Positions 1 to 54,253 of a DNA stretch of 54,253 nt are shown piece after piece. The notes under the pieces are model-generated. The model saw nothing but the letters and a program-made list of their open reading frames with translations, made no database searches and was not told the DNA's origin. The stretch's first letter is position 1; each line of letters starts with the position of its first letter. This DNA is from a virus (Duplodnaviria > Caudoviricetes), in the IMG/VR virus record IMGVR_UViG_3300017589_000044, positions 1 through 54,253 of that record, one strand, 5' to 3'. The translations under genes were made by a program, and so were the position numbers.

Positions 1-280
1 GTATGATATAGATTTATGATAGAATTATATCCTAGTGAATAAGTAGGGATTATTGTGCAGTTAGATTATAATGATTATTAGATTGTATTCACTTGTTTGA
101 GATATCCCCTATTCCTTATATAATAATATAGAGAATGGTAGGGTGCACAAGAAAATATATAAGTTGTTGCTATGATTGATATAAGTATTATTTATGTAAA
201 GTAAACTATACATACAGGAAGTTTATTCATAGTTAGGTAGTGGGATATGAAAAGTATTTTCTAGTGTTGAGATAGAATAA

Positions 281-329
281 GTGTGAATAAAATTAACAGT
301 AAGTAGTTTTGGTGTGAATAAAATTAACA
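281..329 (+). repeat. 18-bp direct repeat GTGTGAATAAAATTAACA x2 (281-298, 312-329)
   Basis: Exact copies read in the sequence, 31-bp period. Confidence 0.85.
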
Positions 330-352
330 AAAAATTTTTTCTTTTATTTTTC

Positions 353-386
353 AATGTCGACTCGTATCGAACATTTAGTTGACATT
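353..386. repeat. Inverted repeat AATGTCGACT-N14-AGTTGACATT at the G/C skew switch
   Basis: 9/10 complementary arms; possible protein-binding site. Confidence 0.5.
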
Positions 387-1259
387 CTAACTGTATCCCT
401 ATTCCCTATATAATAATAATTACTATTTAACATATATTATATCCTATTTATTCTCATTCAATCTTTCCCATATATTCCTTTAAAACGTAGCAGAATAGTA
501 TAGTATTGTGCTATGTTTATAGTCTACAAGCCTTTATTTTAAAGGATTCTCCAATATATCATGTGACGGGGGCATTTTACATTTTAAAACCCTTTTCATA
601 TCAGCCATAGCACCCTATCTGTTCCATTCACACGTCACTTCAATTTTACCCCTAATTTCACCTAATTTTTGTTCGACACACACTTCGACAAACTCCATTC
701 TACTCAACAAATTCCACTCTATAATCCACCTCGATTTTGCCATATTTCACCATATATCCATTATTTCATCCACTATTCCCTTTCTACTCAACAAATTATC
801 GAAGTAACCTCTTTTCATCAACATTTCACTATTTATCCATCATACACCAATCCATTCTATCCCTATTCTAACATCCTCTCATTCCATTAAACTACACAAT
901 ATCTTCATATAACTTGCCGAAAATCCTATCCCAATAATCCTCTCCATCGAAGTCACATAAAAATTAAAAATAAATTCTCCAATTACAAAAATAATCTCAT
1001 CTAAATTCCAATCCAATAATCTCATGAAACTAAAAATAAAATTTCCAATATTCCAAATATCTCATTTTCACCATATTATAATTCTCTTATCAAAATACAC
1101 CATTATATCACTCTATTTCGTTATAGAACTATTCACCATACAATTGCTCACTTTTACTATACTAGTTTGTTTTAGATACCAAAAACGAATATTTAAGCAA
1201 GCAAACTGGTATAAAGAACTTATCACTTGAACTTTATTATTTCATAGTAAAATAATTAT

Positions 1260-1341
1260 AAAAGACTAATCAAAAAGTTGTTGACACAATTATTCTTGTA
1301 TGCTATCATATGGACAAGAAACAAAAGACTAATCAAAAAGT
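1260..1341 (+). promoter_or_regulatory. SigA-type promoter flanked by two 19-bp direct repeats (candidate operators)
   Basis: TTGACA(1281-1286)-17-TATCAT(1304-1309) with extended-10 TG; AAAAGACTAATCAAAAAGT at 1260-1278 and 1323-1341. Confidence 0.8.
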
Positions 1342-1360
1342 ATTGGGATAGGAGAATGAT

Positions 1361-1492
1361 ATGAATAATTTGAAATTGGTAACAACAGAAAAGAATAAAA
1401 GAGAAAGATTATTTTTGTTTGACATTTTATATCGCAAATTTATAGAAAATATATATCAACCAAAAATGAAAATTTCAAGATTTAGATTCTAG
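1361..1492 (+). pseudogene. 43-aa ORF, possibly a truncated antirepressor-like remnant
   Basis: RBS AGGAG and ATG behind the promoter; MNNLKLVTTE resembles BRO-N antirepressor N-termini; no domain follows. Confidence 0.35.
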
Positions 1493-1575
1493 CAAGCGTT
1501 AGCGAGACAAAGAAGTATTCTCTTACTCTGTGAGTACTCTCTTATTAAGGATGCACCCCAGCATGACACTTTTGT

Positions 1576-1657
1576 TCCCCTATGTTGACCCTTTTTTGCC
1601 AATGTTAGGGGTATTAAATAGTCCCCTATGTTGATAACTTTATGAAATTGTGGATAA
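1576..1657. promoter_or_regulatory. Candidate origin or regulatory region: DnaA boxes and 13-bp direct repeats
   Basis: TGTGGATAA (perfect DnaA box) 1649-1657; TGTTGATAA 1629-1637; TCCCCTATGTTGA at 1576-1588 and 1622-1634. Confidence 0.5.
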
Positions 1658-1672
1658 CTTTTACTGTGAAAG

Positions 1673-2473
1673 GTGGTGATTATAATATTCGCAAAAGTTT
1701 CAAAAGAAATAATTTACAATAAAGAATTTGATAATAAAAGAATCTCATTATTTATGTTTTTAGTATTTAAAATTTCATTAGACGATACAGTTTCATTCAG
1801 CATCAACTCAATCATTGATTGGCATAAATTGAAAATCAATAAACGAAAAGGTAAAACAAATGAAATATTTTACAATCTTATATTAGGATACAAAGATTTA
1901 GAATACTTGAAAAGTTTTGATGAAAATGATTTACACGGAAATAACTTAGTAACCTGTGATGTCAATATGGATAAACTTTTTCCAATTGGCAACTACGGAG
2001 TAATATCGGACAAGGAGTTCAATTTAATAACACTATATCAATGTAGTAATCCTAGAATAACAACATCAGTTATCTTACTGGTGCTATCTTACATAAGGTC
2101 AAATATTTTACGCAGAACATCTAATAATGGTAATTTTAGTGAGAAAGATATTAAAGCAAAACCAGAATTTTGTTACAGGATGATCTCATACATAGAAGAT
2201 GATATTGGATTACACAGAAACACAATTTCAAAATGTATAGATATATTGGTTGAATTAGATATTTTGGTCACTCTATCAATGCCAAGATACAAAGATGAAA
2301 ATGGGAATTGGCATACTGAGGCTACCCTATTCGCAGATAAATACAGATACGATTCACAAAGTAGATTAGTACAAGATTATGACTATGAAGAAGAATTGAA
2401 ATATGGAAAGCAATATCTTATTGAAAAGAAATATGTAAGTAAAAAATTCTATCAAAACACAGAGGAGAAATAA
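1673..2473 (+). CDS. Winged-HTH protein, possible replication initiator
   Basis: HTH-like ISYIEDDIGLHRNTISKCIDILVELDIL; DnaA boxes directly upstream; exact start uncertain. Confidence 0.6.
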   Translation: MVIIIFAKVSKEIIYNKEFDNKRISLFMFLVFKISLDDTVSFSINSIIDWHKLKINKRKGKTNEIFYNLILGYKDLEYLKSFDENDLHGNNLVTCDVNMDKLFPIGNYGVISDKEFNLITLYQCSNPRITTSVILLVLSYIRSNILRRTSNNGNFSEKDIKAKPEFCYRMISYIEDDIGLHRNTISKCIDILVELDILVTLSMPRYKDENGNWHTEATLFADKYRYDSQSRLVQDYDYEEELKYGKQYLIEKKYVSKKFYQNTEEK

Positions 2474-2476
2474 ATT

Positions 2477-2866
2477 ATGACACTTGAAACGCGAGAAAAT
2501 TTACAGAAATTATTAAACAGCAACAATGAATCGGCATATTTAAAAAATCGTACAGAAGAAGAATGGCAAGAGGTATTTTATCTAATAAAAGAAAACACAG
2601 AACCTACACGAGATCGTAGATTATATGGAATGAAAAGTAATAGTTCAATCATGAGGTCAAACTATCGACTGTCAAGTGGAACAAAAGAAGAAACTCAAAA
2701 TACATATTATATTCGATTCATTAACGATATATTAAATCAACTTAGACTAGGACATCACGATTTTTGTTTTCATTTATTTCATGTAAAGGAATTACTTAGA
2801 TTTTATCCTTTTAATTTAAAGACAAAACTGAGAGATGGATGTATTGAAGTATGGTTGGGAAGATAA
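2477..2866 (+). CDS. Hypothetical phage protein
   Basis: RBS GAGGAG and ATG, 129 aa. Confidence 0.75.
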   Translation: MTLETRENLQKLLNSNNESAYLKNRTEEEWQEVFYLIKENTEPTRDRRLYGMKSNSSIMRSNYRLSSGTKEETQNTYYIRFINDILNQLRLGHHDFCFHLFHVKELLRFYPFNLKTKLRDGCIEVWLGR

Positions 2867-3113
2867 CATTTAAAATTTTACTTGCTTAAATCGCACTATA
2901 TCACCATAGAATCGACTTTATATATTCATGGATAACTAATATCAGAAATACTATACGACACGAATTAGAGTGTAAGAACGGATATTTAAGTAAGCAATGA
3001 TGGTAAGAGGAATGTATGGATATGCTACTTGTTAAAAATTAAAAACAACAATACGCATTTGCGTTTGATATAAATTAAAAACGATAATTAAAATTATATT
3101 AGGAGGAAACAAG

Positions 3114-3980
3114 ATGAGATTATTTAAAAATAAAGAAACTAAAACAACTATGGAAACTAAAATTGAAAAACAGATGGGCAGTTCAAACATTAAAACCAAA
3201 GGATTTAAAGAATTGGAATTAGGAAATTATGATATACCACAAGCAGACATTGATTTGATTTTAGAGTATCAGAAGAAGTTACCAGTATTACAAGAAGATA
3301 ATGAAAACTGGGTGGATGGAAGATTATTACATGAACAATTAGGAGTTGGGAGAGATTATAATACTTGGATTAAACAGCAGATTGAAGATATGGGATTAGA
3401 AGAAGGATTCGATTATAATTTAACGTTCACCTTCAAAGGGGTTCGTAAAAATGTCAAAGAACATGTTTACAATATTAAAGTTTCTACTGCTAAAGAAGTT
3501 GCTATGGTTGCAGGCGCAAAAGGTGGTCGTACTTCTAAAGAATTAAAAGAAAATAGTAAACTTGCCCGTAAATATTTCATCGCAATTGAGTCTGCTTATA
3601 ATCTTCGCAAAGACTGGAATTATGATAGAGCTGGTTCTCTTGTTGGATTCAAAGGATTACAACAGGCTTTTATGAAATATAGACCACAATTATTAGAAAA
3701 GCTACCTAGTTGGTCAAGAAATAATGTTCAAATTGCAGAATTTTGGGCAATCAATGATGTAATTATTGGCATGAAAAGTAGTGAATTTAGAAATGTGATG
3801 GGATTGAAAAAGAAAGAATCAATTAGAAACGCATTTACAGAACAGCAATTAGAATATGTAACTGAATTAGAAATGTTTGATGCTGATTTGATTGCAATAC
3901 ATAATATTTTTGATTTTACTGAAAGACATGAAAAATTATATGAAAAATATTCACTGTTGTCAAAAGGAAAATTTGCTTAA
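3114..3980 (+). CDS. AntA/AntB-family antirepressor-like protein
   Basis: VDGRLLHEQLGVGRDYNTWIK...GFDY...AKEVAM...ARKYFIAIE signature; RBS AGGAGG. Confidence 0.8.
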   Translation: MRLFKNKETKTTMETKIEKQMGSSNIKTKGFKELELGNYDIPQADIDLILEYQKKLPVLQEDNENWVDGRLLHEQLGVGRDYNTWIKQQIEDMGLEEGFDYNLTFTFKGVRKNVKEHVYNIKVSTAKEVAMVAGAKGGRTSKELKENSKLARKYFIAIESAYNLRKDWNYDRAGSLVGFKGLQQAFMKYRPQLLEKLPSWSRNNVQIAEFWAINDVIIGMKSSEFRNVMGLKKKESIRNAFTEQQLEYVTELEMFDADLIAIHNIFDFTERHEKLYEKYSLLSKGKFA

Positions 3981-4014
3981 TTACATGGAAATTATAAATA
4001 TAGGAGGAAACAAG

Positions 4015-4224
4015 ATGCGAAAGTTAAACCGATGTGAATTAAAACTAATTTACGATATTATTGTTTGTAAATATGAAGGCAATAAAGAAAAAGAATATAA
4101 GTGTAATAATTGTAAATTTAGAATTGAGTGTTTATCAAATGCTGAGTCACAAGATGCACTTAATGGATGTAGCGATGGTTTTTATGATAGTTTACCAGAT
4201 GGATTTTGGGATGAAATTGATTAA
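4015..4224 (+). CDS. Small Cys-rich hypothetical protein
   Basis: RBS AGGAGG at 4002-4007 places the start at ATG 4015; CxxC motif. Confidence 0.65.
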   Translation: MRKLNRCELKLIYDIIVCKYEGNKEKEYKCNNCKFRIECLSNAESQDALNGCSDGFYDSLPDGFWDEID

Positions 4225-4245
4225 TAAAATATAAAGGAGGAAAAA

Positions 4246-4551
4246 ATGAGTAAAAATTATTTACACAAAGATGCTAAGAAAAGCAACAGGAAGCCAATGA
4301 TGGTTTATGCAATAACTAATTGTCATATGTGTGATTACGAGGGAATGTCTTTTGAGGGACATGAAATTATTTCAGCTTTCTTTTCAAAAAAAGTTGCAGA
4401 AAATGAACTTGTTAAGTATTTAAAATGTGAATTAGAAGAAGATGTTTCTATCGAAAATTTGCATGAATATTTAGACAAAAGATATTATGAATTTGGTGCT
4501 AGTTACAGCGTTGTTGAAATTGAAGTCAATGATAAAACGTCAATTAAATAA
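4246..4551 (+). CDS. Hypothetical protein
   Basis: RBS AAGGAGG, 101 aa. Confidence 0.7.
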   Translation: MSKNYLHKDAKKSNRKPMMVYAITNCHMCDYEGMSFEGHEIISAFFSKKVAENELVKYLKCELEEDVSIENLHEYLDKRYYEFGASYSVVEIEVNDKTSIK

Positions 4552-4563
4552 AGGAGAAAAATA

Positions 4564-5736
4564 ATGGAATCAGAAGGAAAAGTAGCAGTATTAGAATTAA
4601 CAAACCACCCAAAAAATGATTATCTCTTTGACGATATAGCAGGTGATGGATGGGATGATTTATTACAGTCTATTAGAACATCAGGTATTACAAATGCAAT
4701 TACTATTACCCAAGATAAAGTAATTATTAGTGGACATCAGCGTGTAAGGGCTTGTAAGGTTTTAGGAATTGAAGAAGTTTCCTATAAAATGATTGAGTAT
4801 ACAGATGACGAAAAACAGATTAAAGATTTGATTGAATCAAACTTAAAGCAACGTGTAGTTGGAAATCCCAATCCAATTAAACTGGGTAGATGTTTTGATT
4901 TTCTAAGGGATTATTATGGAATACAACATGGTGCAAAAGAATTTCAAGGGAATCGACATACTGGGAGTCTAGTGACTCCGAATAAATCGGACTCACTAGA
5001 AACTCAATCTCAACTTGCCAATACTTACAATGTATCAGTTGATACAATGGAAAATTATATTAAATTATCCAAAGCTATTCCAGAAGTAGCTACTTTAATT
5101 GAAACAGGAACTATTACTAAAACAACGGCTTTAGCCATGATGAAAAATCTTTCCGACACTGAACAAGAAGAATTAGTCACATCTCTTGATATTACCAAAA
5201 AATATACGCAGAAACAAATTCAAGAATATATAGATAAACTTGCGGAAAAGGATTCCACAATTGACACCCTCCAATCTCGTAAACCAGAACAAATTGAAAC
5301 AGTTATTGATAATACAGATTATACATCACTGAAAAAGAAAGAAGAAGAATTAAAACTCCTAAACAATAAATATCTTATTTCACAGGAAAAAGAAAGACTT
5401 TTAACAGAACGTGTGAACCTATTTGAATCAGATTCGGAAAAATATAAAAAGTTAAAATGTGAACTTGAAGACATGACAAAAAGTAAAGATAGTATTGGAA
5501 GACAGATTGATGCCATTACGTCTATCTCTGGATTTGCTTCAAAAATAAATACATTTTTAAAAACAGAACTCTCCCCTATTAAGTATTCTAAAGCATTGCT
5601 AGAAATGAAATCAGAGAAAACTGTAACAAATAATCTATCTGATATTGTTTATGAAGTTCAAAAATGGTGTGATGAAATGAGAACATATTTACCTGAAACT
5701 GACAAAATGAATGTAATTGACATGGAGGAAAACTAA
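4564..5736 (+). CDS. ParB N-terminal-domain protein with HTH and coiled coil
   Basis: HPKN...LLQSIRTSGITNAITI...IISGHQRVRACKVLG...ESNLKQR (ParBc motifs); TQSQLANTYNVSVDTMENY HTH. Confidence 0.85.
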   Translation: MESEGKVAVLELTNHPKNDYLFDDIAGDGWDDLLQSIRTSGITNAITITQDKVIISGHQRVRACKVLGIEEVSYKMIEYTDDEKQIKDLIESNLKQRVVGNPNPIKLGRCFDFLRDYYGIQHGAKEFQGNRHTGSLVTPNKSDSLETQSQLANTYNVSVDTMENYIKLSKAIPEVATLIETGTITKTTALAMMKNLSDTEQEELVTSLDITKKYTQKQIQEYIDKLAEKDSTIDTLQSRKPEQIETVIDNTDYTSLKKKEEELKLLNNKYLISQEKERLLTERVNLFESDSEKYKKLKCELEDMTKSKDSIGRQIDAITSISGFASKINTFLKTELSPIKYSKALLEMKSEKTVTNNLSDIVYEVQKWCDEMRTYLPETDKMNVIDMEEN

Positions 5737-5737
5737 T

Positions 5738-6373
5738 ATGAATGAACAAAAATTTGAAACTTTCGCAAAAAATACAATTGTAGCACTTTCTAATATGAAT
5801 GAAGCAATTAATAATGTTCAACATGAAGCTGTGGCTGTGGCTGGTGATAAATTATCTAATTTGTCAGATGATTTTGAGAAGTATAAAAATTTAGTTGAGA
5901 TTAAATTGAAAAATCAAGATGCTTTAAATGTGGAACTTGTAGAATCTTCAAAGAAAGTTGCAAAAATGGAAAGTAAACTTGATACTTTAGAATTTGATGA
6001 TGAAGGAAGATTGCAAGAATTAAAGAAAACTTATCAAAAAAGAATTTTCTTCTTATGTGGAAATGATAAAAGCAATCCAGAATACATATTGTTTAGCGGT
6101 TCTTTATTAGCACAAATAAATATTTATTTACGAGAAAATCTTCATGTAAATTTAGTTAAAAATATTAGAACAAGTGATTTTCAAGGTGCAATGGTTCTTG
6201 CAAGAAATTATAAACCAGACAAATTTAAAATGAATAGAAGATTCAAAGATTTATTTAAAAAATATGAAAAAGAAACTTTAACAAAAGAGCAGAAAAAAGC
6301 AATGGATGAGTTATTAACTAGAATGGGCGGTACATTTAACATGGATAAATTATTCGGAGGTAGATGTGTATAA
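5738..6373 (+). CDS. Coiled-coil protein with ORF6C-like C-terminal domain
   Basis: RBS GGAGG before ATG 5738; LRENLHVNLVKNIRTSDFQGAMVLARNYKP resembles ORF6C. Confidence 0.55.
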   Translation: MNEQKFETFAKNTIVALSNMNEAINNVQHEAVAVAGDKLSNLSDDFEKYKNLVEIKLKNQDALNVELVESSKKVAKMESKLDTLEFDDEGRLQELKKTYQKRIFFLCGNDKSNPEYILFSGSLLAQINIYLRENLHVNLVKNIRTSDFQGAMVLARNYKPDKFKMNRRFKDLFKKYEKETLTKEQKKAMDELLTRMGGTFNMDKLFGGRCV

Positions 6374-8166
6374 TGGATTTCAATAAGGAACAATTAGAGG
6401 CTATCAATCATAAAGACGGGGCAAGTATTGTTATTGCTGGAGCAGGAAGTGGTAAAACAACAGTTATTCTAAATAGGATTAAAAATTTAATACATAATGA
6501 AAATGTTAATCAAAAAGACATATTAGTAATTTCATTTACTGCAAAATCAGCAAGTGAATTAGGTTCAAAACTGTCCGATAACTTCCTAAATGATGTAAAA
6601 GTTGGCACATTTCATGCAATTTGTAGAGAAATATTGAAGAATGAAGGACATACAAATATTAACTGTCAACCAGACCAATATAAAGTAAAAACAAATTGTT
6701 TTGAAGATGTAATTGGTAGAAAAGCAAATATAAATTTGAAAGATATTATGTCATTTATCGGATTTCAGAAAAACTCAATGGTCAAATATAATGGTGATTT
6801 CGTTCCAAAAGAATCCAAGTATACAGAATATGAATTGCGAAAATGCTATGAAAACTATGAAAAATACAAAACTAATAATAGAATGTATGATTTCGATGAC
6901 CAATTATTACTATGTTTGGATGTGGTAAGAAATAATCCGAAAAAATATTGCTGGAAATATGTTTTGGTCGATGAGTGTCAGGATAATAATGTTATTCAAA
7001 ATGAACTTATTAGAGAATGGACTGAGGATAGCAATATCATGGTAGTTGGTGACTTTAGACAGTCTATATATGCGTTTAGAGGGGCTAAACCAGAGTTGTT
7101 TATGAATTTCTACCAATACTACCCTTCCACAAAAGTCATCAATTTAACTACGAATTATCGCTCATTAAACAACATTGTAGATTATTCCAATAAATTTATA
7201 AAAGGTTATTTTAGTGATTATGAGTATTATAAAGATTCAATTTCAAATGAAAAAGTTAATGGAATTATTTCATCTGATATTTTTATTGACAGAAAAGAAG
7301 AATCTCTAAAGATTGCTACGATGGTAGAGGAATTATTAAAACAAAACGTTAAACCAAGTGAGATTGCTATATTGTACAGGAATAACTCCCATTCAGATAA
7401 TATTGAATATGAATTAGGAAGACGAAATGTTCCTTACGACATAACAAATAACGGATCATTCTTTGAAAGAAAAGAAGTAAAAGGAATTATTTCTATTCTG
7501 AGATTGATTTTAAACTTATCGGATGATGAGGCTTTTGAGAATGTGTTTACAAAATTAAGATGCCACCCTGTCAACTTTTTTAGAAACGTATTGATTTCTG
7601 ATTTGAAACTGGTTACTGGTAGAAATAACCAATGTTTGTTTGAAGCATTTTCAGATTACAGATTTGATGAATCATATCAGAATAATAATAAAAAGACATT
7701 TGTTGATTACATATATAGACTAAAACTTCAAAATGAAAAAGGAATCTCTATTGATAAATTGATTGATAATATTAGAAAAATGTTCAAAATTGATGAATAC
7801 ATAGAATCAGAATACCCAACAGAAGAATCAAGAAAAGATAGATTTGAAAGTATTGAAAATATTAAAAAGTTTATCAAGGGAAACAACTTACAATCTTTTA
7901 TTGATTATACGATGCAGACAAATAAGAGAAAACATAATAAAAATGCTGTACAGATGATGACTATTCATGGAAGTAAAGGATTAGAATTTGACAATGTGTT
8001 TGTAGTTGGAATGGAAGATGGGAAATTCCCTAGTTATAAAGCGGATATTAGTGAAGAAGCAAGATTGATGTATGTTGCTTGTACAAGACCAAGAAAATTT
8101 TTACATTTGTCATCAATCCAAGGAAACGAATTTATGGAAAAATACTTGAATGCTAAAAATGAGTAA
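6373..8166 (+). CDS. UvrD/PcrA-like SF1 DNA helicase
   Basis: AGAGSGKT, SFT, TFH, VDECQD, VGDFRQSIYAFRGA, NYRS, TIHGSKGLEF, YVACTR motifs; alternative start 6364. Confidence 0.95.
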   Translation: MDFNKEQLEAINHKDGASIVIAGAGSGKTTVILNRIKNLIHNENVNQKDILVISFTAKSASELGSKLSDNFLNDVKVGTFHAICREILKNEGHTNINCQPDQYKVKTNCFEDVIGRKANINLKDIMSFIGFQKNSMVKYNGDFVPKESKYTEYELRKCYENYEKYKTNNRMYDFDDQLLLCLDVVRNNPKKYCWKYVLVDECQDNNVIQNELIREWTEDSNIMVVGDFRQSIYAFRGAKPELFMNFYQYYPSTKVINLTTNYRSLNNIVDYSNKFIKGYFSDYEYYKDSISNEKVNGIISSDIFIDRKEESLKIATMVEELLKQNVKPSEIAILYRNNSHSDNIEYELGRRNVPYDITNNGSFFERKEVKGIISILRLILNLSDDEAFENVFTKLRCHPVNFFRNVLISDLKLVTGRNNQCLFEAFSDYRFDESYQNNNKKTFVDYIYRLKLQNEKGISIDKLIDNIRKMFKIDEYIESEYPTEESRKDRFESIENIKKFIKGNNLQSFIDYTMQTNKRKHNKNAVQMMTIHGSKGLEFDNVFVVGMEDGKFPSYKADISEEARLMYVACTRPRKFLHLSSIQGNEFMEKYLNAKNE

Positions 8167-8168
8167 AC

Positions 8169-8226
8169 TTGACGATTGATTTAAACATAATATACTGCCC
8201 TCTCTATATATATGGGGGGTAGTATA
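8169..8226 (+). promoter_or_regulatory. Promoter upstream of the RNAP gene, overlapping an inverted repeat
   Basis: TTGACG-16-TATACT; hairpin TATACTGCCCTC...GGGGGTAGTATA. Confidence 0.5.
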
Positions 8227-8270
8227 ACATTAGAGGGAGACAAGGTACTTGATATTAGGAGGAATAAAAC

Positions 8271-11042
8271 TTGGCAAAGCAAAAATCATATCAGAAATTT
8301 ATTTACAAACTTCAAAGTAAAAGATTAAAAAAAGCAAAATGGAAACTTAATCTTCCGTTATCTGAAGCTATGAAGAATAAAAATGATATTGTTTCATTAA
8401 ACGATAGTCAGATACTTCGTTGGATTGATGAGTTAAATGGGAATACTGATTCTAATACTGTCGTTAAAAATATACAAAAACAAATTAAGATAGAAAAAAA
8501 GAAACCAAAAAGTCAAGAATCTCGGAATAATATTAAAAAATTGTATCAAGAGTTATATAATCTACAATATCAGAAAGATTATAATTGTTTGATTATGAAT
8601 TCCAATAAAGAATATGACAAAGCAAATGAAGGATATTCTATAAATGAAGTAATGTATCGTAGATTCATTGGTACTAATGGGGGTATAAAAAAATCTACGG
8701 TAGTATACGTCAATAACGAGAAATATGATGTTTTAAAAGAGAGAATGAATAATGGGCGTAATATGTTAAAAGAGATTGTTCCTGCAAAATTAGAAGCATA
8801 TCAAGCACTTATATGTAGTGGCTCTACTCCAGTAACACCGCCAAAAGGAATAATTGTTGTAAATGATTGCATTGTAAATTTTACAGATAATGTAATAAAA
8901 CTAGATGATTCAAAAATTGGTGAACCACAAATGGATATTATAGAAAACTATCCAATTGAATACATGGATTCAGATGGCTATGGTCTTATGACTCCAGAAT
9001 ATTCAAAAACATTAAACAAAGATTTATACGGAGAAGAATATGCAGATAAAACATTATCTGGCGTAAATACAAGATATGCATGGACAAAAGGTATGTTGTT
9101 TACATTTGATTACATAAAATTTGCAGAAGAAAAAGTAAACAAAAATTATATGATATTGGACGCATGGGGAGATTATCGTGATGTTAGAGAGTCACAAGTT
9201 ATATTAACAACGTCTATGCTGAAATTATGGGACTCATATAAGAACTGGGAAGATTATTATAATAATTGTGAAAAGAACCATTATCAATTTTCTGTGTCCA
9301 AAGCAACACCACATGAATTAGAGAATGTACGGAATGCAAATTATCAGTTTTTACAAAGTTATAAATTTACAGATGAAGAACTATATGCTCTTTGCAAGCC
9401 AACAATAGATGAAATAAATGATACGTTAGGTATGGATTATAGAAAAAGTATTGTTTTCTTAAAAGGAATGTATCTTGATGAAGATAATATTGACTTTATG
9501 GATAATGATTTCATAAAAGCATTGATGATTAACAAAAATATGATAGATGATCCGTTTGTATTAAGTAAGATTCATGGGATGATAAAGAAAAGAATCAATA
9601 TTGCTGCAAAGGGTTCTATTAAATTAAATGGGAATTTTGCAATTGTTTGTGGTGATCCATATTCTCTAGCTCAATCAATATTTGGATTAGAAATAACGGG
9701 ACTATTAAAAGAAGGACAGATTTATCATAAGTACTGGTCAGATAAAGGAGTAAAAGAAGTTTCCTGTTTTCGTGCGCCTATGACTTGTCACAATAATATA
9801 AGAAAGAGAAATGTCACAACAAATGATGAAATGGATAATTGGTATCAACATATAGAAACTGGTCTTATATTGAACTCTTGGGACACTACCTGTGATGCTC
9901 TCAATGGTATGGATAAAGATTCGGACACAGTATTTAGTACGGACAATGAAATAATCGTAAAAAACACACTTAACTCCCCTACTATTCAATGTATCCAAAG
10001 AAAAGCACCTAAGATAATTCCAACGGAAGAAGATTTGGTACAGGCAAATAAGTTGGCATTTGGAGATGAAATTGGTCAAACGACAAATAATGTTACTGGC
10101 GAAATTGAAGTACAAGCAGGATTTAAACCAGAAAGTGAAGAGTATCAAGTTTTAGAATATCGTATTATGTGTGGTCAATTGTATCAACAAAATGCAATTG
10201 ATAAATCAAAAGGAATTATTGCAAAATCAATGCCTAGAGAATGGTATGATAAGTCAGCTAATAAAATTTTACAAGACGATGACTCAGAAACTAGAAAACG
10301 AAAAGAATTTAATCTCCGTATTGTAGCAGACAAAAAGCCCTATTTCATGAAATATGTTTATCCAAAAACGATGTCAGAATATAATGATTATATTAAAAAC
10401 ACCAATAAGAAATGTGTAAGAGAATTCCAAATGACAATGAAAGAGTTATTAGAAAAGCCGAATAAAACGATTACAGAAAAAGACTTTGTTGATTATTATT
10501 ATAAATTAATGCCAGTAGGTATAAATCCATGTGTGATAAATAGGATTTGTTGGCTGTTTGAAGATTTATTTCAAGATTTTTTAAGAAAAAGAAATAACAA
10601 TATTGAATTTGATTATAGTGTTTTAAAATCAAATGTGGAATATAGCAGAAATGATTTTAAGAACATTAAAAATATTTATGAATCATACATAGATGAATTA
10701 CAGTTTTACCACCAGAAAATTAAAACGATTAAGATTGAAAAAGATGAAGTTGAGTTAGAGCGTCAACATATGGTAGATAAGTTTAAATCAAACTGTGAAA
10801 AGATATGTTCTAATGAAAATGAACTTTGTGATATTGTATTAGATATTTGTTATAAAACTAATAAATCAAAACAATTTGCATGGGACATATGCGGTGAAGT
10901 GATTATAAATAATTTACTATCAAAAAATAACAACACAATACATTATCCGAGAATGGTAAAAAGTAATGGAGAATTTGAATTTGGCGGATGTGAGTTTGTG
11001 ATGGACAGTAAGGAATATAGGAAGGATGAGAAATTATTATAA
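8271..11042 (+). CDS. yonO: YonO-like single-subunit DNA-dependent RNA polymerase (RdRP-related two-barrel family)
   Basis: DSDGYG, R..KG, FRAP and metal-binding ALNGMDKDSD motifs; AIDKSKG; 923 aa; lies upstream of the late cluster as in SPbeta. Confidence 0.9.
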   Translation: MAKQKSYQKFIYKLQSKRLKKAKWKLNLPLSEAMKNKNDIVSLNDSQILRWIDELNGNTDSNTVVKNIQKQIKIEKKKPKSQESRNNIKKLYQELYNLQYQKDYNCLIMNSNKEYDKANEGYSINEVMYRRFIGTNGGIKKSTVVYVNNEKYDVLKERMNNGRNMLKEIVPAKLEAYQALICSGSTPVTPPKGIIVVNDCIVNFTDNVIKLDDSKIGEPQMDIIENYPIEYMDSDGYGLMTPEYSKTLNKDLYGEEYADKTLSGVNTRYAWTKGMLFTFDYIKFAEEKVNKNYMILDAWGDYRDVRESQVILTTSMLKLWDSYKNWEDYYNNCEKNHYQFSVSKATPHELENVRNANYQFLQSYKFTDEELYALCKPTIDEINDTLGMDYRKSIVFLKGMYLDEDNIDFMDNDFIKALMINKNMIDDPFVLSKIHGMIKKRINIAAKGSIKLNGNFAIVCGDPYSLAQSIFGLEITGLLKEGQIYHKYWSDKGVKEVSCFRAPMTCHNNIRKRNVTTNDEMDNWYQHIETGLILNSWDTTCDALNGMDKDSDTVFSTDNEIIVKNTLNSPTIQCIQRKAPKIIPTEEDLVQANKLAFGDEIGQTTNNVTGEIEVQAGFKPESEEYQVLEYRIMCGQLYQQNAIDKSKGIIAKSMPREWYDKSANKILQDDDSETRKRKEFNLRIVADKKPYFMKYVYPKTMSEYNDYIKNTNKKCVREFQMTMKELLEKPNKTITEKDFVDYYYKLMPVGINPCVINRICWLFEDLFQDFLRKRNNNIEFDYSVLKSNVEYSRNDFKNIKNIYESYIDELQFYHQKIKTIKIEKDEVELERQHMVDKFKSNCEKICSNENELCDIVLDICYKTNKSKQFAWDICGEVIINNLLSKNNNTIHYPRMVKSNGEFEFGGCEFVMDSKEYRKDEKLL

Positions 11043-11815
11043 TTTTAAACGAAAAAGACTATGCTGAAAATACTATTGAGAATGGTACTATTGATAAAAA
11101 GCCATCACTTACATTAGGTATTTTGGCAAGATATTATTACCATCATTTGGGATATAGAAAAAGTAAGATTATTTCAGAATTAGATAGTTTTATGACAAAA
11201 AGTTATCCAAGGTACAATCCAGTAGATTGGGTTACAATTATTGAGAAATATGCTCATAAAGCAGGAAAATATAAATTACTTGAATTAGATGGAATATGGA
11301 TTACTACTAATGAGTTAAAAACTATAACTGATTTGAACAATAAAGTATTAGAAAGACTTGCATTTACACTACTTTGTTTGGCAAAGTTTAAAAATAAAAG
11401 AAATGAAAAGAATAATGGTTGGGTAAATAACGAAGATAGTGAAATTTTTAAATTGGCTAGGATTACAACTTCTGCTTTTGATAAAGACATTAGGTTTAAT
11501 CAATTAAGAAAATTGGGATTATTGGAATATGCTAGAAAGATCAGTAATCTAAATATTCAAGTGTTATATGTTGATGATGAAAGTAAAAATGAATTATTTA
11601 TTAGCGACTTTAGAGAATTAGGATACGAATACCTGCTATATAAAGGTGGTAGTTTTATTAGATGTGCCGATTGTGGTGTATTGACGAGGAAAACTTCTAT
11701 GAATAAAAAATACTGTAAATCTTGTAGTTCAGAAAATGAAAAAGATAATGCTAGACTTAGAAAACAAAATCAAAGAAAAAAAGAAAAACAAAATGTCACG
11801 AAGTTGAAAATTTAA
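11033..11815 (+). CDS. Conserved phage protein with C-terminal Zn finger (CxxC...CxxC)
   Basis: Frame open from 11030; likely ATT/ATA start near 11033-11039 behind AGGAAGG, overlapping the RNAP stop; ORF track start is 11123. Confidence 0.75.
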   Translation: MIIILNEKDYAENTIENGTIDKKPSLTLGILARYYYHHLGYRKSKIISELDSFMTKSYPRYNPVDWVTIIEKYAHKAGKYKLLELDGIWITTNELKTITDLNNKVLERLAFTLLCLAKFKNKRNEKNNGWVNNEDSEIFKLARITTSAFDKDIRFNQLRKLGLLEYARKISNLNIQVLYVDDESKNELFISDFRELGYEYLLYKGGSFIRCADCGVLTRKTSMNKKYCKSCSSENEKDNARLRKQNQRKKEKQNVTKLKI

Positions 11816-11938
11816 AATAACACTTCAAACCCTTGCTATGACTACGTTTGCGGACTTGCTAAAACAAACTGTAAAATTAGTATAAGGTAGAGTAATAAAC
11901 AAAATTATAATTTAGAAGTAGAAAATGGTTCTCTACAA

Positions 11939-12300
11939 ACTTATGAGGTCGGAACAGGCAGCCGACACACCATAGTGGTCTTTAAAGAGATGCAGATTGT
12001 CACCTGTCATAAGTACCTTAAATGATGGAAAATACCGCCCATCCTAAATTATTATCATATATGGTATTTGTAGTGTTACCTGTATATGATGCTTTAAATT
12101 TTCCTCGCTACTGGGGACACAAGCTGTCGAAGTAGCCAACACTGATTTTTTATTATACAGGATTGGGAGATGAACTAATATTTTAGTAGTGTTTAATCGC
12201 ACTGAGAAGATTATTTCTCGGATTTGAAGACGAGCCTGTATAGTAAAACTATCCATATGAAGGCACGGGTAATGCCCTACTCCAAATATTCAATATATGG
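11939..12300 (+). ncRNA. Cluster of multibranched structured RNA elements
   Basis: Closing stems ACTTATGA/TCATAAGT (11939-12014) and TATACAGG/CCTGTATA (12154-12242) with internal hairpins; no credible ORF. Confidence 0.45.
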
Positions 12301-12335
12301 GATTAGAGATAGTATATCTATTTCTAATTTATGCT

Positions 12336-12363
12336 AAGAGTCACATAATAGTGGCTCTTTTTT
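12336..12363 (+). terminator. Intrinsic terminator
   Basis: AAGAGTCAC-ATAATA-GTGGCTCTT followed by a T run. Confidence 0.75.
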
Positions 12364-12367
12364 ATTT

Positions 12368-12439
12368 GCACTTGTGGTCTAATGGCTATGATGACTGGCT
12401 TCCATCCAGTAGATAAGGGTTCAATTCCCTTTAGGTGCT
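12368..12439 (+). tRNA. tRNA-Gly(TCC), CCA not encoded
   Basis: Acceptor GCACTTG/TAGGTGC; anticodon arm ACTGG-CTTCCAT-CCAGT; T arm AAGGG-TTCAATT-CCCTT. Confidence 0.85.
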
Positions 12440-12485
12440 TACTCCACTCATCGGAGAATATTATAATAGAAAGAAGTGTATATTT

Positions 12486-12692
12486 ATTAAACCAATTAGT
12501 AAATTAGAAAAACAGTACGGAGATTCAAAAGGTTATATCGGAGAAGAATTTAACAGAACTTGCACAAAGAAATACTATGTACATGATACAATCGCTGCAA
12601 AAATCTGGTCTGATTTAGGCTACAACTTAGATCAAGTAGAAATTATTCGAAAAAATGACATTGAACGTGAAAAATTAGCAAGAGAGTTATAA
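12486..12692 (+). CDS. Small hypothetical protein
   Basis: ORF track start 12435 overlaps the tRNA; more likely ATT start at 12486 behind AAAGAAGTG. Confidence 0.55.
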   Translation: MKPISKLEKQYGDSKGYIGEEFNRTCTKKYYVHDTIAAKIWSDLGYNLDQVEIIRKNDIEREKLAREL

Positions 12693-12697
12693 CGCAT

Positions 12698-12991
12698 ATG
12701 GATGATGTGAGGAATTTTGAAATCGAGGAAACAGAAACTGGTTATAGAGTTAAACGAATTGATAATAAATTGAATCAACACACACATTTGAAAAATAAAC
12801 AGGCTTCAGAGGATTTAATTAAATATGTATGCCAAGAAAAGATACCGAAAAATACAGGATTTTACTATTTAACTAGCCTCATTAGATTATCTGTATCAGA
12901 ACATTATATTAAAAAAATAGAACAACTAATAGAAACTCGTAAACAAAAAGGACGGAAATCTGGATATCACAATAATTGCAAGAAATGTTAA
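12698..12991 (+). CDS. Hypothetical phage protein
   Basis: 97-aa ORF with HTHL motif and YYLTSLIRLS. Confidence 0.7.
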   Translation: MDDVRNFEIEETETGYRVKRIDNKLNQHTHLKNKQASEDLIKYVCQEKIPKNTGFYYLTSLIRLSVSEHYIKKIEQLIETRKQKGRKSGYHNNCKKC

Positions 12992-13111
12992 TTTTTTATT
13001 TTATACAGAAAAATGTATAATATTCTACTCATAACATTGTATCACACTTTTGTAAATAATAATATGTGAAAAGTAACCAGAATTTTAGTAAATAATTGGA
13101 GGAAATTATAA

Positions 13112-13357
13112 ATGGCAGGAAAACCACTAACTTATAAAAGAACAAAAACTGATAAAGTAACTATTAAAGGTGTTCTATCTGAAGATGCTACTGTTGTAAC
13201 TATTTTGGTAGAAGATGAAAACAAACAGAAAATTGAAAAAGATGTAAAAATAAAAGATTATCTCGACAACTTTATCGGAGAATCAGTAGAAATTATTATT
13301 TCCAACAAAACAGAAGAAGACTTATGTGACTCCCCTACTTCCGAAGATGAAGAATAA
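13112..13357 (+). CDS. YonK-like small protein
   Basis: RBS GGAGG; size and position before the metallophosphoesterase as in SPbeta. Confidence 0.6.
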   Translation: MAGKPLTYKRTKTDKVTIKGVLSEDATVVTILVEDENKQKIEKDVKIKDYLDNFIGESVEIIISNKTEEDLCDSPTSEDEE

Positions 13358-13359
13358 AA

Positions 13360-14589
13360 TTGAGAGGAATGAATGATATTTTAGATTTGACTAAACGTAC
13401 AGATGAAAATGAGCGTCAATATTTATGGAGAATTGGTGGATATATCAAAACTGGACATATTAAAAATTGGAAAGAAATTACTCCAATTTTAAATGAACAA
13501 TTAAGAGTAGATGAATCTGAATACAGGGATGAATCTGCTTACAGAAAGCCAGTACAATACGCTGAAGCATACTATGAAGACGTCTTTTCAAAAATGATTG
13601 ATGACCAGTATGCTAATGAAATAAAACTGCAAAAACGTGAATTAGAAAAAGAAAGAGTAAAATTATATTCAACTAAAATAGAATATAGTAGAGATATCAG
13701 ACAGCAGAGTAGATTTGAACTTTTTTACGAAAACGTAGCAAATGAAATTACAGTATTTGATTTACCAGAATTTGAAAAAATTGAATATTGTAATGATGAA
13801 AATGAACATATTTTGACCATAGCAGACATTCATGCTGGATCAAATTTTATCACAGAAACGAATGAATACTCTTTTGATGAATGTACAAGAAGATTTGGCG
13901 TTTTATTAAACCATATGATTTGGTATGTAAAGAATAATAATATTTCTAAATTAAAAGTGCTATGCCTCGGTGACGATATCCAAGGAATCCTTAGAATCAG
14001 TGACCTAAAGTTAAATGAATCAAGTGTTGTAAGAGCAACTGTATTTGTTGCTAAGGCAATTGCACAATTCTTAAATGACCTATCTTCATATTGTGAAATT
14101 GATTATTACCACTGCCCTACTTCTAATCATTCACAACTTCGCCCACTTAATAGTAAAGCAAGTGAAATTGCAAGTGAAGACGTAGAATATATTATTGGAA
14201 ATTACATAAAAGACGTATTAGTAAACAATGATAGAATTGAAATAAATACGAATTTTGGATATGAATACATTGAAATTCCAATATTTGATTTTAAAACTAT
14301 TGCAATGCACGGTCATCAGATTAAAAGCATTGAAAATTCATTAAAAGATTTGAGTTATCAGAAAAAAGTATTTTATGATACCGTATTTTTAGCCCATTTC
14401 CATGGTGGAAAAGAAATTGTAGTCGGAGAAACATCAACTAATGATACAGAAGTTTTGGTATGCCCTAGTTTCGTAGGAAGTTGCCCATATGCGGAAAAGA
14501 TTATGAAAGGTGCAAAACCAGCCTGTAAAGTTTTTGTTTTTAATAAGAAATATGGACACACAGATACACATAAAATAATTTTAAATTAG
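13360..14589 (+). CDS. Calcineurin-like metallophosphoesterase (YonJ-like)
   Basis: DIH, GDD, SNH, HGH, AHFH motifs. Confidence 0.85.
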   Translation: MRGMNDILDLTKRTDENERQYLWRIGGYIKTGHIKNWKEITPILNEQLRVDESEYRDESAYRKPVQYAEAYYEDVFSKMIDDQYANEIKLQKRELEKERVKLYSTKIEYSRDIRQQSRFELFYENVANEITVFDLPEFEKIEYCNDENEHILTIADIHAGSNFITETNEYSFDECTRRFGVLLNHMIWYVKNNNISKLKVLCLGDDIQGILRISDLKLNESSVVRATVFVAKAIAQFLNDLSSYCEIDYYHCPTSNHSQLRPLNSKASEIASEDVEYIIGNYIKDVLVNNDRIEINTNFGYEYIEIPIFDFKTIAMHGHQIKSIENSLKDLSYQKKVFYDTVFLAHFHGGKEIVVGETSTNDTEVLVCPSFVGSCPYAEKIMKGAKPACKVFVFNKKYGHTDTHKIILN

Positions 14590-14691
14590 CGGTGACCAGA
14601 AATGGCATTGACTATCTCAGAGTAGGTTGATCCCTACTCTATTTTGTTGAACTTAAAATAAACTATTAAAAATTAAAAGGAGAAATAAATT

Positions 14692-14973
14692 ATGAAAAAG
14701 GCAGATGTAGTAGAAAAATTGGCATTAGAAAAAGAAATTAGCAAAAAAAATGCAGAACAAGAATTAGATTTACTTATTGATATTATTAAAAATGGTCTTG
14801 TTGAAGAAGGCGAAGTTGCAATTTATGGATTCGGTACATTTGGAGTAAGAGAAGTTGCAGAAAGAACTGGTACTATGCATCTCAAAGGTCACGAAGGTGA
14901 AACATATACAACTCCAGCACATAAAGAACCTACTTTTAAGTTTGCTACACCAATGAAAAATTTACTCAAATAA
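14692..14973 (+). CDS. HU-family DNA-binding protein
   Basis: MKKADVVEKLA...GFGTF.V....RTG...PAHKEPTFK. Confidence 0.92.
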   Translation: MKKADVVEKLALEKEISKKNAEQELDLLIDIIKNGLVEEGEVAIYGFGTFGVREVAERTGTMHLKGHEGETYTTPAHKEPTFKFATPMKNLLK

Positions 14974-14988
14974 GATTATCAAAGGAGA

Positions 14989-15546
14989 ATGAAATTGAAT
15001 AAATACGAAAATATGGAAATTAAAAATATTTTAGATGAAGATTGTTTGTTTGATGAATTATTGGAAAAGGTCGAAAATATGGAAGATTGGGAACATATTT
15101 CATTGATTGCTAAAGCGGATTTAGTAGAATATATTACAAAGAATTTTATTTCTATAAATGATTTTTCTATTGGATATATTGATTTAAGAAATTTAACCGA
15201 GAATCTTGAATACATATTGACAATTACAAAAAATAAGGAAGTATTTTGTGAGCCAGCTAGGAAATATATTGATGGTGATATTATTGCTGTAAATTTTGAC
15301 TTTGAAAGTGATACGATTTATATTTACCAAGAAGATGTTAAACAGGACATTATTGATTCATTGTTGAATGATAATTGTGAAGTTACTCTATTTGGGTTTG
15401 GCGAAGAAACCGATGAAAAATTGCATGGTTTTACTATCTCTAATTCAGATGAAGATGGTATTGATACATATAGCTTCTACTGTACAGACCATGACGTTAT
15501 GTTGCAAGAATTAAAAAGATACAGAGAAACAAAACAAACCCGTTAA
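14989..15546 (+). CDS. Acidic hypothetical protein
   Basis: RBS AAGGAG; start 14989 or TTG 14995. Confidence 0.7.
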   Translation: MKLNKYENMEIKNILDEDCLFDELLEKVENMEDWEHISLIAKADLVEYITKNFISINDFSIGYIDLRNLTENLEYILTITKNKEVFCEPARKYIDGDIIAVNFDFESDTIYIYQEDVKQDIIDSLLNDNCEVTLFGFGEETDEKLHGFTISNSDEDGIDTYSFYCTDHDVMLQELKRYRETKQTR

Positions 15547-15577
15547 AAGTTATTATACTAAAAGGAGAAATGAAATT

Positions 15578-15847
15578 ATGACAAACTATGCGTACTTAAC
15601 ACAGGCAGGTATTATGCACATCGTGGAAAAAAGAGCAACAGCAGAGAATTCCAAAGGACAAGGTGTTATCGTAGAAACAAATGTTGAAAATGATTTGGGT
15701 TACCCAGTAGCTTTGTATAAAGGTAAATTAGAAGGAATCATTGTTTATTCCGAAGATGAAATGAAAGTAGATGCTACTGACAATAAAATTAAGGATGCAA
15801 AAGCGTTATATCCTCAGTTAGCGGAATTGTACCGTAAATGTAAATAA
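15578..15847 (+). CDS. Hypothetical protein
   Basis: RBS AAGGAG, 89 aa, terminator downstream. Confidence 0.75.
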   Translation: MTNYAYLTQAGIMHIVEKRATAENSKGQGVIVETNVENDLGYPVALYKGKLEGIIVYSEDEMKVDATDNKIKDAKALYPQLAELYRKCK

Positions 15848-15867
15848 GTTAAAAGAGCAGTTTTATT

Positions 15868-15894
15868 AGAGAGTCAGAAATGGCTCTCTTTTTT
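15868..15894 (+). terminator. Intrinsic terminator
   Basis: AGAGAGTCA-GAAA-TGGCTCTCT followed by a T run. Confidence 0.8.
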
Positions 15895-15898
15895 ATGT

Positions 15899-15964
15899 GG
15901 GCGATTGGTGTAGTTAGCACAATGATTTATTTCATAAGCAGAAGTTGAAATCTTCTATCGTTTG
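15899..15964 (+). pseudogene. Degenerate tRNA-like cloverleaf
   Basis: Acceptor GGGCGAT/ATCGTTT; D arm GTGT/GCAC; anticodon arm ATGA-TTTATT-TCAT (6-nt loop); T arm AGAAG-TTGAAAT-CTTCT. Confidence 0.55.
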
Positions 15965-15990
15965 TTGAAAATAATGAAAGGAGGAATACT

Positions 15991-16989
15991 GTGGGAAAAG
16001 CATTAATATATGGAGTGACAGCAGTAGAAGCAGCAAAAAAATCATTAGAATCAAAAATTATACTGAATACCGATGCAGTTTCTCCAAAAGTAGATATCGT
16101 AAAAAAAGAAATAGACAAAAAATATAAATGTAGTATGTGTGGCGATAGTTGGGACACTCAGAAAAATTTCAATAAAAGCAAGTCAATAATGTATGCAGCA
16201 AATAACGGCTATGTGAACATATGTAAAGGATGTAGAGACAAACTTTACTATTATTATGTTGATTTATATTCAGGAAATGAAGAAAAAGCAATTGATAGAA
16301 TGTGTCAAATATTTGATTGGTTTTGCCATGAAGAACCATTGTCTGCTTCAAAACAGATTTCATCTGATAGGAGTAGAGTTAATGATTATGTAAATAAATT
16401 AAACTTAACGCAAACATCAAGAAAAGGATCGACATATACAGATACTATAAAAAATAAATCACTAGAATCTGGTCAAACAATCGAGTCAATAGAAGATATT
16501 GAAGACATTGCGGACTATAAAATTACAGCAAAAATGATTAAATTTTGGGGACTCGACTATGAACCCAAAGCGTACAAAACTTTACAAGGATATTATGAAG
16601 AGCTTTTAAAATTATGTGAAGAAAAACCTGATATTAAAAAACAGAAGATGATGAAAAATTTATGTCTTCTTGAATATCAAATGCAAAACAATATACAGGG
16701 TGGAAAAGATATAGGAACACTATCAAACTCATATAAAAGCATTTTTGAGTCATCTGGTTTGAAAAATGATATTGTAGATATAAACAAAGACTCTTATGGA
16801 GTATGGCTTGCAATGATAGAAAAATATTGCCCTGCTGATTATTATGATGACGAAAATAAATATAGAGATTTTTTCGGTTTAAGTGAATATATAGAGAGGT
16901 TTATGTTTAGACCATTGAAAAATCTTCTAACTGGAAGCAAAGAAAAAGAAAAGGAATTTTGGATAAATGACGACAAGGATGGTGAATAA
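15991..16989 (+). CDS. YonG-like Zn-finger protein, candidate terminase small subunit
   Basis: CSMC...CKGC; immediately upstream of and overlapping terL. Confidence 0.65.
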   Translation: MGKALIYGVTAVEAAKKSLESKIILNTDAVSPKVDIVKKEIDKKYKCSMCGDSWDTQKNFNKSKSIMYAANNGYVNICKGCRDKLYYYYVDLYSGNEEKAIDRMCQIFDWFCHEEPLSASKQISSDRSRVNDYVNKLNLTQTSRKGSTYTDTIKNKSLESGQTIESIEDIEDIADYKITAKMIKFWGLDYEPKAYKTLQGYYEELLKLCEEKPDIKKQKMMKNLCLLEYQMQNNIQGGKDIGTLSNSYKSIFESSGLKNDIVDINKDSYGVWLAMIEKYCPADYYDDENKYRDFFGLSEYIERFMFRPLKNLLTGSKEKEKEFWINDDKDGE

Positions 16990-18793
16990 ATCCATGCTTG
17001 ACGAAATTCAAAAAAAAGTTAGTAAGAATTTTGGTAAAACCTCATGGTTAAGTAATCAGGATAATTGCGAAAGACTTATGGAATGGACTACAATTTACAA
17101 AAGAAACTTGAACTTATTTGTAGAACAGTATTTAGAGATACATTTACACTGGTATCAGGTAATATGGATATTTTTGTTAAATTTATATTCGTCTATTGCT
17201 ATTATTGCTGGCAGAGCAAGTGCAAAGTCTTTTATTATAGCTGTTTTTGCTTGTTCTAAATGCATACTTTACCCAAAATCAAGAGTTGTAATAGCCAGTG
17301 GAACTAAAAAACAGGCTGGCTTGATTGTGACAGAAAAAATACAAAAGGAACTCATGCCAAAATCAGCAAATTTAAGAAGAGAAATAGACAAGATAAAAAC
17401 AAATGCAAATGATATAGAAGTTATATTTAAGAATGGTAGTTCAATAGTAGTAGTTCCAGCTTCAGAAAATGCTCTTGGGTATAGATCCACAATAGTTATT
17501 TTTGAAGAATTTAAACTTATTAAAAAATCAATTGTAGATGGTGTATTGAAGCCATTTCAAATAGCAAGACCATCTGATTTTAGAGATTTAGATTGTTACG
17601 GAAAAAATGAAAAGCTAATTGAAGAACCAGTTAATATATATATAAGTTCAAGTTGGAGAACAAGTCATTGGATGTGGGAATTAGCTCAACAACTAACAAA
17701 GAATAAATTTAAAGACAATTCTAACTGTATATTAGCAACAGATTATTCTATCGCATTAAAACATGGCATTAAAACAAAGAAACAGCTATTAGACGATAAA
17801 CGGACTTTTGACCCAATAACTTGGAGAATTGAATATGAAAATGAAATGCTTAGAGAAAATACAAAAGCATATTTTACATATGATATGTGTGCCAAAAATC
17901 AAGTAAACAAAAAAGCATTTTATCCAAGAAATTCAATAGATGTTAGGAATAAAAAGAAAAATCATTTTTCTATACCAAAACAATCAAATGAGATTAGAAT
18001 TTTAGCTTGTGATATGGCTTTTGTTGAAAGAGCAAATAAAAATGATAATTCTGCGTTTACATGTATTAGATTGCTACCAGAGAGTATTGAATATAAATCT
18101 GATAACGTAGATGGAAAAAGTATAGAAATAAAACAAGGATACAGAAGAATAGTTCCGTATATTGAAGCTAATAAAGGTTCAGATGTTGATAAGCAAGCAA
18201 TAAGAATAAAACAATTATATTATGATTTTGAAGCAGATTACTTAGTTTTAGATACAAGGAATGGTGGTATTTTAGTTTATGATAGGTTGGCTAAAATCTT
18301 ATATGATGAAGATAGAGATTGTGAATATGAAGCATGGAAATGTATGAACGATGCAGATGTCGCAAATAGAGTACGTGTAGTTGGTGCAATAGAAAATACA
18401 TTCATAATCAATGCAACCGAAAAGTTTAATGATTCTATTGCTCTTTCTATGAGAGAAGTTCTTATGAATAAAAGAATTGATTTCTTATGCAATCTAACAG
18501 ATGTTCAAGATTATTTACAAGACAAAATATCAGAGTATACAAGCTCGGCAGATGTTGAAACAATAACTTTTTACGAGAGACCATATTTAGAGACGCAGGC
18601 TTTAATAAACGAAATGATTTCTTTGGAATTTGAGTTAGGTGAAAGAACAGGAGCGGTTAAATTATCAGAAGTTGGTGCAAATACCAAAGATAGATACGTT
18701 TCCTGCGCCTATGGATCGTATTTTGCTAGTCTGCTAGAACAAGATTTATTATCAGATAACTCAGATTTTGATTTCGATTTTGATGATATCTAA
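16967..18793 (+). CDS. terL: Terminase large subunit
   Basis: Walker A IIAGRASAKS, Walker B VIFEE, YISS coupling motif, nuclease LACDMA...D...KDRY. Confidence 0.9.
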   Translation: MTTRMVNKSMLDEIQKKVSKNFGKTSWLSNQDNCERLMEWTTIYKRNLNLFVEQYLEIHLHWYQVIWIFLLNLYSSIAIIAGRASAKSFIIAVFACSKCILYPKSRVVIASGTKKQAGLIVTEKIQKELMPKSANLRREIDKIKTNANDIEVIFKNGSSIVVVPASENALGYRSTIVIFEEFKLIKKSIVDGVLKPFQIARPSDFRDLDCYGKNEKLIEEPVNIYISSSWRTSHWMWELAQQLTKNKFKDNSNCILATDYSIALKHGIKTKKQLLDDKRTFDPITWRIEYENEMLRENTKAYFTYDMCAKNQVNKKAFYPRNSIDVRNKKKNHFSIPKQSNEIRILACDMAFVERANKNDNSAFTCIRLLPESIEYKSDNVDGKSIEIKQGYRRIVPYIEANKGSDVDKQAIRIKQLYYDFEADYLVLDTRNGGILVYDRLAKILYDEDRDCEYEAWKCMNDADVANRVRVVGAIENTFIINATEKFNDSIALSMREVLMNKRIDFLCNLTDVQDYLQDKISEYTSSADVETITFYERPYLETQALINEMISLEFELGERTGAVKLSEVGANTKDRYVSCAYGSYFASLLEQDLLSDNSDFDFDFDDI

Positions 18794-18806
18794 AGGAGGT
18801 GAAAAA

Positions 18807-20408
18807 TTGAAAGATAACGAAGAAAATGTAAACTACTCTCATGATGTTGAGTTGAATATGTATGAAGATATAAATATGTCTAATTATTATTCTAGTATTT
18901 TTGATCACTATACAGAGGCACAATTAAAAGAATATGTATCAAGACCAATGTTATATCATAATCAGTTAATGAAAATATCTGAAAAAATGTATAACAAAAA
19001 TGGCGTATACGGACAAACTATTGCAAAAATGGTTTCCTCCCCTACTCTCGATTACATAGCTATGCCAAATGGAAATATATCTAAAGCTAAAGTAAATATT
19101 GATAAAATAAATAATATTATGAACCATAAATTAAATCATAAACTATCAACTCGTGATTGTCTTCATAATGATTTGCTATGTGGTGAATACGTTGCGATAT
19201 TGCGTGACACAAAAGCAAAAAGAATGCCAAGTTCTAATCAATATACAACTTCTGAAAAAATAGAAGGATTATCTCGTACAGATAATATGATGTTGCAACC
19301 TTTAGATTTAGAATATGTTAGATTTGAAGGATTTGCAAATGGAGATTATATTTGTTCTTTTGATATGTCATACTTTGACAAATTTGCTGGAAATGGATTG
19401 GTTGGAGAGATTAAAAATTACCCTACTAACTTCATTAGAGGTTATACAGAGTACAAAAAAGATTCTAGTAAAAAATGGTTAATATTAGATCAAAAATCAA
19501 CATTTGCACATAAATATAGGTCTTCAATTTTGGAATCTCATGGAAGAATGTTAGGTCTATTCGCCCTACTTGATATTATGTTTTCTGAAGATTATACAAA
19601 TTCTCAAAGAAGTAATATGCGTGATAGTAGCTCAAATATTAGATGGATGGAATTGCCAGAAGGTGAAAAAACTGGTTCTTGTTCTTTGAATAAAGACCAA
19701 CAAAATAATCAATATGCTGCATTCAAAAAAGCAGTAAATGTAAATGATGAAAATAAAGTTAATCAAATAGGTAAAACTACGACTTTAAAATTAGCTCCTA
19801 ACACAAAAGTTGGAAAATTAGAAGCAGGAGATACTTTTCTTAAAGACACTTTGACACAAGAGAATAATGAGTGTATCAGTACATCTTTAGGATTAGCAAT
19901 ATCAGCATTAAATGGTGGAGGATCAGGAGCAAGCTATTCCACATTATCCGTAAACATTGACCTTATGTTGGCTGAAGTATTTCAAATGCTAGAACAGATT
20001 CAATGGCAGTACACAAAAATTATAAATAATTATCTTGAAATACCAGAAGAAGAATGGATAGATATTGTTTATTTAAAAACTTCTACTTTGAATCAAGAAA
20101 AAGCATTTACAACTGCAAAAGATTTATACACTCTGGCAGGTGGTAGCAGAATATATTTATATGCCGTTGGTACAGGAGATTCTAACACATATTTAAGATT
20201 AATGGAATTAGAAAAAGAATTAGATTATGATAATGTATTCTTAGCACACCCTACTTCTTATACTTTGTCAGATTCAGCAGATAAACCTAATCCAGATGGA
20301 AATATTGGTGGTAGACCTGAATCGAAAATTTCTGATTTAACTGATTCAGGATTACAAACAAGAACAAACGGTGGAAATGAAATGAAAAAACCTTCTGCAA
20401 AAAATTAG
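18807..20408 (+). CDS. Portal protein (YonE-like)
   Basis: RBS AAAGGAGGT and TTG 18807; follows terL; C-terminal GGRP motif. Confidence 0.8.
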   Translation: MKDNEENVNYSHDVELNMYEDINMSNYYSSIFDHYTEAQLKEYVSRPMLYHNQLMKISEKMYNKNGVYGQTIAKMVSSPTLDYIAMPNGNISKAKVNIDKINNIMNHKLNHKLSTRDCLHNDLLCGEYVAILRDTKAKRMPSSNQYTTSEKIEGLSRTDNMMLQPLDLEYVRFEGFANGDYICSFDMSYFDKFAGNGLVGEIKNYPTNFIRGYTEYKKDSSKKWLILDQKSTFAHKYRSSILESHGRMLGLFALLDIMFSEDYTNSQRSNMRDSSSNIRWMELPEGEKTGSCSLNKDQQNNQYAAFKKAVNVNDENKVNQIGKTTTLKLAPNTKVGKLEAGDTFLKDTLTQENNECISTSLGLAISALNGGGSGASYSTLSVNIDLMLAEVFQMLEQIQWQYTKIINNYLEIPEEEWIDIVYLKTSTLNQEKAFTTAKDLYTLAGGSRIYLYAVGTGDSNTYLRLMELEKELDYDNVFLAHPTSYTLSDSADKPNPDGNIGGRPESKISDLTDSGLQTRTNGGNEMKKPSAKN

Positions 20409-20422
20409 AAAGGAGGTGAAAA

Positions 20423-21679
20423 ATGTTTAAAGATATTGAGATTAATGAAATAACAGAAGACAAAAAAGCTGGAAGAATGAATATTACAATGTCGGCTTTG
20501 ACAATAAATAGCCGAGGTGAATGGAATAAACGAGGTATGACTTGGCTAGAAAACTACGTCATGGATAATATTGATTCGATAATTGGTGCGCCATTTGTTG
20601 TATCTTGGATGGTAGACAAAGAAATCCCTAGTTCTCATGGTACTTTAGAATATGACGAAAATGGAGAATGTGTATTTTATGATTCAGACACAGTAGGTTC
20701 TATTCAGAAAGCATATTTAAAAGATGTCGAAATTGACGGGGTTACAAGTAAAAAATTGATTGTGGAAGGATATCTCTATAAACAGAGGTATCCTTTATTT
20801 TGTAATTGGCTTAAAGGACAGGTCGATAATAATGAACACATAAAAGGTTCTGTTGAAGCAAATGGAAAAGGTGATTCTAAAAATATCATTTATGAAGATG
20901 GAGATGGTCATAATCCAGATGGTTCTTGGACATTCGGGAGAATCCCAAAAGTGCTAGACTTTTCTGCGTTAGCAATTTTGTATCTAGTACCACCAGCAGA
21001 TGATGGTTCTGAAATAATTGAATTGAATGCCTTACAAAACACTAAATCAACTGAAATTAAAAAATCAGATGATATAAATGACAACGAAGAAATTGATGAA
21101 AAGAAGGAGGAAGAAAGTATGGCAGAAAAAAATAACGATGCTTCTATTGTTGAATTAAACAATCTAATTGCATCTCAGACAACAGAAATTAATGCTTTAA
21201 AAACAACAGCAGCAGAAAAGGAAGCTGAATTAAATGCTTTGAAAGAAGAATTGAATCAGTTCAAAACAAAAGAAACAGAAATCAATAGTTTGTTGGTGGA
21301 AGCGAATAAAACAATTGAATCACACAAAACACAGATTGCAGAATTAAACACAGAGGTTGAACCTTTAAGAGAAATGAAAGTAAATGCAGAAAAAGAAAAA
21401 TGTAAAGCAGAAGTAAATTCTTATTTTGAATCAATTAAAACAGAAAATGGATTTAATGAAGTAGAAATTAATTCCTTAAAAGGTTTTGTTGAAAAATGTG
21501 ATATTACAGGATTAAAACAAGAAGAAGCTAAATTATGTGTGTCTAAATTAAAAGCATTAAAAACACTATCCAAAGCAAATGTTGAGGTCAATTCCAACGA
21601 AGACACTTTATTCTTTTCAATGAAAGTAGAAAATGTGGAAACAAATAGTGCAACTGATGGAACTGAATTGTTTCAGTAA
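20423..21679 (+). CDS. Prohead protease-scaffold (YonD-like)
   Basis: WNKRG, HG, GYLYKQRYP, GSVE N-terminal domain plus coiled-coil C-terminus; between portal and capsid. Confidence 0.75.
   Translation: MFKDIEINEITEDKKAGRMNITMSALTINSRGEWNKRGMTWLENYVMDNIDSIIGAPFVVSWMVDKEIPSSHGTLEYDENGECVFYDSDTVGSIQKAYLKDVEIDGVTSKKLIVEGYLYKQRYPLFCNWLKGQVDNNEHIKGSVEANGKGDSKNIIYEDGDGHNPDGSWTFGRIPKVLDFSALAILYLVPPADDGSEIIELNALQNTKSTEIKKSDDINDNEEIDEKKEEESMAEKNNDASIVELNNLIASQTTEINALKTTAAEKEAELNALKEELNQFKTKETEINSLLVEANKTIESHKTQIAELNTEVEPLREMKVNAEKEKCKAEVNSYFESIKTENGFNEVEINSLKGFVEKCDITGLKQEEAKLCVSKLKALKTLSKANVEVNSNEDTLFFSMKVENVETNSATDGTELFQ
21119..21679 (+). CDS. Nested in-frame scaffolding protein (internal start)
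   Basis: AAGGAGG at 21104-21110, 8 nt before in-frame ATG 21119. Confidence 0.6.
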   Translation: MAEKNNDASIVELNNLIASQTTEINALKTTAAEKEAELNALKEELNQFKTKETEINSLLVEANKTIESHKTQIAELNTEVEPLREMKVNAEKEKCKAEVNSYFESIKTENGFNEVEINSLKGFVEKCDITGLKQEEAKLCVSKLKALKTLSKANVEVNSNEDTLFFSMKVENVETNSATDGTELFQ

Positions 21680-21700
21680 TTAGAGAGGAGATATAAAAAT

Positions 21701-22180
21701 ATGTCTAAAGTTAAATTTCAGAATTACAGCGGAATTAAAAATGAACAGCATACACCCAGAGCTGTTGCTCAGTCTGATTTAAAGAATGGTTATGTAGTAG
21801 TAAGAGGATTTGATGCAACAGGTAAAGAAACAGCAACAGTTCCGACAACCGATGCTCTTGCCAAAGGCGAGTTATGGTTTGTTGATAATGTAATGGATAC
21901 ACCAGAACTTGATAATTACGATGATTTCGTAGTTAAATCTGGTAAGTTTGCACGATTATTCAACTTTGAAAATGCAAAACAAGAAATTTTAGAAGTTTCT
22001 GGTGATTTGGTGACTGGTAGTCTAGTTGTTGGTGATGTAATGATTGCGGATATCACTGCTGGTAAACAAGGAATGTATAAAAAAGTTACAACTGAAACTG
22101 AATACAAAGTTGCTCTTAAAATTACAGGATTAAACAACATTGGTGGAAAAGGTTATGATGTAGTAGTTACATCTATCTAA
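21701..22180 (+). CDS. Head decoration/minor capsid protein (YonC-like)
   Basis: Position between scaffold and major capsid; RBS GAGGAG. Confidence 0.6.
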   Translation: MSKVKFQNYSGIKNEQHTPRAVAQSDLKNGYVVVRGFDATGKETATVPTTDALAKGELWFVDNVMDTPELDNYDDFVVKSGKFARLFNFENAKQEILEVSGDLVTGSLVVGDVMIADITAGKQGMYKKVTTETEYKVALKITGLNNIGGKGYDVVVTSI

Positions 22181-22199
22181 TCGGAAGGAGAATTATAAT

Positions 22200-23294
22200 A
22201 TGAATACACTTGATTTTGAAAAGGTTCAGGCTAATGCTGAATTAAATAGTTTACAAAAAGCAATCAGCACAAAAAATGAGGGAGTTGAAATTTTCTCTGC
22301 AATCTGTTCTGGAGCAGATACTTCTAAATATGGTGGAAAAGTAGATAAAGTAAAAAATTATATTAAAGCAAAAGGTGTTTCTGCTGCTAATGGTGATGTT
22401 AAAGCACAGGCTGAATTGAACGCAATTAGAACAGAAATGATTGAAGCTCCATTACTTAAAAGACTAAATATCTTTGACCTTATGGGTAATAAAATTACAG
22501 TTGGATATGACGAAGTAATCAAATATAAAGTATATGAATTACAGGGTAAAATGTCTGGAGAACAAGCAATTAGTGGTTCTTTCCCATTTGCAACTTACGG
22601 ATACAAAACAAGAACTATGGAAACAGGTAATATTACTGGTGGTCTTTTAATTGACCATAGAGAATTTGCTAATGGTAATACAGACGCTATTCAGTCTATG
22701 AATGAACAAGTTATTACCGACATGACAAATAAAACATTTTATAAAGTTCAAAAGGCTTTATACACTGGCATTAAAGCTGCTGTCATTAAAAACTTTTCTG
22801 AAGCTAGTGGAATTACAAAAACTTCAGTTGATGCAATGTTGAAAAAAGCTAGACGTTTTGGGCAAGTAAATTTAACTGGTGATTTTTCTGTTGTTTCTCA
22901 GTTAGAAGAATTTACTGGGTTTAACACAAGCACTACTACTAAACAGTTTTCTGAAGCTGTCATGGAAGAAATTAGAAAAACAGGATTACTTAGAACTTAT
23001 AAGGGTTCAAATGTAGTAGAAATGCCAAATAGCTACAATTACACCAAAATGAATACTGCTGGAGATTTTTATGATACATATTTACCAGAAGGTTTATTGT
23101 ACGGCTTAATTGCTGGAGAAATGTCCCCTCTTCAGATTGGATTCAAAGGTGGATTACAGTCTATGGCTGGTCAGGATATTAATCTTAGAGCGGATGTTCT
23201 TAGATACGATTTAGAAGTTGGAACAGCTTTTATTGACGAATATGCTCCTAGAGTCGGTCTGGTTTCTGATACAAATTATTCTGTGGATAAATAA
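22200..23294 (+). CDS. Major capsid protein
   Basis: 364 aa; synteny; strong RBS; hairpin downstream. Confidence 0.8.
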   Translation: MNTLDFEKVQANAELNSLQKAISTKNEGVEIFSAICSGADTSKYGGKVDKVKNYIKAKGVSAANGDVKAQAELNAIRTEMIEAPLLKRLNIFDLMGNKITVGYDEVIKYKVYELQGKMSGEQAISGSFPFATYGYKTRTMETGNITGGLLIDHREFANGNTDAIQSMNEQVITDMTNKTFYKVQKALYTGIKAAVIKNFSEASGITKTSVDAMLKKARRFGQVNLTGDFSVVSQLEEFTGFNTSTTTKQFSEAVMEEIRKTGLLRTYKGSNVVEMPNSYNYTKMNTAGDFYDTYLPEGLLYGLIAGEMSPLQIGFKGGLQSMAGQDINLRADVLRYDLEVGTAFIDEYAPRVGLVSDTNYSVDK

Positions 23295-23309
23295 AAAACT
23301 AATCAAATG

Positions 23310-23336
23310 ATGAGGGTGGATTTATTCTGCCCTCAT
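23310..23336 (+). terminator. Hairpin after the capsid gene (terminator or stabiliser)
   Basis: ATGAGGGTGGA...TCTGCCCTCAT. Confidence 0.5.
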
Positions 23337-23366
23337 TGTATTCCCAGTTAATATATGGAGGTATTT

Positions 23367-23693
23367 ATGGCAACAGGAGATAAAACATACGTGGTAGAAA
23401 AAGTAGAAAATGAAAAAACACTAAATGTTGAAAATGCAGAACAGTTAAAAGAAAAAGTGAGTGATGTTGAAATTTTTGGTAATCCAGATACATTCACTCT
23501 TCTATGCAAAGCTAGTTCTCAAAAAGAAGGATGGATGAAATCGACTAAAGTGTGTAATGTGGCAGGTGGATGTCTCGTTCAAGTTTCCACTAAACAGAAA
23601 AACAAAGATGAAAGTTATGCTGTTGCAGAAGCTCTTACTTTTGTTGGTGGAGTTAAAATTGATAAAGAAAAAAGAGAATTAGTTAGAATTTAA
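23367..23693 (+). CDS. Conserved hypothetical phage protein
   Basis: RBS GGAGG; LLCKASSQKEGWMKSTK...GGCLVQVST motif. Confidence 0.75.
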   Translation: MATGDKTYVVEKVENEKTLNVENAEQLKEKVSDVEIFGNPDTFTLLCKASSQKEGWMKSTKVCNVAGGCLVQVSTKQKNKDESYAVAEALTFVGGVKIDKEKRELVRI

Positions 23694-23722
23694 TTATACA
23701 AAGGTTAAAATGGAGGGTTAGT

Positions 23723-24181
23723 ATGTCTTTAGATATGGATAAACGGTCAAAGGTTGTTAATTTATGCCCATGGGCTATTTCTTTTATTCTGCCAAATTCA
23801 AAAGCGGAAGTTATGTTGGAAGACAATAAAACTACAACTATTAATAATGCTGAATTGGTTTCACTTGCAGATAATCAGAATGTAATGTTTTGTGGTACGG
23901 GAAATGGTTCTCATTCAAGAGTTTATGTAGAAAACGAAGAATATAGAAAACACGTTGGGTTTGATGATCCAGAAAACAAAGTAAAACAATTTGTGTTAAA
24001 TGATGAAGAATGCGAAAAGATTTTATTATTAAAAACGAATTCTGCTTTTGAAAAAAACGTAAAAGAAAAAGTATTATTTTTACATGAGAAAGCAAAGTTT
24101 GTTAACTATTGTAGAAAGAATAAATTGAACGATTATGGCAGGATTAAATTTTTAGAAGAATATACAAATACAAAATTCTAA
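23723..24181 (+). CDS. Virion morphogenesis protein (YonA-like)
   Basis: RBS GGAGG; synteny. Confidence 0.6.
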   Translation: MSLDMDKRSKVVNLCPWAISFILPNSKAEVMLEDNKTTTINNAELVSLADNQNVMFCGTGNGSHSRVYVENEEYRKHVGFDDPENKVKQFVLNDEECEKILLLKTNSAFEKNVKEKVLFLHEKAKFVNYCRKNKLNDYGRIKFLEEYTNTKF

Positions 24182-24197
24182 CGGAGGTGTTTATTAA

Positions 24198-24617
24198 ATG
24201 GATACAACGAATATACAAGAAGTAATTGATTCATTTTTAATCAAACTCCCTACCGTAGATTTTACAGGAAAAGAAAATATGATTTTTCAGTTATTTAAAA
24301 CTGCTGTTGCAAAATGTTCTAGGAAACCATATGATTCTTTGGAATATTTTTATGATACAGCAATCAAAGAAGGATACTTCCTTAATAAAATACATGACGA
24401 CAGTATTGAGTTAGTTTCTATGTATATGTTAAAAGAATACTACATACGAGAATTTGACTTAACAACGAGTAGACTAAAATACTTAGGTACTCAAGCGTTT
24501 AACAAAATACCATCCAGTAAGGAAAACTTTGATGCTGTTTCAGACAAACTAAAAAATTTGAATGATGAAATTGCCACCTTTGAGATGAATCTACCAGACT
24601 ATTCAGATGAAAGGTAG
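24198..24617 (+). CDS. Head-tail adaptor
   Basis: 139 aa, helical; synteny after the capsid genes. Confidence 0.55.
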   Translation: MDTTNIQEVIDSFLIKLPTVDFTGKENMIFQLFKTAVAKCSRKPYDSLEYFYDTAIKEGYFLNKIHDDSIELVSMYMLKEYYIREFDLTTSRLKYLGTQAFNKIPSSKENFDAVSDKLKNLNDEIATFEMNLPDYSDER

Positions 24618-24625
24618 TGATAAAA

Positions 24626-24856
24626 TTGAAAGATAATGTGATTATAAAAACTCCAAACTATGAAATATGTTTTTCTGATTTATGCGATAAAGAGTCTAAA
24701 AAAATCAATAATCTGTTAAGACAAATGGAACAGGAATTTTGCACAGATATGAATAATCATCAATCTTTAAGACATGAAATTTTAGATATTTCAAACTTTA
24801 TTAAAAGACTACCATCTATGATTAGTGAGGTGGTAAAAGATGAACATCAGAAATGA
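24626..24856 (+). CDS. Small hypothetical protein
   Basis: RBS AAAGGT with TTG 24626; ILDISNFIKRLP. Confidence 0.6.
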   Translation: MKDNVIIKTPNYEICFSDLCDKESKKINNLLRQMEQEFCTDMNNHQSLRHEILDISNFIKRLPSMISEVVKDEHQK

Positions 24857-25838
24857 GTGGAACGAAAACACTAGTATAGAGAGTGAATTTTACACCAAAG
24901 AAGAAACCATTTCAGAAGTAGTTGAAAACTTCAATCTAAGAAGAAATTATAGTGCGGAAGGAAAAGATGTAAAAATAAACGGTGTGTCTGAAAAGTGTTT
25001 AGTTCAAACATCATCTAATCCACTAAATCAACTTGATGATAATAGGAAGTTACATTGCCCTATTGGTATGGTTGTGAGTTCTGGAAATTATGTTGAATAT
25101 GAAAATAACATATGGATGATAAATACAAATATTATAAATGTAGACGATGCTTATTATACGACCAGAATGAGTTTATGTAAATATCTATTAAAATGGCAAA
25201 ACGAATCTAATCAAACCATCGAAAGATATATTGTTCTCAATGGAAAAGATAATACGAATGGTGAAAAAGATGATAAAGAATTTGTCATCAGTGAAAATCA
25301 ACTTTCAATTTTAATACCATTCGACACAGATACAGTTGAATTAAAAGAAGGAAAAAGATTTTTCGTAGATAATAACCCTGTCAAAAAATCAGTTTACCGT
25401 TTGACAAAAATTGATAACACTTCTCATGTTTTAAATGGGAAAGGATATATCTCTCTTGTTGTTACCAAAGACCAATTCAACGATTCTGTTGATAGATCAG
25501 ATTTGGAATTATGTGACTATACTATTCCATCACATATTACCCCTATTCCTACGGAAAATCATATCAAATTGGACTTTAAAACGACTAACTTGTATGTTGG
25601 GGGCAATTATAAGACAGTCACAGCAACAGTCGTAAATACCGATGGAAACGTAGTTTTAACAAGTGGATTTACTTGGGAAGTTACAAGTGACATTAGTACA
25701 AAAATAGTTACATCAATTGACGAGAATGTATTTAAAATTAAAGTGATAGAAGATATGGATATTATTGGAAAAGTAATTGTCGTTACTGCTAAAAATGGAA
25801 CATATGAAGAACAACTTAAATTTGAAGTCAAGGGGTGA
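24840..25838 (+). CDS. Head-closure/neck protein with C-terminal Ig-like domain
   Basis: Synteny; beta-rich C-terminus (FTWEVTS). Confidence 0.6.
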   Translation: MNIRNEWNENTSIESEFYTKEETISEVVENFNLRRNYSAEGKDVKINGVSEKCLVQTSSNPLNQLDDNRKLHCPIGMVVSSGNYVEYENNIWMINTNIINVDDAYYTTRMSLCKYLLKWQNESNQTIERYIVLNGKDNTNGEKDDKEFVISENQLSILIPFDTDTVELKEGKRFFVDNNPVKKSVYRLTKIDNTSHVLNGKGYISLVVTKDQFNDSVDRSDLELCDYTIPSHITPIPTENHIKLDFKTTNLYVGGNYKTVTATVVNTDGNVVLTSGFTWEVTSDISTKIVTSIDENVFKIKVIEDMDIIGKVIVVTAKNGTYEEQLKFEVKG

Positions 25839-26314
25839 TGATAATAGGTTCAGTAAAAGAATTAGGGCAATATAAAATAAAAATATCTTCTGCATTAAGA
25901 AAATCAGATAACATTAAAGAGATATTACTAGGGGTTGGATACGATGAAGAAACAGCAGAAGATGATTTAAAAGAATATATAATTAATCATCTATACGATG
26001 ATGATGTTATCACAGAAACTAAGACGTACATACTTTTTGATGTTGACATGGATAATATGCGACCAAATACAAAGGATTGTAATGTTTTTATGAAATTTAT
26101 TTGTCACAAAAGTATTCTCGATAACTACCGAAAAGATGGATATTACGGAAACAGAACTGATATTTTAACGCAAATGGTAGAAGAGATTATGACAGACGAA
26201 GAGATAGAAGAAAAATTTGGTATTGGAGACATTCAGTTTCGTAAAGTTGGAATTTATGATACGAAAACTATGTATGGTAGGATTGCAAAATTATCTGTTC
26301 CAAATTTCCGATAG
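25835..26314 (+). CDS. Tail terminator-like protein
   Basis: Synteny; NRTDILTQMVEEIM...FGIG. Confidence 0.55.
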   Translation: MMIIGSVKELGQYKIKISSALRKSDNIKEILLGVGYDEETAEDDLKEYIINHLYDDDVITETKTYILFDVDMDNMRPNTKDCNVFMKFICHKSILDNYRKDGYYGNRTDILTQMVEEIMTDEEIEEKFGIGDIQFRKVGIYDTKTMYGRIAKLSVPNFR

Positions 26315-26325
26315 TTGGTGAGTAT

Positions 26326-27159
26326 ATGAAATTGGACTACTTCACCTTACTCTGCTTTGAGGCATACGAGATTGAAGGAGTTGCAAGTGTTAAATCTCCT
26401 ACTCTCAGAGAAATATCAAAATTAAAATTTAAGTTTGACGAATATCAGAGCTACTTATTCTATCTGTCATTAACCATTGAATCTTATTACAAAATCGTGA
26501 TGGACAGTAAAACAGATTACTTCAAAGGATATAATCCAGAAGACAAATTAAAAGTGTTGAATATAAAAAATGAATACGATTCATTTACAGACGAAGAAAA
26601 AAACGAAACAAAATTTTTCGATATTTTGATATATGACAAACATTTATTTGATAATGTTCAAATGGCATTATCTTTTTTTATTTCAGATAGTATATGTTTT
26701 TCTGCAAAAGAACATTGTATTCAAACATTTAACGGAATTAAATCAGAAGATGGAAAACTTATTTTAACTGGTGTTATTTCCAGATTAAATTACGATTATC
26801 TGACAGATATTATTTTACAAAGGGTAGGAATTGATAAAAGTAAGAAAAAAGAAGAGGAAATTCCAATATTTAAAAATGCTAAAGCCGAAGAAAGATATAG
26901 GATAATACATGAAGATGATGATATTGAAGAAAAGAAAATAAATGAAACAATGAGTATCCCAAATCTATTATCATCTCTCGCAAGTAGAGATTCAAGTTTA
27001 AATATTATAAATATATGGGATATTACAGTTTTTCAGTTATATGACCAGTGTAAAAGAAAAGGTCAGAATAATGTTTTCGATATAGAATCATCCAGTGTTG
27101 CGACTTATGGCAATAGCGAAAATAAGTTTGATTTAGAAAGTTGGCACAAACCAATATGA
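26326..27159 (+). CDS. Tail assembly protein (YomV-like)
   Basis: PTLREI...IWDITVFQLYD; synteny before the tail tube. Confidence 0.55.
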   Translation: MKLDYFTLLCFEAYEIEGVASVKSPTLREISKLKFKFDEYQSYLFYLSLTIESYYKIVMDSKTDYFKGYNPEDKLKVLNIKNEYDSFTDEEKNETKFFDILIYDKHLFDNVQMALSFFISDSICFSAKEHCIQTFNGIKSEDGKLILTGVISRLNYDYLTDIILQRVGIDKSKKKEEEIPIFKNAKAEERYRIIHEDDDIEEKKINETMSIPNLLSSLASRDSSLNIINIWDITVFQLYDQCKRKGQNNVFDIESSSVATYGNSENKFDLESWHKPI

Positions 27160-27226
27160 GTTAACGAAAAGTGTTGTCATTGATGATGCTTTTTTATTTT
27201 ATAAAAATACAAGGAGGAATTAAAAA

Positions 27227-27961
27227 ATGGCAGAATTAAATAAATCCATTAGAAAATGCTCAAAAGTTGATATTAGAGAGTTAGCAACAAAAAAGCCTTT
27301 TATTGACTTTCCAAAAGCAAATGTAGTAACACCTAGTTTTACATCTGATTCAGTATTTGCAATGGCTGACGGAGCAAAAGCACACGCATACTCCAATCCA
27401 ATTGACGGGACATTGACGATTGAAGCGCAGATTGTACCATTTAAACTTTATTCTTTGATGAGTGATGGAACTGTTGCAACAGATAGTATCAAATCAATTC
27501 ATACAACAATTACTTGTGCTGCCGCAGGAGTATTGACATTCCTTGATCCAACAGGAATCAAAGAAGGAACTGTTTATGTTTATAAAAAAGGTGAATACGG
27601 CGAAATCCCAATTATTGGCACGTTTGCATCCCCTACTTTTACTGCGACAGCTCCAGCAGATATCGCAGTGGGATTAGAATATGAAGTTGCTTACATCATT
27701 ACAAAAACTTCTGGTGTAAGACGAATTTCATTTGATGAAGCTCATTTGGTAAAAGATTACTTCATTACATTAGAGACGGCTGAAAAAGATGACGTTGGCG
27801 TTATCATTCCGTTGGATATCATTTGTTATAAATGTACTCCTAAGAGAACATTTGAAATAGCAACATCCAGTGAAGGTGATCCAGTTACAGTAAAACTTGA
27901 ATTCGATATCTTGACAGATGCAGATGGAAAAGTAGTAGACATGATCGAAAACATTGAATAA
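27227..27961 (+). CDS. Major tail tube protein
   Basis: RBS AAGGAGG; C-terminal SSEGDPVTVKLEFDIL motif. Confidence 0.75.
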   Translation: MAELNKSIRKCSKVDIRELATKKPFIDFPKANVVTPSFTSDSVFAMADGAKAHAYSNPIDGTLTIEAQIVPFKLYSLMSDGTVATDSIKSIHTTITCAAAGVLTFLDPTGIKEGTVYVYKKGEYGEIPIIGTFASPTFTATAPADIAVGLEYEVAYIITKTSGVRRISFDEAHLVKDYFITLETAEKDDVGVIIPLDIICYKCTPKRTFEIATSSEGDPVTVKLEFDILTDADGKVVDMIENIE

Positions 27962-27973
27962 AGAGGTGATGGT

Positions 27974-28198
27974 TTGATTAAAAAATGTAATGTAGTTTTA
28001 CATAATGAAGCAGTTATGGTTATTGATTTTGAAGGTAAGAAAATCCAAATGCCATCAGTTAAATGTGATACACAAGATGTTTTTGTTGAATTTAAAGACA
28101 ATAAATATTCTTTAGTAACTGAAAATGAATATGCAGATTATACCGCTAAACCAGAAAAGAAACAAAAGGAAATGCCAAAAGTTAAAATAGTAGAATAA
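27974..28198 (+). CDS. Small hypothetical protein
   Basis: RBS GAGGTG and TTG; followed by hairpin GGGGATAGT/ACTGTCCCC. Confidence 0.65.
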   Translation: MIKKCNVVLHNEAVMVIDFEGKKIQMPSVKCDTQDVFVEFKDNKYSLVTENEYADYTAKPEKKQKEMPKVKIVE

Positions 28199-28388
28199 AA
28201 ATATCAATATGGGGATAGTCGTGTTACTGTCCCCTACTATTTTAAAATGAATATTGGTGTTTAGTAGATTTATATCAATGTTCAATAATTTGAGTATTAA
28301 TATAAGTCCATTTTTTTACGGTAACACAAGTTAAAATGAATGTTTTATTCTATAAGAAAATTATTCAAATTAGAAAGGAGTGATTTTA

Positions 28389-28586
28389 ATTAACTACGAT
28401 TACAAATGTAATAATTTTAAATGTAAAAATTTCAATCAGATTACTACAATTACTAAACCAATGGCTGATTGTGTAAGGGTAGAAATTTGTAAATACTGCG
28501 GTGGAATATTAGATAGAACAATTGAAAGTTTCGGTTCTAGTTATCAAGTAAACTGTACAGGGTTTTATGGGAAGAAAAGCGTGTAA
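28389..28586 (+). CDS. FmdB-like Zn-ribbon protein
   Basis: YDYKC....C...CKYCG...GFY; RBS GAAAGGAG suggests ATT start 28389. Confidence 0.7.
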   Translation: MNYDYKCNNFKCKNFNQITTITKPMADCVRVEICKYCGGILDRTIESFGSSYQVNCTGFYGKKSV

Positions 28587-28680
28587 TTGATGGTAAAAAC
28601 ATCTATTCGAGTATGCAATGACATTCGCATAGGTGCTTTTATTGTACCTGAAATAAGGGTGAAATTCATTGATTTACCCT

Positions 28681-28748
28681 AACAGATAGATAACAGGAGT
28701 AATTGCCCTGTGTGAGTAGGATTTCTCCCCTACCGTCTATCTGTTTTT
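28681..28748 (+). ncRNA. Three-way-junction leader RNA upstream of the antirepressor
   Basis: AACAGATAGA/TCTATCTGTT closing stem; inner ACAGG/CCTGT and GTAGG/CCTAC hairpins; T tail. Confidence 0.5.
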
Positions 28749-28787
28749 ATTGTGGAGAAAATTAAAAATTTAAAGGAGAAATAAATT

Positions 28788-29639
28788 ATGAATGAATTGA
28801 AAATTAACGGGACACAGTCTTTTATGAATCTTGAAATTCCAATTATTGAAGGTGGTTTTGGAAATGGTCGCAAATGTGTATTAGCAAAAACCATTTCAGA
28901 AATTCATGAAACACCATTGAAAAGAATAAATGAATTAATTAGTGAAAACATAGATGAATTTGAAGAAAATATTGATATTATTGATTTGAAAAACTCGGTC
29001 GGTACTAGCGACCCACTTTTAAATAATCATATATTAACAAAACAGTCAATTTCAAACAGTAAAAATATCTACATTTTATCAGAGCAAGGCTATATGGCTT
29101 TAATTTCTCTTATGCGTACAGAAAAATCAAAAGAAATACGAAAACAATTTAGAAGAGAATATTTTTCAATGAGAGAAATTGTAAATTCATTAGAACAAGA
29201 GAAAGCCAGTTTACTCCTTACAATCTATACTGGTGGACAAGATGGAATTTTAGCTAGTAAAAAATTATCTGAAATTGAAGTAAAAGAAGCAACCACTCCA
29301 CTATTGAGTCAAATTGAAGAACAAAAACCAATGGTTGATTTTGCAAATCATGTTACAAATTCAAGTGATTCTATTGATATTGGAGAACTATCAAAGTTGG
29401 CAAATAAAGAAAATATTAAGATTGGTAGAAATAGATTATTTGAATTTCTTAGAAAAAACAAAATGTTGATGGATAATAATATTCCATACCAGAGATATAT
29501 TGATAATGGATATTTCAAGGTGATTGAGACAACTAAATCAACACCGTATGGAGACAAAACTTTCTGTAAAACATTAGTTCAAGGAAAAGGTCAAATGGCT
29601 ATTATCGAAAGATTAAGAAATAACAAAGAGGTGATTTAA
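28788..29639 (+). CDS. ORF6N plus KilAC (ANT) antirepressor
   Basis: EGGFG...IYILSEQGY N-domain; QKPMVDFA...IGRNRLFEFLR...PYQRYID...KGQ KilAC. Confidence 0.85.
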   Translation: MNELKINGTQSFMNLEIPIIEGGFGNGRKCVLAKTISEIHETPLKRINELISENIDEFEENIDIIDLKNSVGTSDPLLNNHILTKQSISNSKNIYILSEQGYMALISLMRTEKSKEIRKQFRREYFSMREIVNSLEQEKASLLLTIYTGGQDGILASKKLSEIEVKEATTPLLSQIEEQKPMVDFANHVTNSSDSIDIGELSKLANKENIKIGRNRLFEFLRKNKMLMDNNIPYQRYIDNGYFKVIETTKSTPYGDKTFCKTLVQGKGQMAIIERLRNNKEVI

Positions 29640-30098
29640 TTGGTTGTTAAAAAACGAGGAAAATATAATATAGATAATTCTTCATCTGGTAAAAAGAAAA
29701 GAACATTTAATGGTGATTTATTTGACTCATTAACAGAGTTACATTATTTAAAAGAAGTTATTTTACCATTGATAGAAACTGGAGAAGTTGTTTCTTATGA
29801 ACGACAGATACCATACATATTGCAAGAAGGATTTGTAAATTTTGAAGGAAAGAAAATCTTACCAATTAAATATATTGCGGATTATGTTGTTACTTATTCT
29901 GATGGTCATGTTGAAGTGATAGATGTGAAAGGAAATCCAGACCAAACCAGCCGTATTAAGCGGAAGCTTTATCAGAAAAGATATCCAGATACAATTTATT
30001 ACTGGATGGTCAGAAATCTTTCACGAGGTGGTTGGCAGAGATATGAAGAATTAGAACAGAAAAAGAAACTTGAAAAGAAAGCGAAAAAGTTGGCTTAA
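29640..30098 (+). CDS. DUF1064-like PD-(D/E)xK nuclease
   Basis: FDSLTE...Q..Y.LQ..F...YIADY...VIDVKG. Confidence 0.8.
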   Translation: MVVKKRGKYNIDNSSSGKKKRTFNGDLFDSLTELHYLKEVILPLIETGEVVSYERQIPYILQEGFVNFEGKKILPIKYIADYVVTYSDGHVEVIDVKGNPDQTSRIKRKLYQKRYPDTIYYWMVRNLSRGGWQRYEELEQKKKLEKKAKKLA

Positions 30099-30117
30099 AT
30101 ATTATGGAGGTAATTTT

Positions 30118-30630
30118 ATGATTAAATTAACATTTAAAGGAAAAGAAATCGAAGTAAAAGAAAGATTGACATTAGAAGAATCTAGGAGATTTGTAAATTG
30201 TGTAAAAGGTGAAGTTACATTTGATATCTATTCTCCCCTATCTCGAAAATTGTCCGTTGCAACTAATTTCATGAGGCTGTATACGAATATAGAAGAAGTT
30301 GGAGAAGAAGAATTTTATCAGGAATTGACTGAATATGAAAACTTTATTGAGACGGTAAAAAGAAATGAGTTATTTAATAAAGACCAATTTGAAAATATTC
30401 TTTGTGCTACATATGAAGAAATTGAATTTGAAAAAGAAAAATTATTGCACACTTCTAAATTAGATGAATTATTAGAAACAGTTAACGATATTTTAATTGA
30501 TATTCATGACAAACTTGATTTCGAGATGATAATGAAAGTAGCACAAAAATTATCAAATATGGGAAATATCAATCAAGGTGAAATGATTAAAGTGATGGTT
30601 GAAATGATTACTAAAAAAGCTGGTGAATAA
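30118..30630 (+). CDS. Tail-region hypothetical protein
   Basis: RBS GGAGG and ATG 30118. Confidence 0.65.
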   Translation: MIKLTFKGKEIEVKERLTLEESRRFVNCVKGEVTFDIYSPLSRKLSVATNFMRLYTNIEEVGEEEFYQELTEYENFIETVKRNELFNKDQFENILCATYEEIEFEKEKLLHTSKLDELLETVNDILIDIHDKLDFEMIMKVAQKLSNMGNINQGEMIKVMVEMITKKAGE

Positions 30631-30632
30631 TC

Positions 30633-31085
30633 GTGAAGATTTCCAATACGAAAATCACATCTACTGTTGAGTTGGCAAATGCAGTTGAAAAACAGATTTA
30701 TACTTGGTTGGAATCAAAGGCAACATTGATCAAGAAACAGTATATTGAAGAATTTTTGAATAGTGAATTTTATTCACAGTTCACACCGAAAATCTATCAG
30801 AGAACTTATCAGATTATTTCTTCTGCTGTTTCAACGAATGTAAAAAAAGTTGGTGGTTTTTATGAGATTGAAGTTTATTTAGATGACACTATGGCTGATT
30901 ATCAAGACGATACTATTGATGTCTGGTCTGGAATGGCTCAGGGCTTACGAGGGTATACAGGAGTTCAGACAGATGGCAGATTTTGGGAAGAGTTGCAGAC
31001 ACAACTTGGACATGGTGGAAAATATGATTTATACGCAGATTTTAAAATGTATTTAGGTGGTAAAGGAAACTTTAAGATTAAGTAG
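30633..31085 (+). CDS. Neck/tail completion-like protein
   Basis: FYSQFTPKIYQRTY motif; synteny. Confidence 0.55.
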   Translation: MKISNTKITSTVELANAVEKQIYTWLESKATLIKKQYIEEFLNSEFYSQFTPKIYQRTYQIISSAVSTNVKKVGGFYEIEVYLDDTMADYQDDTIDVWSGMAQGLRGYTGVQTDGRFWEELQTQLGHGGKYDLYADFKMYLGGKGNFKIK

Positions 31086-31099
31086 AGAGGAACGATTTA

Positions 31100-31165
31100 T
31101 TGAATAAACAATATGAAGATGTACTTGTTGTTAAAGGTGATTTAGCAAGGAAATTTAAACAATAG
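31100..31165 (+). pseudogene. Truncated DUF5659-like small gene
   Basis: RBS GAGAGG; MNKQYEDVLVVKGDLARKFKQ* resembles the N-terminus of 31940-32128. Confidence 0.35.
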
Positions 31166-31200
31166 AGATATTTTATATACATCAAACTAAAGGAGATTTT

Positions 31201-31935
31201 ATGTACACAGATGAAGTTATTTTTAATAAAGGAACTAATTTTATAAAACTATACAGCGATGTAATTGAAGAGTTAGAAAGCAGACTTACTACGGTAGAAT
31301 TTGCTACGACAATAAAGATTGTTAAATTTATTTGTTATTTTGATTGTATTATTAGAACATCTGGGCGAAGGAATGGAAACGTATTATCAGTAAAACAACT
31401 TGCTAAAAAAATGAATATTCCATACGACACGTTTAGAAAGACAATGGCTTCTCTGGTTAAAAAGGAAGTTTTTAAAAGGTGTATCGTACCATCCACTGAT
31501 AAATCAACAGTATCTTTCACTGCTATTATCTGCAATCCTTGGATTTTTAGTAAGGGAGATAAAATAAGTATGTCTATATTAGATTTATTTGCAAATAGTT
31601 CATGGAGGTATATTTGTGATGATGCCGAATCAACAGATAGAAATTCATATGAATATTTAAAATGGAAAGAAAATGTTTTAAAGAGAGATTCTTATAAATG
31701 TCAATGTTGTGGGAATTCTGATGAATTGGAAGTACACCACAAAGAAAATTATGCTGATAATGAAGATTTAAGAGTATCAGTAGATAATGGAATATCATTA
31801 TGTAGAAATTGTCACAATAGTAAAGTTTCTGGAAGTTTTCATAATACATATGGAACAAGACATAATACAACGAAGCAATTAGAAGAATATATTTCTAAAA
31901 ATAAATCAACTAAAAATAATAACAGAGAGGAATGA
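31201..31935 (+). CDS. RepL-like winged-HTH fused to an HNH endonuclease
   Basis: N-domain paralogous to 32143-32700; RDSYKCQCC...LEVHH...NGISLCRNCH...FH HNH. Confidence 0.85.
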   Translation: MYTDEVIFNKGTNFIKLYSDVIEELESRLTTVEFATTIKIVKFICYFDCIIRTSGRRNGNVLSVKQLAKKMNIPYDTFRKTMASLVKKEVFKRCIVPSTDKSTVSFTAIICNPWIFSKGDKISMSILDLFANSSWRYICDDAESTDRNSYEYLKWKENVLKRDSYKCQCCGNSDELEVHHKENYADNEDLRVSVDNGISLCRNCHNSKVSGSFHNTYGTRHNTTKQLEEYISKNKSTKNNNREE

Positions 31936-31939
31936 TCTT

Positions 31940-32128
31940 ATGGAATGTGTAAATCAAGTAGTAATAAAACCTTCAGTTGCAAAGAAATTATTAAATATGG
32001 GTTTTCAAATTGTAGATATTAGACCACAGAAACAAACAGATGGAACAGTTGATTATACTAGGAGTGTGTTTATATTTCAAGGAAAAGAAGGACTATCGAA
32101 TGTTATTAAAGTCCTTACGTCAAAATAA
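31940..32128 (+). CDS. DUF5659-like small protein
   Basis: VAKKLLNMGFQIVDIRP...RSVFIF; RBS GAGAGG. Confidence 0.7.
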   Translation: MECVNQVVIKPSVAKKLLNMGFQIVDIRPQKQTDGTVDYTRSVFIFQGKEGLSNVIKVLTSK

Positions 32129-32142
32129 GGAGGATAATCTAA

Positions 32143-32700
32143 ATGGTAACTAAAGAAGTAAGACAAAAAGTGGCAGTCGTAGTATCATGTGAAACTGGAG
32201 AAATTATTAACGATATATACGAAAAAGATAAGATTGTACCGTATAAAGAAGAAGAGAAAAAGTTAAAATATATGAATTCACACGAAATGAATTTTAACAA
32301 AGGAGTGAGTTTTATAAAACTATATGATAAATCCATTACAACTTTACGAAAGAATCTGACTCCAACTGAGTTCACATTTGCTATATCTTTGACAGAATTG
32401 GTTTCCTATGAAGACTGTATTTTAAGGACTAATGGTCATGGCAATGGTAAGGTTTTAGATATGAAAGATTTGTCAGAGATACTTGATATAAATTACAGTG
32501 TTGTTAGACGAGTAGTTTCTTCTTTAAAAAAGAAAGGAGTAATTGGATGTCATGATACTGGGAGTATTTCAAAAGACATTGATACAAAATTAAATAAAGT
32601 ATATACGGCAAATCCATACATATATTTTCGTGGTGTAAATGTAAATAAAACTGTATCAAATTTTTATAAGAATAGTGGATGGAATTCAATAGCAGAATAA
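32143..32700 (+). CDS. RepL-like winged-HTH protein
   Basis: FIKLY...DLSEILDINYSVVRRVVSSLKKKGVI...NPYIYFRG. Confidence 0.75.
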   Translation: MVTKEVRQKVAVVVSCETGEIINDIYEKDKIVPYKEEEKKLKYMNSHEMNFNKGVSFIKLYDKSITTLRKNLTPTEFTFAISLTELVSYEDCILRTNGHGNGKVLDMKDLSEILDINYSVVRRVVSSLKKKGVIGCHDTGSISKDIDTKLNKVYTANPYIYFRGVNVNKTVSNFYKNSGWNSIAE

Positions 32701-33039
32701 GAGGAGTTAATTGTGCGAATATAACGGTTTATCACTATATTTTAAGCATTATTAACAGTTTTAATGTGTCTTGTTTTAAAACATAAATTGATATATCTGT
32801 CTTATTTTAAAACAAATGTTTTACTATTGAAAAAATTTCACAAATATGAGATTTATCTCAATAATTGAGACTTTTACACAAGCACAATAAAAGTAAGATT
32901 TGAATAGTGCTTTCGACTGTATTTCGATTTTGTGCTTATAGATTAGACTGTATTTCTAGTCTCTTTCAATTAAGAGGGTTTAACTGCCCTCTTTTTATTA
33001 TGTAAAAATATTAAAAGAATTTTGAAGGAGTGATTTATT

Positions 33040-33228
33040 ATAAAAAGTTCAAAATTATTTCCATGTTATTCTATTCCTATGCGTGATTATTTCACATCAA
33101 AAGGAATTAGATATGAATTAGTAGGCTTACATCCGAAGTCAAATGATATGTTTTGGGTGTATATAAAAACAATTGAATTAGATAAAGCAATGCAAGAGTG
33201 GTCTGATAATAAGATTACTCTTTTTTAA
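33040..33228 (+). CDS. DUF5659-like small protein (missed by the ORF track; ATA/ATT start)
   Basis: RBS GAAGGAG; KSSKLFPCYSIPMRDYFTSKGIRYELVGLHPKSNDMFWVYIKTIELDKAMQEW. Confidence 0.7.
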   Translation: MKSSKLFPCYSIPMRDYFTSKGIRYELVGLHPKSNDMFWVYIKTIELDKAMQEWSDNKITLF

Positions 33229-33267
33229 TGTGAATTTTTAAAGTGAAAAGGAATGGTGAAATAAGTT

Positions 33268-34563
33268 TTGGGAAAGAAAGTATTTTTAGACATAGACGAT
33301 AAAAAAGTTTTAGCAACAGATGTTACTTATGATGAATTGGTATCATTATACAAAATATACATAGAAAAATATGGGAAAGTTCCAACATCAAATTGCTGTG
33401 ATTCCAAACATAATATGCCACAGCAAAGAATTATAAATCGAGTTTTAAAAGATGCAAATATCACTTTTAATGATTTCGTATTACAATTTGGGAAAGTATC
33501 TCATGTTAGAAGTGAAAGTAAAAATTATGATTTATTCTTAAACAAGTATAAACTAGTCAGCAAAGATGTTGGACACGCATTAAACCAAAAAGAGTTAACA
33601 AATAATAGTTATGGTCTCCCTAGTTCTGGTTGGTTTGTTCAACATTGCAAAGATGAATCAGTAAAAACATTTGATGAATTTGTCTTGTGGTGTGGATTTG
33701 ACAGTAATAAATTAAAAAACGATGATGAAGATGTAGCATTAAAATTAAAGGAATTAGAAATTAAATTAGGAAGACCTATAACGGGTGAAGATGTAACTTT
33801 AAGCAATGTTGGGTATACAATGATTGTGGTAAATAGAATTTGGGGAGGTTTAATTAATGCAAAGGAAGAATTGGGATTAATGAAAACAAAGCCATGTCAG
33901 CCAAAATCTTTTGAATTCTATCAGAATAGACTAAAACGAGTAATAGAAAATATTCAAAAAGATAACAATAGAAAATTTATATCATGGGAAGATATTGAGA
34001 ATCCTAAATATAGTGATGGTGATATTCGACCTACAAATCATAAAACATATTCTTATGCTTTCAAAAGAGGTGGAATAGATTTATTTGCATATATAAAGAG
34101 TCTTGGATTTCAAATGAATCCAAGTGAATTCAGTCACCGCTATACATTTGATGACGGAGAAAGAGTTGTTTCAAGGTACGAATACGATTTTTCGGATTTT
34201 ATCAGGAACGAGATTGGACTTACATATAACAGAAATTATAAAAGAGATGTCTTGTATCGTAGTTTCGCAGACATAAAAACTAAATCGAATTGTGATTATG
34301 TTATTAATATATCTGGGATTGATTTATACATAGAAATAGCAGGGATAATAAATAATACAAAGAAAGAAGATTGGAGAACAAAGGAATTTTCATCTAATAC
34401 AGAAAAGCTATATAAAGATAAAATGATATTTAAAGAAGGATTATTATTGAAATATAATAAACCTTTTTTATTTTTATTCCCAAATGATATGAAAGATGAA
34501 AGTTATAAGAATAAATTTATGAAATTTGTCAAAGAAAACACGCGAATGAATGTTTCTTTATAA
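33268..34563 (+). CDS. Homing-endonuclease-associated-repeat protein with C-terminal PD-(D/E)xK-like nuclease
   Basis: Repeats such as LGRPITGEDV...WGGLINAKEELGL; SRYE...CDYVI...YIEIAG. Confidence 0.65.
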   Translation: MGKKVFLDIDDKKVLATDVTYDELVSLYKIYIEKYGKVPTSNCCDSKHNMPQQRIINRVLKDANITFNDFVLQFGKVSHVRSESKNYDLFLNKYKLVSKDVGHALNQKELTNNSYGLPSSGWFVQHCKDESVKTFDEFVLWCGFDSNKLKNDDEDVALKLKELEIKLGRPITGEDVTLSNVGYTMIVVNRIWGGLINAKEELGLMKTKPCQPKSFEFYQNRLKRVIENIQKDNNRKFISWEDIENPKYSDGDIRPTNHKTYSYAFKRGGIDLFAYIKSLGFQMNPSEFSHRYTFDDGERVVSRYEYDFSDFIRNEIGLTYNRNYKRDVLYRSFADIKTKSNCDYVINISGIDLYIEIAGIINNTKKEDWRTKEFSSNTEKLYKDKMIFKEGLLLKYNKPFLFLFPNDMKDESYKNKFMKFVKENTRMNVSL

Positions 34564-34581
34564 ATAAATATATGAAAGGAA

Positions 34582-35598
34582 GTGGATGATTTGGCTAGAG
34601 GTAGAGTATACAATAGGACTTTTACTCCAGAAAAATGGGAAAAAGTTTCTAAGAAAAACAAAGACATATTAACTGATTTCTTAGCAGAATATAGACAGCG
34701 TAAAAAAGCAAAAGGAACGATAGATGGATATTTTCAAGATTTGAGAATATTGTTCATTTATATTATGGAGAATTTAGATAATAGATGTATTTTAGAATTA
34801 AACAAAAAAGACTTTCGTGGAGTTGTATTGAGTTTGTCAGAAGATATGGATTTATCTACAAGTAGAGTAAATAGGATGAAAAGTGCTGTGAATAGTATGC
34901 TTACGTTTTGCGAGGAAGATGATGATTATGAGTATGAAGTAAACTATGCTAAAAAAGTAGCAGGACTTCCAAAACAAAGAGTTAGAGATAACGAAGACGA
35001 CTTCTTTTTTACATATGATGAATTCATAAAAGTACGAGATATTTTAGTTGAAAAAGAAGATTGGCAAAATGTAGTCTTATGGTCTATTGGATTTGATTCT
35101 GCTGGAAGAAAAAATGAGTTATTTCAAATTGACAAACATAAATTACTAGATGGAAATAAAACTAATATTGTTATTGGGAAAAGAAGTAAAAAGTTCCCTC
35201 TTGTGTATTTAGACGATACAAAAGAATTTATTAGAAAATATCTTGAAGTACGTGGTGATGATGAGATAGATTCTTTATGGATAAAAGGTACTGGAAAAGA
35301 TAAAACTTCTGTCACTCCTAATTCTTTATATGACAGAATCGTATCAATATCAAAAATATTATCTAAAGTGCGCGGTGATGAATGTAATATTTTCGTCCAT
35401 ACAATGCGACACGCTAGAGTTGAGTGTTTATTGCAAGGGGCAGATGACAGACTTAAAAATGCAGACGGTACTAATAGAAAGTATAGTATTGATGAAGTAA
35501 GAGTGTTTTGTCATCATGGTGATATTTCCACAACAGCCAGTTATGCAAAAGATCACTCAGAAGATACCATTAATGATATGTTTGGAATAATTGTCTGA
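34582..35598 (+). CDS. Tyrosine recombinase (YomM-like)
   Basis: Catalytic R (SAGRKNEL), K, HTMRH, H and Y (HGDISTTASY). Confidence 0.9.
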   Translation: MDDLARGRVYNRTFTPEKWEKVSKKNKDILTDFLAEYRQRKKAKGTIDGYFQDLRILFIYIMENLDNRCILELNKKDFRGVVLSLSEDMDLSTSRVNRMKSAVNSMLTFCEEDDDYEYEVNYAKKVAGLPKQRVRDNEDDFFFTYDEFIKVRDILVEKEDWQNVVLWSIGFDSAGRKNELFQIDKHKLLDGNKTNIVIGKRSKKFPLVYLDDTKEFIRKYLEVRGDDEIDSLWIKGTGKDKTSVTPNSLYDRIVSISKILSKVRGDECNIFVHTMRHARVECLLQGADDRLKNADGTNRKYSIDEVRVFCHHGDISTTASYAKDHSEDTINDMFGIIV

Positions 35599-35847
35599 CT
35601 TATAACCCTACCCTACATTTTTCAACATAATGCACAAATAAATTACAAAATTCCACAATTTTTTAGCATATCATATTTTAATAATCAAATGTTCAAAATA
35701 AAGTAAATATTTCTATTATACCAAAGAAACTGTATGGCAAACCATACAATTAATATGCCATAATTTACCAGTAGTCTACTTCAATTAAATTACCTATACT
35801 TTATGTTATTTAAAACTCATTTCGTAATAATATATAGGAGACGAAAA

Positions 35848-36054
35848 ATGTTTAGAACAAATCAATTGCGGAGAATAATGGGTGAACGGAAATTAAGTTT
35901 TAGACAATTAGCAAGAATGTCTGGAATTAGTTCAGGAGCTTTAAATCAAATAGAAAGGTGTGAAGAAGACCCAAAACAATCTACAATGATTGCAATTAGT
36001 AGAGCATTGAAACTTGACGTAACAGAAGTATTTAATTTGAACTGGCGAAAATAA
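35848..36054 (+). CDS. XRE-family HTH regulator
   Basis: LSFRQLARMSGISSGALNQIE; RBS AGGAG and ATG 35848. Confidence 0.85.
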   Translation: MFRTNQLRRIMGERKLSFRQLARMSGISSGALNQIERCEEDPKQSTMIAISRALKLDVTEVFNLNWRK

Positions 36055-36078
36055 AAGTGATTAGGGGAGATATTTGAT

Positions 36079-36273
36079 ATGTCAACAAAATGTGGGGTAA
36101 AAATTATAAAAGTGATAGGATATGTGGAAGGTATTATAGAAACAAGAATAATTGAAGAAGCAAATAGGTCTACTTATAATGAAGCAACACAGTTTATTGA
36201 GTCACACCATCATGATAATATTAGTTGGAAGATAATGCCATTAATATTTGAAAGAAGTGATTTTTCGCTATAA
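36079..36273 (+). CDS. Small hypothetical protein
   Basis: RBS AGGGGAG; terminator-like hairpin 36303-36333. Confidence 0.6.
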   Translation: MSTKCGVKIIKVIGYVEGIIETRIIEEANRSTYNEATQFIESHHHDNISWKIMPLIFERSDFSL

Positions 36274-36363
36274 CAGGTAAATACATAGCATCATTTAAAA
36301 CAGTCATTTTATCCTCGGATAAGGTGGCTTTTTCTATGCAAAAAATTAGAAAGGAGTTGGACA

Positions 36364-38085
36364 ATGGACATTTTTAGTATGCTGATGAAAGTTGGTTTTG
36401 ATAAATCAACAACGGATGCTGAATATAAGAAGTTAATAGTCGAGCTAAAAAAGAATAAATTTGATATAACACCAAGTATTGACTTTGCAAAATCAAAACA
36501 AGAAGCAAAAAAACAGGTTTCTGAAATTGCAAAAATATTTGAGAAAAAGTTAAACCTTGATCCGAAAGATGCCAATAGATATGCTAATCAGTATTATGGC
36601 GAATTATTAAAAGGCATTAAGTCTGTTGAAAAAGAACAAGTAAAATTAAATAGTCTTCAACAGCAAAAAATATCAGATGGTCAGAGTAAATACTATGGAA
36701 GAATAAAAGACAATCTAAAAGAAATATATAATTTAGAGAAGAAACTTCCATCTGCCAAAAAAGAAGAAACAGCAGAAATACGAGATCAGATTAAATTATT
36801 GGAAAAAAGAAATAGTAATAATTATGGAGCGATAGATAGAAAAGGATTAAAAGACAACTCTCTGCAATGGGAAATAAATAACACAAAAGTTCTATATGAA
36901 AGTAGATTAAAAGTAAATAATGCAAAAAATGTAGATACGTCTAATGTTTCAAATATAAAAAAAGAAACAAATGCCGTAAAAGAAAGAATTGCAGCAGAGA
37001 AAAAAGTTCAAACAGAAATACAAAAAAGAAACAGTTTGGAATTACAAAAAGGAAGAACGTCCAGTAATATTGATACATTTGTAAAGCAAAACTCTAAAAT
37101 GTCAAAAGAATCTGTTAATAATTTTAGAGAATTACAGAAAACAATCAATGGAGTTAATGCAAAAGGTCTTCAAGATGTAAACACTCAACTTTCTACTCTT
37201 AAAAACAGAGTAAAAGAAAATGGAGAGATGGGAAGAAACTTTTTCGGTGAACTGAAAAATAATGCTGGGAAAGTAGCGAATTGGCTCGGAGCAACTGGAA
37301 TTATTTTTGCTGGAATTAACGGAATCAGACAGGCTGTTACAGAGTTAAAAGAAGTCGATACAATCTTGACAGAAATATCTAAAACTTCTGATAGAACAGA
37401 ACAGTCCTTGAAAAATCTAGGTGCTAGTTCTGTTGGAGTTGCTAATAAATATGGTGCTACGATTAGCGGATATTTACAAGGTGTCCAAGAAATGTCTAGG
37501 GCTGGTTTTAGCGAGAGTCAAGCAGAAGGATTAGGAGAAGTATCATCTTTAGCACAATCGGCTGGTGATATGACATCAGAATTAGCAAATAAATATTTAA
37601 TTGCTACAAATTTTGCTTATGATTACAAAGGTTCTGTTGAAAAATTAAACGGAGTTTTAGATGCACAGAATCAAATTACAAATAGAAATGCTTTGAATAT
37701 GTCAGACCTTGCAGAAGCAACAAAGGTTTCTGCGTCACAAGCTGCTGACTCTGGAGTTGCAATAGACCAAATGACTGCATCTGTTGGTACAATGATGGCA
37801 GTAACCCAACAAGGTGGTGAAGTTGCTGGTCGTGCATTCAAAGGTATTTTAATGAATATTCAACAAGTCGCTGGAGAAACAGATGATGGTGATATTATTG
37901 ATGAAGAATCATTAAAAAAGGTAGAAGCAAGATTACATTCTGTTGGTGTTGAATCAGAGTACATGAAAGATGGAATAGCCACGCTGAGAGAACCAATGAC
38001 TGTATTGAAAGAATTAGCACAAGTATATAACTCTTTACCAGAGAATAGTGCTGACAAAGCTGGAATTATTGCTGACATTGGTGGC
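36364..38085 (+). CDS. Tape measure protein exon 1 (574 codons)
   Basis: RBS AAAGGAG; TP901-type TMP core (VDTILTEISK, EMSRAGF, GEVAGRAFKGIL); ends ADIGG at the intron 1 5' splice site. Confidence 0.9.
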
Positions 38086-38524
38086 AGAATTTGCCACGTT
38101 ATGCAGAAATGTATAACTAGAACATATTTAAATGCAGGTAATGCCTAAAGCCTTACACCACAATATAAAGGAAACTATTATATGAAGGTTTGAAAACGTA
38201 AGGATGTCACAATGGCTGTTCATGCAACGAAGTACCCTAACGTAATCAATTGATGAAATTGACAGTCAAGTCGAGGGTAAACGCTCAACGACTATTCCCA
38301 TGTAGGGATTTAGAATAAGAATAATGGTGCAAATCCAGAATATCTAAATCATAAGAAGTACGGCACAATCGCAAATGGTGTGGGTGAAATCCCCTTAAAC
38401 GGAAAAAGTATGCTCTTAACAGGTAAAGCTGAAGGTGAAGAAATAGTCTAAACATCACATGAAAGTGTGAGAAGTTGCTAATAAACAACTGGTTAGATGT
38501 TGCGAATCTAATTGAATATAATTG
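38086..38524 (+). ncRNA. Group I intron 1 in TMP (439 nt, ORF-less)
   Basis: P1 GTGGCA/TGCCAC; P2 with GAAA loop; P3 CATATTT/AAGTATG; R CTCAACGACTA 38284-38294; S GAAGAAATAGTC 38437-38448; P9 with GAAA loop; terminal G 38524; P10 ATTT/AAAT; splicing restores IGG|KYRGNQ. Confidence 0.9.
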
Positions 38525-38845
38525 AAATATCGAGGAAATCAACTTTCTGCATTATTGAGCAATTGGGATATGTACGAAAAAATGATGTCCGATTACCAAA
38601 ATTCAGAAGGTTCTGCATTAAATGAAGCATTAAAAACAGCGAATTCTTGGGAAGGTTTACTTAATCAGATTTCCAATAACTGGACTTCTTTTGTTGGAAG
38701 TTTTGTTACTGATGGATTGGCTACTGGTGCACTTAAAACAGTAAATGGATTAACAAAAGGAATAGATTCTCTTGTAAAAAGCCTAGGAGCATTACCAACA
38801 GTAGCTCTGGCTGCTTTCGGGTTTTTAGCTTTCAAGAACATTGGT
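38525..38845 (+). CDS. Tape measure protein exon 2 (107 codons)
   Basis: KYRGNQLSALLSNW...SEGSALNE...KNIG continues the TMP core; no RBS before TTG 38522. Confidence 0.88.
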
Positions 38846-39724
38846 AGGACAAATAGTTGTTCTCTATTCAAAAATAATATAATTGAATATGCCCTTCTTG
38901 CCTAAGAATAAATTCAAAGGTAGGATTGTTTCGTGCTAGTCACACGTTAATGTTCTATAAAATATACCGTAATTGAGATTTACTATGTCTCAGTGCTGGA
39001 ACGATAAATGGAATAAATAGTATTATATGGCTACAACGTAATCAGAAATGATAAGCGTGAATGCACTCTGAAAGGATACCAGTAATGGTAAGAAAACATA
39101 TAATAGTTCATAAGGCGAAAGCCTAAGTGAAATGTCACAAGACTAAACCCACTATCAGCAACGGACTCTTACTTTAGTAGGAAGTGTTCACAGACTAGAA
39201 ACGGTATCGAGTATATAGATAGTTTTATATGCTTGTAATGGATAGTCGAAACGTAGAGTAAACTACCCTCTTGACCGAGGTAAAATCAAAACAGTATTAC
39301 TAACTGTTCTATTTTTTATAGTACGTCAATGACGAAGAAATAGATTAATTTGTAGGTGTGTCACTACCTTAGGTTGGGCGAGTGTGACAAAATAATGGCT
39401 GGCTGTCATCCATCAACTACGGCAAAAAAATAGTAGAAAAAAGACATCTACGCATTGACATTTAAAAACAACAAAAATTAATTATCTAGTTCTAATTGAA
39501 CGTTGGTGAACTAAATTCACTTCTTCTATAAGAGCCATTAACTTGGCTATTATTTATATGCGTAAATATAGTACAAAATGATTTAAAAATTAAACTTCTC
39601 ATGTGTAAGTTTTTTTAAAAATGTAGAATATTATAAAAATTTATGTTAATTTTTCACAATTCGGCAAAAAACAACCATAAAAAGTGTTAAAATGGTAGCA
39701 AAAGACGTAGAGGAGTGATATAGT

Positions 39725-39907
39725 ATGAGTACAGAGGATTACAAAAAAATAGATCAGGGGGATGATAATATGGGAGCAGAAGCAATAACTAGGAATTTTG
39801 TATATGAAATGAAAGTTGATAAGAATTCAACGAAGAAAGAACCAACAGTAGGTAGAGATATAATCGAGGAAGCTAAAAAGGTTTTATTGAAGTATAAGGT
39901 GAAATAG
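39725..39907 (+). CDS. Small partner of the GNAT protein (putative antitoxin); intron cargo
   Basis: RBS GAGGAG (alternative start 39770); 1 nt upstream of the GNAT gene. Confidence 0.65.
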   Translation: MSTEDYKKIDQGDDNMGAEAITRNFVYEMKVDKNSTKKEPTVGRDIIEEAKKVLLKYKVK

Positions 39908-39908
39908 T

Positions 39909-40436
39909 ATGTCATTATTGATTCAAAAGCTAGATGTGAGTAACTATTGTTTTGTAAATAAATTTAAAGTTAATTCAGAAAGTTGTGAAAATCCAAAGCA
40001 CTATGAAGACTATTTGAAACAAAATGCAATAACTGATTTCAAGCTAGGTGTCGGAACAACTCATATCTTTATTGATGAAGATCAACAAAATATAATGGGA
40101 TATTTTACACTTAAATCTTCTGCTTTAGTGAAAAATATGGGAGAGGAACATAATTTTGGATATCCAGCTATTGAGATTGCAGAACTTGCAGTACACAAAG
40201 ATTATGAACGAAAAGGAATAGGAACGGATATGTTAGATTTCGTTTTTTCAAAAATTGATGACATAAAAGAAATTGTGGCAGTGCAATATGTATTGCTTTG
40301 TGCTGATCCTAAAGCTGAACAGTTTTATTCAAAATCAAAATTTAAATTTCAAAGAGTTAGAAATTTTGAACAGATACCAAGAGAACATTGGAATCAGCAG
40401 TGTGTACCTATGTTTGTAAAGTTAAAAGAAACATAA
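39909..40436 (+). CDS. GNAT acetyltransferase (AtaT/TacT-like putative toxin); intron cargo
   Basis: IMGYFTL, YPAIEIAELAVHKDYERKGIGTDML, AEQFYSK. Confidence 0.85.
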   Translation: MSLLIQKLDVSNYCFVNKFKVNSESCENPKHYEDYLKQNAITDFKLGVGTTHIFIDEDQQNIMGYFTLKSSALVKNMGEEHNFGYPAIEIAELAVHKDYERKGIGTDMLDFVFSKIDDIKEIVAVQYVLLCADPKAEQFYSKSKFKFQRVRNFEQIPREHWNQQCVPMFVKLKET

Positions 40437-40467
40437 AAAAGAACTATCTTAATTGATGGTTCTTTTT
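40436..40467. terminator. Bidirectional intrinsic terminator inside intron 2
   Basis: AAAAAGAACTATC-TTAATT-GATGGTTCTTTTT. Confidence 0.75.
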
Positions 40468-40529
40468 ATATGTTTCAATATAAGTTAATCCCCTACTTTA
40501 TTTATATAAATCAAAATAATAAAATATAA

Positions 40530-40654
40530 TTTTGGACAGAAATAAACACCCAAAACAAATGCTTGGATGCTTATCTCTAAAACTAAACAATTAAATTTTT
40601 GACAAATGGTCAGTTTGCCTTTTGAAAGTTTGTTTTCATATACGAAATCTACAT
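40530..40654 (-). ncRNA. Candidate minus-strand sRNA
   Basis: Promoter TTGCAT-16-TATACT with extended-10 TG (40688-40661); 16-bp hairpin whose G-U pairs form only on the minus strand (40538-40578). Confidence 0.45.
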
Positions 40655-40824
40655 AAATATAGTATATCACATATTTAATTAAATGCAAGTGTTTTCATGT
40701 TAAATTAATTACACTTTTATGCCTAAAGATACAATTTAACGAGAATGGGATTGACCGATCTCATTGCATATGAACTCATTTCTTTAGCACAAGAACACTT
40801 TTAATTACTATATTTGGTATTGAA

Positions 40825-40914
40825 TTATTTTATGTAGTTTGCGATTGCAAGGACAGCCTGAACAACTGTGCATACAATCACTACTACACTAGCGGGTTGT
40901 TGTAGTTTTTTCAT
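40825..40914 (-). CDS. 29-aa hydrophobic peptide, type I toxin-like (MKKLQQPASVVVIVCTVVQAVLAIANYIK); intron cargo
   Basis: RBS GAAAGTGAGG; own promoter TTGTAT-16-TACAAT with extended-10 TG; one predicted TM segment with basic ends. Confidence 0.65.
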   Translation of the reverse strand: MKKLQQPASVVVIVCTVVQAVLAIANYIK

Positions 40915-41014
40915 ATATGACCTCACTTTCCTGTATCGGCTCGTAAGTTTCATATACGTGTTTACCCATATACGCAATTACAATTGTATCACAATTCGAC
41001 ATTAATACAAGTCG

Positions 41015-41026
41015 GAACATTTGTTC
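41015..41026. promoter_or_regulatory. Firmicutes LexA (SOS) box GAAC-ATTT-GTTC
   Basis: Matches GAAC-N4-GTTC; lies between divergent promoters. Confidence 0.65.
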
Positions 41027-41084
41027 ATTTTTCGACAATATTTTTAATTGTAAATATTTTTTGGAATTATTTTCATATTCACTC

Positions 41085-41113
41085 TTGACATCGTAACTCC
41101 AAAGTAGTATTAT
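41085..41113 (+). promoter_or_regulatory. SigA promoter for the HTH-antirepressor operon
   Basis: TTGACA-17-TATTAT. Confidence 0.75.
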
Positions 41114-41140
41114 GGATATTGTAACAGGGAGGTATGAAAA

Positions 41141-41338
41141 ATGTCAGATGTGAGATTAACATTCGTAACAAAGGAATTGGCTCAAAAATTTGATATGACT
41201 TCTAATTATATTATACAAGTTGCAAAGTCTTTGAATTTAAGTGAATCAGAAATGAGAGAAGCTGGGAAAAGGACATACTTGTTTAGTGTAGAAGCAGTAG
41301 AAAAAATAGGAGCTAAATTGGAAACGAACAAAAGATAA
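41141..41338 (+). CDS. Small HTH DNA-binding protein; intron cargo
   Basis: RBS GGGAGG; TKELAQKFDMTSNYIIQVAK...AGKRTYLFSVEAVEKI. Confidence 0.75.
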   Translation: MSDVRLTFVTKELAQKFDMTSNYIIQVAKSLNLSESEMREAGKRTYLFSVEAVEKIGAKLETNKR

Positions 41339-41448
41339 AAGAGCAACCCATCTACTTTGCACGGTGTAGGATTGCTCATACATAAACTTACATCTTTATA
41401 TTATCATATTTCTAAAACTATATCAATGTATTTTTAGGAGGAAATAAT

Positions 41449-42201
41449 ATGAAAAAAGAAGAAATGAAAGTATTAGAAGTTGTAAAGGAAACAAAGATTT
41501 TAGGTAAAAATATTCAAATGTATGGAGATATTAGAAATCCTTTATTTGTTGCAAAAGATGTAGCAGAATGGATTGAACACAGTAATTCCCGTTCAATGCT
41601 GAAATCTATTGATGAAGATGAAAAGGAAGTAAACATTGTTTACACCCTTGGAGGAAATCAAGAACAGTGGTTTCTGACAGAAGATGGATTATACGAAGTG
41701 TGTATGTCTTCCCGTAAACCTATCGCTAAACAAATGAAAAAAGGAATTAAACTATACCTCAAACAAATTCGTTTAACTGGTGGTTATATCCCTGTTGTCG
41801 AAGAAGATGATGATGTGACTATATTGGCGAAAGGTATGAAAATACTTCAAAGAACAGTCGAAGAAAAAGATGCGATTATAAAATCACAACAACCAAAAGT
41901 AGATTCTTACAATCGGCTTGTAAATGCAAGCGGAACTATGGATATGAATACTGTTGCGAAAGAAGTCGGCATTGGTGAATATAAATTATTCGAATATCTT
42001 AGAAACAAAAAAGTTTTATTTTTGAATCCAGATGGAAATAATATTCCTTATGAGAGATTTAGAAAAGAAGGAAAATTTGAGGTATTTGAAAAATTATGTA
42101 GAGACGGAAGTTATCGGTCTGTTACTAGAGCAACCAGAAAAGGATTAACTTACATAGAAAAACTTTTACGAAAAGACAAAATTGTCGGTGGTGTTTTATG
42201 A
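41449..42201 (+). CDS. BRO-N plus KilAC antirepressor; intron cargo
   Basis: PLFVAKDVAEWIEHSN...FLTEDGLYEV..SRKPIAK...IRLTGGY; QPKVD...KLFEYLR...TRKG. Confidence 0.88.
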   Translation: MKKEEMKVLEVVKETKILGKNIQMYGDIRNPLFVAKDVAEWIEHSNSRSMLKSIDEDEKEVNIVYTLGGNQEQWFLTEDGLYEVCMSSRKPIAKQMKKGIKLYLKQIRLTGGYIPVVEEDDDVTILAKGMKILQRTVEEKDAIIKSQQPKVDSYNRLVNASGTMDMNTVAKEVGIGEYKLFEYLRNKKVLFLNPDGNNIPYERFRKEGKFEVFEKLCRDGSYRSVTRATRKGLTYIEKLLRKDKIVGGVL

Positions 42202-42431
42202 TGCACTTCCCTATTGCTACAAAATCATACTTGAAAGTTATCACAGTCAATGTAAGAGATTTTTCGCACATGGAAGAACATCATAGTCCAATTAATGAAA
42301 TTCGTAAAGTTAAGTCTTACATGAAAAAATCTAAAGATGAGTTTGAAATATGTGAATTATATATTATGCACCCAGAACTTTTAACAGCAGAAGATAAGAT
42401 TGCATTAGATTCTTATTTTATTAAATATTAA
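42198..42431 (+). CDS. Hypothetical protein; intron cargo
   Basis: Overlaps the antirepressor stop (ATGA coupling); terminator follows. Confidence 0.6.
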   Translation: MMHFPIATKSYLKVITVNVRDFSHMEEHHSPINEIRKVKSYMKKSKDEFEICELYIMHPELLTAEDKIALDSYFIKY

Positions 42432-42440
42432 CCAAAAATT

Positions 42441-42468
42441 AGAGAGTGGTTTTATATCACTCTCTTTT
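42441..42468 (+). terminator. Intrinsic terminator inside intron 2, between convergent genes
   Basis: AGAGAGTGGT-TTTAT-ATCACTCTCT-TTT. Confidence 0.7.
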
Positions 42469-42497
42469 CATTGTGCTAATTTAATTAAAACTGTATC

Positions 42498-42980
42498 TTA
42501 TCTTCTTGGTTTCCATTTGTGACCACAGCGACCACAGCGATTCATAGTCGCACCACTTCCAATAAATCCAGTCATAACACTAAAACCTTTTCGTCCTGTT
42601 ACAACTGTACTACTGCCACATTTAGGGCATTTTGGAGCAACAGAACTAGGATCATAATGTATTGGTGATTCAATAGCTTGATTATCCATTCCTATTATTG
42701 GAGATTCATAATAATGTTCTTTTGGTTCACATTTAACTATTCCAACATCTTTACACATAACTGTCTTATCCGTATCTTCATCAATTATTTGAACCCTAAT
42801 ATCATGGTCTACAAATGGTTGCATTATCAATTTTACTTCTTCTAATGTTAGATTGATTGCCATAGTGAATGGTGTAGAATGTCTAATATCTAAAGTTTGT
42901 TGTAAATTGTAACCTAACACTTCATCAAGATAAATTCCAGAATAAATACTATCTCCATTAATTAATTTTAATGAATACAA
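42498..42980 (-). CDS. Zn-ribbon protein with L7/L12-CTD-like N-terminus; antisense intron cargo
   Basis: CPKCGS...CGRCGHKW; RBS GGTGGAG; own promoter. Confidence 0.75.
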   Translation of the reverse strand: MYSLKLINGDSIYSGIYLDEVLGYNLQQTLDIRHSTPFTMAINLTLEEVKLIMQPFVDHDIRVQIIDEDTDKTVMCKDVGIVKCEPKEHYYESPIIGMDNQAIESPIHYDPSSVAPKCPKCGSSTVVTGRKGFSVMTGFIGSGATMNRCGRCGHKWKPRR

Positions 42981-43056
42981 GATGCTCCACCGCCTTTTCT
43001 TTTTAGTAGTTCTATATATACAATACTAACAAACATAAAATAATATTCCCAACAAT

Positions 43057-43085
43057 ATTATACAACAGTTTGATATTCAATGCAA
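43057..43085 (-). promoter_or_regulatory. Antisense SigA promoter straddling the intron 2 3' splice site
   Basis: TTGCAT (43085-43080, in exon 3)-17-TATAAT (43062-43057, in the intron). Confidence 0.6.
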
Positions 43086-46000
43086 GTAAGTTAGTTGCGT
43101 ATGGAACAGCTTTAAAATCAACGACGACCAGTGTAGCAGAATTAACGGCGTTAACAGAAGGATTAAATGTCCAACAATCTTTAAATGTATTGTCAACTCG
43201 TAATTTAACTAAAGCAAATATTGAAAAAATTCTAACAGACAACGGAATTGCTGCATCTGAGGCACAAAAAGCAGCAGCTACAATAACATCAACTACGGTA
43301 AATGCAGGTGCGACAGCAGCAACTACTGCTTATACAACGGCTTTATGGGCTAATATCAAAGCATTAGGTGTTTGGATGGTAACGAATCCCGTCGGATGGC
43401 TTATATTAGCTGGGACTGCTATTTATGGAGTAGCCAAAGCTACCCAAGCAGCTACTACTACATTTGCAGAACACCAAGAGAACGTTAATGGACTAAAAGA
43501 AAACTATGCTAAACTCAATAGTGAATTAGACGCTTTAAAAGGTAAGGATGATTTAACTGCTGGGGAAACTAAAAGATTAGATTATCTCGAAAGAAGACTA
43601 GCACTTGAAGAAAAGATTTTAAAAACTGCGAATAAAAAACTTGCTGAAAGTGAAATTTCTGGCAAAGGGGATATTACAAGTGATGGAATTGTCGGTGATT
43701 CACTTACCACAAAAGCAAAATTTCTCACAGTTGATACAGATACGTCAACTCAACTTAAATCACTTGAAGATGTTAGGAGTAAAATTCAAGAATTAGATTC
43801 AACATCTTCTAATTATGAATCAACTGTTGAAAGATTGACAAACCAAGAAGAAGATATCACTTTAAAATTAGAAGGTCAAAAAAATACTTTAGATGAATTG
43901 GAATTGAAATATTTAGATTATGCGAATAAAATTCAGTCGTATTTAGATGCTGGAGTTTTTGACGATGATGCTGAACAGAAAGAAAAAATGCAATCATTAG
44001 TTGATGAATATAATTCTACTGCTGATCAAATTGAGGCAAGAAAAATATCCATAGCAATAGAACTTGGTGATTCTAGTTATGTATTTGAAACAGATATATT
44101 TAAAAAAGCCGAAAAGGATTTGGCTGATTTAGCAAAACAAGGGAAATTAACTTCAGATACTTTAGCCGATAATAAATACAAAGAATTATCTGCTTTAATG
44201 GATTTATTCGGTATCTCACTTGAAGATGTTATCGATAAATTGAATGGTGTAACATCTGAATCTGAAAATGCTATGTCCCCTCTTACGTCTAGCGTTGAAG
44301 AATATGGAAAAGCAATAGATTCTCTCCCAACGAAATTAGGAGAACTTGAAGAAATTCAAGCAAAAGTAAATGACGGATATTCTTATAGTTACGATGAAAT
44401 TGAAAAACTAAAAGAAAAATACCCAGAATTACAAAGTGCCATATATAGGACTGCTGAAGGTTGGGCAATTGAAAAAGGTGCAGTAGATGAATTATATACG
44501 TCTACTGGAGATTTAGGTTCTCAGTATGTAAATGTTCAACAAGCAATGAGTGATGCTTTAAGTTCTGATATGGCTATCAGATTGAGTAATTTAGGCATAG
44601 AACTAGAAGGAATTAAAACAATTGCAGATGCTTATGCCGCTATTGCAAATGTAGGTAGGAATACTTTACAAAGAGCTGGGGCTAGTGTACCTAACCTCGT
44701 TACTGGTGGTATTATGGATAAGAGCATCCAAAATGCCATAGGTAAAGCAGTTGTTGGTAAAGAAGGAGTCGACTTTACAAATAATTATGCTGTCAACACT
44801 TCTAAATTTGATGAGTTGCAAAAAAAAATGAAAGACTTGAAAGCTGGAGGGTTTTCTGGTGGAAAGTCAAGTGGCTCTGGCGGTTCTAAAGGAAGTGGAG
44901 GATCTAAAGGTAGCGGTTCATCAAAAGAAATTGATGCTTATAAATCTGAATTAGAACAATTCAAAAAGTTAGAAGCTGAATTAGAAAAAGTACAATCAGA
45001 TATCTCTGTTAATGAAAAGAAATACAGTAATACAGAAGACGAAAAAGAGAAAATCGCCCTACTTCAACAAAGAATTTCGCTTACACAGAAAGAACAAGTT
45101 GCTCTTCATAATTTAAACACTGCTAGAGATAAAGAAATTTCTAAAAATGTCGCCCTTCTTAAACAAAAAGGTTTTAAAGTTGCTTACAATCCAGATTCAA
45201 ATGAACTTGAAATTAAGAATATGGAACAACTTAACAAATTAAAATCTGGTGACCAAGAGAAAACGAATGAGTTAATCAAAGAATATGAAGAACTCATTAA
45301 GACGACTGAATCTCTAAACGAAGCAAATCAAAAAGGTTCTGAATCATGGTGGGATAGTTCTTATAATTTGGAAAAATATAAAAAAGAAATTGAAGATGTT
45401 AGACGGACTATTTTTGACAAAGATATTAACGATATGGACTTCTCTACCCTATTCTTTGATGGTGTTTCTGGAAAAGAAAATGAGTTAATTTCTGCTTATG
45501 ATGGTATTATTGCGAAAATACAAAACGAAACAAAACGTGAGTATGCCACAGGATTGACAGATAAAGACGATTATATTCAAGAATTGATTAAGAAAGAAAA
45601 AGATTACGTAGACAAAGTAAAATCTGTAAGAAAAGGTATTTATGATGCAGAATTAGCTAGTAACGACCATCTGTTAGACTTGTTGAAATCAAGAGATAAC
45701 ACTAAAAATCGTCAAATTGATATTGTTGAACAGAAGATGAAAAATGCAATGAAACGTAGACAGTCTTTGATTGATGAAGATTATTCTGCTAATATTGACG
45801 AAATTCAATCTCTTGAAAAAGCATGGACTCAATACTACGATGACTTATTGAATACGCAAATTGAGTATTTAAACAAGCAGAAAGAAGATAAAGATGGTGC
45901 ATTATCCGCTGTTAATGATTTAATTGATGAAAAAATTAAGGCTTTGAATAAGGAAAAAGAATCTCTTCAAGCAGTAAATGAAGAACATGACAAAGCTTTT

Positions 46001-47587
46001 AAATTATCTCAATTGAAAGCTAATCTTGACAAGGCTAATTCTCAACAAACATCAAAAATTTATAGAAAAGGTCAAGGGTTTGTAGACGAGGTAAATTTAG
46101 ATGATATTGAAACCGCAAAGAATGAACTTCGTGATTTTGAATTTGAACAACAAATTGATGCAATCGACAAACAGATTGATGCTTGGGACAAATATAAAGA
46201 TAAATGGGCAGAAATTCCTACTGCATTTGAAAAGGAACAAAATAAACTCAAAGCTATTCAAGAACTTGGAGTAAATTGGGAAGATAAAATTTCTAATAAG
46301 CGTATTGATATTGTTGATACTTTCAAAGATAATTATATCGATTTACAAGAAGATATTCAAGATATATCAGATGAATTAGCGGAACACATGAGTAATGCTT
46401 ATCAATCAATGGTGGACACATTTGCGAAAATGGCTAAACTATATGAGGGTAATGGTTCTGATAAATTAAATGGTATGAATAATGGTGCGAAAACATTCTA
46501 CTCTACTAAAGATGGTTCTGCTCCTTCTGGTGCTGGAATTGGTGATAAAATACTTACCAACAATGGCACATATCAAATTGTAAATGCTAATACGAAAGGT
46601 GCTAATTACAACGAAAAAACGCAACTTTGGAGTATAAAGCTGGATAGTACAAAACGTACAATACAGGATTCTTTGAGAGGAACAGAAGATTTAACGGATA
46701 AAGTTATACGTGCATCAAGTACGATAGATGAAAATTCACAAGGTGTTAAAGGTAACTCATCATCTTTAGAATATTTGTCTGGTAATACAGATGAGAATAC
46801 TCTTTCTACTGAAGATAACACTTCAGCTGACCATTTGAACACTGAAGCATTATATAATTTAAAGTCGTCTATGGATAACTTTGAGTTTAATACTGGTGAA
46901 GCTGGAGCAATTGGTGGTGGAGGAATTGGTGGTAGCAGTAGCGACTACACACGTACATATTCATATACGTGGTCTGATGGAACGACAACTTCTTCGTCTA
47001 GTAGCAACTACAATACAGCAAGAGATGAAGCTGGGAAAAGCAGTAATACATCTTTAGTAACATCTTCTTCATCTAGCACAAGGAATAGTTCTAGTGGTGG
47101 TTCTAGTAGTAAAGGATCATCTATTGGTAGTTCCATTAAGAATACAGTTTCAAAAATTGGTAGTGCAATTAAAAACGCTTTTAGTAAACACGCAGATGGT
47201 GTAATTGGAATTAATTCACCAGAAAATTCTATTGTAGATGAGTTAGGCAAAGAATTGCGTATTGAACCAGACAGAGGTAGATTAGTTTCAATGTCTATGG
47301 GTTCTAGTGTTATTCCTGCTCAAATTTCAAAAACATTATGGAAATTCGGAGAAAACCCAACAAGCTCACTCTCTGACATGATTAGAAATAATCCAGATAT
47401 ATTGAACAGTATTCGACCTAATAATTTTACATCACCTAAACTTAATCTGAATTCATCTGCTCCAGAACAAAAAACTGAAATTAGTTATAACTTTGGAGAT
47501 TTGAATTTACCTCATGTAACTGATGCAAAATCGTTGAGTAGAGAATTACCATTATTGGTTAAACAAATGATAGAAAAAAGAAAATAA
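43073..47587 (+). CDS. Tape measure protein exon 3 (1504 aa)
   Basis: TNPVGWLILAG TM segment, long coiled coils, HADG..VDELGKE motif; no RBS before TTG 43070; junction reads KNIG|IFNASK. Confidence 0.9.
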   Translation: MFNASKLVAYGTALKSTTTSVAELTALTEGLNVQQSLNVLSTRNLTKANIEKILTDNGIAASEAQKAAATITSTTVNAGATAATTAYTTALWANIKALGVWMVTNPVGWLILAGTAIYGVAKATQAATTTFAEHQENVNGLKENYAKLNSELDALKGKDDLTAGETKRLDYLERRLALEEKILKTANKKLAESEISGKGDITSDGIVGDSLTTKAKFLTVDTDTSTQLKSLEDVRSKIQELDSTSSNYESTVERLTNQEEDITLKLEGQKNTLDELELKYLDYANKIQSYLDAGVFDDDAEQKEKMQSLVDEYNSTADQIEARKISIAIELGDSSYVFETDIFKKAEKDLADLAKQGKLTSDTLADNKYKELSALMDLFGISLEDVIDKLNGVTSESENAMSPLTSSVEEYGKAIDSLPTKLGELEEIQAKVNDGYSYSYDEIEKLKEKYPELQSAIYRTAEGWAIEKGAVDELYTSTGDLGSQYVNVQQAMSDALSSDMAIRLSNLGIELEGIKTIADAYAAIANVGRNTLQRAGASVPNLVTGGIMDKSIQNAIGKAVVGKEGVDFTNNYAVNTSKFDELQKKMKDLKAGGFSGGKSSGSGGSKGSGGSKGSGSSKEIDAYKSELEQFKKLEAELEKVQSDISVNEKKYSNTEDEKEKIALLQQRISLTQKEQVALHNLNTARDKEISKNVALLKQKGFKVAYNPDSNELEIKNMEQLNKLKSGDQEKTNELIKEYEELIKTTESLNEANQKGSESWWDSSYNLEKYKKEIEDVRRTIFDKDINDMDFSTLFFDGVSGKENELISAYDGIIAKIQNETKREYATGLTDKDDYIQELIKKEKDYVDKVKSVRKGIYDAELASNDHLLDLLKSRDNTKNRQIDIVEQKMKNAMKRRQSLIDEDYSANIDEIQSLEKAWTQYYDDLLNTQIEYLNKQKEDKDGALSAVNDLIDEKIKALNKEKESLQAVNEEHDKAFKLSQLKANLDKANSQQTSKIYRKGQGFVDEVNLDDIETAKNELRDFEFEQQIDAIDKQIDAWDKYKDKWAEIPTAFEKEQNKLKAIQELGVNWEDKISNKRIDIVDTFKDNYIDLQEDIQDISDELAEHMSNAYQSMVDTFAKMAKLYEGNGSDKLNGMNNGAKTFYSTKDGSAPSGAGIGDKILTNNGTYQIVNANTKGANYNEKTQLWSIKLDSTKRTIQDSLRGTEDLTDKVIRASSTIDENSQGVKGNSSSLEYLSGNTDENTLSTEDNTSADHLNTEALYNLKSSMDNFEFNTGEAGAIGGGGIGGSSSDYTRTYSYTWSDGTTTSSSSSNYNTARDEAGKSSNTSLVTSSSSSTRNSSSGGSSSKGSSIGSSIKNTVSKIGSAIKNAFSKHADGVIGINSPENSIVDELGKELRIEPDRGRLVSMSMGSSVIPAQISKTLWKFGENPTSSLSDMIRNNPDILNSIRPNNFTSPKLNLNSSAPEQKTEISYNFGDLNLPHVTDAKSLSRELPLLVKQMIEKRK

Positions 47588-47594
47588 AATATAC

Positions 47595-47631
47595 AGGTTG
47601 TCACTTTTTATATTAAGTGGCAGCCTTTTTT
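47595..47631 (+). terminator. Intrinsic terminator after TMP
   Basis: AGGTTGTCACTT...AAGTGGCAGCCT followed by a T run. Confidence 0.75.
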
Positions 47632-47649
47632 GATGAAAGGAGTTTATCA

Positions 47650-47901
47650 ATGAATGAACAAGATAATATCATGCTTGATACAATAAATCTACTTTTACAA
47701 AAAATAGAAAAGATTGCAAATCCAGATAAAACATATTCTGGTATTGTAACAGAAGTTTTACAGAATGGATATTATCAAGTTGAAATAAAAGATTCTGTCC
47801 ATAAGATTAAATCTGGATTCACATATACCGTTGGCGAAAGAGTCAATGTTTTGTTTATTCAAAGCAACAAAAACAACTTATATTTGTATCCAAACAAGTG
47901 A
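47650..47901 (+). CDS. Small baseplate-associated protein
   Basis: RBS GAAAGGAG and ATG 47650; DKTYSGIV...YTVGERVNV. Confidence 0.65.
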   Translation: MNEQDNIMLDTINLLLQKIEKIANPDKTYSGIVTEVLQNGYYQVEIKDSVHKIKSGFTYTVGERVNVLFIQSNKNNLYLYPNK

Positions 47902-47941
47902 TAAAATGATTATTTTAATTATATAAGAAAGGAGGAATATT

Positions 47942-49039
47942 ATGGCGTTAATGACAGGGGCTGTCTCCCCTACCCTATATTCAGTAGTTCCATTTGATGC
48001 TACAAAGAATTGTGAATTTACATTTACATATTCTGGTTCACAAGTATTTGCGAGTAAATTAACTGTTAGAAAAAACGACACAAACGCGATAATTTACGAT
48101 ACAAAAATTACGTCTATGAAGTTATCACATATACTTCCGTCTAACGTCTTAGCGAATGGTACGACTTATAATGCCACTATTGTCACATATGATGTAAATT
48201 ATAACTACTCGTATGACAGTAATTCTATTGTATTTACTTGTTTTACAACTCCAATTGTATCTTTTTCAAATCTTAGTAACAATGATGTGATCAGGAGTGA
48301 ATCTATCAATTTAATATTATCATATAGTCAGGCACAAAACGAGCCATTAAATGAGTATAGGATTCATTTATTAGATTTCGGTGGAAATGAGATATACAAC
48401 ACAGGAATTAGATATGTTGCAAAAGATGGATTGACTTCTAGTATCGTAGGATTCTCAGATAACAAATCTTATTCAATGTATGCTGATGGCAAAACTTTAA
48501 ATGGAATGGAAATTCGTATGATAGGAGTTCCGTTCACAGTAGAGTATATTCGACCAGATACATTTATGCCTGTTACTTTAGAGAATATTCCAGAAGAAGG
48601 AAGTGTAAAAATAACATCAAATTTTGTGTTACAAGAAGCAGATGAAGATGTTAGTAATTATACTTTTATTGATGGGAAAATGATTGATTTATCAAATGGT
48701 AAAAAAGTTACTTTTAGCAAAGGATACAATGTTGCAAACAATTTTACTATACAATGGGACTTGAAAAAACCAGAAGATTTTACAACTCTTTCGATTATGA
48801 AAAGTGGTAAATATAACATTACAGTCACATGGAACAAAGGAGATTTTGAAGGATACGGAAATTCTTGTTATGCTGAATTGATTGCGGAAGGAAGTAAATT
48901 GGGAACAGAAACGTTAAGATATATTTTGCAAAGCAATTTAATCCCCTATCCTTTAGATTCAGACTATATTGACTATTTTGTAAGAAAGAAAGATGGATTA
49001 TTTGAATTGATTATTAAAAACTTAGGAGGTGTTATTTAA
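47942..49039 (+). CDS. Baseplate/distal tail protein
   Basis: RBS AAGGAGG; beta-rich; follows TMP. Confidence 0.6.
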   Translation: MALMTGAVSPTLYSVVPFDATKNCEFTFTYSGSQVFASKLTVRKNDTNAIIYDTKITSMKLSHILPSNVLANGTTYNATIVTYDVNYNYSYDSNSIVFTCFTTPIVSFSNLSNNDVIRSESINLILSYSQAQNEPLNEYRIHLLDFGGNEIYNTGIRYVAKDGLTSSIVGFSDNKSYSMYADGKTLNGMEIRMIGVPFTVEYIRPDTFMPVTLENIPEEGSVKITSNFVLQEADEDVSNYTFIDGKMIDLSNGKKVTFSKGYNVANNFTIQWDLKKPEDFTTLSIMKSGKYNITVTWNKGDFEGYGNSCYAELIAEGSKLGTETLRYILQSNLIPYPLDSDYIDYFVRKKDGLFELIIKNLGGVI

Positions 49040-49938
49040 TGTTTTTCTTAGGTGGCACATTTCTAGCAAGTCCAGAAACATTACAAAATACAATTACAGA
49101 TATAAAAGATGTTAATAGTATTGTTGTTCAAAATGGGATTTATGATAATTTATATGTAACAAGAGACGTTGAAAGTGACTATACGACAACTACAAGAGAA
49201 GGAACATGGGATTACGATACTGTACTCAATGCAAGTTTTAATGGGGATTTACAATGTGGTAATGTTTATTTTGTATTAAATAATACATCATTGATTCGTA
49301 TTAGAAGACGTATATATGACGAGTTTGATTGGCTTTCTCTAGTAGATATTCCAACTACAACAAAAGAAAGTTTAACATTTGAATTCTATGACAGGATAGC
49401 ACGAGCAAAAGAAAAATATGAATATGCCCTCGTTCCTGTAACAAACGGAATTGAAGGAGATTATAATGTAAATTCAGTTGATACAGATTTCAAAGGAATC
49501 TTTTTAGTTGAACCAGATGTGGTATATCACACTGAAACAAATATTGATCCAATTGAAACACAGAGGAATTCTTCTGGCATTTCAGTTGAAACTCGTGGTA
49601 GAAAATATCCAAAAGTTTTTCATAACAGTGAAAGTAATTATGAAACAGGCTCTTTGACTGCTAGTTTTCTTGAGTACAACTTAAAGAATAAAACTTACAA
49701 TTACTATACAGACTGGAAATATAGGAAGAAATTTAAAGATTGGACAATGAATGGGAACACAAAAATGTTAAAACACGAAGATGGTAGAATGTGGATGATT
49801 TCAGTGATAGATGCAATTCCAGAGAATGAAAGAAATCATAAAAACAACATAACGAATACTATCAATTTTGTCGAATCTGGCGATGCAGAAGATAAAAAGT
49901 ATTTATATTACAATGGATTTACAAATGTTGCACCATAA
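49039..49938 (+). CDS. Distal tail (Dit-like) protein
   Basis: YEYALVP, KYP, NYETG, K.LK..DGRMW motifs; synteny. Confidence 0.6.
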   Translation: MFFLGGTFLASPETLQNTITDIKDVNSIVVQNGIYDNLYVTRDVESDYTTTTREGTWDYDTVLNASFNGDLQCGNVYFVLNNTSLIRIRRRIYDEFDWLSLVDIPTTTKESLTFEFYDRIARAKEKYEYALVPVTNGIEGDYNVNSVDTDFKGIFLVEPDVVYHTETNIDPIETQRNSSGISVETRGRKYPKVFHNSESNYETGSLTASFLEYNLKNKTYNYYTDWKYRKKFKDWTMNGNTKMLKHEDGRMWMISVIDAIPENERNHKNNITNTINFVESGDAEDKKYLYYNGFTNVAP

Positions 49939-49958
49939 TTGCAAGGAGGTGATTAAAT

Positions 49959-50774
49959 ATGGGTTGGATAAATTTAAAGAATGGAGATCAATCAGATGCT
50001 TCTCAGATAAACGGTATAGCAAATGAATTAACATCACATGAGACAGATAAATTAAATCCTCATGTTGTAACAAAAAATCAAGTCGGATTGCCGAATGTAG
50101 ATAACACAAGTGATATGAATAAGCCTATTAGTACTTTAGTAAAATCAGCACTAGATGGAAAGGCAGAAAATTCTCATAACCATCAAACATCCGATATTCT
50201 ATATTTCGATGCAGAAGTGAGTAATAATGTGAACGTATCTGCAAATACAAACTCTCGTCACACGCATACGAATAGCAATATTCTAAATAGTATTACAGAT
50301 GCTATTATTGTTAATTGGAATACCGCATACGACCACATTTCAGATTTAGCAAAACACATTTCAAGTAGCGACAGGACATTGTGGGATACAGTTAGTGAAA
50401 AAGTGGATAAAGTCACAGGAAAACAGCTATCTTCAAATGATTTTACTACTACTGAAAAAACAAAGTTATCTACTTTAAATAATTATGATGATACTGCAAT
50501 TATACAATCTTTAGCAACAAAGGCGGTTAAATCTAATGTAAAAAAAGCAAATCTACTATCAACAAATTGGGTTGACAAAAAACAAGATTTAACCATTGAC
50601 GGAATCACAACAGAGACCAAAGGAATTATAGGATTGTCGAGCGGATATGATTATTCACAAGCTGTTTCAGCACAATTAAGCTATGAAATCATTGGTAATA
50701 ACATTGTTCGCATTACTGCGAATGGTAGCGTTCCAACCGTCACTTTGGAAATCATGATTTTAGTATTAGATTAG
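49959..50774 (+). CDS. Tail-fibre/adaptor protein
   Basis: NPHVVTKNQVGLPNVDNTSDMNKPIS and GKQLSSNDFTTTEKTKL fibre repeats. Confidence 0.65.
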   Translation: MGWINLKNGDQSDASQINGIANELTSHETDKLNPHVVTKNQVGLPNVDNTSDMNKPISTLVKSALDGKAENSHNHQTSDILYFDAEVSNNVNVSANTNSRHTHTNSNILNSITDAIIVNWNTAYDHISDLAKHISSSDRTLWDTVSEKVDKVTGKQLSSNDFTTTEKTKLSTLNNYDDTAIIQSLATKAVKSNVKKANLLSTNWVDKKQDLTIDGITTETKGIIGLSSGYDYSQAVSAQLSYEIIGNNIVRITANGSVPTVTLEIMILVLD

Positions 50775-50784
50775 GAGGGTGGAA

Positions 50785-52122
50785 ATGTCAAATTTAATAA
50801 ATATTTTTCCTACTGGCGGTGGTATTAGCAACGAACTACAAGTAATTTATACTGTTTCAATGTTTGATGGCAATTCTTTAGATGGAAGCACATTAACTGT
50901 AAACGGTGTTGCTTATCCATTGAATGGAATAAGTGATAATATTACTATCGTTGGAGAAAGTGGAACAGTCCTTGTAGCAACTCTTTCTAGTAAAGTTGGA
51001 TATGTAGCAAAAGAAATAAATAACTACACGATTGATGAATCAGTACCATTAAAATTGATAAGTGCAACGTATTTAAAGCCACCAATCTTAGGCTACTACT
51101 TTGGTGAAAATCAATCAGACCCAGCCGTAACATGGTATGGAGATTGTGTTGGATTTACAGTGGAAATTGCAAGTACGATTGATGCGGTAGTAATAAACAA
51201 CTTCGATAATGTTTTCCCTTTTAATCAATTTGAAGAAGTTGCAATCGGTTCTGATGTTATGATTAAAATTCCTAAGTTTTATCACAAACATATCACACAA
51301 ACGGACACGATAGATGGGAAAACAGGACAGATTGGAGATTTAATTTCTGATATTCAGATTGATGGCAGTTGGACTATCCATGATGCTTTCCGCAAAGGTG
51401 ACGGTATTGGATATAATGACTACGTTTATATCTCAAAATATGAAACATCAAATAATAATCAATCTATTAGCGGTGCAACCGTTCAAGCTGCACAAACTCG
51501 TGCGACATTTAGAACGAACGCAAGAGCGAAAGGTAGTGGGTGGTCACAACTCGAATTTACAACATGGCACTTGCAACAGATTTTAATGACTTTAGTTCTA
51601 AAAACTCGTGATAGTCAAAGCAAAATGAAAGGCAATTATAGCGGTTCTGTTAAACCGACAGGATTGACAAATGGGGCAAAATCAACTTGTCTGCAATTAG
51701 GAAATACCGCTAGTAATTTCTATGGCATTGAAAATCCGTTCGGTAATGTTTACAAGTGGTGTGACGGTCTTAATTTCTCGGACGGGCAGATATATTGCTG
51801 TTATGACATAAGCAAATTTGCAGATGATACAGCAACAAACTATACTAGAGTTGGCTATGACAAAATTCAAACAAATGGTTATATTTCAGAATTAGGTCAT
51901 GACAGCAACCATAAAACAATTTCATTGCCAACTACTGTTATCGGGAGTGCAAGCACATATTATTGCGATTATTATTCTCAAGCGACTGGTTGGAGGGTTC
52001 CCCGTGTTGGTGGTAGTTGGGGTGATAGCGCTGTCTATGGTGTTTTCTTCTGGTTTTGCGACGTTTCTACTTCTAGCTCTAGCGCTGGTTTTGGGTCTCG
52101 CCTCGTTTTAAAACCCATTTAA
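50785..52122 (+). CDS. Tail fibre/receptor-binding protein with Mtd-like C-type-lectin C-terminus (DGR-target-like)
   Basis: YISKYE, GIENPFGNVYKWCDG, YYCDY...GGSW...G.F...FGSRL; RBS AGGAGG. Confidence 0.8.
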   Translation: MSNLINIFPTGGGISNELQVIYTVSMFDGNSLDGSTLTVNGVAYPLNGISDNITIVGESGTVLVATLSSKVGYVAKEINNYTIDESVPLKLISATYLKPPILGYYFGENQSDPAVTWYGDCVGFTVEIASTIDAVVINNFDNVFPFNQFEEVAIGSDVMIKIPKFYHKHITQTDTIDGKTGQIGDLISDIQIDGSWTIHDAFRKGDGIGYNDYVYISKYETSNNNQSISGATVQAAQTRATFRTNARAKGSGWSQLEFTTWHLQQILMTLVLKTRDSQSKMKGNYSGSVKPTGLTNGAKSTCLQLGNTASNFYGIENPFGNVYKWCDGLNFSDGQIYCCYDISKFADDTATNYTRVGYDKIQTNGYISELGHDSNHKTISLPTTVIGSASTYYCDYYSQATGWRVPRVGGSWGDSAVYGVFFWFCDVSTSSSSAGFGSRLVLKPI

Positions 52123-52140
52123 AATAGAAAGGATAATATT

Positions 52141-52416
52141 ATGACAGAGAAAAGAATTATTTACGGTACACAACAAGAAATCCCGCAAGAATGGGAAGTG
52201 ACAGACACGATTTCGTACCACAGAACGGCAATAGAACGATTGGAAAATGTGAAGTTGAATGAAAATGAAGAAAGACTTTTTACTGGTTGGAGATACGAGG
52301 AAACACAGTATACACCAGAAGAATATAAAGATATTCTAATCAAAGAACAGCAAGAAAAGATTTCATCATTGGAAATGGCTGTCTTGGGATTGATGGGAAC
52401 AAACGGAGGTGTTTAA
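52141..52416 (+). CDS. XkdW-like fibre chaperone
   Basis: W.YEE..YT.EEY; follows the fibre gene. Confidence 0.6.
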   Translation: MTEKRIIYGTQQEIPQEWEVTDTISYHRTAIERLENVKLNENEERLFTGWRYEETQYTPEEYKDILIKEQQEKISSLEMAVLGLMGTNGGV

Positions 52417-52548
52417 ATGTTCTATCCATTTTTAAAATTGATGTGGGAAGAAAAGAAAGTGTCAATAGAAAAATTAAGGACATTCGTTCCGAAATATATC
52501 AGCGAACAGGAATTTGAGCAAATCACAGGAGATAAAATGACAGTATAA
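52417..52548 (+). CDS. XkdX-like small protein (missed by the ORF track)
   Basis: RBS GGAGG; MFYPFLKLMWEEKKVSIEKLRTFVPKYISEQEFEQITG. Confidence 0.75.
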   Translation: MFYPFLKLMWEEKKVSIEKLRTFVPKYISEQEFEQITGDKMTV

Positions 52549-52590
52549 ATTCTGTTTTATGTAGTGGAAAAGGATGTGGTGATATAAAAT

Positions 52591-54201
52591 ATGGGTGCAT
52601 TTTGGGGTGATTTTGAATGGGGAATTGGTATTTGGGGAGATAACTCTCCATCCCCAATTAAACCTACTATGATCGGAAATAATATTTCTCAAGAAGATAT
52701 AAATCTGCTCATGCAATCAAATGTTAAAATAAATATAACTATTGATATTTTAAATTCAAATTTAGCGACAATTGATAATGTGGAAGGTTCTTTAATTTCT
52801 GAGAGTTTTAATGTAGATGTAGGATCTGAAATTAGAAATACAATATCGTTAAGTTTGGCTGTAACAAATAACTATCCTCGTGTTGCTGAGGATGGAGATT
52901 TTTGGCTTAACAGATATATCAGAGTCAATATAGGATTTTACAGTATTAAAACGAAAAGATATCACTGGTACAACAGAGGAATATTTGCTTTAAAAAGTTA
53001 TAATATCGACCATGGAGAAACAACAACATTAAGTATCGAAGGTGTTGATATGGTTGCCATGTATAATGGTGATTTGAATGGTAAATTGAAAGCATTGGAT
53101 ACTAAAATTCTTGCTACTGAAGGAGAAAATATAAGGACAGTTATGATTCGTACTGTAACACAATTAGGAGGAATAACAAAATATCAAATTTCAGATATGC
53201 CGAAACCAATTCCGTATGACTTAGAATTTTCCACTGGACAAACAGTCTGGGACATCATTGTTGAGTTGAGAGATTTATATATGGGTTGGGAAACATTCTT
53301 TGATTCAGATGGAACTTTTGTATGTCAACCTATTCCGACTTGTATATCAAGTCAAATCGTGTTAGACGAAACAATATTAGCGCCGTTGATTACTTCTGAT
53401 AATGGAGAAACAATAAATTGTGATATGTCTGCTGTCAGAAATTCAACTAAAGTATGGGGAAAATGTTTAGATACAGATTACTATGCAACATCCGTAACTT
53501 ATGATAATGGCACATATACTGCGACATTTAATTCCTTGCCAGTAGAAACAGATGGTAAATTATCTACTGGTGTAAAATTGGCATTTAAAGCAATGGACAC
53601 TAATGTGGCGAATCCAAAAATAAAGATAATAAACGGTACAACTACAATTGGAACATTTGATATTGTAGACGATGACAAGAAACCATTAACTGAAAATAAA
53701 ATATTAGCAAATAAGACTTACGTTTTCCGATATCGAATTGGAAGCGTTTTTTTTATGGGGCAATGGCAGATTGTAGCAATTACAAAGTTAATGAGTACAC
53801 AGCCATCTGTCGCACAAATCAATGCCATGAAGATTTTAGAACAATGTGACAATATAAACATTATTGTTGATCCCTCTTCCCCATTCTGTATTGAAAAAAT
53901 AGGTGAAAGAATGGAAGTTTTAAGTGGTGGAGATTATGACAAAATTTATTCAGACCAACTTGCTATTGAACGGTCAGAATATGATAATTGGCGGTTAGCA
54001 CGACTTACTAGTACGGTCACAATTAATGTAATCTATATTCCATTTTTACAAGGGAATTCAAAAATTAGATACACATTAGATAGTACAAAAGAAACAAAAG
54101 ATTTCATCATCAAGAAGATAAGTGGTTCATTAAATTCTGGTACTTGCAGTATCGAGATGGTAGAATTTTATCCACTTTATCCGTTCATAGTTAAAAAATA
54201 G
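52591..54201 (+). CDS. Baseplate hub/tail protein (DUF5048-like)
   Basis: IPYDLEFSTG..VWDIIVELRDLY.GWETFFD.DG.F; SPF.IEKIG. Confidence 0.65.
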   Translation: MGAFWGDFEWGIGIWGDNSPSPIKPTMIGNNISQEDINLLMQSNVKINITIDILNSNLATIDNVEGSLISESFNVDVGSEIRNTISLSLAVTNNYPRVAEDGDFWLNRYIRVNIGFYSIKTKRYHWYNRGIFALKSYNIDHGETTTLSIEGVDMVAMYNGDLNGKLKALDTKILATEGENIRTVMIRTVTQLGGITKYQISDMPKPIPYDLEFSTGQTVWDIIVELRDLYMGWETFFDSDGTFVCQPIPTCISSQIVLDETILAPLITSDNGETINCDMSAVRNSTKVWGKCLDTDYYATSVTYDNGTYTATFNSLPVETDGKLSTGVKLAFKAMDTNVANPKIKIINGTTTIGTFDIVDDDKKPLTENKILANKTYVFRYRIGSVFFMGQWQIVAITKLMSTQPSVAQINAMKILEQCDNINIIVDPSSPFCIEKIGERMEVLSGGDYDKIYSDQLAIERSEYDNWRLARLTSTVTINVIYIPFLQGNSKIRYTLDSTKETKDFIIKKISGSLNSGTCSIEMVEFYPLYPFIVKK

Positions 54202-54216
54202 AAAGGAGTGATTATC

Positions 54217-54253
54217 ATTAGCCTTACATATCCAGATTTAACACATAGTCCAT
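54217..54253 (+). CDS. Start of the next tail gene (partial)
   Basis: RBS GAAAGGAG then ATT AGC CTT ACA TAT CCA GAT; runs off the window edge. Confidence 0.5.
   Translation, partial: MSLTYPDLTHSP

Follow-up and report, generated by a model that had tools for sequence, protein, structure and literature searches.

The gene for the tape measure protein (TMP) occupies positions 36364 to 47587 of the window, the whole 54,253-nt stretch of viral DNA analysed here, whose source would be a large temperate siphovirus-like phage. An integrase-like gene lies immediately upstream and fits a prophage. Three open reading frames (ORFs) cover the locus (36364-38148, 38522-38905 and 43070-47587; 594, 127 and 1505 aa). 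A sequence-only reading had taken these for pieces of one TMP gene divided by two group I introns. The coordinates were confirmed and the proposed in-frame fusion was reproduced: removal of 38086-38524 (intron 1) and 38846-43072 (intron 2) joins 36364-38085, 38525-38845 and 43073-47587 into 574 + 107 + 1504 codons. The product is a 2185-aa protein with a terminal stop only and the join sequences ADIGG-KYRGNQ (junction 1) and KNIG-IFNASK (junction 2). The main parts are as follows.

36364..38085, + strand: TMP exon 1, 574 codons; PF10145 at residues 360-574; phrog_4211 positions 458-840
38086..38524, + strand: intron 1, a predicted ORF-less group I intron of 439 nt; 5' splice site after C; last base G
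38525..38845, + strand: TMP exon 2, 107 codons; phrog_4211 positions 840-944
38846..43072, + strand: intron 2, a predicted group I intron of 4227 nt
43073..47587, + strand: TMP exon 3, 1504 codons and stop; phrog_4211 positions 1140-1680

TMPs are characterized by a PhageMin_Tail domain and a long helical C-terminal part. Assignment as a TMP is based on a match to PF10145 (PhageMin_Tail; E 3.9e-15) and the ordered matches of all three exon pieces to a single TMP profile, phrog_4211. Matches in tblastn land on annotated TMPs. The close relatives are TMPs of Clostridia prophages at 33-55% identity. The affinity to SPbeta-like TMPs suggested earlier holds in a loose sense only: SPbeta-like Staphylococcus phages share about 22% identity on exon 1, and the Clostridia prophage TMPs are closer. 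A whole-locus megablast against phage records gave no match, and an IMG/VR scan with exon 3 as query gave no relative. A pattern of 19 nt taken from the R region had 0 matches in IMG/VR. Among sequencing runs, none of RNA was listed as containing the locus. Exon 3 was not found in the examined DNA of loci L029, L032, L036, L038, L048 and L049.

Homologues place both joins exactly. At junction 1, 42 homologous TMP loci were compared: exon-1 residue 574 directly abuts exon-2 residue 1 in 30 of them, and among the remaining 12, ten are colinear, one has 3 extra nt and one is confounded. The two exons are contiguous in all six database proteins fetched, where GGK(Y/H/L)R is read straight through. 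An intron-less allele occurs in metagenome DNA (run X1), on a single low-depth contig with 27 nt on one side. This allele passes from 38086 to 38532 with 6 letters between and preserves G-K-Y-R-G through synonymous changes. At junction 2, where the alignment covered 18 of 44 loci, KNIG-IFNASK aligns without gaps to uninterrupted K(D/N)YG-(I/L)T(Q/K), for example KDYG-ITQ, and to KDKG-IFKVV of locus L041. The arrangement goes beyond chance, because homologues fix both junctions and the 9-nt match of the intron-2 guide to exon 3 is equalled at 9 of 7748 control positions. Two further loci considered as intron cases (L017 and L043) were rejected as plain frameshifts.

The group I core comprises the P/Q and R/S elements, which make up P4 and P7, the P3-P7 pseudoknot and P8 (PMC3984707). 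Both inserts contain R/S-like core elements and a P3/P7 pseudoknot, have a putative guide sequence able to pair with the exon on either side, and end in G. P3, P4, P7 and P8 are retained with compensatory changes in relatives, and the guide sequence matches both exons in every bounded case. Removal of the introns reproduces the uninterrupted homologue frame exactly at both junctions. These features support the view that both inserts would behave as group I introns, and that they belong to two different lineages. The elements read in intron 1 are listed here.

38089-38092, + strand: P10 strand, 4 bp with exon 2 (AAAU/AUUU)
38093-38097, + strand: P1 strand GCCAC, 5 bp with exon 1 (GUGGC/GCCAC)
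38123-38129 / 38406-38412, + strand: P3 / P3'
38284-38294 / 38438-38448, + strand: R-like / S-like elements
38493-38511, + strand: terminal hairpin

The structural contrast between the introns, claimed from the sequence alone, was confirmed. In intron 1 the P7 5' strand (38290-38294) and P3' (38406-38412) are about 110 nt apart, with several helices between them, whereas in intron 2 the corresponding strands (39193-39197 and 39201-39207) are separated by 3 nt. Covariation favours both structures, in small sets of sequences from whose alignments the structures were partly derived: 39 of 84 intron-1 pairs are compensatory among four sequences (this phage, two introns of L004 and one of L039), where slid controls give 3-7, and 35 of 126 intron-2 pairs among three (this phage, L029 and L048), where they give 2-8. 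Paired cells amount to 93.7% in the first alignment, where this phage's copy makes 84/84 pairs, and to 94.1% in the second.

A C-G pair replaces U-G at the splice site in all four members of the intron-1 family. A C at the 5' splice position is exceptional but known among group I introns (PMC4227781). Placing the 5' splice site after GGT (38082) would give U-G; it was rejected, as it drops one Gly retained by homologues and by the intron-less allele. The intron-1 lineage is present at several TMP sites in relatives. Both L004 introns have a P10 of 6 bp, judged by eye, and their 3' portions contain ORFs resembling endonuclease genes.

The inserts might instead be ordinary insertions with no ribozyme function, so that three separate products of 594, 127 and 1505 aa are made. 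Truncated proteins have been called at these sites in relatives (P0006-P0010), and Rfam detects no group I or group II intron, either at gathering score over the 54,253-nt stretch (Intron_gpI included) or at E <= 10 over 37800-43400. The Rfam group I model is weakly sensitive to phage IA-type introns. Ordinary insertions would nevertheless have to account for P3-P9 helices backed by covariation, guide matches to both exons, a terminal G, an intron-less allele and phase-0 joins that recreate homologue sequence. Moreover, the 127-aa and 1505-aa ORFs begin at TTG and lack ribosome-binding sites. We regard this explanation as scarcely credible. Mis-calling of the gene as fragments, anticipated in the sequence-only reading, is borne out by five of the six fetched database relatives, which end between a few and about 60 residues past site 2, the position of intron 2.

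Intron 2 begins with a predicted ribozyme and finishes in a short 3' tail; the cargo between them spans about 3.7 kb. It is unusually large because several unrelated genes are carried inside it.

38846..39400, + strand: 5' ribozyme part; 3' limit approximate
38882-38890, + strand: P10 strand ATTGAATAT, pairs with the first 9 nt of exon 3
38891-38893, + strand: P1 strand GCC (GGU/GCC, U-G at the splice site)
38964-38970 / 39201-39207, + strand: P3 / P3'; 7/7 P3 pairs in all three sequences
38995-38999 / 39155-39159, + strand: P4
39186-39197 / 39238-39247, + strand: R / S
39401..43039, no single strand: cargo region with five or six genes unrelated to each other, one of them antisense
39725-39907, + strand: 60-aa ORF, cargo
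39909-40436, + strand: GNAT acetyltransferase, cargo
40436-40467, + strand: terminator-like hairpin
41085-41113: promoter-like site in the cargo region
41141-41338, + strand: 65-aa ORF, cargo
41449-42201, + strand: Ant antirepressor (Bro-N + KilAC), cargo
42198-42431, + strand: 77-aa ORF, cargo
42441-42465, + strand: terminator-like hairpin
42498-42980, - strand: Zn-ribbon ORF, antisense and convergent
43040..43072, + strand: intron 3' end, read from the sequence; 43040-43061 forms an 8-bp hairpin (loop CCCAAC) and is followed by ACAACAGTTTG, terminal G at 43072

Clostridia prophages have homologous introns of 1.2-6.4 kb at this position of the TMP gene. Four site-2 introns are fully bounded (this phage, 4227 nt; L035, 1241; L028, 1384; L044, 6434), and a further insert of about 7 kb is likely. 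All four follow an exon end GGT, terminate in G and have the P10 strand directly 5' of GCC. The P10 lengths are 9, 8, 7 and 5 bp in this phage, L035, L028 and L044, and the exon-3 frames behind these introns are open over 1504, 2322, 2322 and >1080 codons, respectively. Core matches of 31-37 nt to intron 2 sit between exons of split phage genes; the 31-nt core is 96.8% identical to the inter-exon lysin region of phage vB_SauM_JDF86. A long-range pairing of the 3' tail with the 5' part was dropped as evidence on shuffle results and serves as a lead only. Complementarity of the loop CCCAAC to GTTGGG at 39373-39378 is at chance level (1991 of 2000 shuffles reach 6 nt). The best complements of the last 60-70 nt to the 5' part measure 8 nt in this phage, 9 in L035 and 10 in L028, and are matched by 761, 273 and 48 per 1000 shuffles, respectively.

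The cargo turns over between relatives. In a relative from run X2, 39568-41060 is replaced by 29 other letters. L031 has Ant (+), Zn-ribbon (-) and exon 3 in identical order, and the order in L044 is probably alike, with a 252-aa + strand ORF that has no Pfam match at the Ant position. The + strand cargo genes are preceded by Shine-Dalgarno motifs. Moron-like, independent expression of the cargo is probable, because the genes have their own promoter-like and ribosome-binding sites. PADLOC gave no match for any cargo ORF. Neither intron contains a homing endonuclease with a Pfam or PHROG match (LAGLIDADG, GIY-YIG, HNH, PD-(D/E)xK or EDxHD), and none of nine scanned proteins, six of them cargo ORFs, matched a transposase family in Pfam or PHROGs. 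The antisense Zn-ribbon ORF was considered as a known homing endonuclease and rejected: the ORF and 28 among the 150 matches listed belong to zinc-ribbon families only. It has no tblastn match in phages, near-identical copies only in a word-based search, and unnamed zinc-ribbon clusters only in Atlas.

Between the ribozyme and exon 3 lie the two + strand terminator-like hairpins and the convergent antisense gene, which could stop the TMP transcript. Cis-splicing of intron 2 is less certain because of this 4.2-kb multi-gene cargo with its antisense gene and promoter- and terminator-like sites. Intron 2 may have been spliced formerly and be dead now, with exon 3 cut off in a decaying prophage or with the TMP made as two polypeptides. 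Its P1 is weak, with 3 contiguous exon pairs compared with 6 in L035 and L044, and of the three relatives this phage's copy forms the fewest consensus pairs (108 of 126; L029 119, L048 125). A start-capable TTG at 43070 directly precedes exon 3, the integrase-like neighbour suits a prophage, and L036 has no exon 3 within 7.6 kb downstream of its intron core. Against this, no Shine-Dalgarno motif precedes the TTG or the next in-frame starts of exon 3, although neighbouring genes have one. Exon 3 itself is still open, as are the exon-3 frames of L035, L028 and L044, each with P10 complementarity of its own. The order of Ant, Zn-ribbon and exon 3, retained in distant relatives, is also unlike fresh wreckage. 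A dead intron is judged unlikely.

The internal terminator-like sites can also be accommodated if intron 2 is split and spliced in trans. One RNA would contain exon 2 and the ribozyme and end in the cargo; the other would start past the 42441-42465 terminator and contain the 3' tail and exon 3. The halves would be joined by the 9-bp P10 and possibly by other pairings. We know of no trans-spliced group I intron in a bacterium or phage. The catalytic parts are all 5' of the cargo and the short tail alone is 3', + strand promoter-like hexamers occur at 42853-42880, and trans-spliced group I introns in organelles offer a precedent (PMC3873408). However, promoter-like matches are not above the shuffled level (71 versus 59.9 +/- 8.7), and extended complementarity between the halves is within chance. 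Splicing in trans is judged highly unlikely.

The favoured reading, which we consider probable, is that the locus is a single TMP gene containing two group I introns of separate origin, both self-spliced from the late transcript. The predicted steps are as follows. (i) GTP-initiated self-splicing would remove both introns from the late transcript, yielding the mRNA for the 2185-aa TMP. (ii) In intron 1, the guide sequence would pair with exon 1 and exon 2, and splicing would occur after the C-G pair. (iii) The catalytic RNA of intron 2 would lie wholly in the first ~550 nt, and transcription would read through the two internal terminator-like sites. (iv) The 3' splice site would be picked by the 9-bp pairing of the P10 guide with exon 3 together with the terminal G. 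(v) Cargo could be gained, lost or swapped without destroying the TMP, because it is located in an intron.

A TMP gene with two group I introns is an arrangement already known; it has been in print since 2008, when Tourasse and Kolsto described the group I introns TMP-IVS1/2/3 in TMP genes of Bacillus cereus-group prophages (PMC2504315). As here, a TMP gene in that report can contain as many as two introns, and these come from different lineages (there IA2 and IA1); related introns fit the guide sequence to different TMP sites, and some copies have no homing endonuclease gene. Those introns use other insertion sites, and a megablast of the locus against the phage collection showed no sequence similarity to Bacillus cereus-group records. 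They are of conventional size, and multi-gene, non-endonuclease cargo is not among the features given in the portions of that report drawn on here. What is unusual in the present locus is the multi-gene cargo and size of intron 2, and the splicing of the intron-1 family after C rather than U.

IStrons (CdISt1, BcISt1; PMC4227781, PMC3984707) resemble intron 2 in layout: a complete 5' group I ribozyme comes first, foreign genes follow its P9 region, and the 3' splice site is distant. They occur in Firmicutes, and their cargo lies downstream of P9.2 (PMC4227781). In group B IStrons the 5' splice-site base is not U, which intron 1 parallels with its C. Unlike intron 2, IStrons contain a transposon (IS200/IS605 or IS607) whose two ORFs both face forward, and they span 482-2582 nt in the published accounts consulted; intron 2, at 4227 nt, has no transposase match and includes one gene in antisense. 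The 6.4-kb intron of L044 contains an IS110-type transposase fragment. Introns of the Staphylococcus Twortvirinae lysin and ICP1 TMP genes also interrupt essential late genes. Self-splicing is known there and predicted here, and such introns bear homing endonucleases, whereas neither intron here encodes a recognizable one. Splicing of the ICP1 TMP intron was seen by RNA-seq (2023, PMC10448857). In literature consulted mostly at the level of abstracts, multi-gene cargo other than an endonuclease or insertion sequence is not described for any phage group I intron, which is a weak negative.

We suggest tentatively, with somewhat more doubt than belief, that the site-2 TMP intron is more than a selfish element and gives accessory genes a 'safe-harbour' in temperate phages that infect Clostridia and relatives. 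A ribozyme of this kind would excise anything between the P9 region and the 3' tail, and accessory genes could therefore accumulate there. If so, kilobases of moron, antirepressor and defence-type genes would build up and turn over in an essential tail gene, and even genes in antisense, equipped with promoters and terminators of their own, would be tolerated. TMP synthesis would then need read-through of the cargo and long-range choice of the 3' splice site by P10, and tail production would be coupled to late-phase antitermination. Group I introns of phages and bacteria are regarded as either empty or occupied by an endonuclease or, in the case of IStrons, by a transposon. This known content would be broadened by a lineage in which unrelated genes, antisense ones included, fill several kilobases and are expressed independently; such a lineage would also indicate a hidden hot spot, within an essential structural gene, for genes of accessory or defence-related type.

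In this family, tail-length prediction and TMP-based phage classification go wrong without intron models, because gene callers fragment this TMP. Rfam gives no flag for these introns, and annotation needs them modelled. One may speculate, as the sequence-only reading did, that splicing acts as a post-transcriptional checkpoint on tail assembly. Both introns are of phase 0, and skipping of exon 2 remains in frame as had been proposed: exon 1 joined to exon 3 leaves an open frame of 2078 aa.

The full IMG/VR virus record (54,253 bases; the window) is estimated to cover about one third of the genome. In its ORF list, the tape measure protein (TMP) appears as three pieces.

36364-38148, plus strand, TMP piece 1
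38522-38905, plus strand, TMP piece 2
43070-47587, plus strand, TMP piece 3

One tape-measure profile, phrog_4211, matches all three in order: residues 183-575 of piece 1 correspond to profile positions 458-840, residues 2-103 of piece 2 to positions 840-944, and residues 131-698 of piece 3 to positions 1140-1680. The PF10145 match in piece 1 extends to residue 574. The sequence-only reading had interpreted the locus as one TMP gene carrying two different group I introns, and the comparisons described here support that interpretation. As it had claimed, three exons (36364-38085, 38525-38845 and 43073-47587; 574 + 107 + 1504 codons) fuse in frame into a product of 2185 aa with a single terminal stop and the junctions ADIGG-KYRGNQ and KNIG-IFNASK. 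Skipping of exon 2 likewise leaves the frame open.

A scan of species-representative genomes yielded 44 loci with a related TMP, mainly in assemblies of Lachnospiraceae and other Clostridia. Exons 1 and 2 are both matched in 42 of them. The junction between these exons is exact in 30 of the 42: residue 1 of exon 2 starts at the base right after residue 574 of exon 1, in the same frame. Ten further loci are colinear here with trimmed alignment ends; of the remaining two, one carries 3 additional bases and the other has a second match that confounds the reading. The exon 2 match is absent from L050, where the contig ends, and from L039, where an intron interrupts exactly this site. GGK(Y/H/L)R is uninterrupted in all six database proteins compared. 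A contig from metagenome run X1 links 38086 to 38532 via six other letters; the join reads in frame GGC AAG TAC AGA GG (G-K-Y-R-G) with synonymous changes. This intron-less allele is represented by a single contig of depth 2.6, with 27 nt on one side.

Intron 1 (38086-38524, 439 nt) has no Rfam match. It contains an R-like element, CTCAACGACTA (38284-38294), and an S-like element, AAGAAATAGTC (38438-38448). Homologues lie within the TMP gene of L004, a 176-kb fecal phage (76% identity), and at the identical TMP site of L039 (77.5% identity). The structure tested on four sequences comprises P2, P3, P4, P7, P8, P9 and several helices between P7 and P3'. In this small set, from which the structure was itself derived in part, 93.7% of cells are paired and compensatory change affects 39 of 84 pairs, versus 3-7 in slid controls. 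All 84 pairs form in the window copy. In the guide sequence AUUU-GCCAC, AUUU pairs with AAAU of exon 2 and GCCAC with GUGGC of exon 1; the intron ends in a terminal G. By eye, all four family members have a last exon base C paired with G (GGC-A in three, GAC-A in one), with a P10 strand of 4-6 bp directly 5' of that G. These splice positions fall at three different TMP sites (38085/38086 in the window, 11188/11189 in L039, and about 5973/5974 and about 4115/4116 in L004). The lineage would splice after a C paired with G, in place of the near-universal U-G wobble; PMC4227781 calls the 5' splice-site base 'virtually always a U (or exceptionally a C)'. The L004 TMP gene (MT835469.1, 2752-8488) holds two related introns. 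In both, a large endonuclease-like ORF, with treble-clef zinc finger / CapR / DUF723 matches, separates the ribozyme core from a conserved 3' terminal hairpin, whose loop (GTTGCGA or GTTGTGA) shows covariation with TCGCAA or CCACAA in the core. Both L004 intron joins are confirmed, by eye, by the resulting protein alignment.

The second insertion point, site 2, lies between exons 2 and 3 and is an insertion hot spot. The junction was aligned for 18 of the 44 loci; uninterrupted loci among them read K(D/N)YG-(I/L)T(Q/K), gap-free against KNIG-IFNASK, as does L041 with KDKG-IFKVV. Database protein P0011 reads through as KDNG-ITQVV. Beyond site 2, 24 of 42 loci continue for >1000 codons, four are cut off by the contig end, and in 14 the frame stops 112-159 codons after the start of exon 2. 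These 14 include two plain frameshifts (L017, L043), three fully bounded introns (L035, L028, L044) and three loci where the TMP resumes downstream, after ~2.9 kb in L033, ~7 kb in L031 and at most ~6.8 kb in L027; for the other six, exon 3 was not found in the locus DNA examined. Five of six database proteins compared terminate just past site 2. In L017 (about 11600) and L043 (about 11200-11290), the prophage TMP frame changes a few codons past site 2 without inserted DNA, which could be assembly error, decay or programmed frameshifting.

Intron 2 (38846-43072), too, has no Rfam match. Its first ~550 nt contain P3 (38964-38970), a P/Q-like P4 (38995-38999 / 39155-39159), R GTTCACAGACTA (39186-39197), P3' 3 nt later (39201-39207) and, beyond a short P8, S (39238-39247). 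Around 39030-39065, 31-37 nt match unannotated DNA that separates split-gene halves in eight phage records, at 84-97% identity; among the split genes are that for a lysin in a Staphylococcus Twortvirinae phage and that for a helicase in a Bacillus phage. The staphylococcal lysin intron is an established group I intron. Core homologues occupy the same TMP site in L029 (73.9% identity over 230 nt) and L048 (68.4% over 370 nt). Of the cells in these sequences, 94.1% are paired; compensatory change affects 35 of 126 pairs, versus 2-8 in slid controls. P3 is complete (7/7 pairs) in each sequence, and P3 and P7 have two compensatory columns apiece. Consensus pairs formed number 108 of 126 in the window, where misses are mostly in peripheral helices, 119 in L029 and 125 in L048.

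Further features bear on whether the whole 4227-nt insert is a single intron. A guide sequence, ATTGAATAT-GCC (38882-38893), has 9 nt complementary to the beginning of exon 3, which lies 4.2 kb downstream, an extent reached by 9 of 7748 control positions; its GCC can pair with GGU at the end of exon 2. All four site-2 introns bounded on both sides share the exon end GGT, the intron end G and a P10 strand directly 5' of GCC.

Site-2 introns bounded on both sides (length; P10 strand; open exon 3)
L035: 1241 nt; 8 bp; 2322 codons
L028: 1384 nt; 7 bp; 2322 codons
Window: 4227 nt; 9 bp; 1504 codons
L044: 6434 nt; 5 bp; >1080 codons

The L044 intron shares homology in its 5' part with the introns of L035 and L032; of the 70 pairs predicted there, 32 are compensatory. 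No ribosome-binding motif precedes TTG 43070 or the next in-frame starts of exon 3, unlike the cargo genes and the TMP start, where one is present.

The cargo, between the 5' ribozyme part and the short 3' end of intron 2, occupies about 39400-43040 in the following order.

60-aa ORF
GNAT acetyltransferase
terminator-like hairpin
about 650 nt without convincing ORF
promoter-like site (11/12 consensus positions)
65-aa ORF
Ant antirepressor (Bro-N + KilAC)
77-aa ORF
second terminator-like hairpin
42498-42980, minus strand, 160-aa Zn-ribbon ORF, start 92 nt from the 3' splice site

Compared with Pfam, PHROGs and PADLOC profiles, it matches neither a transposase nor a homing endonuclease nor any PADLOC defence family. 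From the GNAT terminator-like site to the next promoter-like site (40468-41084), ~600 nt contain no Rfam match and, on both strands, no ORF >67 aa. Cargo content differs from one relative to another; part of it is conserved. In a relative from metagenome run X2, 29 other letters replace 39568-41060, the GNAT cassette; that run also contains the exons and the neighbouring intron parts. In L031 an Ant gene, 66-70% identical in nucleotide sequence to that of the window, is followed by minus-strand Zn-ribbon ORFs and exon 3, and gene order in L044 is similar. The C-terminal domain of the window's antisense ORF is shared with that of the L028 intron (11899-12486, minus strand; 41% identity over 78 aa, E 5e-17). 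This uncharacterised module of ~50 aa (KCPKCGS...GFS..TGF.G.G...C..CG.KWKP) occurs in 1230 protein clusters (E <= 0.001), C-terminal behind variable N-terminal parts among the matches listed (P0016-P0164). It recurs as an antisense gene adjoining the 3' splice site of site-2 introns. Among 28 of 150 listed proteins scanned, annotations are zinc-ribbon only. L035 carries a different antisense ORF (216 aa), apparently membrane-spanning by eye. In L036, a contig of Acetatifactor muris DSM 23669, a defence-type gene resembling GmrSD_N / NsnA (12402-13427; PADLOC NsnA E 1.5e-30) lies ~1 kb past the site-2 intron core; exon 3 was not found in the remaining 7.6 kb of contig.

The observation stands, and two group I introns in one TMP gene are an arrangement already known. 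In Bacillus cereus-group prophages, as described in PMC2504315, a single TMP gene can hold two group I introns that belong to different classes; related introns have been retargeted to other TMP positions, and some copies have no endonuclease gene. RNA-seq and RT-PCR show that the phage ICP1 TMP intron is spliced (PMC10448857). IStrons, as outlined in PMC4227781, carry an IS downstream of P9.2 and reach 2582 nt; intron 2 has the same 5'-ribozyme / 3'-cargo layout, but its cargo is not an IS. The same paper states that group I introns elsewhere can contain other genes and reach about 20 kb, so the size of intron 2 alone is not unprecedented. No comparable phage or bacterial intron came up among the papers listed in literature searches. 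What sets this case apart is a site-2 intron lineage laden with cargo, together with the C-G pair at the intron 1 splice site.

Splicing, read-through and cargo expression are proposed from the DNA sequence as follows. (i) A single late transcript would span exon 1 through both introns. (ii) Intron 1 would fold and splice conventionally, except for its C-G splice-site pair. (iii) The intron 2 ribozyme would fold from the first ~550 nt and cut after GGU. (iv) Once exon 3 is transcribed, intron 2 would ligate using P10 and the terminal G. (v) Even if the two internal terminator-like sites are read through only in part, TMP supply might suffice, because few TMP copies are needed per virion in lambda-type tails. 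(vi) Cargo genes probably use their own predicted signals.

At 34582-36273, immediately before the TMP start, one ORF resembling an integrase (phrog_1, E 6.6e-22) and one for an HTH regulator occupy the expected place of the tail chaperone genes. One X1 contig lacks 35664-36247 and has 27 letters there instead; the upstream flank of the TMP is therefore also variable. Elsewhere in the window, the plus strand carries a skipping-rope RNA (RF02924, 11938-12015; 58.6 bits against a gathering score of 36.7) and, ~350 nt further downstream, a tRNA gene (12368-12439; 59.7 bits).

Follow-up and report, generated by a model that had tools for sequence, protein, structure and literature searches.

A swappable block of accessory genes appears to lie inside an intron-like element of a phage tail-length gene

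The stretch of DNA analysed here (the window, 54,253 nt) is the phage record IMGVR_UViG_3300017589_000044:1-54253, a fragment whose completeness is ~33% by the tool's figure. Its tape measure gene runs on the plus strand and is split three ways. Exon 1 (36364-38085) carries a PhageMin_Tail domain (Pfam PF10145, E 3.9e-15), and in 12 of 16 related viral loci its end (...GG) aligned with exon 2 following directly after. The interruption at 38086-38524 (plus strand), intron 1, is a small ORF-less group I intron matched by RF00028 with 37.2 bits at 38075-38471; it is absent from one DNA contig (run X1), and loci L006-L009 hold a homologous intron at this site, with a 434-aa ORF. Exon 2 (38525-38845) is 39-44% identical to the 16 viral loci and 36-47% identical to 27 genome loci, and its alignment (A1) stops at ...KNIG. 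The exon 2 frame continues through the guide described below to a stop codon at 38903-38905, 60 nt inside the next insert, an observation that we counted against splicing. Exon 3 (43073-47587) is an open frame of 1505 codons. Between exons 2 and 3 lies the proposed intron 2 (38846-43072, plus strand, 4227 nt), in the order ribozyme, cargo, 3' splice site. Read from the sequence, the exon 2/exon 3 junction is in frame, as originally predicted.

The cargo begins with a 60-aa ORF (39725-39907, plus strand) that has an SD-like site and abuts a GNAT acetyltransferase gene (39909-40436, plus strand). The GNAT assignment was borne out (PF13508, PF13673, PF00583; phrog_1758, E 5.5e-28); the 60-aa ORF, proposed as its partner, had no family match in Pfam, PHROGs, NCBIfam or PADLOC, and PADLOC matched neither member of this candidate toxin-antitoxin pair. 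The hairpin scan placed a plus-strand terminator-like hairpin at 40436-40467, after the GNAT gene, and the whole module is missing from a related DNA contig (run X2, lacking 39568-41060). A predicted transmembrane peptide does correspond to a hydrophobic 29-aa ORF with an SD-like site, but on the minus strand (40825-40914). The proposed LexA box, a GAAC-N4-GTTC palindrome at 41014-41027, is LexA-like with one mismatch and did not stand out, as the window has four such sites against 3.7 expected; the peptide may have a function, and LexA may exert control, by supposition. A promoter-like site (41085-41113, plus strand, 11/12 matches) precedes a 65-aa ORF (41141-41338, plus strand) for which the suggested HTH identity found no family match in the same four collections. 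The Bro-N/KilAC gene (41449-42201, plus strand), anti-repressor-like, is present as predicted (PF02498, PF03374; phrog_130, E 1.7e-46) and shares 68-72% DNA identity with Bro genes in the inserts of L005-L008 and L034. It is followed by a 77-aa ORF (42198-42431, plus strand) with no family match and a second terminator-like hairpin from the same scan (42441-42465, plus strand). The expected antisense zinc-ribbon gene (42498-42980, minus strand, 160 aa) closes the series, ending ~90 nt short of the 3' splice site; it has a C-terminal CPxC...CxxC motif and weak zinc-ribbon Pfam matches only, and no named relative was found.

Searches of the window's seven to eight cargo ORFs against Pfam, PHROG and NCBIfam found no LAGLIDADG, GIY-YIG, HNH, His-Cys or PD-(D/E)xK endonuclease, and in the insert no transposase catalytic domain was detected, only weak zinc-ribbon matches below cut-off. 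Two plus-strand terminator-like hairpins, a promoter-like site and an antisense gene stand between the ribozyme and the 3' splice site. We counted this against splicing, and the internal hairpins in particular call for caution.

The ribozyme core (38930-39280, plus strand), supported by covariation, runs from the P2 hairpin through P3, an extra hairpin (38974-38992), P4, a long P5 bearing four GNRA-loop hairpins, P6, P7, P8 and P9 to P9.1; the whole ribozyme, P1 to P9.1, occupies the first ~440 nt of the insert. The core helices of the original prediction could all be traced by reading the sequence and placed by hand, with the P3-P7 pseudoknot enclosing P4-P6 that marks group I introns: P3 (38964-38970 with 39201-39207), P4 (38994-38999 with 39155-39160), P7 (39191-39197 with 39243-39248, A39192 bulged) and P9 (39253-39266); P8 was read in the same way at 39208-39235. 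A bulged base beside a G-C pair is a feature of the guanosine-binding site in P7, and the bulged A39192 followed by the G39193-C39247 pair is kept in all five sequences of alignment A2. Besides the window, this alignment contains the homologous cores that occupy the same codon in four Clostridia prophage loci (L033, L036, L043 and L045; 68-74% identical). In it, 97.7% of 345 cells are paired, and 28 of 71 pairs have changed compensatorily on both sides, including two in P3 and three in P7. None of 500 shuffles equalled the core, and slid controls were 32-42% paired. A free-energy fold recovered the local hairpins (z -2.59). One P5 hairpin (39031-39063, 33 nt) matches, at 91% identity, a segment of Twort nrdE intron 2 (GenBank AF485080) just upstream of I-TwoI, and the two introns have the same P4 strands.

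A search with RF00028, proposed as a check, left the core unmatched, with 5.5 bits at 39242-39266 only, and we counted this against the intron reading. The same scan detects intron 1, and in the Twort nrdE record, with two annotated introns, it returned nothing at E<=1; a passage in PMC11878797 indicates that RF00028 can miss phage introns. The covariation shows that the core is more than a chance fold and that the predicted ribozyme is under structural selection. Judged by comparison, a genuine group I ribozyme stands at the start of the insert at 38846-43072.

We read the internal guide at 38882-38893 (plus strand) from the sequence; its columns are invariant in A2. The pairings predicted for it hold: the first 9 nt (38882-38890), the P10 half, match the reverse complement of 43073-43081 at every position, and G38891 stands opposite U38845 in a U.G wobble. 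Positions 38892-38893 pair with G38843-G38844. P1 beside the cleavage site has 3 bp only, which we counted against splicing; a further pairing of 38895-38900 with 38833-38838 is possible. At the other end, AAAC (39249-39252) is able to base-pair, as had been proposed, with the GTTT at 43068-43071 that comes just before G43072, which makes 43068-43072 (plus strand) the candidate P9.0 partner with its terminal G. A terminal G is found in 9/9 solved loci by a scan that required it. No closing helix was found between the region after P9.1 and the insert's final 92 nt, a result that also counted against splicing.

Taken alone, the window's guide is not significant, which we counted against the intron reading. 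In a scan of in-frame P1+P10 combinations, the model proposed originally (12 pairs) ranked third, two others being equal or better, and 61 of 300 shuffles reached the top score. By this crude test, one of six loci was individually significant (L014, 7+11 pairs, 0/300 shuffles); the score was reached by 173/300 shuffles for L004, 35/300 for L005, 46/300 for L006 and 299/300 for L016. The window's P1/P10 model draws its support from parallel models in L014, L005 (6+6 pairs), L042 (6+10 pairs) and L004. Guides like the window's also occur in L004, L038 and L042, and comparing L005 with L014 shows a single P1 pair changed from A-U to G-C. P10 is long, 9 bp in the window and up to 10-11 in L042 and L014. 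The predicted 3' sites of L033 and L042 are such that similarity between the exon 3 proteins begins exactly at the first residue that follows.

Related tape measure loci, a comparison that had been suggested as a check, had the same codon occupied, with group I cores and differing cargo. Among viral loci, 15 of 16 stop at the insert codon and L010 reads through it; the 27 genome loci divide into 14 that read through, 12 whose frame ends at the codon or close by, and one that stops ~25 codons later. Fifteen homologues are uninterrupted across the site. The inserts at this codon measure 977, 1077, 1314, 2188, 3589, 4227, 5574, 5674, 5766, 6086 and 6913 nt, the longest (6.9 kb) in L008. By eye, the group I cores at their starts fall into at least three unrelated sequence types (the window with L033; L005 with L014; L042 with L011), and each solved relative's insert has its own guide, matching the distal in-frame exon 3. 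These alignments show that the insert site is an intron site. The relatives are prophages of gut-type bacteria.

Cargo across the inserts includes GNAT, Bro/KilAC, AbiQ-like ToxN and NsnA-like genes, and near-identical relatives differ in it. The DNA upstream of the zinc-ribbon gene in L048 is unlike the window's, and the insert's final 92 nt agree at 87/92 positions with L048 and likewise with L049. An antisense zinc-ribbon gene is present in at least seven of nine solved insert types, beside the 3' end in four, and the C-terminal CPxC...CxxC motif is common to the antisense ORFs of L004, L005, L014, L033 and L042. Comparison of the loci shows cargo to vary among relatives.

Exon 3 had been described as lacking a ribosome-binding site, and the vicinity of 43073 indeed lacks an in-frame start codon combined with an SD-like motif; from -60 to +120, an in-frame NTG with an SD-like motif is absent in 9/9 complete loci. 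The final three bases of the intron are an in-frame TTG or ATG in 4/9 complete loci, which we counted against splicing. Synonymous to nonsynonymous changes in exon 3 number 25:7 against L048 and 18:12 against L049. These counts show exon 3 to be under purifying selection, and it lacks a start signal.

We consider it reasonably probable that 38846-43072 is one cargo-bearing group I intron in the tape measure gene; what lies there appears to be a swappable 3.8-kb accessory-gene block. Late transcription would let the ribozyme fold first, with ~3.7 kb of independently expressed accessory genes behind P9.1. By means of the U38845-G38891 wobble, the guide at 38882-38893 would keep the exon 2 end in place, and the unusually long 9-bp P10, together with the AAAC/GTTT pairing (P9.0), would select G43072 several kilobases downstream. 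In-frame joining of exons 2 and 3 would then yield a tape measure protein of ~2180 residues. That splicing spans the cargo, and that the long P10 has this part in it, we infer. No RNA run contains the stretch, which we counted against this reading. With its own promoter-like, SD-like and terminator-like signals, the cargo probably acts like prophage morons, and its exchange probably proceeds by recombination between the conserved ribozyme and the conserved 3' end.

The same arrangement could splice in trans, which seems unlikely. Exons 1 and 2 with the ribozyme would be on one RNA and exon 3 with the insert end on another, made from an internal promoter or after termination, P10 and P9.0 uniting the two for the second step. 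The terminator-like hairpins, the strong promoter-like site, cargo without a spanning closing helix, the long P10 and a complete ribozyme upstream of the cargo would all suit this. However, promoter-like sites in the region number 31 against 27.4 expected from shuffles, and none above background is assigned to exon 3; the short relatives (977-1314 nt) share the layout without needing two RNAs. Trans splicing of this kind is not known from any bacterial or phage group I intron.

It is rather unlikely that the two halves are translated as separate tape measure proteins, the ribozyme being a relic or a 5'-site cleaver and the rest an ordinary moron island. The early stop in the exon 2 frame, the TTG or ATG at the very end of some inserts and the cargo's own expression signals point that way; the candidate starts have no SD-like motif in nine of nine loci, however, the ribozyme helices are maintained by compensatory change, the invariant guide matches exon 3, and the uninterrupted homologues have one continuous protein across the site. 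A defective phage, its tape measure gene broken by foreign DNA beside an older small intron, is improbable: the record is a fragment and no locus of the set is known to give plaques, yet at least nine different complete inserts have this layout, exon 3 remains intact over ~1100-1900 codons wherever a locus reaches its end, purifying selection acts on it in the window's own lineage, and the insert's final 92 nt are conserved. Removal of the island from the DNA ahead of late expression, through either site-specific or transpositional excision, is considered here only since some other genes contain intervening DNA elements; it is highly improbable, no supporting evidence having been found: Pfam, PHROGs and NCBIfam detect no recombinase, integrase or transposase domain in the window's cargo, the insert borders have no direct repeats, and a 38845-43073 junction is absent from the DNA contigs of four runs.

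The cargo-bearing intron has close relatives in print. Tape measure genes of Bacillus cereus-group prophages contain the group I introns TMP-IVS1, 2 and 3, of which, in the portion of the report bearing on them, several may occupy one gene, unrelated cores are fitted to the same site by the same P1/P10 guide, a complete homing endonuclease gene is often missing, and accessory genes are not described (Tourasse and Kolsto 2008, PMC2504315). The window likewise has several group I introns in its gene, but here the insert length goes up to 4.2 kb in the window and 6.9 kb in L008, and several genes are distributed over both strands. As far as the account in PMC3984707 extends, IStrons (CdISt1 of Clostridioides difficile, for example) also combine a 5' splicing-type group I ribozyme with foreign genes near the intron's 3' end; they differ in that their cargo is an IS605-family element with transposase genes. 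In the window no transposase domain was detected, and the cargo consists of variable accessory and defence-like genes. The cargo island proposal is partly upheld by the comparative loci (same codon, own guides, differing cargo), but its novelty is narrower than claimed: because tape measure introns and IStron foreign genes are already published, it lies in the variable, multi-gene, non-endonuclease cargo.

It is about an even chance that tape measure introns of Clostridia prophages form a gene-exchange hotspot, where exchangeable genes of defence, TA-like and regulatory kinds, some antisense, take up as much as ~6.9 kb, with splicing bridging internal promoters and terminators, possibly by a second step between two RNAs, and with the zinc-ribbon gene perhaps an undescribed maintenance or mobility factor. 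If so, the phage keeps swappable genes inside an essential late gene by means of a ribozyme and an unusually long exon guide.

Twort nrdE intron 2, which Landthaler and colleagues reportedly found in 2002 to be self-splicing, also has an ORF in a peripheral part, but this is a single sense-strand HNH gene in P6, whereas here P9.1 precedes the ORFs, of which a conserved one is antisense, and no endonuclease family was detected. Prophage morons and defence-gene hotspots are small operons with their own promoters and terminators, variable between close relatives; they share Abi, TA and restriction-like genes with these inserts, but the known hotspots lie between genes, whereas the inserts interrupt an essential structural gene within its coding sequence. 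A fungal mitochondrial rRNA group I intron houses the ribosomal protein gene rps3, and so is likewise an intron with a non-endonuclease gene, but that gene is one fixed gene of the host, and the intron is organellar, where the phage has a variable multi-gene island.

The tape measure gene of the window, itself a fragment of a virus record, is split into three open frames (36364-38148, 38522-38905 and 43070-47587), the first of which encodes a PhageMin_Tail domain. The first two pieces align, in order, to an uninterrupted homologue of 1335 codons in a GenBank phage record. The gap between them (38086-38524) corresponds to a small group I intron of ordinary type, intron 1, which matched the Rfam model RF00028 at 37.2 bits (E 1.3e-9), under the 50-bit cut-off. 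Exon 1 was joined directly to exon 2 in 12 of 16 related viral loci, and a DNA contig without intron 1 was present in sequencing run X1. The remaining four loci (L006-L009) carry a 2.04-kb insert at the intron 1 position that shares 73% identity with intron 1 across 436 nt and contains a 434-aa ORF placed ~45 nt before the 3' end. As judged from the intron-less contig, the 5' site of intron 1 follows C38085, paired with G38093, versus the usual U-G wobble. Exon 1 of related tape measure genes has further inserts at two other sites (8276-9421 in L004; 7278-7750 in L009, 31.5 bits to RF00028). Neither the 434-aa ORF (8633-9937 in L006) nor a 381-aa ORF of L004 matched a Pfam family.

The second insert (38846-43072, 4227 nt) begins with a candidate ribozyme core at 38930-39280, in which the helices named in the original prediction could be read from the sequence where it had placed them. 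After the same codon, prophages at four loci in Clostridia genomes (L033, L036, L043 and L045) carry sequences 68-74% identical to positions 38883-39212. The hand-drawn structure was placed on an alignment of the window with these four homologous cores. Standard pairs filled 97.7% of 345 cells and 28 of 71 pairs had changed on both sides, values reached by none of 500 shuffles. When partners were slid by 1-3 columns, 32-42% of cells paired and only 2-7 pairs changed on both sides; drawing the structure from the window gives it an advantage over these controls in cells paired, and none in compensatory changes. Two compensatory pairs fell in P3 and three in P7, and the bulged A of P7 and its adjacent G-C pair were preserved across the alignment. 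An unconstrained fold gave back the local hairpins (z -2.59). From these pairing patterns we conclude that the core should be a functional group I ribozyme.

The anticipated match of this core to RF00028 did not appear on the whole window, on 8 kb or on 601 nt, and a genome scan gave 5.5 bits. On seven related loci and eight records the model matched only intron 1 homologues and other introns. As a control, RF00028 detected intron 1, yet had no hit at E<=1 in the Twort nrdE record, whose coding sequence is assembled from three segments and whose second intron houses I-TwoI. Because the same scan was blank on that record, we did not take the silence of the model as absence; a 2025 paper also indicates that RF00028 may miss phage introns (PMC11878797). 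The standard model misses this intron type, and surveys based on it would therefore undercount such elements. A second line of positive evidence for the core is that positions 39031-39063 are 91% identical to positions 2386-2418 of Twort, which lie between the P4 strands of a Twort intron, and similar matches of 33-52 nt occurred in 53 phage records. A megablast of 36000-44000 against phages gave no match, and exact-motif scans of viral contigs with the P7 region found no occurrence.

Comparison of homologous tape measure loci indicates that the observation is real and reaches beyond the window to a family. All but one of the 16 viral loci stop within a few codons of KNIG, the end of exon 2 in the window, the exception (L010) reading through. 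Of the 27 genome loci, the frame continues through the site in 14 and ends at or close to it in 12; in the last one (L021) it ends ~25 codons later. The next long frame after the stop begins 1 to 7 kb downstream. The residues here are G-I in the uninterrupted genes, and the junctions predicted for the window, L004, L033 and L042 also give G-I. The L021 contig is titled as a Bacteroides fragilis MAG and has a tape measure gene of the Lachnospiraceae/other Clostridia type that passes through the site before this later stop, which may reflect a binning error or another insert site.

All the elements proposed for the 3' splice site are present, namely the 9-nt match of the guide (38882-38893) to 43073-43081, the U-G wobble, the AAAC/GTTT pairing and the terminal G, and taken alone they are weak. 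When every in-frame U...G site pair was scanned, requiring contiguous P1 and P10 and allowing G-U pairs, the window's model scored 12 and ranked third, and shuffling the exon 3 start reached the top score of 13 in 61 of 300 trials. The case for 43072 as the 3' splice site comes from the relatives. In L014 the predicted P1 and P10 have 7 and 11 pairs (insert of 2188 nt), reached by 0 of 300 shuffles. Pairings of 6 and 6 were found in L005 (6086 nt; 35/300), L006 (5574 nt; 46/300), L034 (5674 nt) and L004, which has the same guide as the window (3589 nt; 173/300). L042 gave 6 and 10, tied with another model (1314 nt), and L016 reached 11 pairs only with a one-base offset placed by eye, the strict scan being empty (299/300). 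Guides vary across lineages, each fitting its own exons, and one P1 pair is altered on both sides between L005 and L014. For L033 (insert of 1077 nt) the sites were assigned from its homology with L042, and protein similarity between the two third exons starts at residue 1 after both predicted sites. Two loci of the window's own lineage, L048 and L049, each match the window at 87 of the final 92 nt of the insert, and synonymous to nonsynonymous changes in exon 3 number 25:7 and 18:12, respectively. Exon 3 was not found within 10 kb after the 5' site in L011-L013, and the exon 3 start, used as a protein query against viral contigs, gave no match.

The best-supported reading, and in our judgment a probable one, is that the second insert is a cargo-bearing group I intron. 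Splicing between two separate RNAs is an unlikely alternative, and a split gene that yields two proteins is a slightly less likely one. Both draw on several points against the main reading: no helix closes off the cargo, translation of the exon 2 frame passes through the guide, and splicing would have to bridge terminator-like hairpins, a promoter-like site inside the insert and antisense transcription. Neither a closing helix across the cargo nor pairing between the start and end of the intron rose above shuffles (253, 110, 269 and 149 of 300). The sequencing runs listed for the stretch included none of RNA, and four DNA runs contained no joint of 38845 to 43073; parts of the insert were without cover in some of these, a gap to which we attach no weight. 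The claim that exon 3 lacks a ribosome-binding site held in that none of nine complete loci had a Shine-Dalgarno-linked in-frame ATG, GTG or TTG between -60 and +120 of the 3' site; less favorably, the last three intron bases form an in-frame TTG or ATG in four of the nine. In L042 the exon 2 frame (10322-10570) stays open for the first 83 codons of the intron, crossing the guide and some of the core, an overrun that should hinder folding if translation closely trails transcription.

The cargo of the putative intron starts with a 60-aa ORF that abuts a GNAT gene, followed by a terminator-like hairpin. Downstream are an ORF for a 29-aa hydrophobic peptide with a Shine-Dalgarno-like site (40825-40914, minus strand), a 65-aa ORF preceded by a promoter-like site (11/12 matches), and a Bro-N/KilAC gene with a 77-aa ORF, behind which comes another terminator-like hairpin. 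The set is completed by an antisense zinc-ribbon gene of 160 aa (42498-42980, minus strand) next to the predicted 3' splice site, and the window's cargo had no match to an endonuclease, transposase or recombinase family. A GAAC-N4-GTTC palindrome (41014-41027) upstream of the 29-aa ORF resembles the arrangement of an SOS-controlled small membrane peptide, and such palindromes occur in the window at chance level. Between P9.1 and the first cargo gene, ~430 nt (39290-39720) have no convincing ORF; 39424-39567 are kept in a contig from sequencing run X2, where the preceding core is swapped for 634 other letters.

As the original prediction anticipated, homologous tape measure loci have different cargo at the same site. 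L005 carries a ToxN/AbiQ-like gene, DUF6173, a zinc-ribbon ORF and Bro/KilAC, and L008 carries DUF3800, a weak DUF4145 match and Bro/KilAC. Behind the stop of L011, where exon 3 was not found, are an NsnA-like GmrSD_N protein and a PDC-S60-like phosphoesterase. The short introns of L033 and L042 each have one convincing ORF, next to the 3' splice site, for an antisense double zinc-ribbon protein of 118 aa (10362-10718 and 11164-11520, respectively, both minus strand). Antisense ORFs of the window, L004, L014 and L005 share the C-terminal motif of this protein; the family comprises 128 clusters, none usefully named, and profile searches of the PDB found no significant relative. Cargo turnover is fast: near-identical L005-type introns have five lengths, L048 matches the window at 94% identity beginning with the zinc-ribbon gene and shows no relation upstream of that point, and a contig from run X2 skips 39568-41060, the GNAT module. 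ToxI-like tandem repeats were found neither beside the ToxN/AbiQ-like gene of L005 nor in the window's insert.

Group I introns were described in 2008 at three prophage tape measure sites, with different cores and one common guide (PMC2504315), IStrons have an IS element near the 3' end of the intron (PMC3984707), and a database published in 2025 lists as many as five endonuclease genes within a single fungal intron (PMC11835236). In the openly accessible article texts searched, no phage group I intron was described whose cargo is a variable set of several non-endonuclease genes. If the insert is spliced, the cargo of phage group I introns can go beyond endonucleases and transposases, and whole, rapidly changing accessory-gene islands can be sheltered inside essential genes, where they would form hotspots of a new type for defence and moron genes. 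The same reading would account for the 'split' state of many tape measure genes among prophages of Lachnospiraceae and other Clostridia. It raises the question of how the ribozyme reaches a 3' splice site 4-7 kb away, past terminators and antisense transcription, a question sharpened by translation following transcription in the cell.

In the 100 nt that precede the 3' splice site, a CCACAA motif followed by A or T and then G recurs as many as three times (regions 11540-11635 in L042, 1800-1902 in L035 and 10770-10797 in L033); the motif may bind a protein or belong to the promoter of the antisense gene. Skipping-rope RNAs (74-76 bits) lie inside the tape measure inserts of L005 (13611-13691) and L006 (13353-13433). 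The window also has a skipping-rope RNA (RF02924, 58.6 bits) beside a tRNA gene (11938-12015 and 12368-12439).

Follow-up and report, generated by a model that had tools for sequence, protein, structure and literature searches.

The window analysed here, i.e., the whole stretch of 54,253 nt of the IMG/VR virus record IMGVR_UViG_3300017589_000044 (Caudoviricetes), carries its tape-measure protein (TMP) gene in three successive open reading frames (ORFs). The gap between the first two is occupied by a predicted group I intron (intron 1), and the 4227-nt gap between the last two, to be called intron 2, holds a group I-type core followed by 3.8 kb of independent genes, located between that core and the proposed 3′ splice site. 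The features of the region, as we read them, are listed below.

36302..36329, + strand: terminator-like hairpin just upstream of the TMP start (-14.0 kcal/mol)
36364..38091, + strand: TMP exon 1, its 3′ end placed only within 38082-38091
38092..38524, + strand: intron 1, group I intron (RF00028)
38525..38845, + strand: TMP exon 2, last codon Gly (GGT)
38846..39281, + strand: intron 2 ribozyme block, directly 3′ of exon 2
39725..40436, + strand: cargo cassette 1, a 60-aa ORF (39725-39907) and a GNAT acetyltransferase (39909-40436)
40436..40467, + strand: predicted terminator T1 (13 pairs, loop of 6, tail ATATGTTTCA)
41085..41113, + strand: predicted sigma-A-type promoter of the Ant cassette (TTGACA, 17 nt, TATTAT; 11/12)
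41141..42431, + strand: cargo cassette 2 (65-aa ORF, Ant, 77-aa ORF)
41449-42201, + strand: anti-repressor Ant, with Bro-N and KilAC domains (PF03374, PF02498, phrog_130)
42198-42431, + strand: 77-aa ORF, the last of cassette 2
42441..42468, + strand: predicted terminator T2 (10 pairs, tail TTTCATTGTG; 42441-42465 in the consensus scan)
42498..42980, - strand: antisense 160-aa zinc-ribbon gene, convergent on T2
43068..43072, + strand: intron 2 3′ end, GUUU (P9.0) and terminal G43072
43073..47587, + strand: TMP exon 3 (1504 codons and stop)
47595..47626, + strand: predicted terminator after the TMP gene (-17.4 kcal/mol)

The three ORFs cover successive parts of one TMP profile, phrog_4211: in a profile search, exon 1 matches positions 458-840 (as well as PF10145), exon 2 positions 840-944 and exon 3 positions 1141-1676. 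They also map onto single intact proteins, P0025 and L030. Exon 1 can be aligned with the intact L030 TMP through residue 483 and exon 2 with intact TMPs through ...KDYG, while the alignment of intact P0025 with exon 3 starts at its residue 1369. Exon 3 shares 41% identity over about 1165 aa with P0001 and P0002. The intact L010 TMP was set aside for placing the junction, as it is a mosaic that can be aligned only in its C-terminal 774 aa. A megablast of 36000-48000 against phages gave no match; a search for relatives in viral contigs confirmed none with ORF1 and only the L002 contig with the exon 2 alignment.

The start of exon 1 has a Shine-Dalgarno pairing of -8.5 kcal/mol, and 24 of the 45 ORF starts scored are at -8 kcal/mol or below. 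Exon 2 shows no such pairing (+0.1), and the first start of exon 3 has the worst value of all 45 (+2.8 kcal/mol). Within the first 200 codons of exon 3, no in-frame start with Shine-Dalgarno pairing was found (best value, -3.7), and exon 3 of loci L002 and L009 likewise has no paired start. Lacking a recognisable ribosome-binding site or usable start, exon 3 is thus predicted not to be translated independently. The proposed junction falls between Gly and Ile: intact relatives read KDYG|ITQ, the window KNIG|IFN, and L002 and L009 KGYG|ITS. Among the alleles listed, the Gly codon is GGT in all seven interrupted genes and GGA in all four intact ones; GGT puts a U at position -1 and thereby provides what a group I 5′ splice site needs. 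Judged by its sequence, the gap between exons 2 and 3 behaves like an intron, on account of homology, reading frame, the startless exon 3, the group I-type core and the conservation of the split in other phages.

As to that conservation, 10 of 15 related loci stop within 2-17 codons of the split site (the window, L002, L009 and seven of 12 metagenome loci). Gaps of 3.8-6.8 kb occur at the corresponding place in four other phage loci, at the same codon as shown for two of them. In all five full-gap loci (3.8-6.8 kb, window included), an Ant gene lies on the sense strand, and hairpin-plus-U sites follow cargo ORFs on that strand; the L009 gap also has a GNAT ORF. The split persists across TMPs that have diverged to 32% identity in exon 2.

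Against RF00028, intron 1 reaches 37.2 bits over 38075-38471 (E 1.5e-7), short of the gathering score of 50. The intron is conserved in L002 and absent from L009, and a contig from run X1 joins 38086 to 38532. For intron 2, the following candidate elements were located.

38882..38900, + strand: internal guide sequence A, pairing with exon 2 and exon 3
38903-05, + strand: in-frame stop TAA in L1
38946..38956, + strand: second exon-2 binding site, which pairs with all of 38835-38845 (11 bp without a break)
38964-70/39201-07: P3, 7 bp
38993-99/39156-62: P4
39033-61: 29-nt family motif of the P5 extension, which also has a GNRA hairpin
P6: also located
39193-97/39243-47: P7, 5 bp
39211-32: P8, 7 bp
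39253-66 and 39267-80: P9 and P9.1

These helix assignments are provisional, the relatives being too diverged to be aligned for covariation. P3 and P7 are each present in a separate unconstrained fold, and a pseudoknot would result if both formed; the block as a whole has a folding z-score of -3.11 (2 of 100 shuffles fold equally well), and its J6/7-P7 and J8/7-P7′ segments resemble the RF00028 consensus. Kinship with accepted group I introns comes from the 29-nt P5 motif, present in 13 viral contigs. In five of the six contigs tested, it lies within RF00028 matches of 59.8-89.7 bits, above the gathering score; the sixth, L023, gave no RF00028 match at E <= 0.1. Blastn matches lie in the unannotated gaps within one split lysin and one split helicase gene.

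By RF00028 itself (gathering score, 50 bits), intron 2 goes unrecognised: whether 9 kb, 1.4 kb or 371 nt were searched, no match on 38846-39300 came up at E <= 10, albeit that the speed filters may have lost a weak match. The model also misses the matching blocks in L034 and L002, while it finds intron 1 and the motif-sharing introns. Rfam in gathering mode detected only a tRNA and a skipping-rope RNA in the whole window, and in E-value mode on 35500-44500 nothing relevant. An exact 18-mer of the P7 region had no match in viral contigs, and blastn of the L002 block against phages yielded two short matches only. Custom covariance models were abandoned: two MAFFT alignments (407 and 391 columns) were poor in P7-P8 and too long for calibration, and a model of the 5′ half would have been circular since its members were chosen by the shared motif. 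Neither do we rely on a reading of L002 and L009 in which P7′ and the 3′ half of the core follow the cargo; it stems from motif resemblance, from a 5-bp pairing that in L009 includes an A.C mismatch, and from a single change in P3 that may be compensatory.

Phage group I introns with a single ORF, for example the annotated lysin intron of Twort-like Staphylococcus phages and helicase intron of Bacillus phage vB_BceM_WH1, share a 29-36 nt P5-region motif with intron 2. Like these, intron 2 interrupts an essential gene, has an in-frame stop soon after the 5′ splice site, contains extra coding DNA and ends with a short tail to the terminal G. They differ in that the lysin and helicase introns hold one homing-endonuclease-type ORF of about 0.5-1 kb, whereas intron 2 holds 3.8 kb with at least six ORFs in at least three predicted transcription units. 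A promoter, two terminators and one antisense gene are among these contents, and none of the ORFs is recognisable as an endonuclease; moreover, the Rfam model finds the former and not the latter. To our knowledge, a 4.2-kb intron with an antisense gene would lie far beyond the known phage group I introns. The accessible part of a group I intron database paper offered no length or phage data for comparison.

The proposed splice sites can be paired with the guide region. P10 would form between 38882-90 and the first nine nt of exon 3 (43073-43081), 9 bp in all; G38891-C-C pairs with the GGU of exon 2, and 38895-900 with 38833-38. P1 beside the 9-bp P10 has only three contiguous pairs. The TTGAATATGCC block of the guide is identical in L028 and also occurs in L026. 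P9.0 (43068-43071, GUUU) pairs over 4 bp with 39249-39252, directly after P7′, and G43072 is the base immediately before exon 3; the resulting G|I junction agrees with intact TMPs. U38845, the last base of exon 2, lies opposite G38891 or, alternatively, opposite G38946 of the second exon-2 binding site. The last-exon U and the terminal G of a group I intron are both present; L002 and L009 have a 6-bp analogue of that second site at about the same offset (+98/+99). The earlier note had invoked the 9-bp P10 and the 4-bp P9.0 as aids to long-range or trans pairing. Both pairings exist, yet they do not single out the junction: it scores 12 among 6539 in-frame combinations, others of which reach 12-13, and its exon 3 pairing energy was matched by 54 of 1000 shuffles, a marginal significance (53 of 1000 for the exon 2 pairing). 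In L034 and L037, several in-frame options for the splice sites have similar scores.

Downstream of the core, the cargo is arranged in cassettes. The GNAT ORF of cassette 1 matches PF13508 and phrog_1758, and the cassette is missing from a contig of a relative (run X2) in which 39567 is joined to 41061. The first base of T1 is also the last of the GNAT stop codon; the final five bases of the T1 stem are T, and the energy of T1 is -18.8 kcal/mol with the A/U arms and -8.8 for the core stem. With an A-tract upstream and a T-tract downstream, it could work in both directions. The promoter at 41085-41113, the best of the promoter-like matches in the scanned region, fits a sigma-A consensus and ends 28 nt upstream of the ATG of the 65-aa ORF (41141); among the 45 ORF starts scored, this one ranks second for strength of Shine-Dalgarno pairing (-12.2 kcal/mol). 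T2 begins 10 nt past the stop of the 77-aa ORF (-14.4 kcal/mol) and has a weak U tract (TTTCATT); L002 has a counterpart similar in sequence in the same position (9391-9410), behind the small ORF next to Ant. The antisense 160-aa ORF has a Shine-Dalgarno pairing of -8.6 kcal/mol and weak zinc-ribbon matches, its nearest Atlas clusters being zinc-ribbon proteins of phages and Bacillota; Pfam, PHROGs and Atlas identified no endonuclease in it.

A consensus scan of 34000-48000 found 78 promoter-like matches versus 69.8 +/- 9.4 in shuffles, and eight terminator-like matches versus 4.1 +/- 2.1; the count alone is not clearly above chance. We argue that the signals are real because of their placement at the start and the ends of the cargo ORFs. 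T1 and T2 have the make-up of intrinsic terminators (a G+C-containing hairpin and a U tract, after a gene), with energies resembling those of the two hairpins flanking the TMP gene. The two terminators and the internal SigA promoter, noticed earlier within the TMP transcript, were all recovered by the scan, between the end of exon 2 (38845) and the start of exon 3 (43073).

A candidate late-gene polymerase is encoded in the window.

8271..11042, + strand: homologue of the YonO-type single-chain RNA polymerase

In tblastn, this ORF has matches in 38 phage records; in SPBc2, the match (62076-63302, E 4.7e-23, 30% identity) lies within the annotated yonO gene (61356-63875). It stands upstream of a collinear late gene block in the order known from SPBc2: yonO, exonuclease, terminase, portal, integrase-like gene, TMP. 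YonO transcribes the SPbeta late genes as one operon with little pausing, according to the accessible part of PMC5467207, which does not report how the enzyme behaves at intrinsic terminators. Sense-strand stem-loops are annotated in the SPBc2 record within the YonO-transcribed stretch. In the window, other terminator-like hairpins occur on the + strand of the late region outside the intron (14619-14640, 15868-15889 and 36302-36329). A late transcript that reaches the TMP gene must first pass the last of these, and the intron therefore confronts transcription with no difficulty that is new to the late region.

The earlier note had interpreted the terminators as a sign of either read-through or trans-splicing. 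Its premise finds support, in that the signals lie within the segment to be removed when exons 2 and 3 are joined, and TMP production probably needs transcription straight through the stop signals of the cargo. Read-through is consistent with the YonO homologue, the SPbeta late operon and the late-region hairpins outside the intron, and our preferred reading, with a probability of roughly 45%, is that phage-polymerase late transcription reads through the cassettes and that the 4.2-kb intron splices in cis. The cargo would consist of self-contained cassettes (the GNAT pair, the small-ORF/Ant/small-ORF operon and one antisense zinc-ribbon gene) lodged downstream of the catalytic core (38846-39281) and upstream of the 3′ splice site (G43072). 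Their expression by host RNA polymerase would start at promoters of their own and end at T1 and T2, while TMP would be made only if a late transcript passes T1, T2 and the antisense gene. The likely read-through enzyme would be the phage's YonO-type polymerase, which would also pass the similar hairpins of the late region. The 4227-nt intron would then splice from 38845 to 43073, its distant 3′ splice site being located via P9.0, the terminal G and the 9-bp guide-region pairing.

In the other branch of that interpretation, the core RNA would end in the cargo and a second RNA, starting in the cargo, would bring the 3′ splice site and exon 3, the two meeting through guide pairing and P9.0. Organelle split group I introns work in this manner: their halves come from separate loci and are held by extended pairing, and the ribozyme joins distant exons. 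Terminators do separate both halves in all five gaps. In L034 and L037, the Ant gene ends within about 65 nt of exon 3. As the scan placed no terminator-like site in that interval, a transcript of Ant would run into exon 3, as would that of the zinc-ribbon ORF in L002 and L009; furthermore, a 10-bp helix joins the two cargo edges in L009, and the window has its 9-bp exon 3 pairing. The exons lie far apart and the break falls in a peripheral loop, as in the organelle introns. Unlike in the latter, however, both halves share a strand with 4 kb between them, and the window showed no significant bridging helix (38/300 and 125/300 shuffles equal the candidates). The window core is complete 5′ of the cargo, to which a second RNA would add only the G, 4 bp and 9 bp, and the antisense gene fills the stretch before exon 3, where sense promoter matches reach only 9/12. 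We know of no naturally trans-spliced group I intron in phages, and none was listed in a literature search. Trans-splicing gained no positive support, and we regard it as quite improbable. It is unlikely, too, though less markedly, that no RNA is joined, i.e., that TMP is made as two proteins, exons 1 and 2 ending at TAA 38903 and ORF3 being started unconventionally, or that ORF3 is silent in decaying prophages. Rfam does not recognise intron 2, ORF2 reaches a stop 20 codons past the start of the gap, Ant has a split reading frame in L009 and L034 (perhaps through decay, perhaps through sequencing error), and the window is an incomplete viral record of 33% estimated completeness. Against this, ORF3 is open over 1505 codons and retains its identity to equally split relatives, it has neither Shine-Dalgarno pairing nor a start in three of three loci tested, the split is kept in TMPs as diverged as stated above, and the contrast between GGT in interrupted and GGA in intact genes fits a splice site in use.

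A compact intron, 38846-39382, used alone or as an alternative through the 11-bp site at 38946-56 and giving a truncated N-terminal TMP, has the top combined score (17): its 11-bp P1 puts a G opposite U38845, a 6-bp P10 (39383-88 with 38939-44) lies one base from that P1, and L002 and L009 have their 6-bp site at the matching offset. But G39382 has no P9.0, the product would stop after 16 codons, and ORF3 would be left untranslatable; the same guide G in L002 and L009 gives no P10 of 4 bp or more within the conserved 5′ blocks, and chance alone gives 6-7 bp at further G positions of the cargo. We consider this a poor candidate. Removal of the cargo from the DNA in lytic growth, by recombination between short repeats, is hardly credible. 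TATTCAA occurs at 38865-71 and 43074-80 in the same reading frame, a deletion would keep the frame, and an integrase-like gene lies upstream (34582-35598). However, two copies that pair with one guide sequence would in any case form a 7-nt repeat, the same integrase gene (yomM) adjoins an intact TMP gene in SPBc2, and none of the contigs from four metagenome DNA runs bridges 38845-43073, albeit that contigs are weak evidence of absence. Among the sequencing runs listed as containing the stretch, none was an RNA run.

For read-through with splicing in cis, there are partial precedents. In P22 immI, ant and a terminator lie between late genes and are read through by antiterminated polymerase; the late region of SPbeta (SPBc2 record) has opposite-strand genes, yonI and yomL, and annotated stem-loops. 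As in both, late transcription has to cross a cassette that has a promoter and a terminator of its own, and tail genes downstream need read-through; as in immI, the cassette carries an anti-repressor. Unlike in both, the cassette is within the intron of a gene, so splicing is needed besides read-through; the SPbeta TMP gene (yomI), in contrast to that of the window, is uninterrupted.

If the splice is real, intron 2 would be by far the largest and most gene-rich phage or bacterial group I intron known to us, and the first with complete transcription units instead of a single homing-endonuclease gene. It also provides a concrete test case for YonO-type polymerases ignoring intrinsic terminators, and for a ribozyme finding a 3′ splice site transcribed roughly a minute after its core. 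For annotation, the consequence is that each TMP gene in this clade is broken up into two to four ORFs called as if unrelated; the entries for the clade retrieved from the protein collection, for example P0001 and P0002 of exon 3 size, are TMP fragments of that kind. More tentatively, YonO-encoding SPbeta-like phages of Bacillota may keep a lysogeny-type island in a TMP group I intron, which would serve as a safe harbour. The anti-repressor gene would always be present in this island while other genes vary, and terminator-blind late transcription together with splicing would restore the frame despite 4-7 kb of independent, even antisense, genes; the extra exon-binding sites (11 bp with exon 2, 9 bp with exon 3; weaker in L002 and L009) would tether the exons during the long delay. 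A real splice would show that introns can be insertion-tolerant sites for accessory and lysogeny genes within essential structural genes.

The tape-measure protein (TMP) gene of this virus is split. ORFs 36364-38148, 38522-38905 and 43070-47587 match consecutive positions of one TMP profile (phrog_4211, positions 458-840, 840-944 and 1141-1676), and the same three ORFs also match single intact proteins. The second gap extends from 38846 to 43072 (4227 nt). At the junction, intact metagenome relatives read ...KDYG|ITQ..., the window ...KNIG|IFN... and the related loci L002 and L009 ...KGYG|ITS.... The last base of the junction Gly codon is T in all seven interrupted alleles printed and A in all four intact alleles printed; a U is required at the end of the exon at a group I 5′ splice site. 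The ribosome-binding pairing of exon 3 (+2.8 kcal/mol) is the worst among 45 ORF starts scored, 24 of which are at or below -8, and none of the in-frame starts in its first 200 codons is better than -3.7 kcal/mol; the same is true of L002 and L009. ORF3 is open over 1505 codons, with 41% identity across about 1165 amino acids to relatives with the same split. Given the junction homology, the splice-site base, the absent exon 3 start and the selection on ORF3, the second gap is probably removed from the RNA.

The helices of the RNA element after exon 2 were located by hand and by folding:

38964-70 / 39201-07, P3
38993-99 / 39156-62, P4
39193-97 / 39243-47, P7
39211-32, P8
39253-66, P9
39267-80, P9.1
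also a long P5 arm that carries a GNRA hairpin, plus the hairpin of P6

P3 and P7 were each seen in a different unconstrained fold; jointly, they would make the pseudoknot typical of group I. In folding, the 325-nt stretch outdoes 98 of 100 shuffles (z = -3.11), and the sequence around P7 is similar to the consensus of the curated model RF00028. A 29-nt motif of the P5 arm (39033-61) is present in 13 viral contigs, lying inside RF00028 hits of 59.8-89.7 bits in five of the six contigs tested; it is also found in two split genes of named phages, one for a lysin and one for a helicase, within gaps that carry no annotation. RF00028 itself gave no match in intron 2 at E <= 10, down to a 371-nt search, nor did it hit the equivalent blocks in L034 and L002. 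Because of this negative search, it is homology and architecture, rather than the curated model, on which the element is called a putative group I-type core. The premise of the earlier note, that transcription signals lie inside a TMP intron, is supported. One viral contig (L011, 1407-2244) carries three tandem RF00028 hits above gathering score (89.7, 80.4 and 62.1 bits) within about 840 nt.

Judged by its sequence, the first TMP gap (38092-38524) is a predicted group I intron (RF00028 37.2 bits, E 1.5e-7, under gathering score). It is absent from L009 and from a contig of metagenome run X1. Its size varies, from 0.43 kb in the window and L002 (5440-5883) to about 2 kb in L034 (7970-10000), where it includes a D5-like ORF. 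Its 5′ splice site is placed to within 38082-38091; alleles lacking the intron have GG|K or FG|K there, and in the window this point is preceded by C. L002 carries an extra TMP interruption (3517-4999) at profile positions 719/722, with a 395-aa ORF that has a weak endonuclease match.

A promoter and terminator consensus scan of 34000-48000 recovered the two terminators and the SigA promoter that had been reported within the second gap, and placed them at the ends and the start of cargo ORFs:

40436-40467, + strand, terminator-like site T1
41085-41113, + strand, sigma-A-like promoter, 11/12 matches, top of 78 promoter-like hits in the scan
42441-42465 plus tail, + strand, terminator-like site T2

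By count, such hits are near chance in the region scanned, both for promoters (78 vs 69.8 +/- 9.4 expected) and for terminators (8 vs 4.1 +/- 2.1 expected); the placement of these three, unlike their counts, is not. T1 starts at the stop codon of the GNAT acetyltransferase ORF, T2 starts 10 nt 3′ of the stop of the last ORF in the operon of the anti-repressor Ant, and the promoter ends 28 nt 5′ of an ATG whose ribosome-binding site is strong (-12.2 kcal/mol). The folding energies of T1 and T2 (-18.8 and -14.4 kcal/mol) are comparable to those of the TMP-flanking hairpins (-14.0 and -17.4), and T2 has a look-alike hairpin at the same place in L002. We take all three as real-looking, putative cassette boundaries.

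Twelve metagenome loci were found via exon 2: the TMP frame continues in five and stops 2-17 codons from the site in seven, so that, counting the window, L002 and L009, 10 of 15 loci are interrupted (about six interrupted and two intact sequence types). Full gaps measure 4227 nt in the window, 3778 nt in L002, 4217 nt in L009, about 5.2 kb in L034 and about 6.8 kb in L037. In all five, Ant is encoded on the sense strand towards the 3′ end of the gap, and hairpin-plus-U sites come directly after cargo ORFs. The cargo differs between close relatives: a contig of metagenome run X2 lacks the GNAT module, and the stretches between the near-identical flanks of L034 and L037 differ in length by 1.6 kb. 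The gaps of the window (39725-40436) and L009 (6545-7396) hold a small ORF, without a family match, directly ahead of the GNAT gene, a layout reminiscent of GNAT toxin/antitoxin pairs. The Ant frame is broken into two overlapping ORFs in L009 (7851-8685) and L034 (14711-15470), which could reflect a frameshift, sequencing error or decay.

The window, a 54-kb viral record of 33% estimated completeness, has all its large ORFs on the + strand, in the order of the SPbeta late region:

8271-11042, + strand, homologue of the YonO-type RNA polymerase (match to SPBc2 62076-63302, inside yonO, E 4.7e-23)
+ strand, exonuclease, terminase-like and portal genes, part of the SPbeta-like late order
34582-35598, + strand, integrase-like gene, followed by the TMP gene

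Of its three Ant-like ORFs (3114-3980, 28788-29639 and 41449-42201), one belongs to the intron and another to the block of structural genes; a free-standing HNH endonuclease ORF (31201-31935) is also found among the structural genes. Just 3′ of the YonO homologue, before the exonuclease gene, come a skipping-rope RNA (58.6 bits, 11938-12015) and a tRNA (12368-12439); their placement is similar to that of an unannotated non-coding RNA which, in the SPbeta report (PMC5467207), lies with yonK downstream of the start of the YonO transcript.

According to the same source, YonO transcribes 37 SPbeta late genes as one operon from upstream of yonK, with little pausing (PMC5467207). Sense-strand stem-loops are annotated along this late stretch in the SPBc2 record, and in the window sense-strand terminator-like hairpins also occur outside the intron, at 14619-14640, 15868-15889 and 36302-36329, the last just 5′ of the TMP start. 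Since the intron hairpins are not special, YonO makes one late operon and SPBc2 has such stem-loops, the simplest reading, which we favour with a probability of roughly 0.45, is read-through with cis-splicing: the late polymerase would run through the cassettes and intron 2 would be removed in cis, while separate expression of Ant, the GNAT pair and the antisense gene would fall to the host polymerase. The earlier note had proposed either read-through or trans-splicing; the YonO homologue and the hairpins elsewhere in the late region lend partial support to the former, and the latter gained none.

That the TMP pieces are not joined at the RNA level is unlikely. Decay is an unlikely explanation of an arrangement that has persisted through a divergence of exon 2 down to 32% identity. 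Joining of exon 3 in trans seems less probable still: the core is already complete upstream of the cargo, and comparison with shuffles found no significant helix bridging the cargo. A compact intron that ends at a nearby 3′ site is quite improbable. It would draw on site B (38946-56), which forms 11 bp with exon 2, none with exon 3, and has a 6-bp match at a nearby G, G39382; a protein made from RNA spliced at that G would stop after 16 more codons. In this match (39382-39388 with 38939-38956), the six bases that follow G39382 are complementary to the sequence immediately 5′ of the 11-bp exon 2 site; it may be fortuitous, or represent either an alternative splice site or a tertiary pairing. 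Excision of the gap from the DNA appears very remote.

The junction was placed by protein homology, and the predicted splice-site pairings are not decisive. Sites A and B are two guide candidates for this junction. Site A (38882-38900) pairs with bases 1-9 of exon 3 (9 bp); with exon 2 it has only 3 contiguous bp, then 6 more past an internal loop. Its block, TTGAATATGCC, is identical in L028 and present in L026, and in the window, L002, L009, L026, L028, L033 and L035 the element contains a UAUGCC or UGUGCC hexamer at 14-50 nt from its start. The GUUU 5′ of G43072 pairs with the AAAC directly 3′ of P7′, the canonical P9.0 position. The 9-bp P10 and 4-bp P9.0 proposed earlier do exist, but do not single out the junction: 54/1000 and 53/1000 shuffles reach the observed pairing energies, and the junction scores 12 among 6539 in-frame combinations, others scoring 12-13. 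TATTCAA occurs at 38865-38871 (ORF2 read-on) and, in the same reading frame, at the exon 3 start (43074-43080); through local pairing with the guide region, the former copy mimics exon 3.

There is a functional precedent in the immI region of P22, where ant has its own promoter and terminator inside a late operon. What would be new here, unlike in P22, is that the cassette lies within an intron, within a gene.
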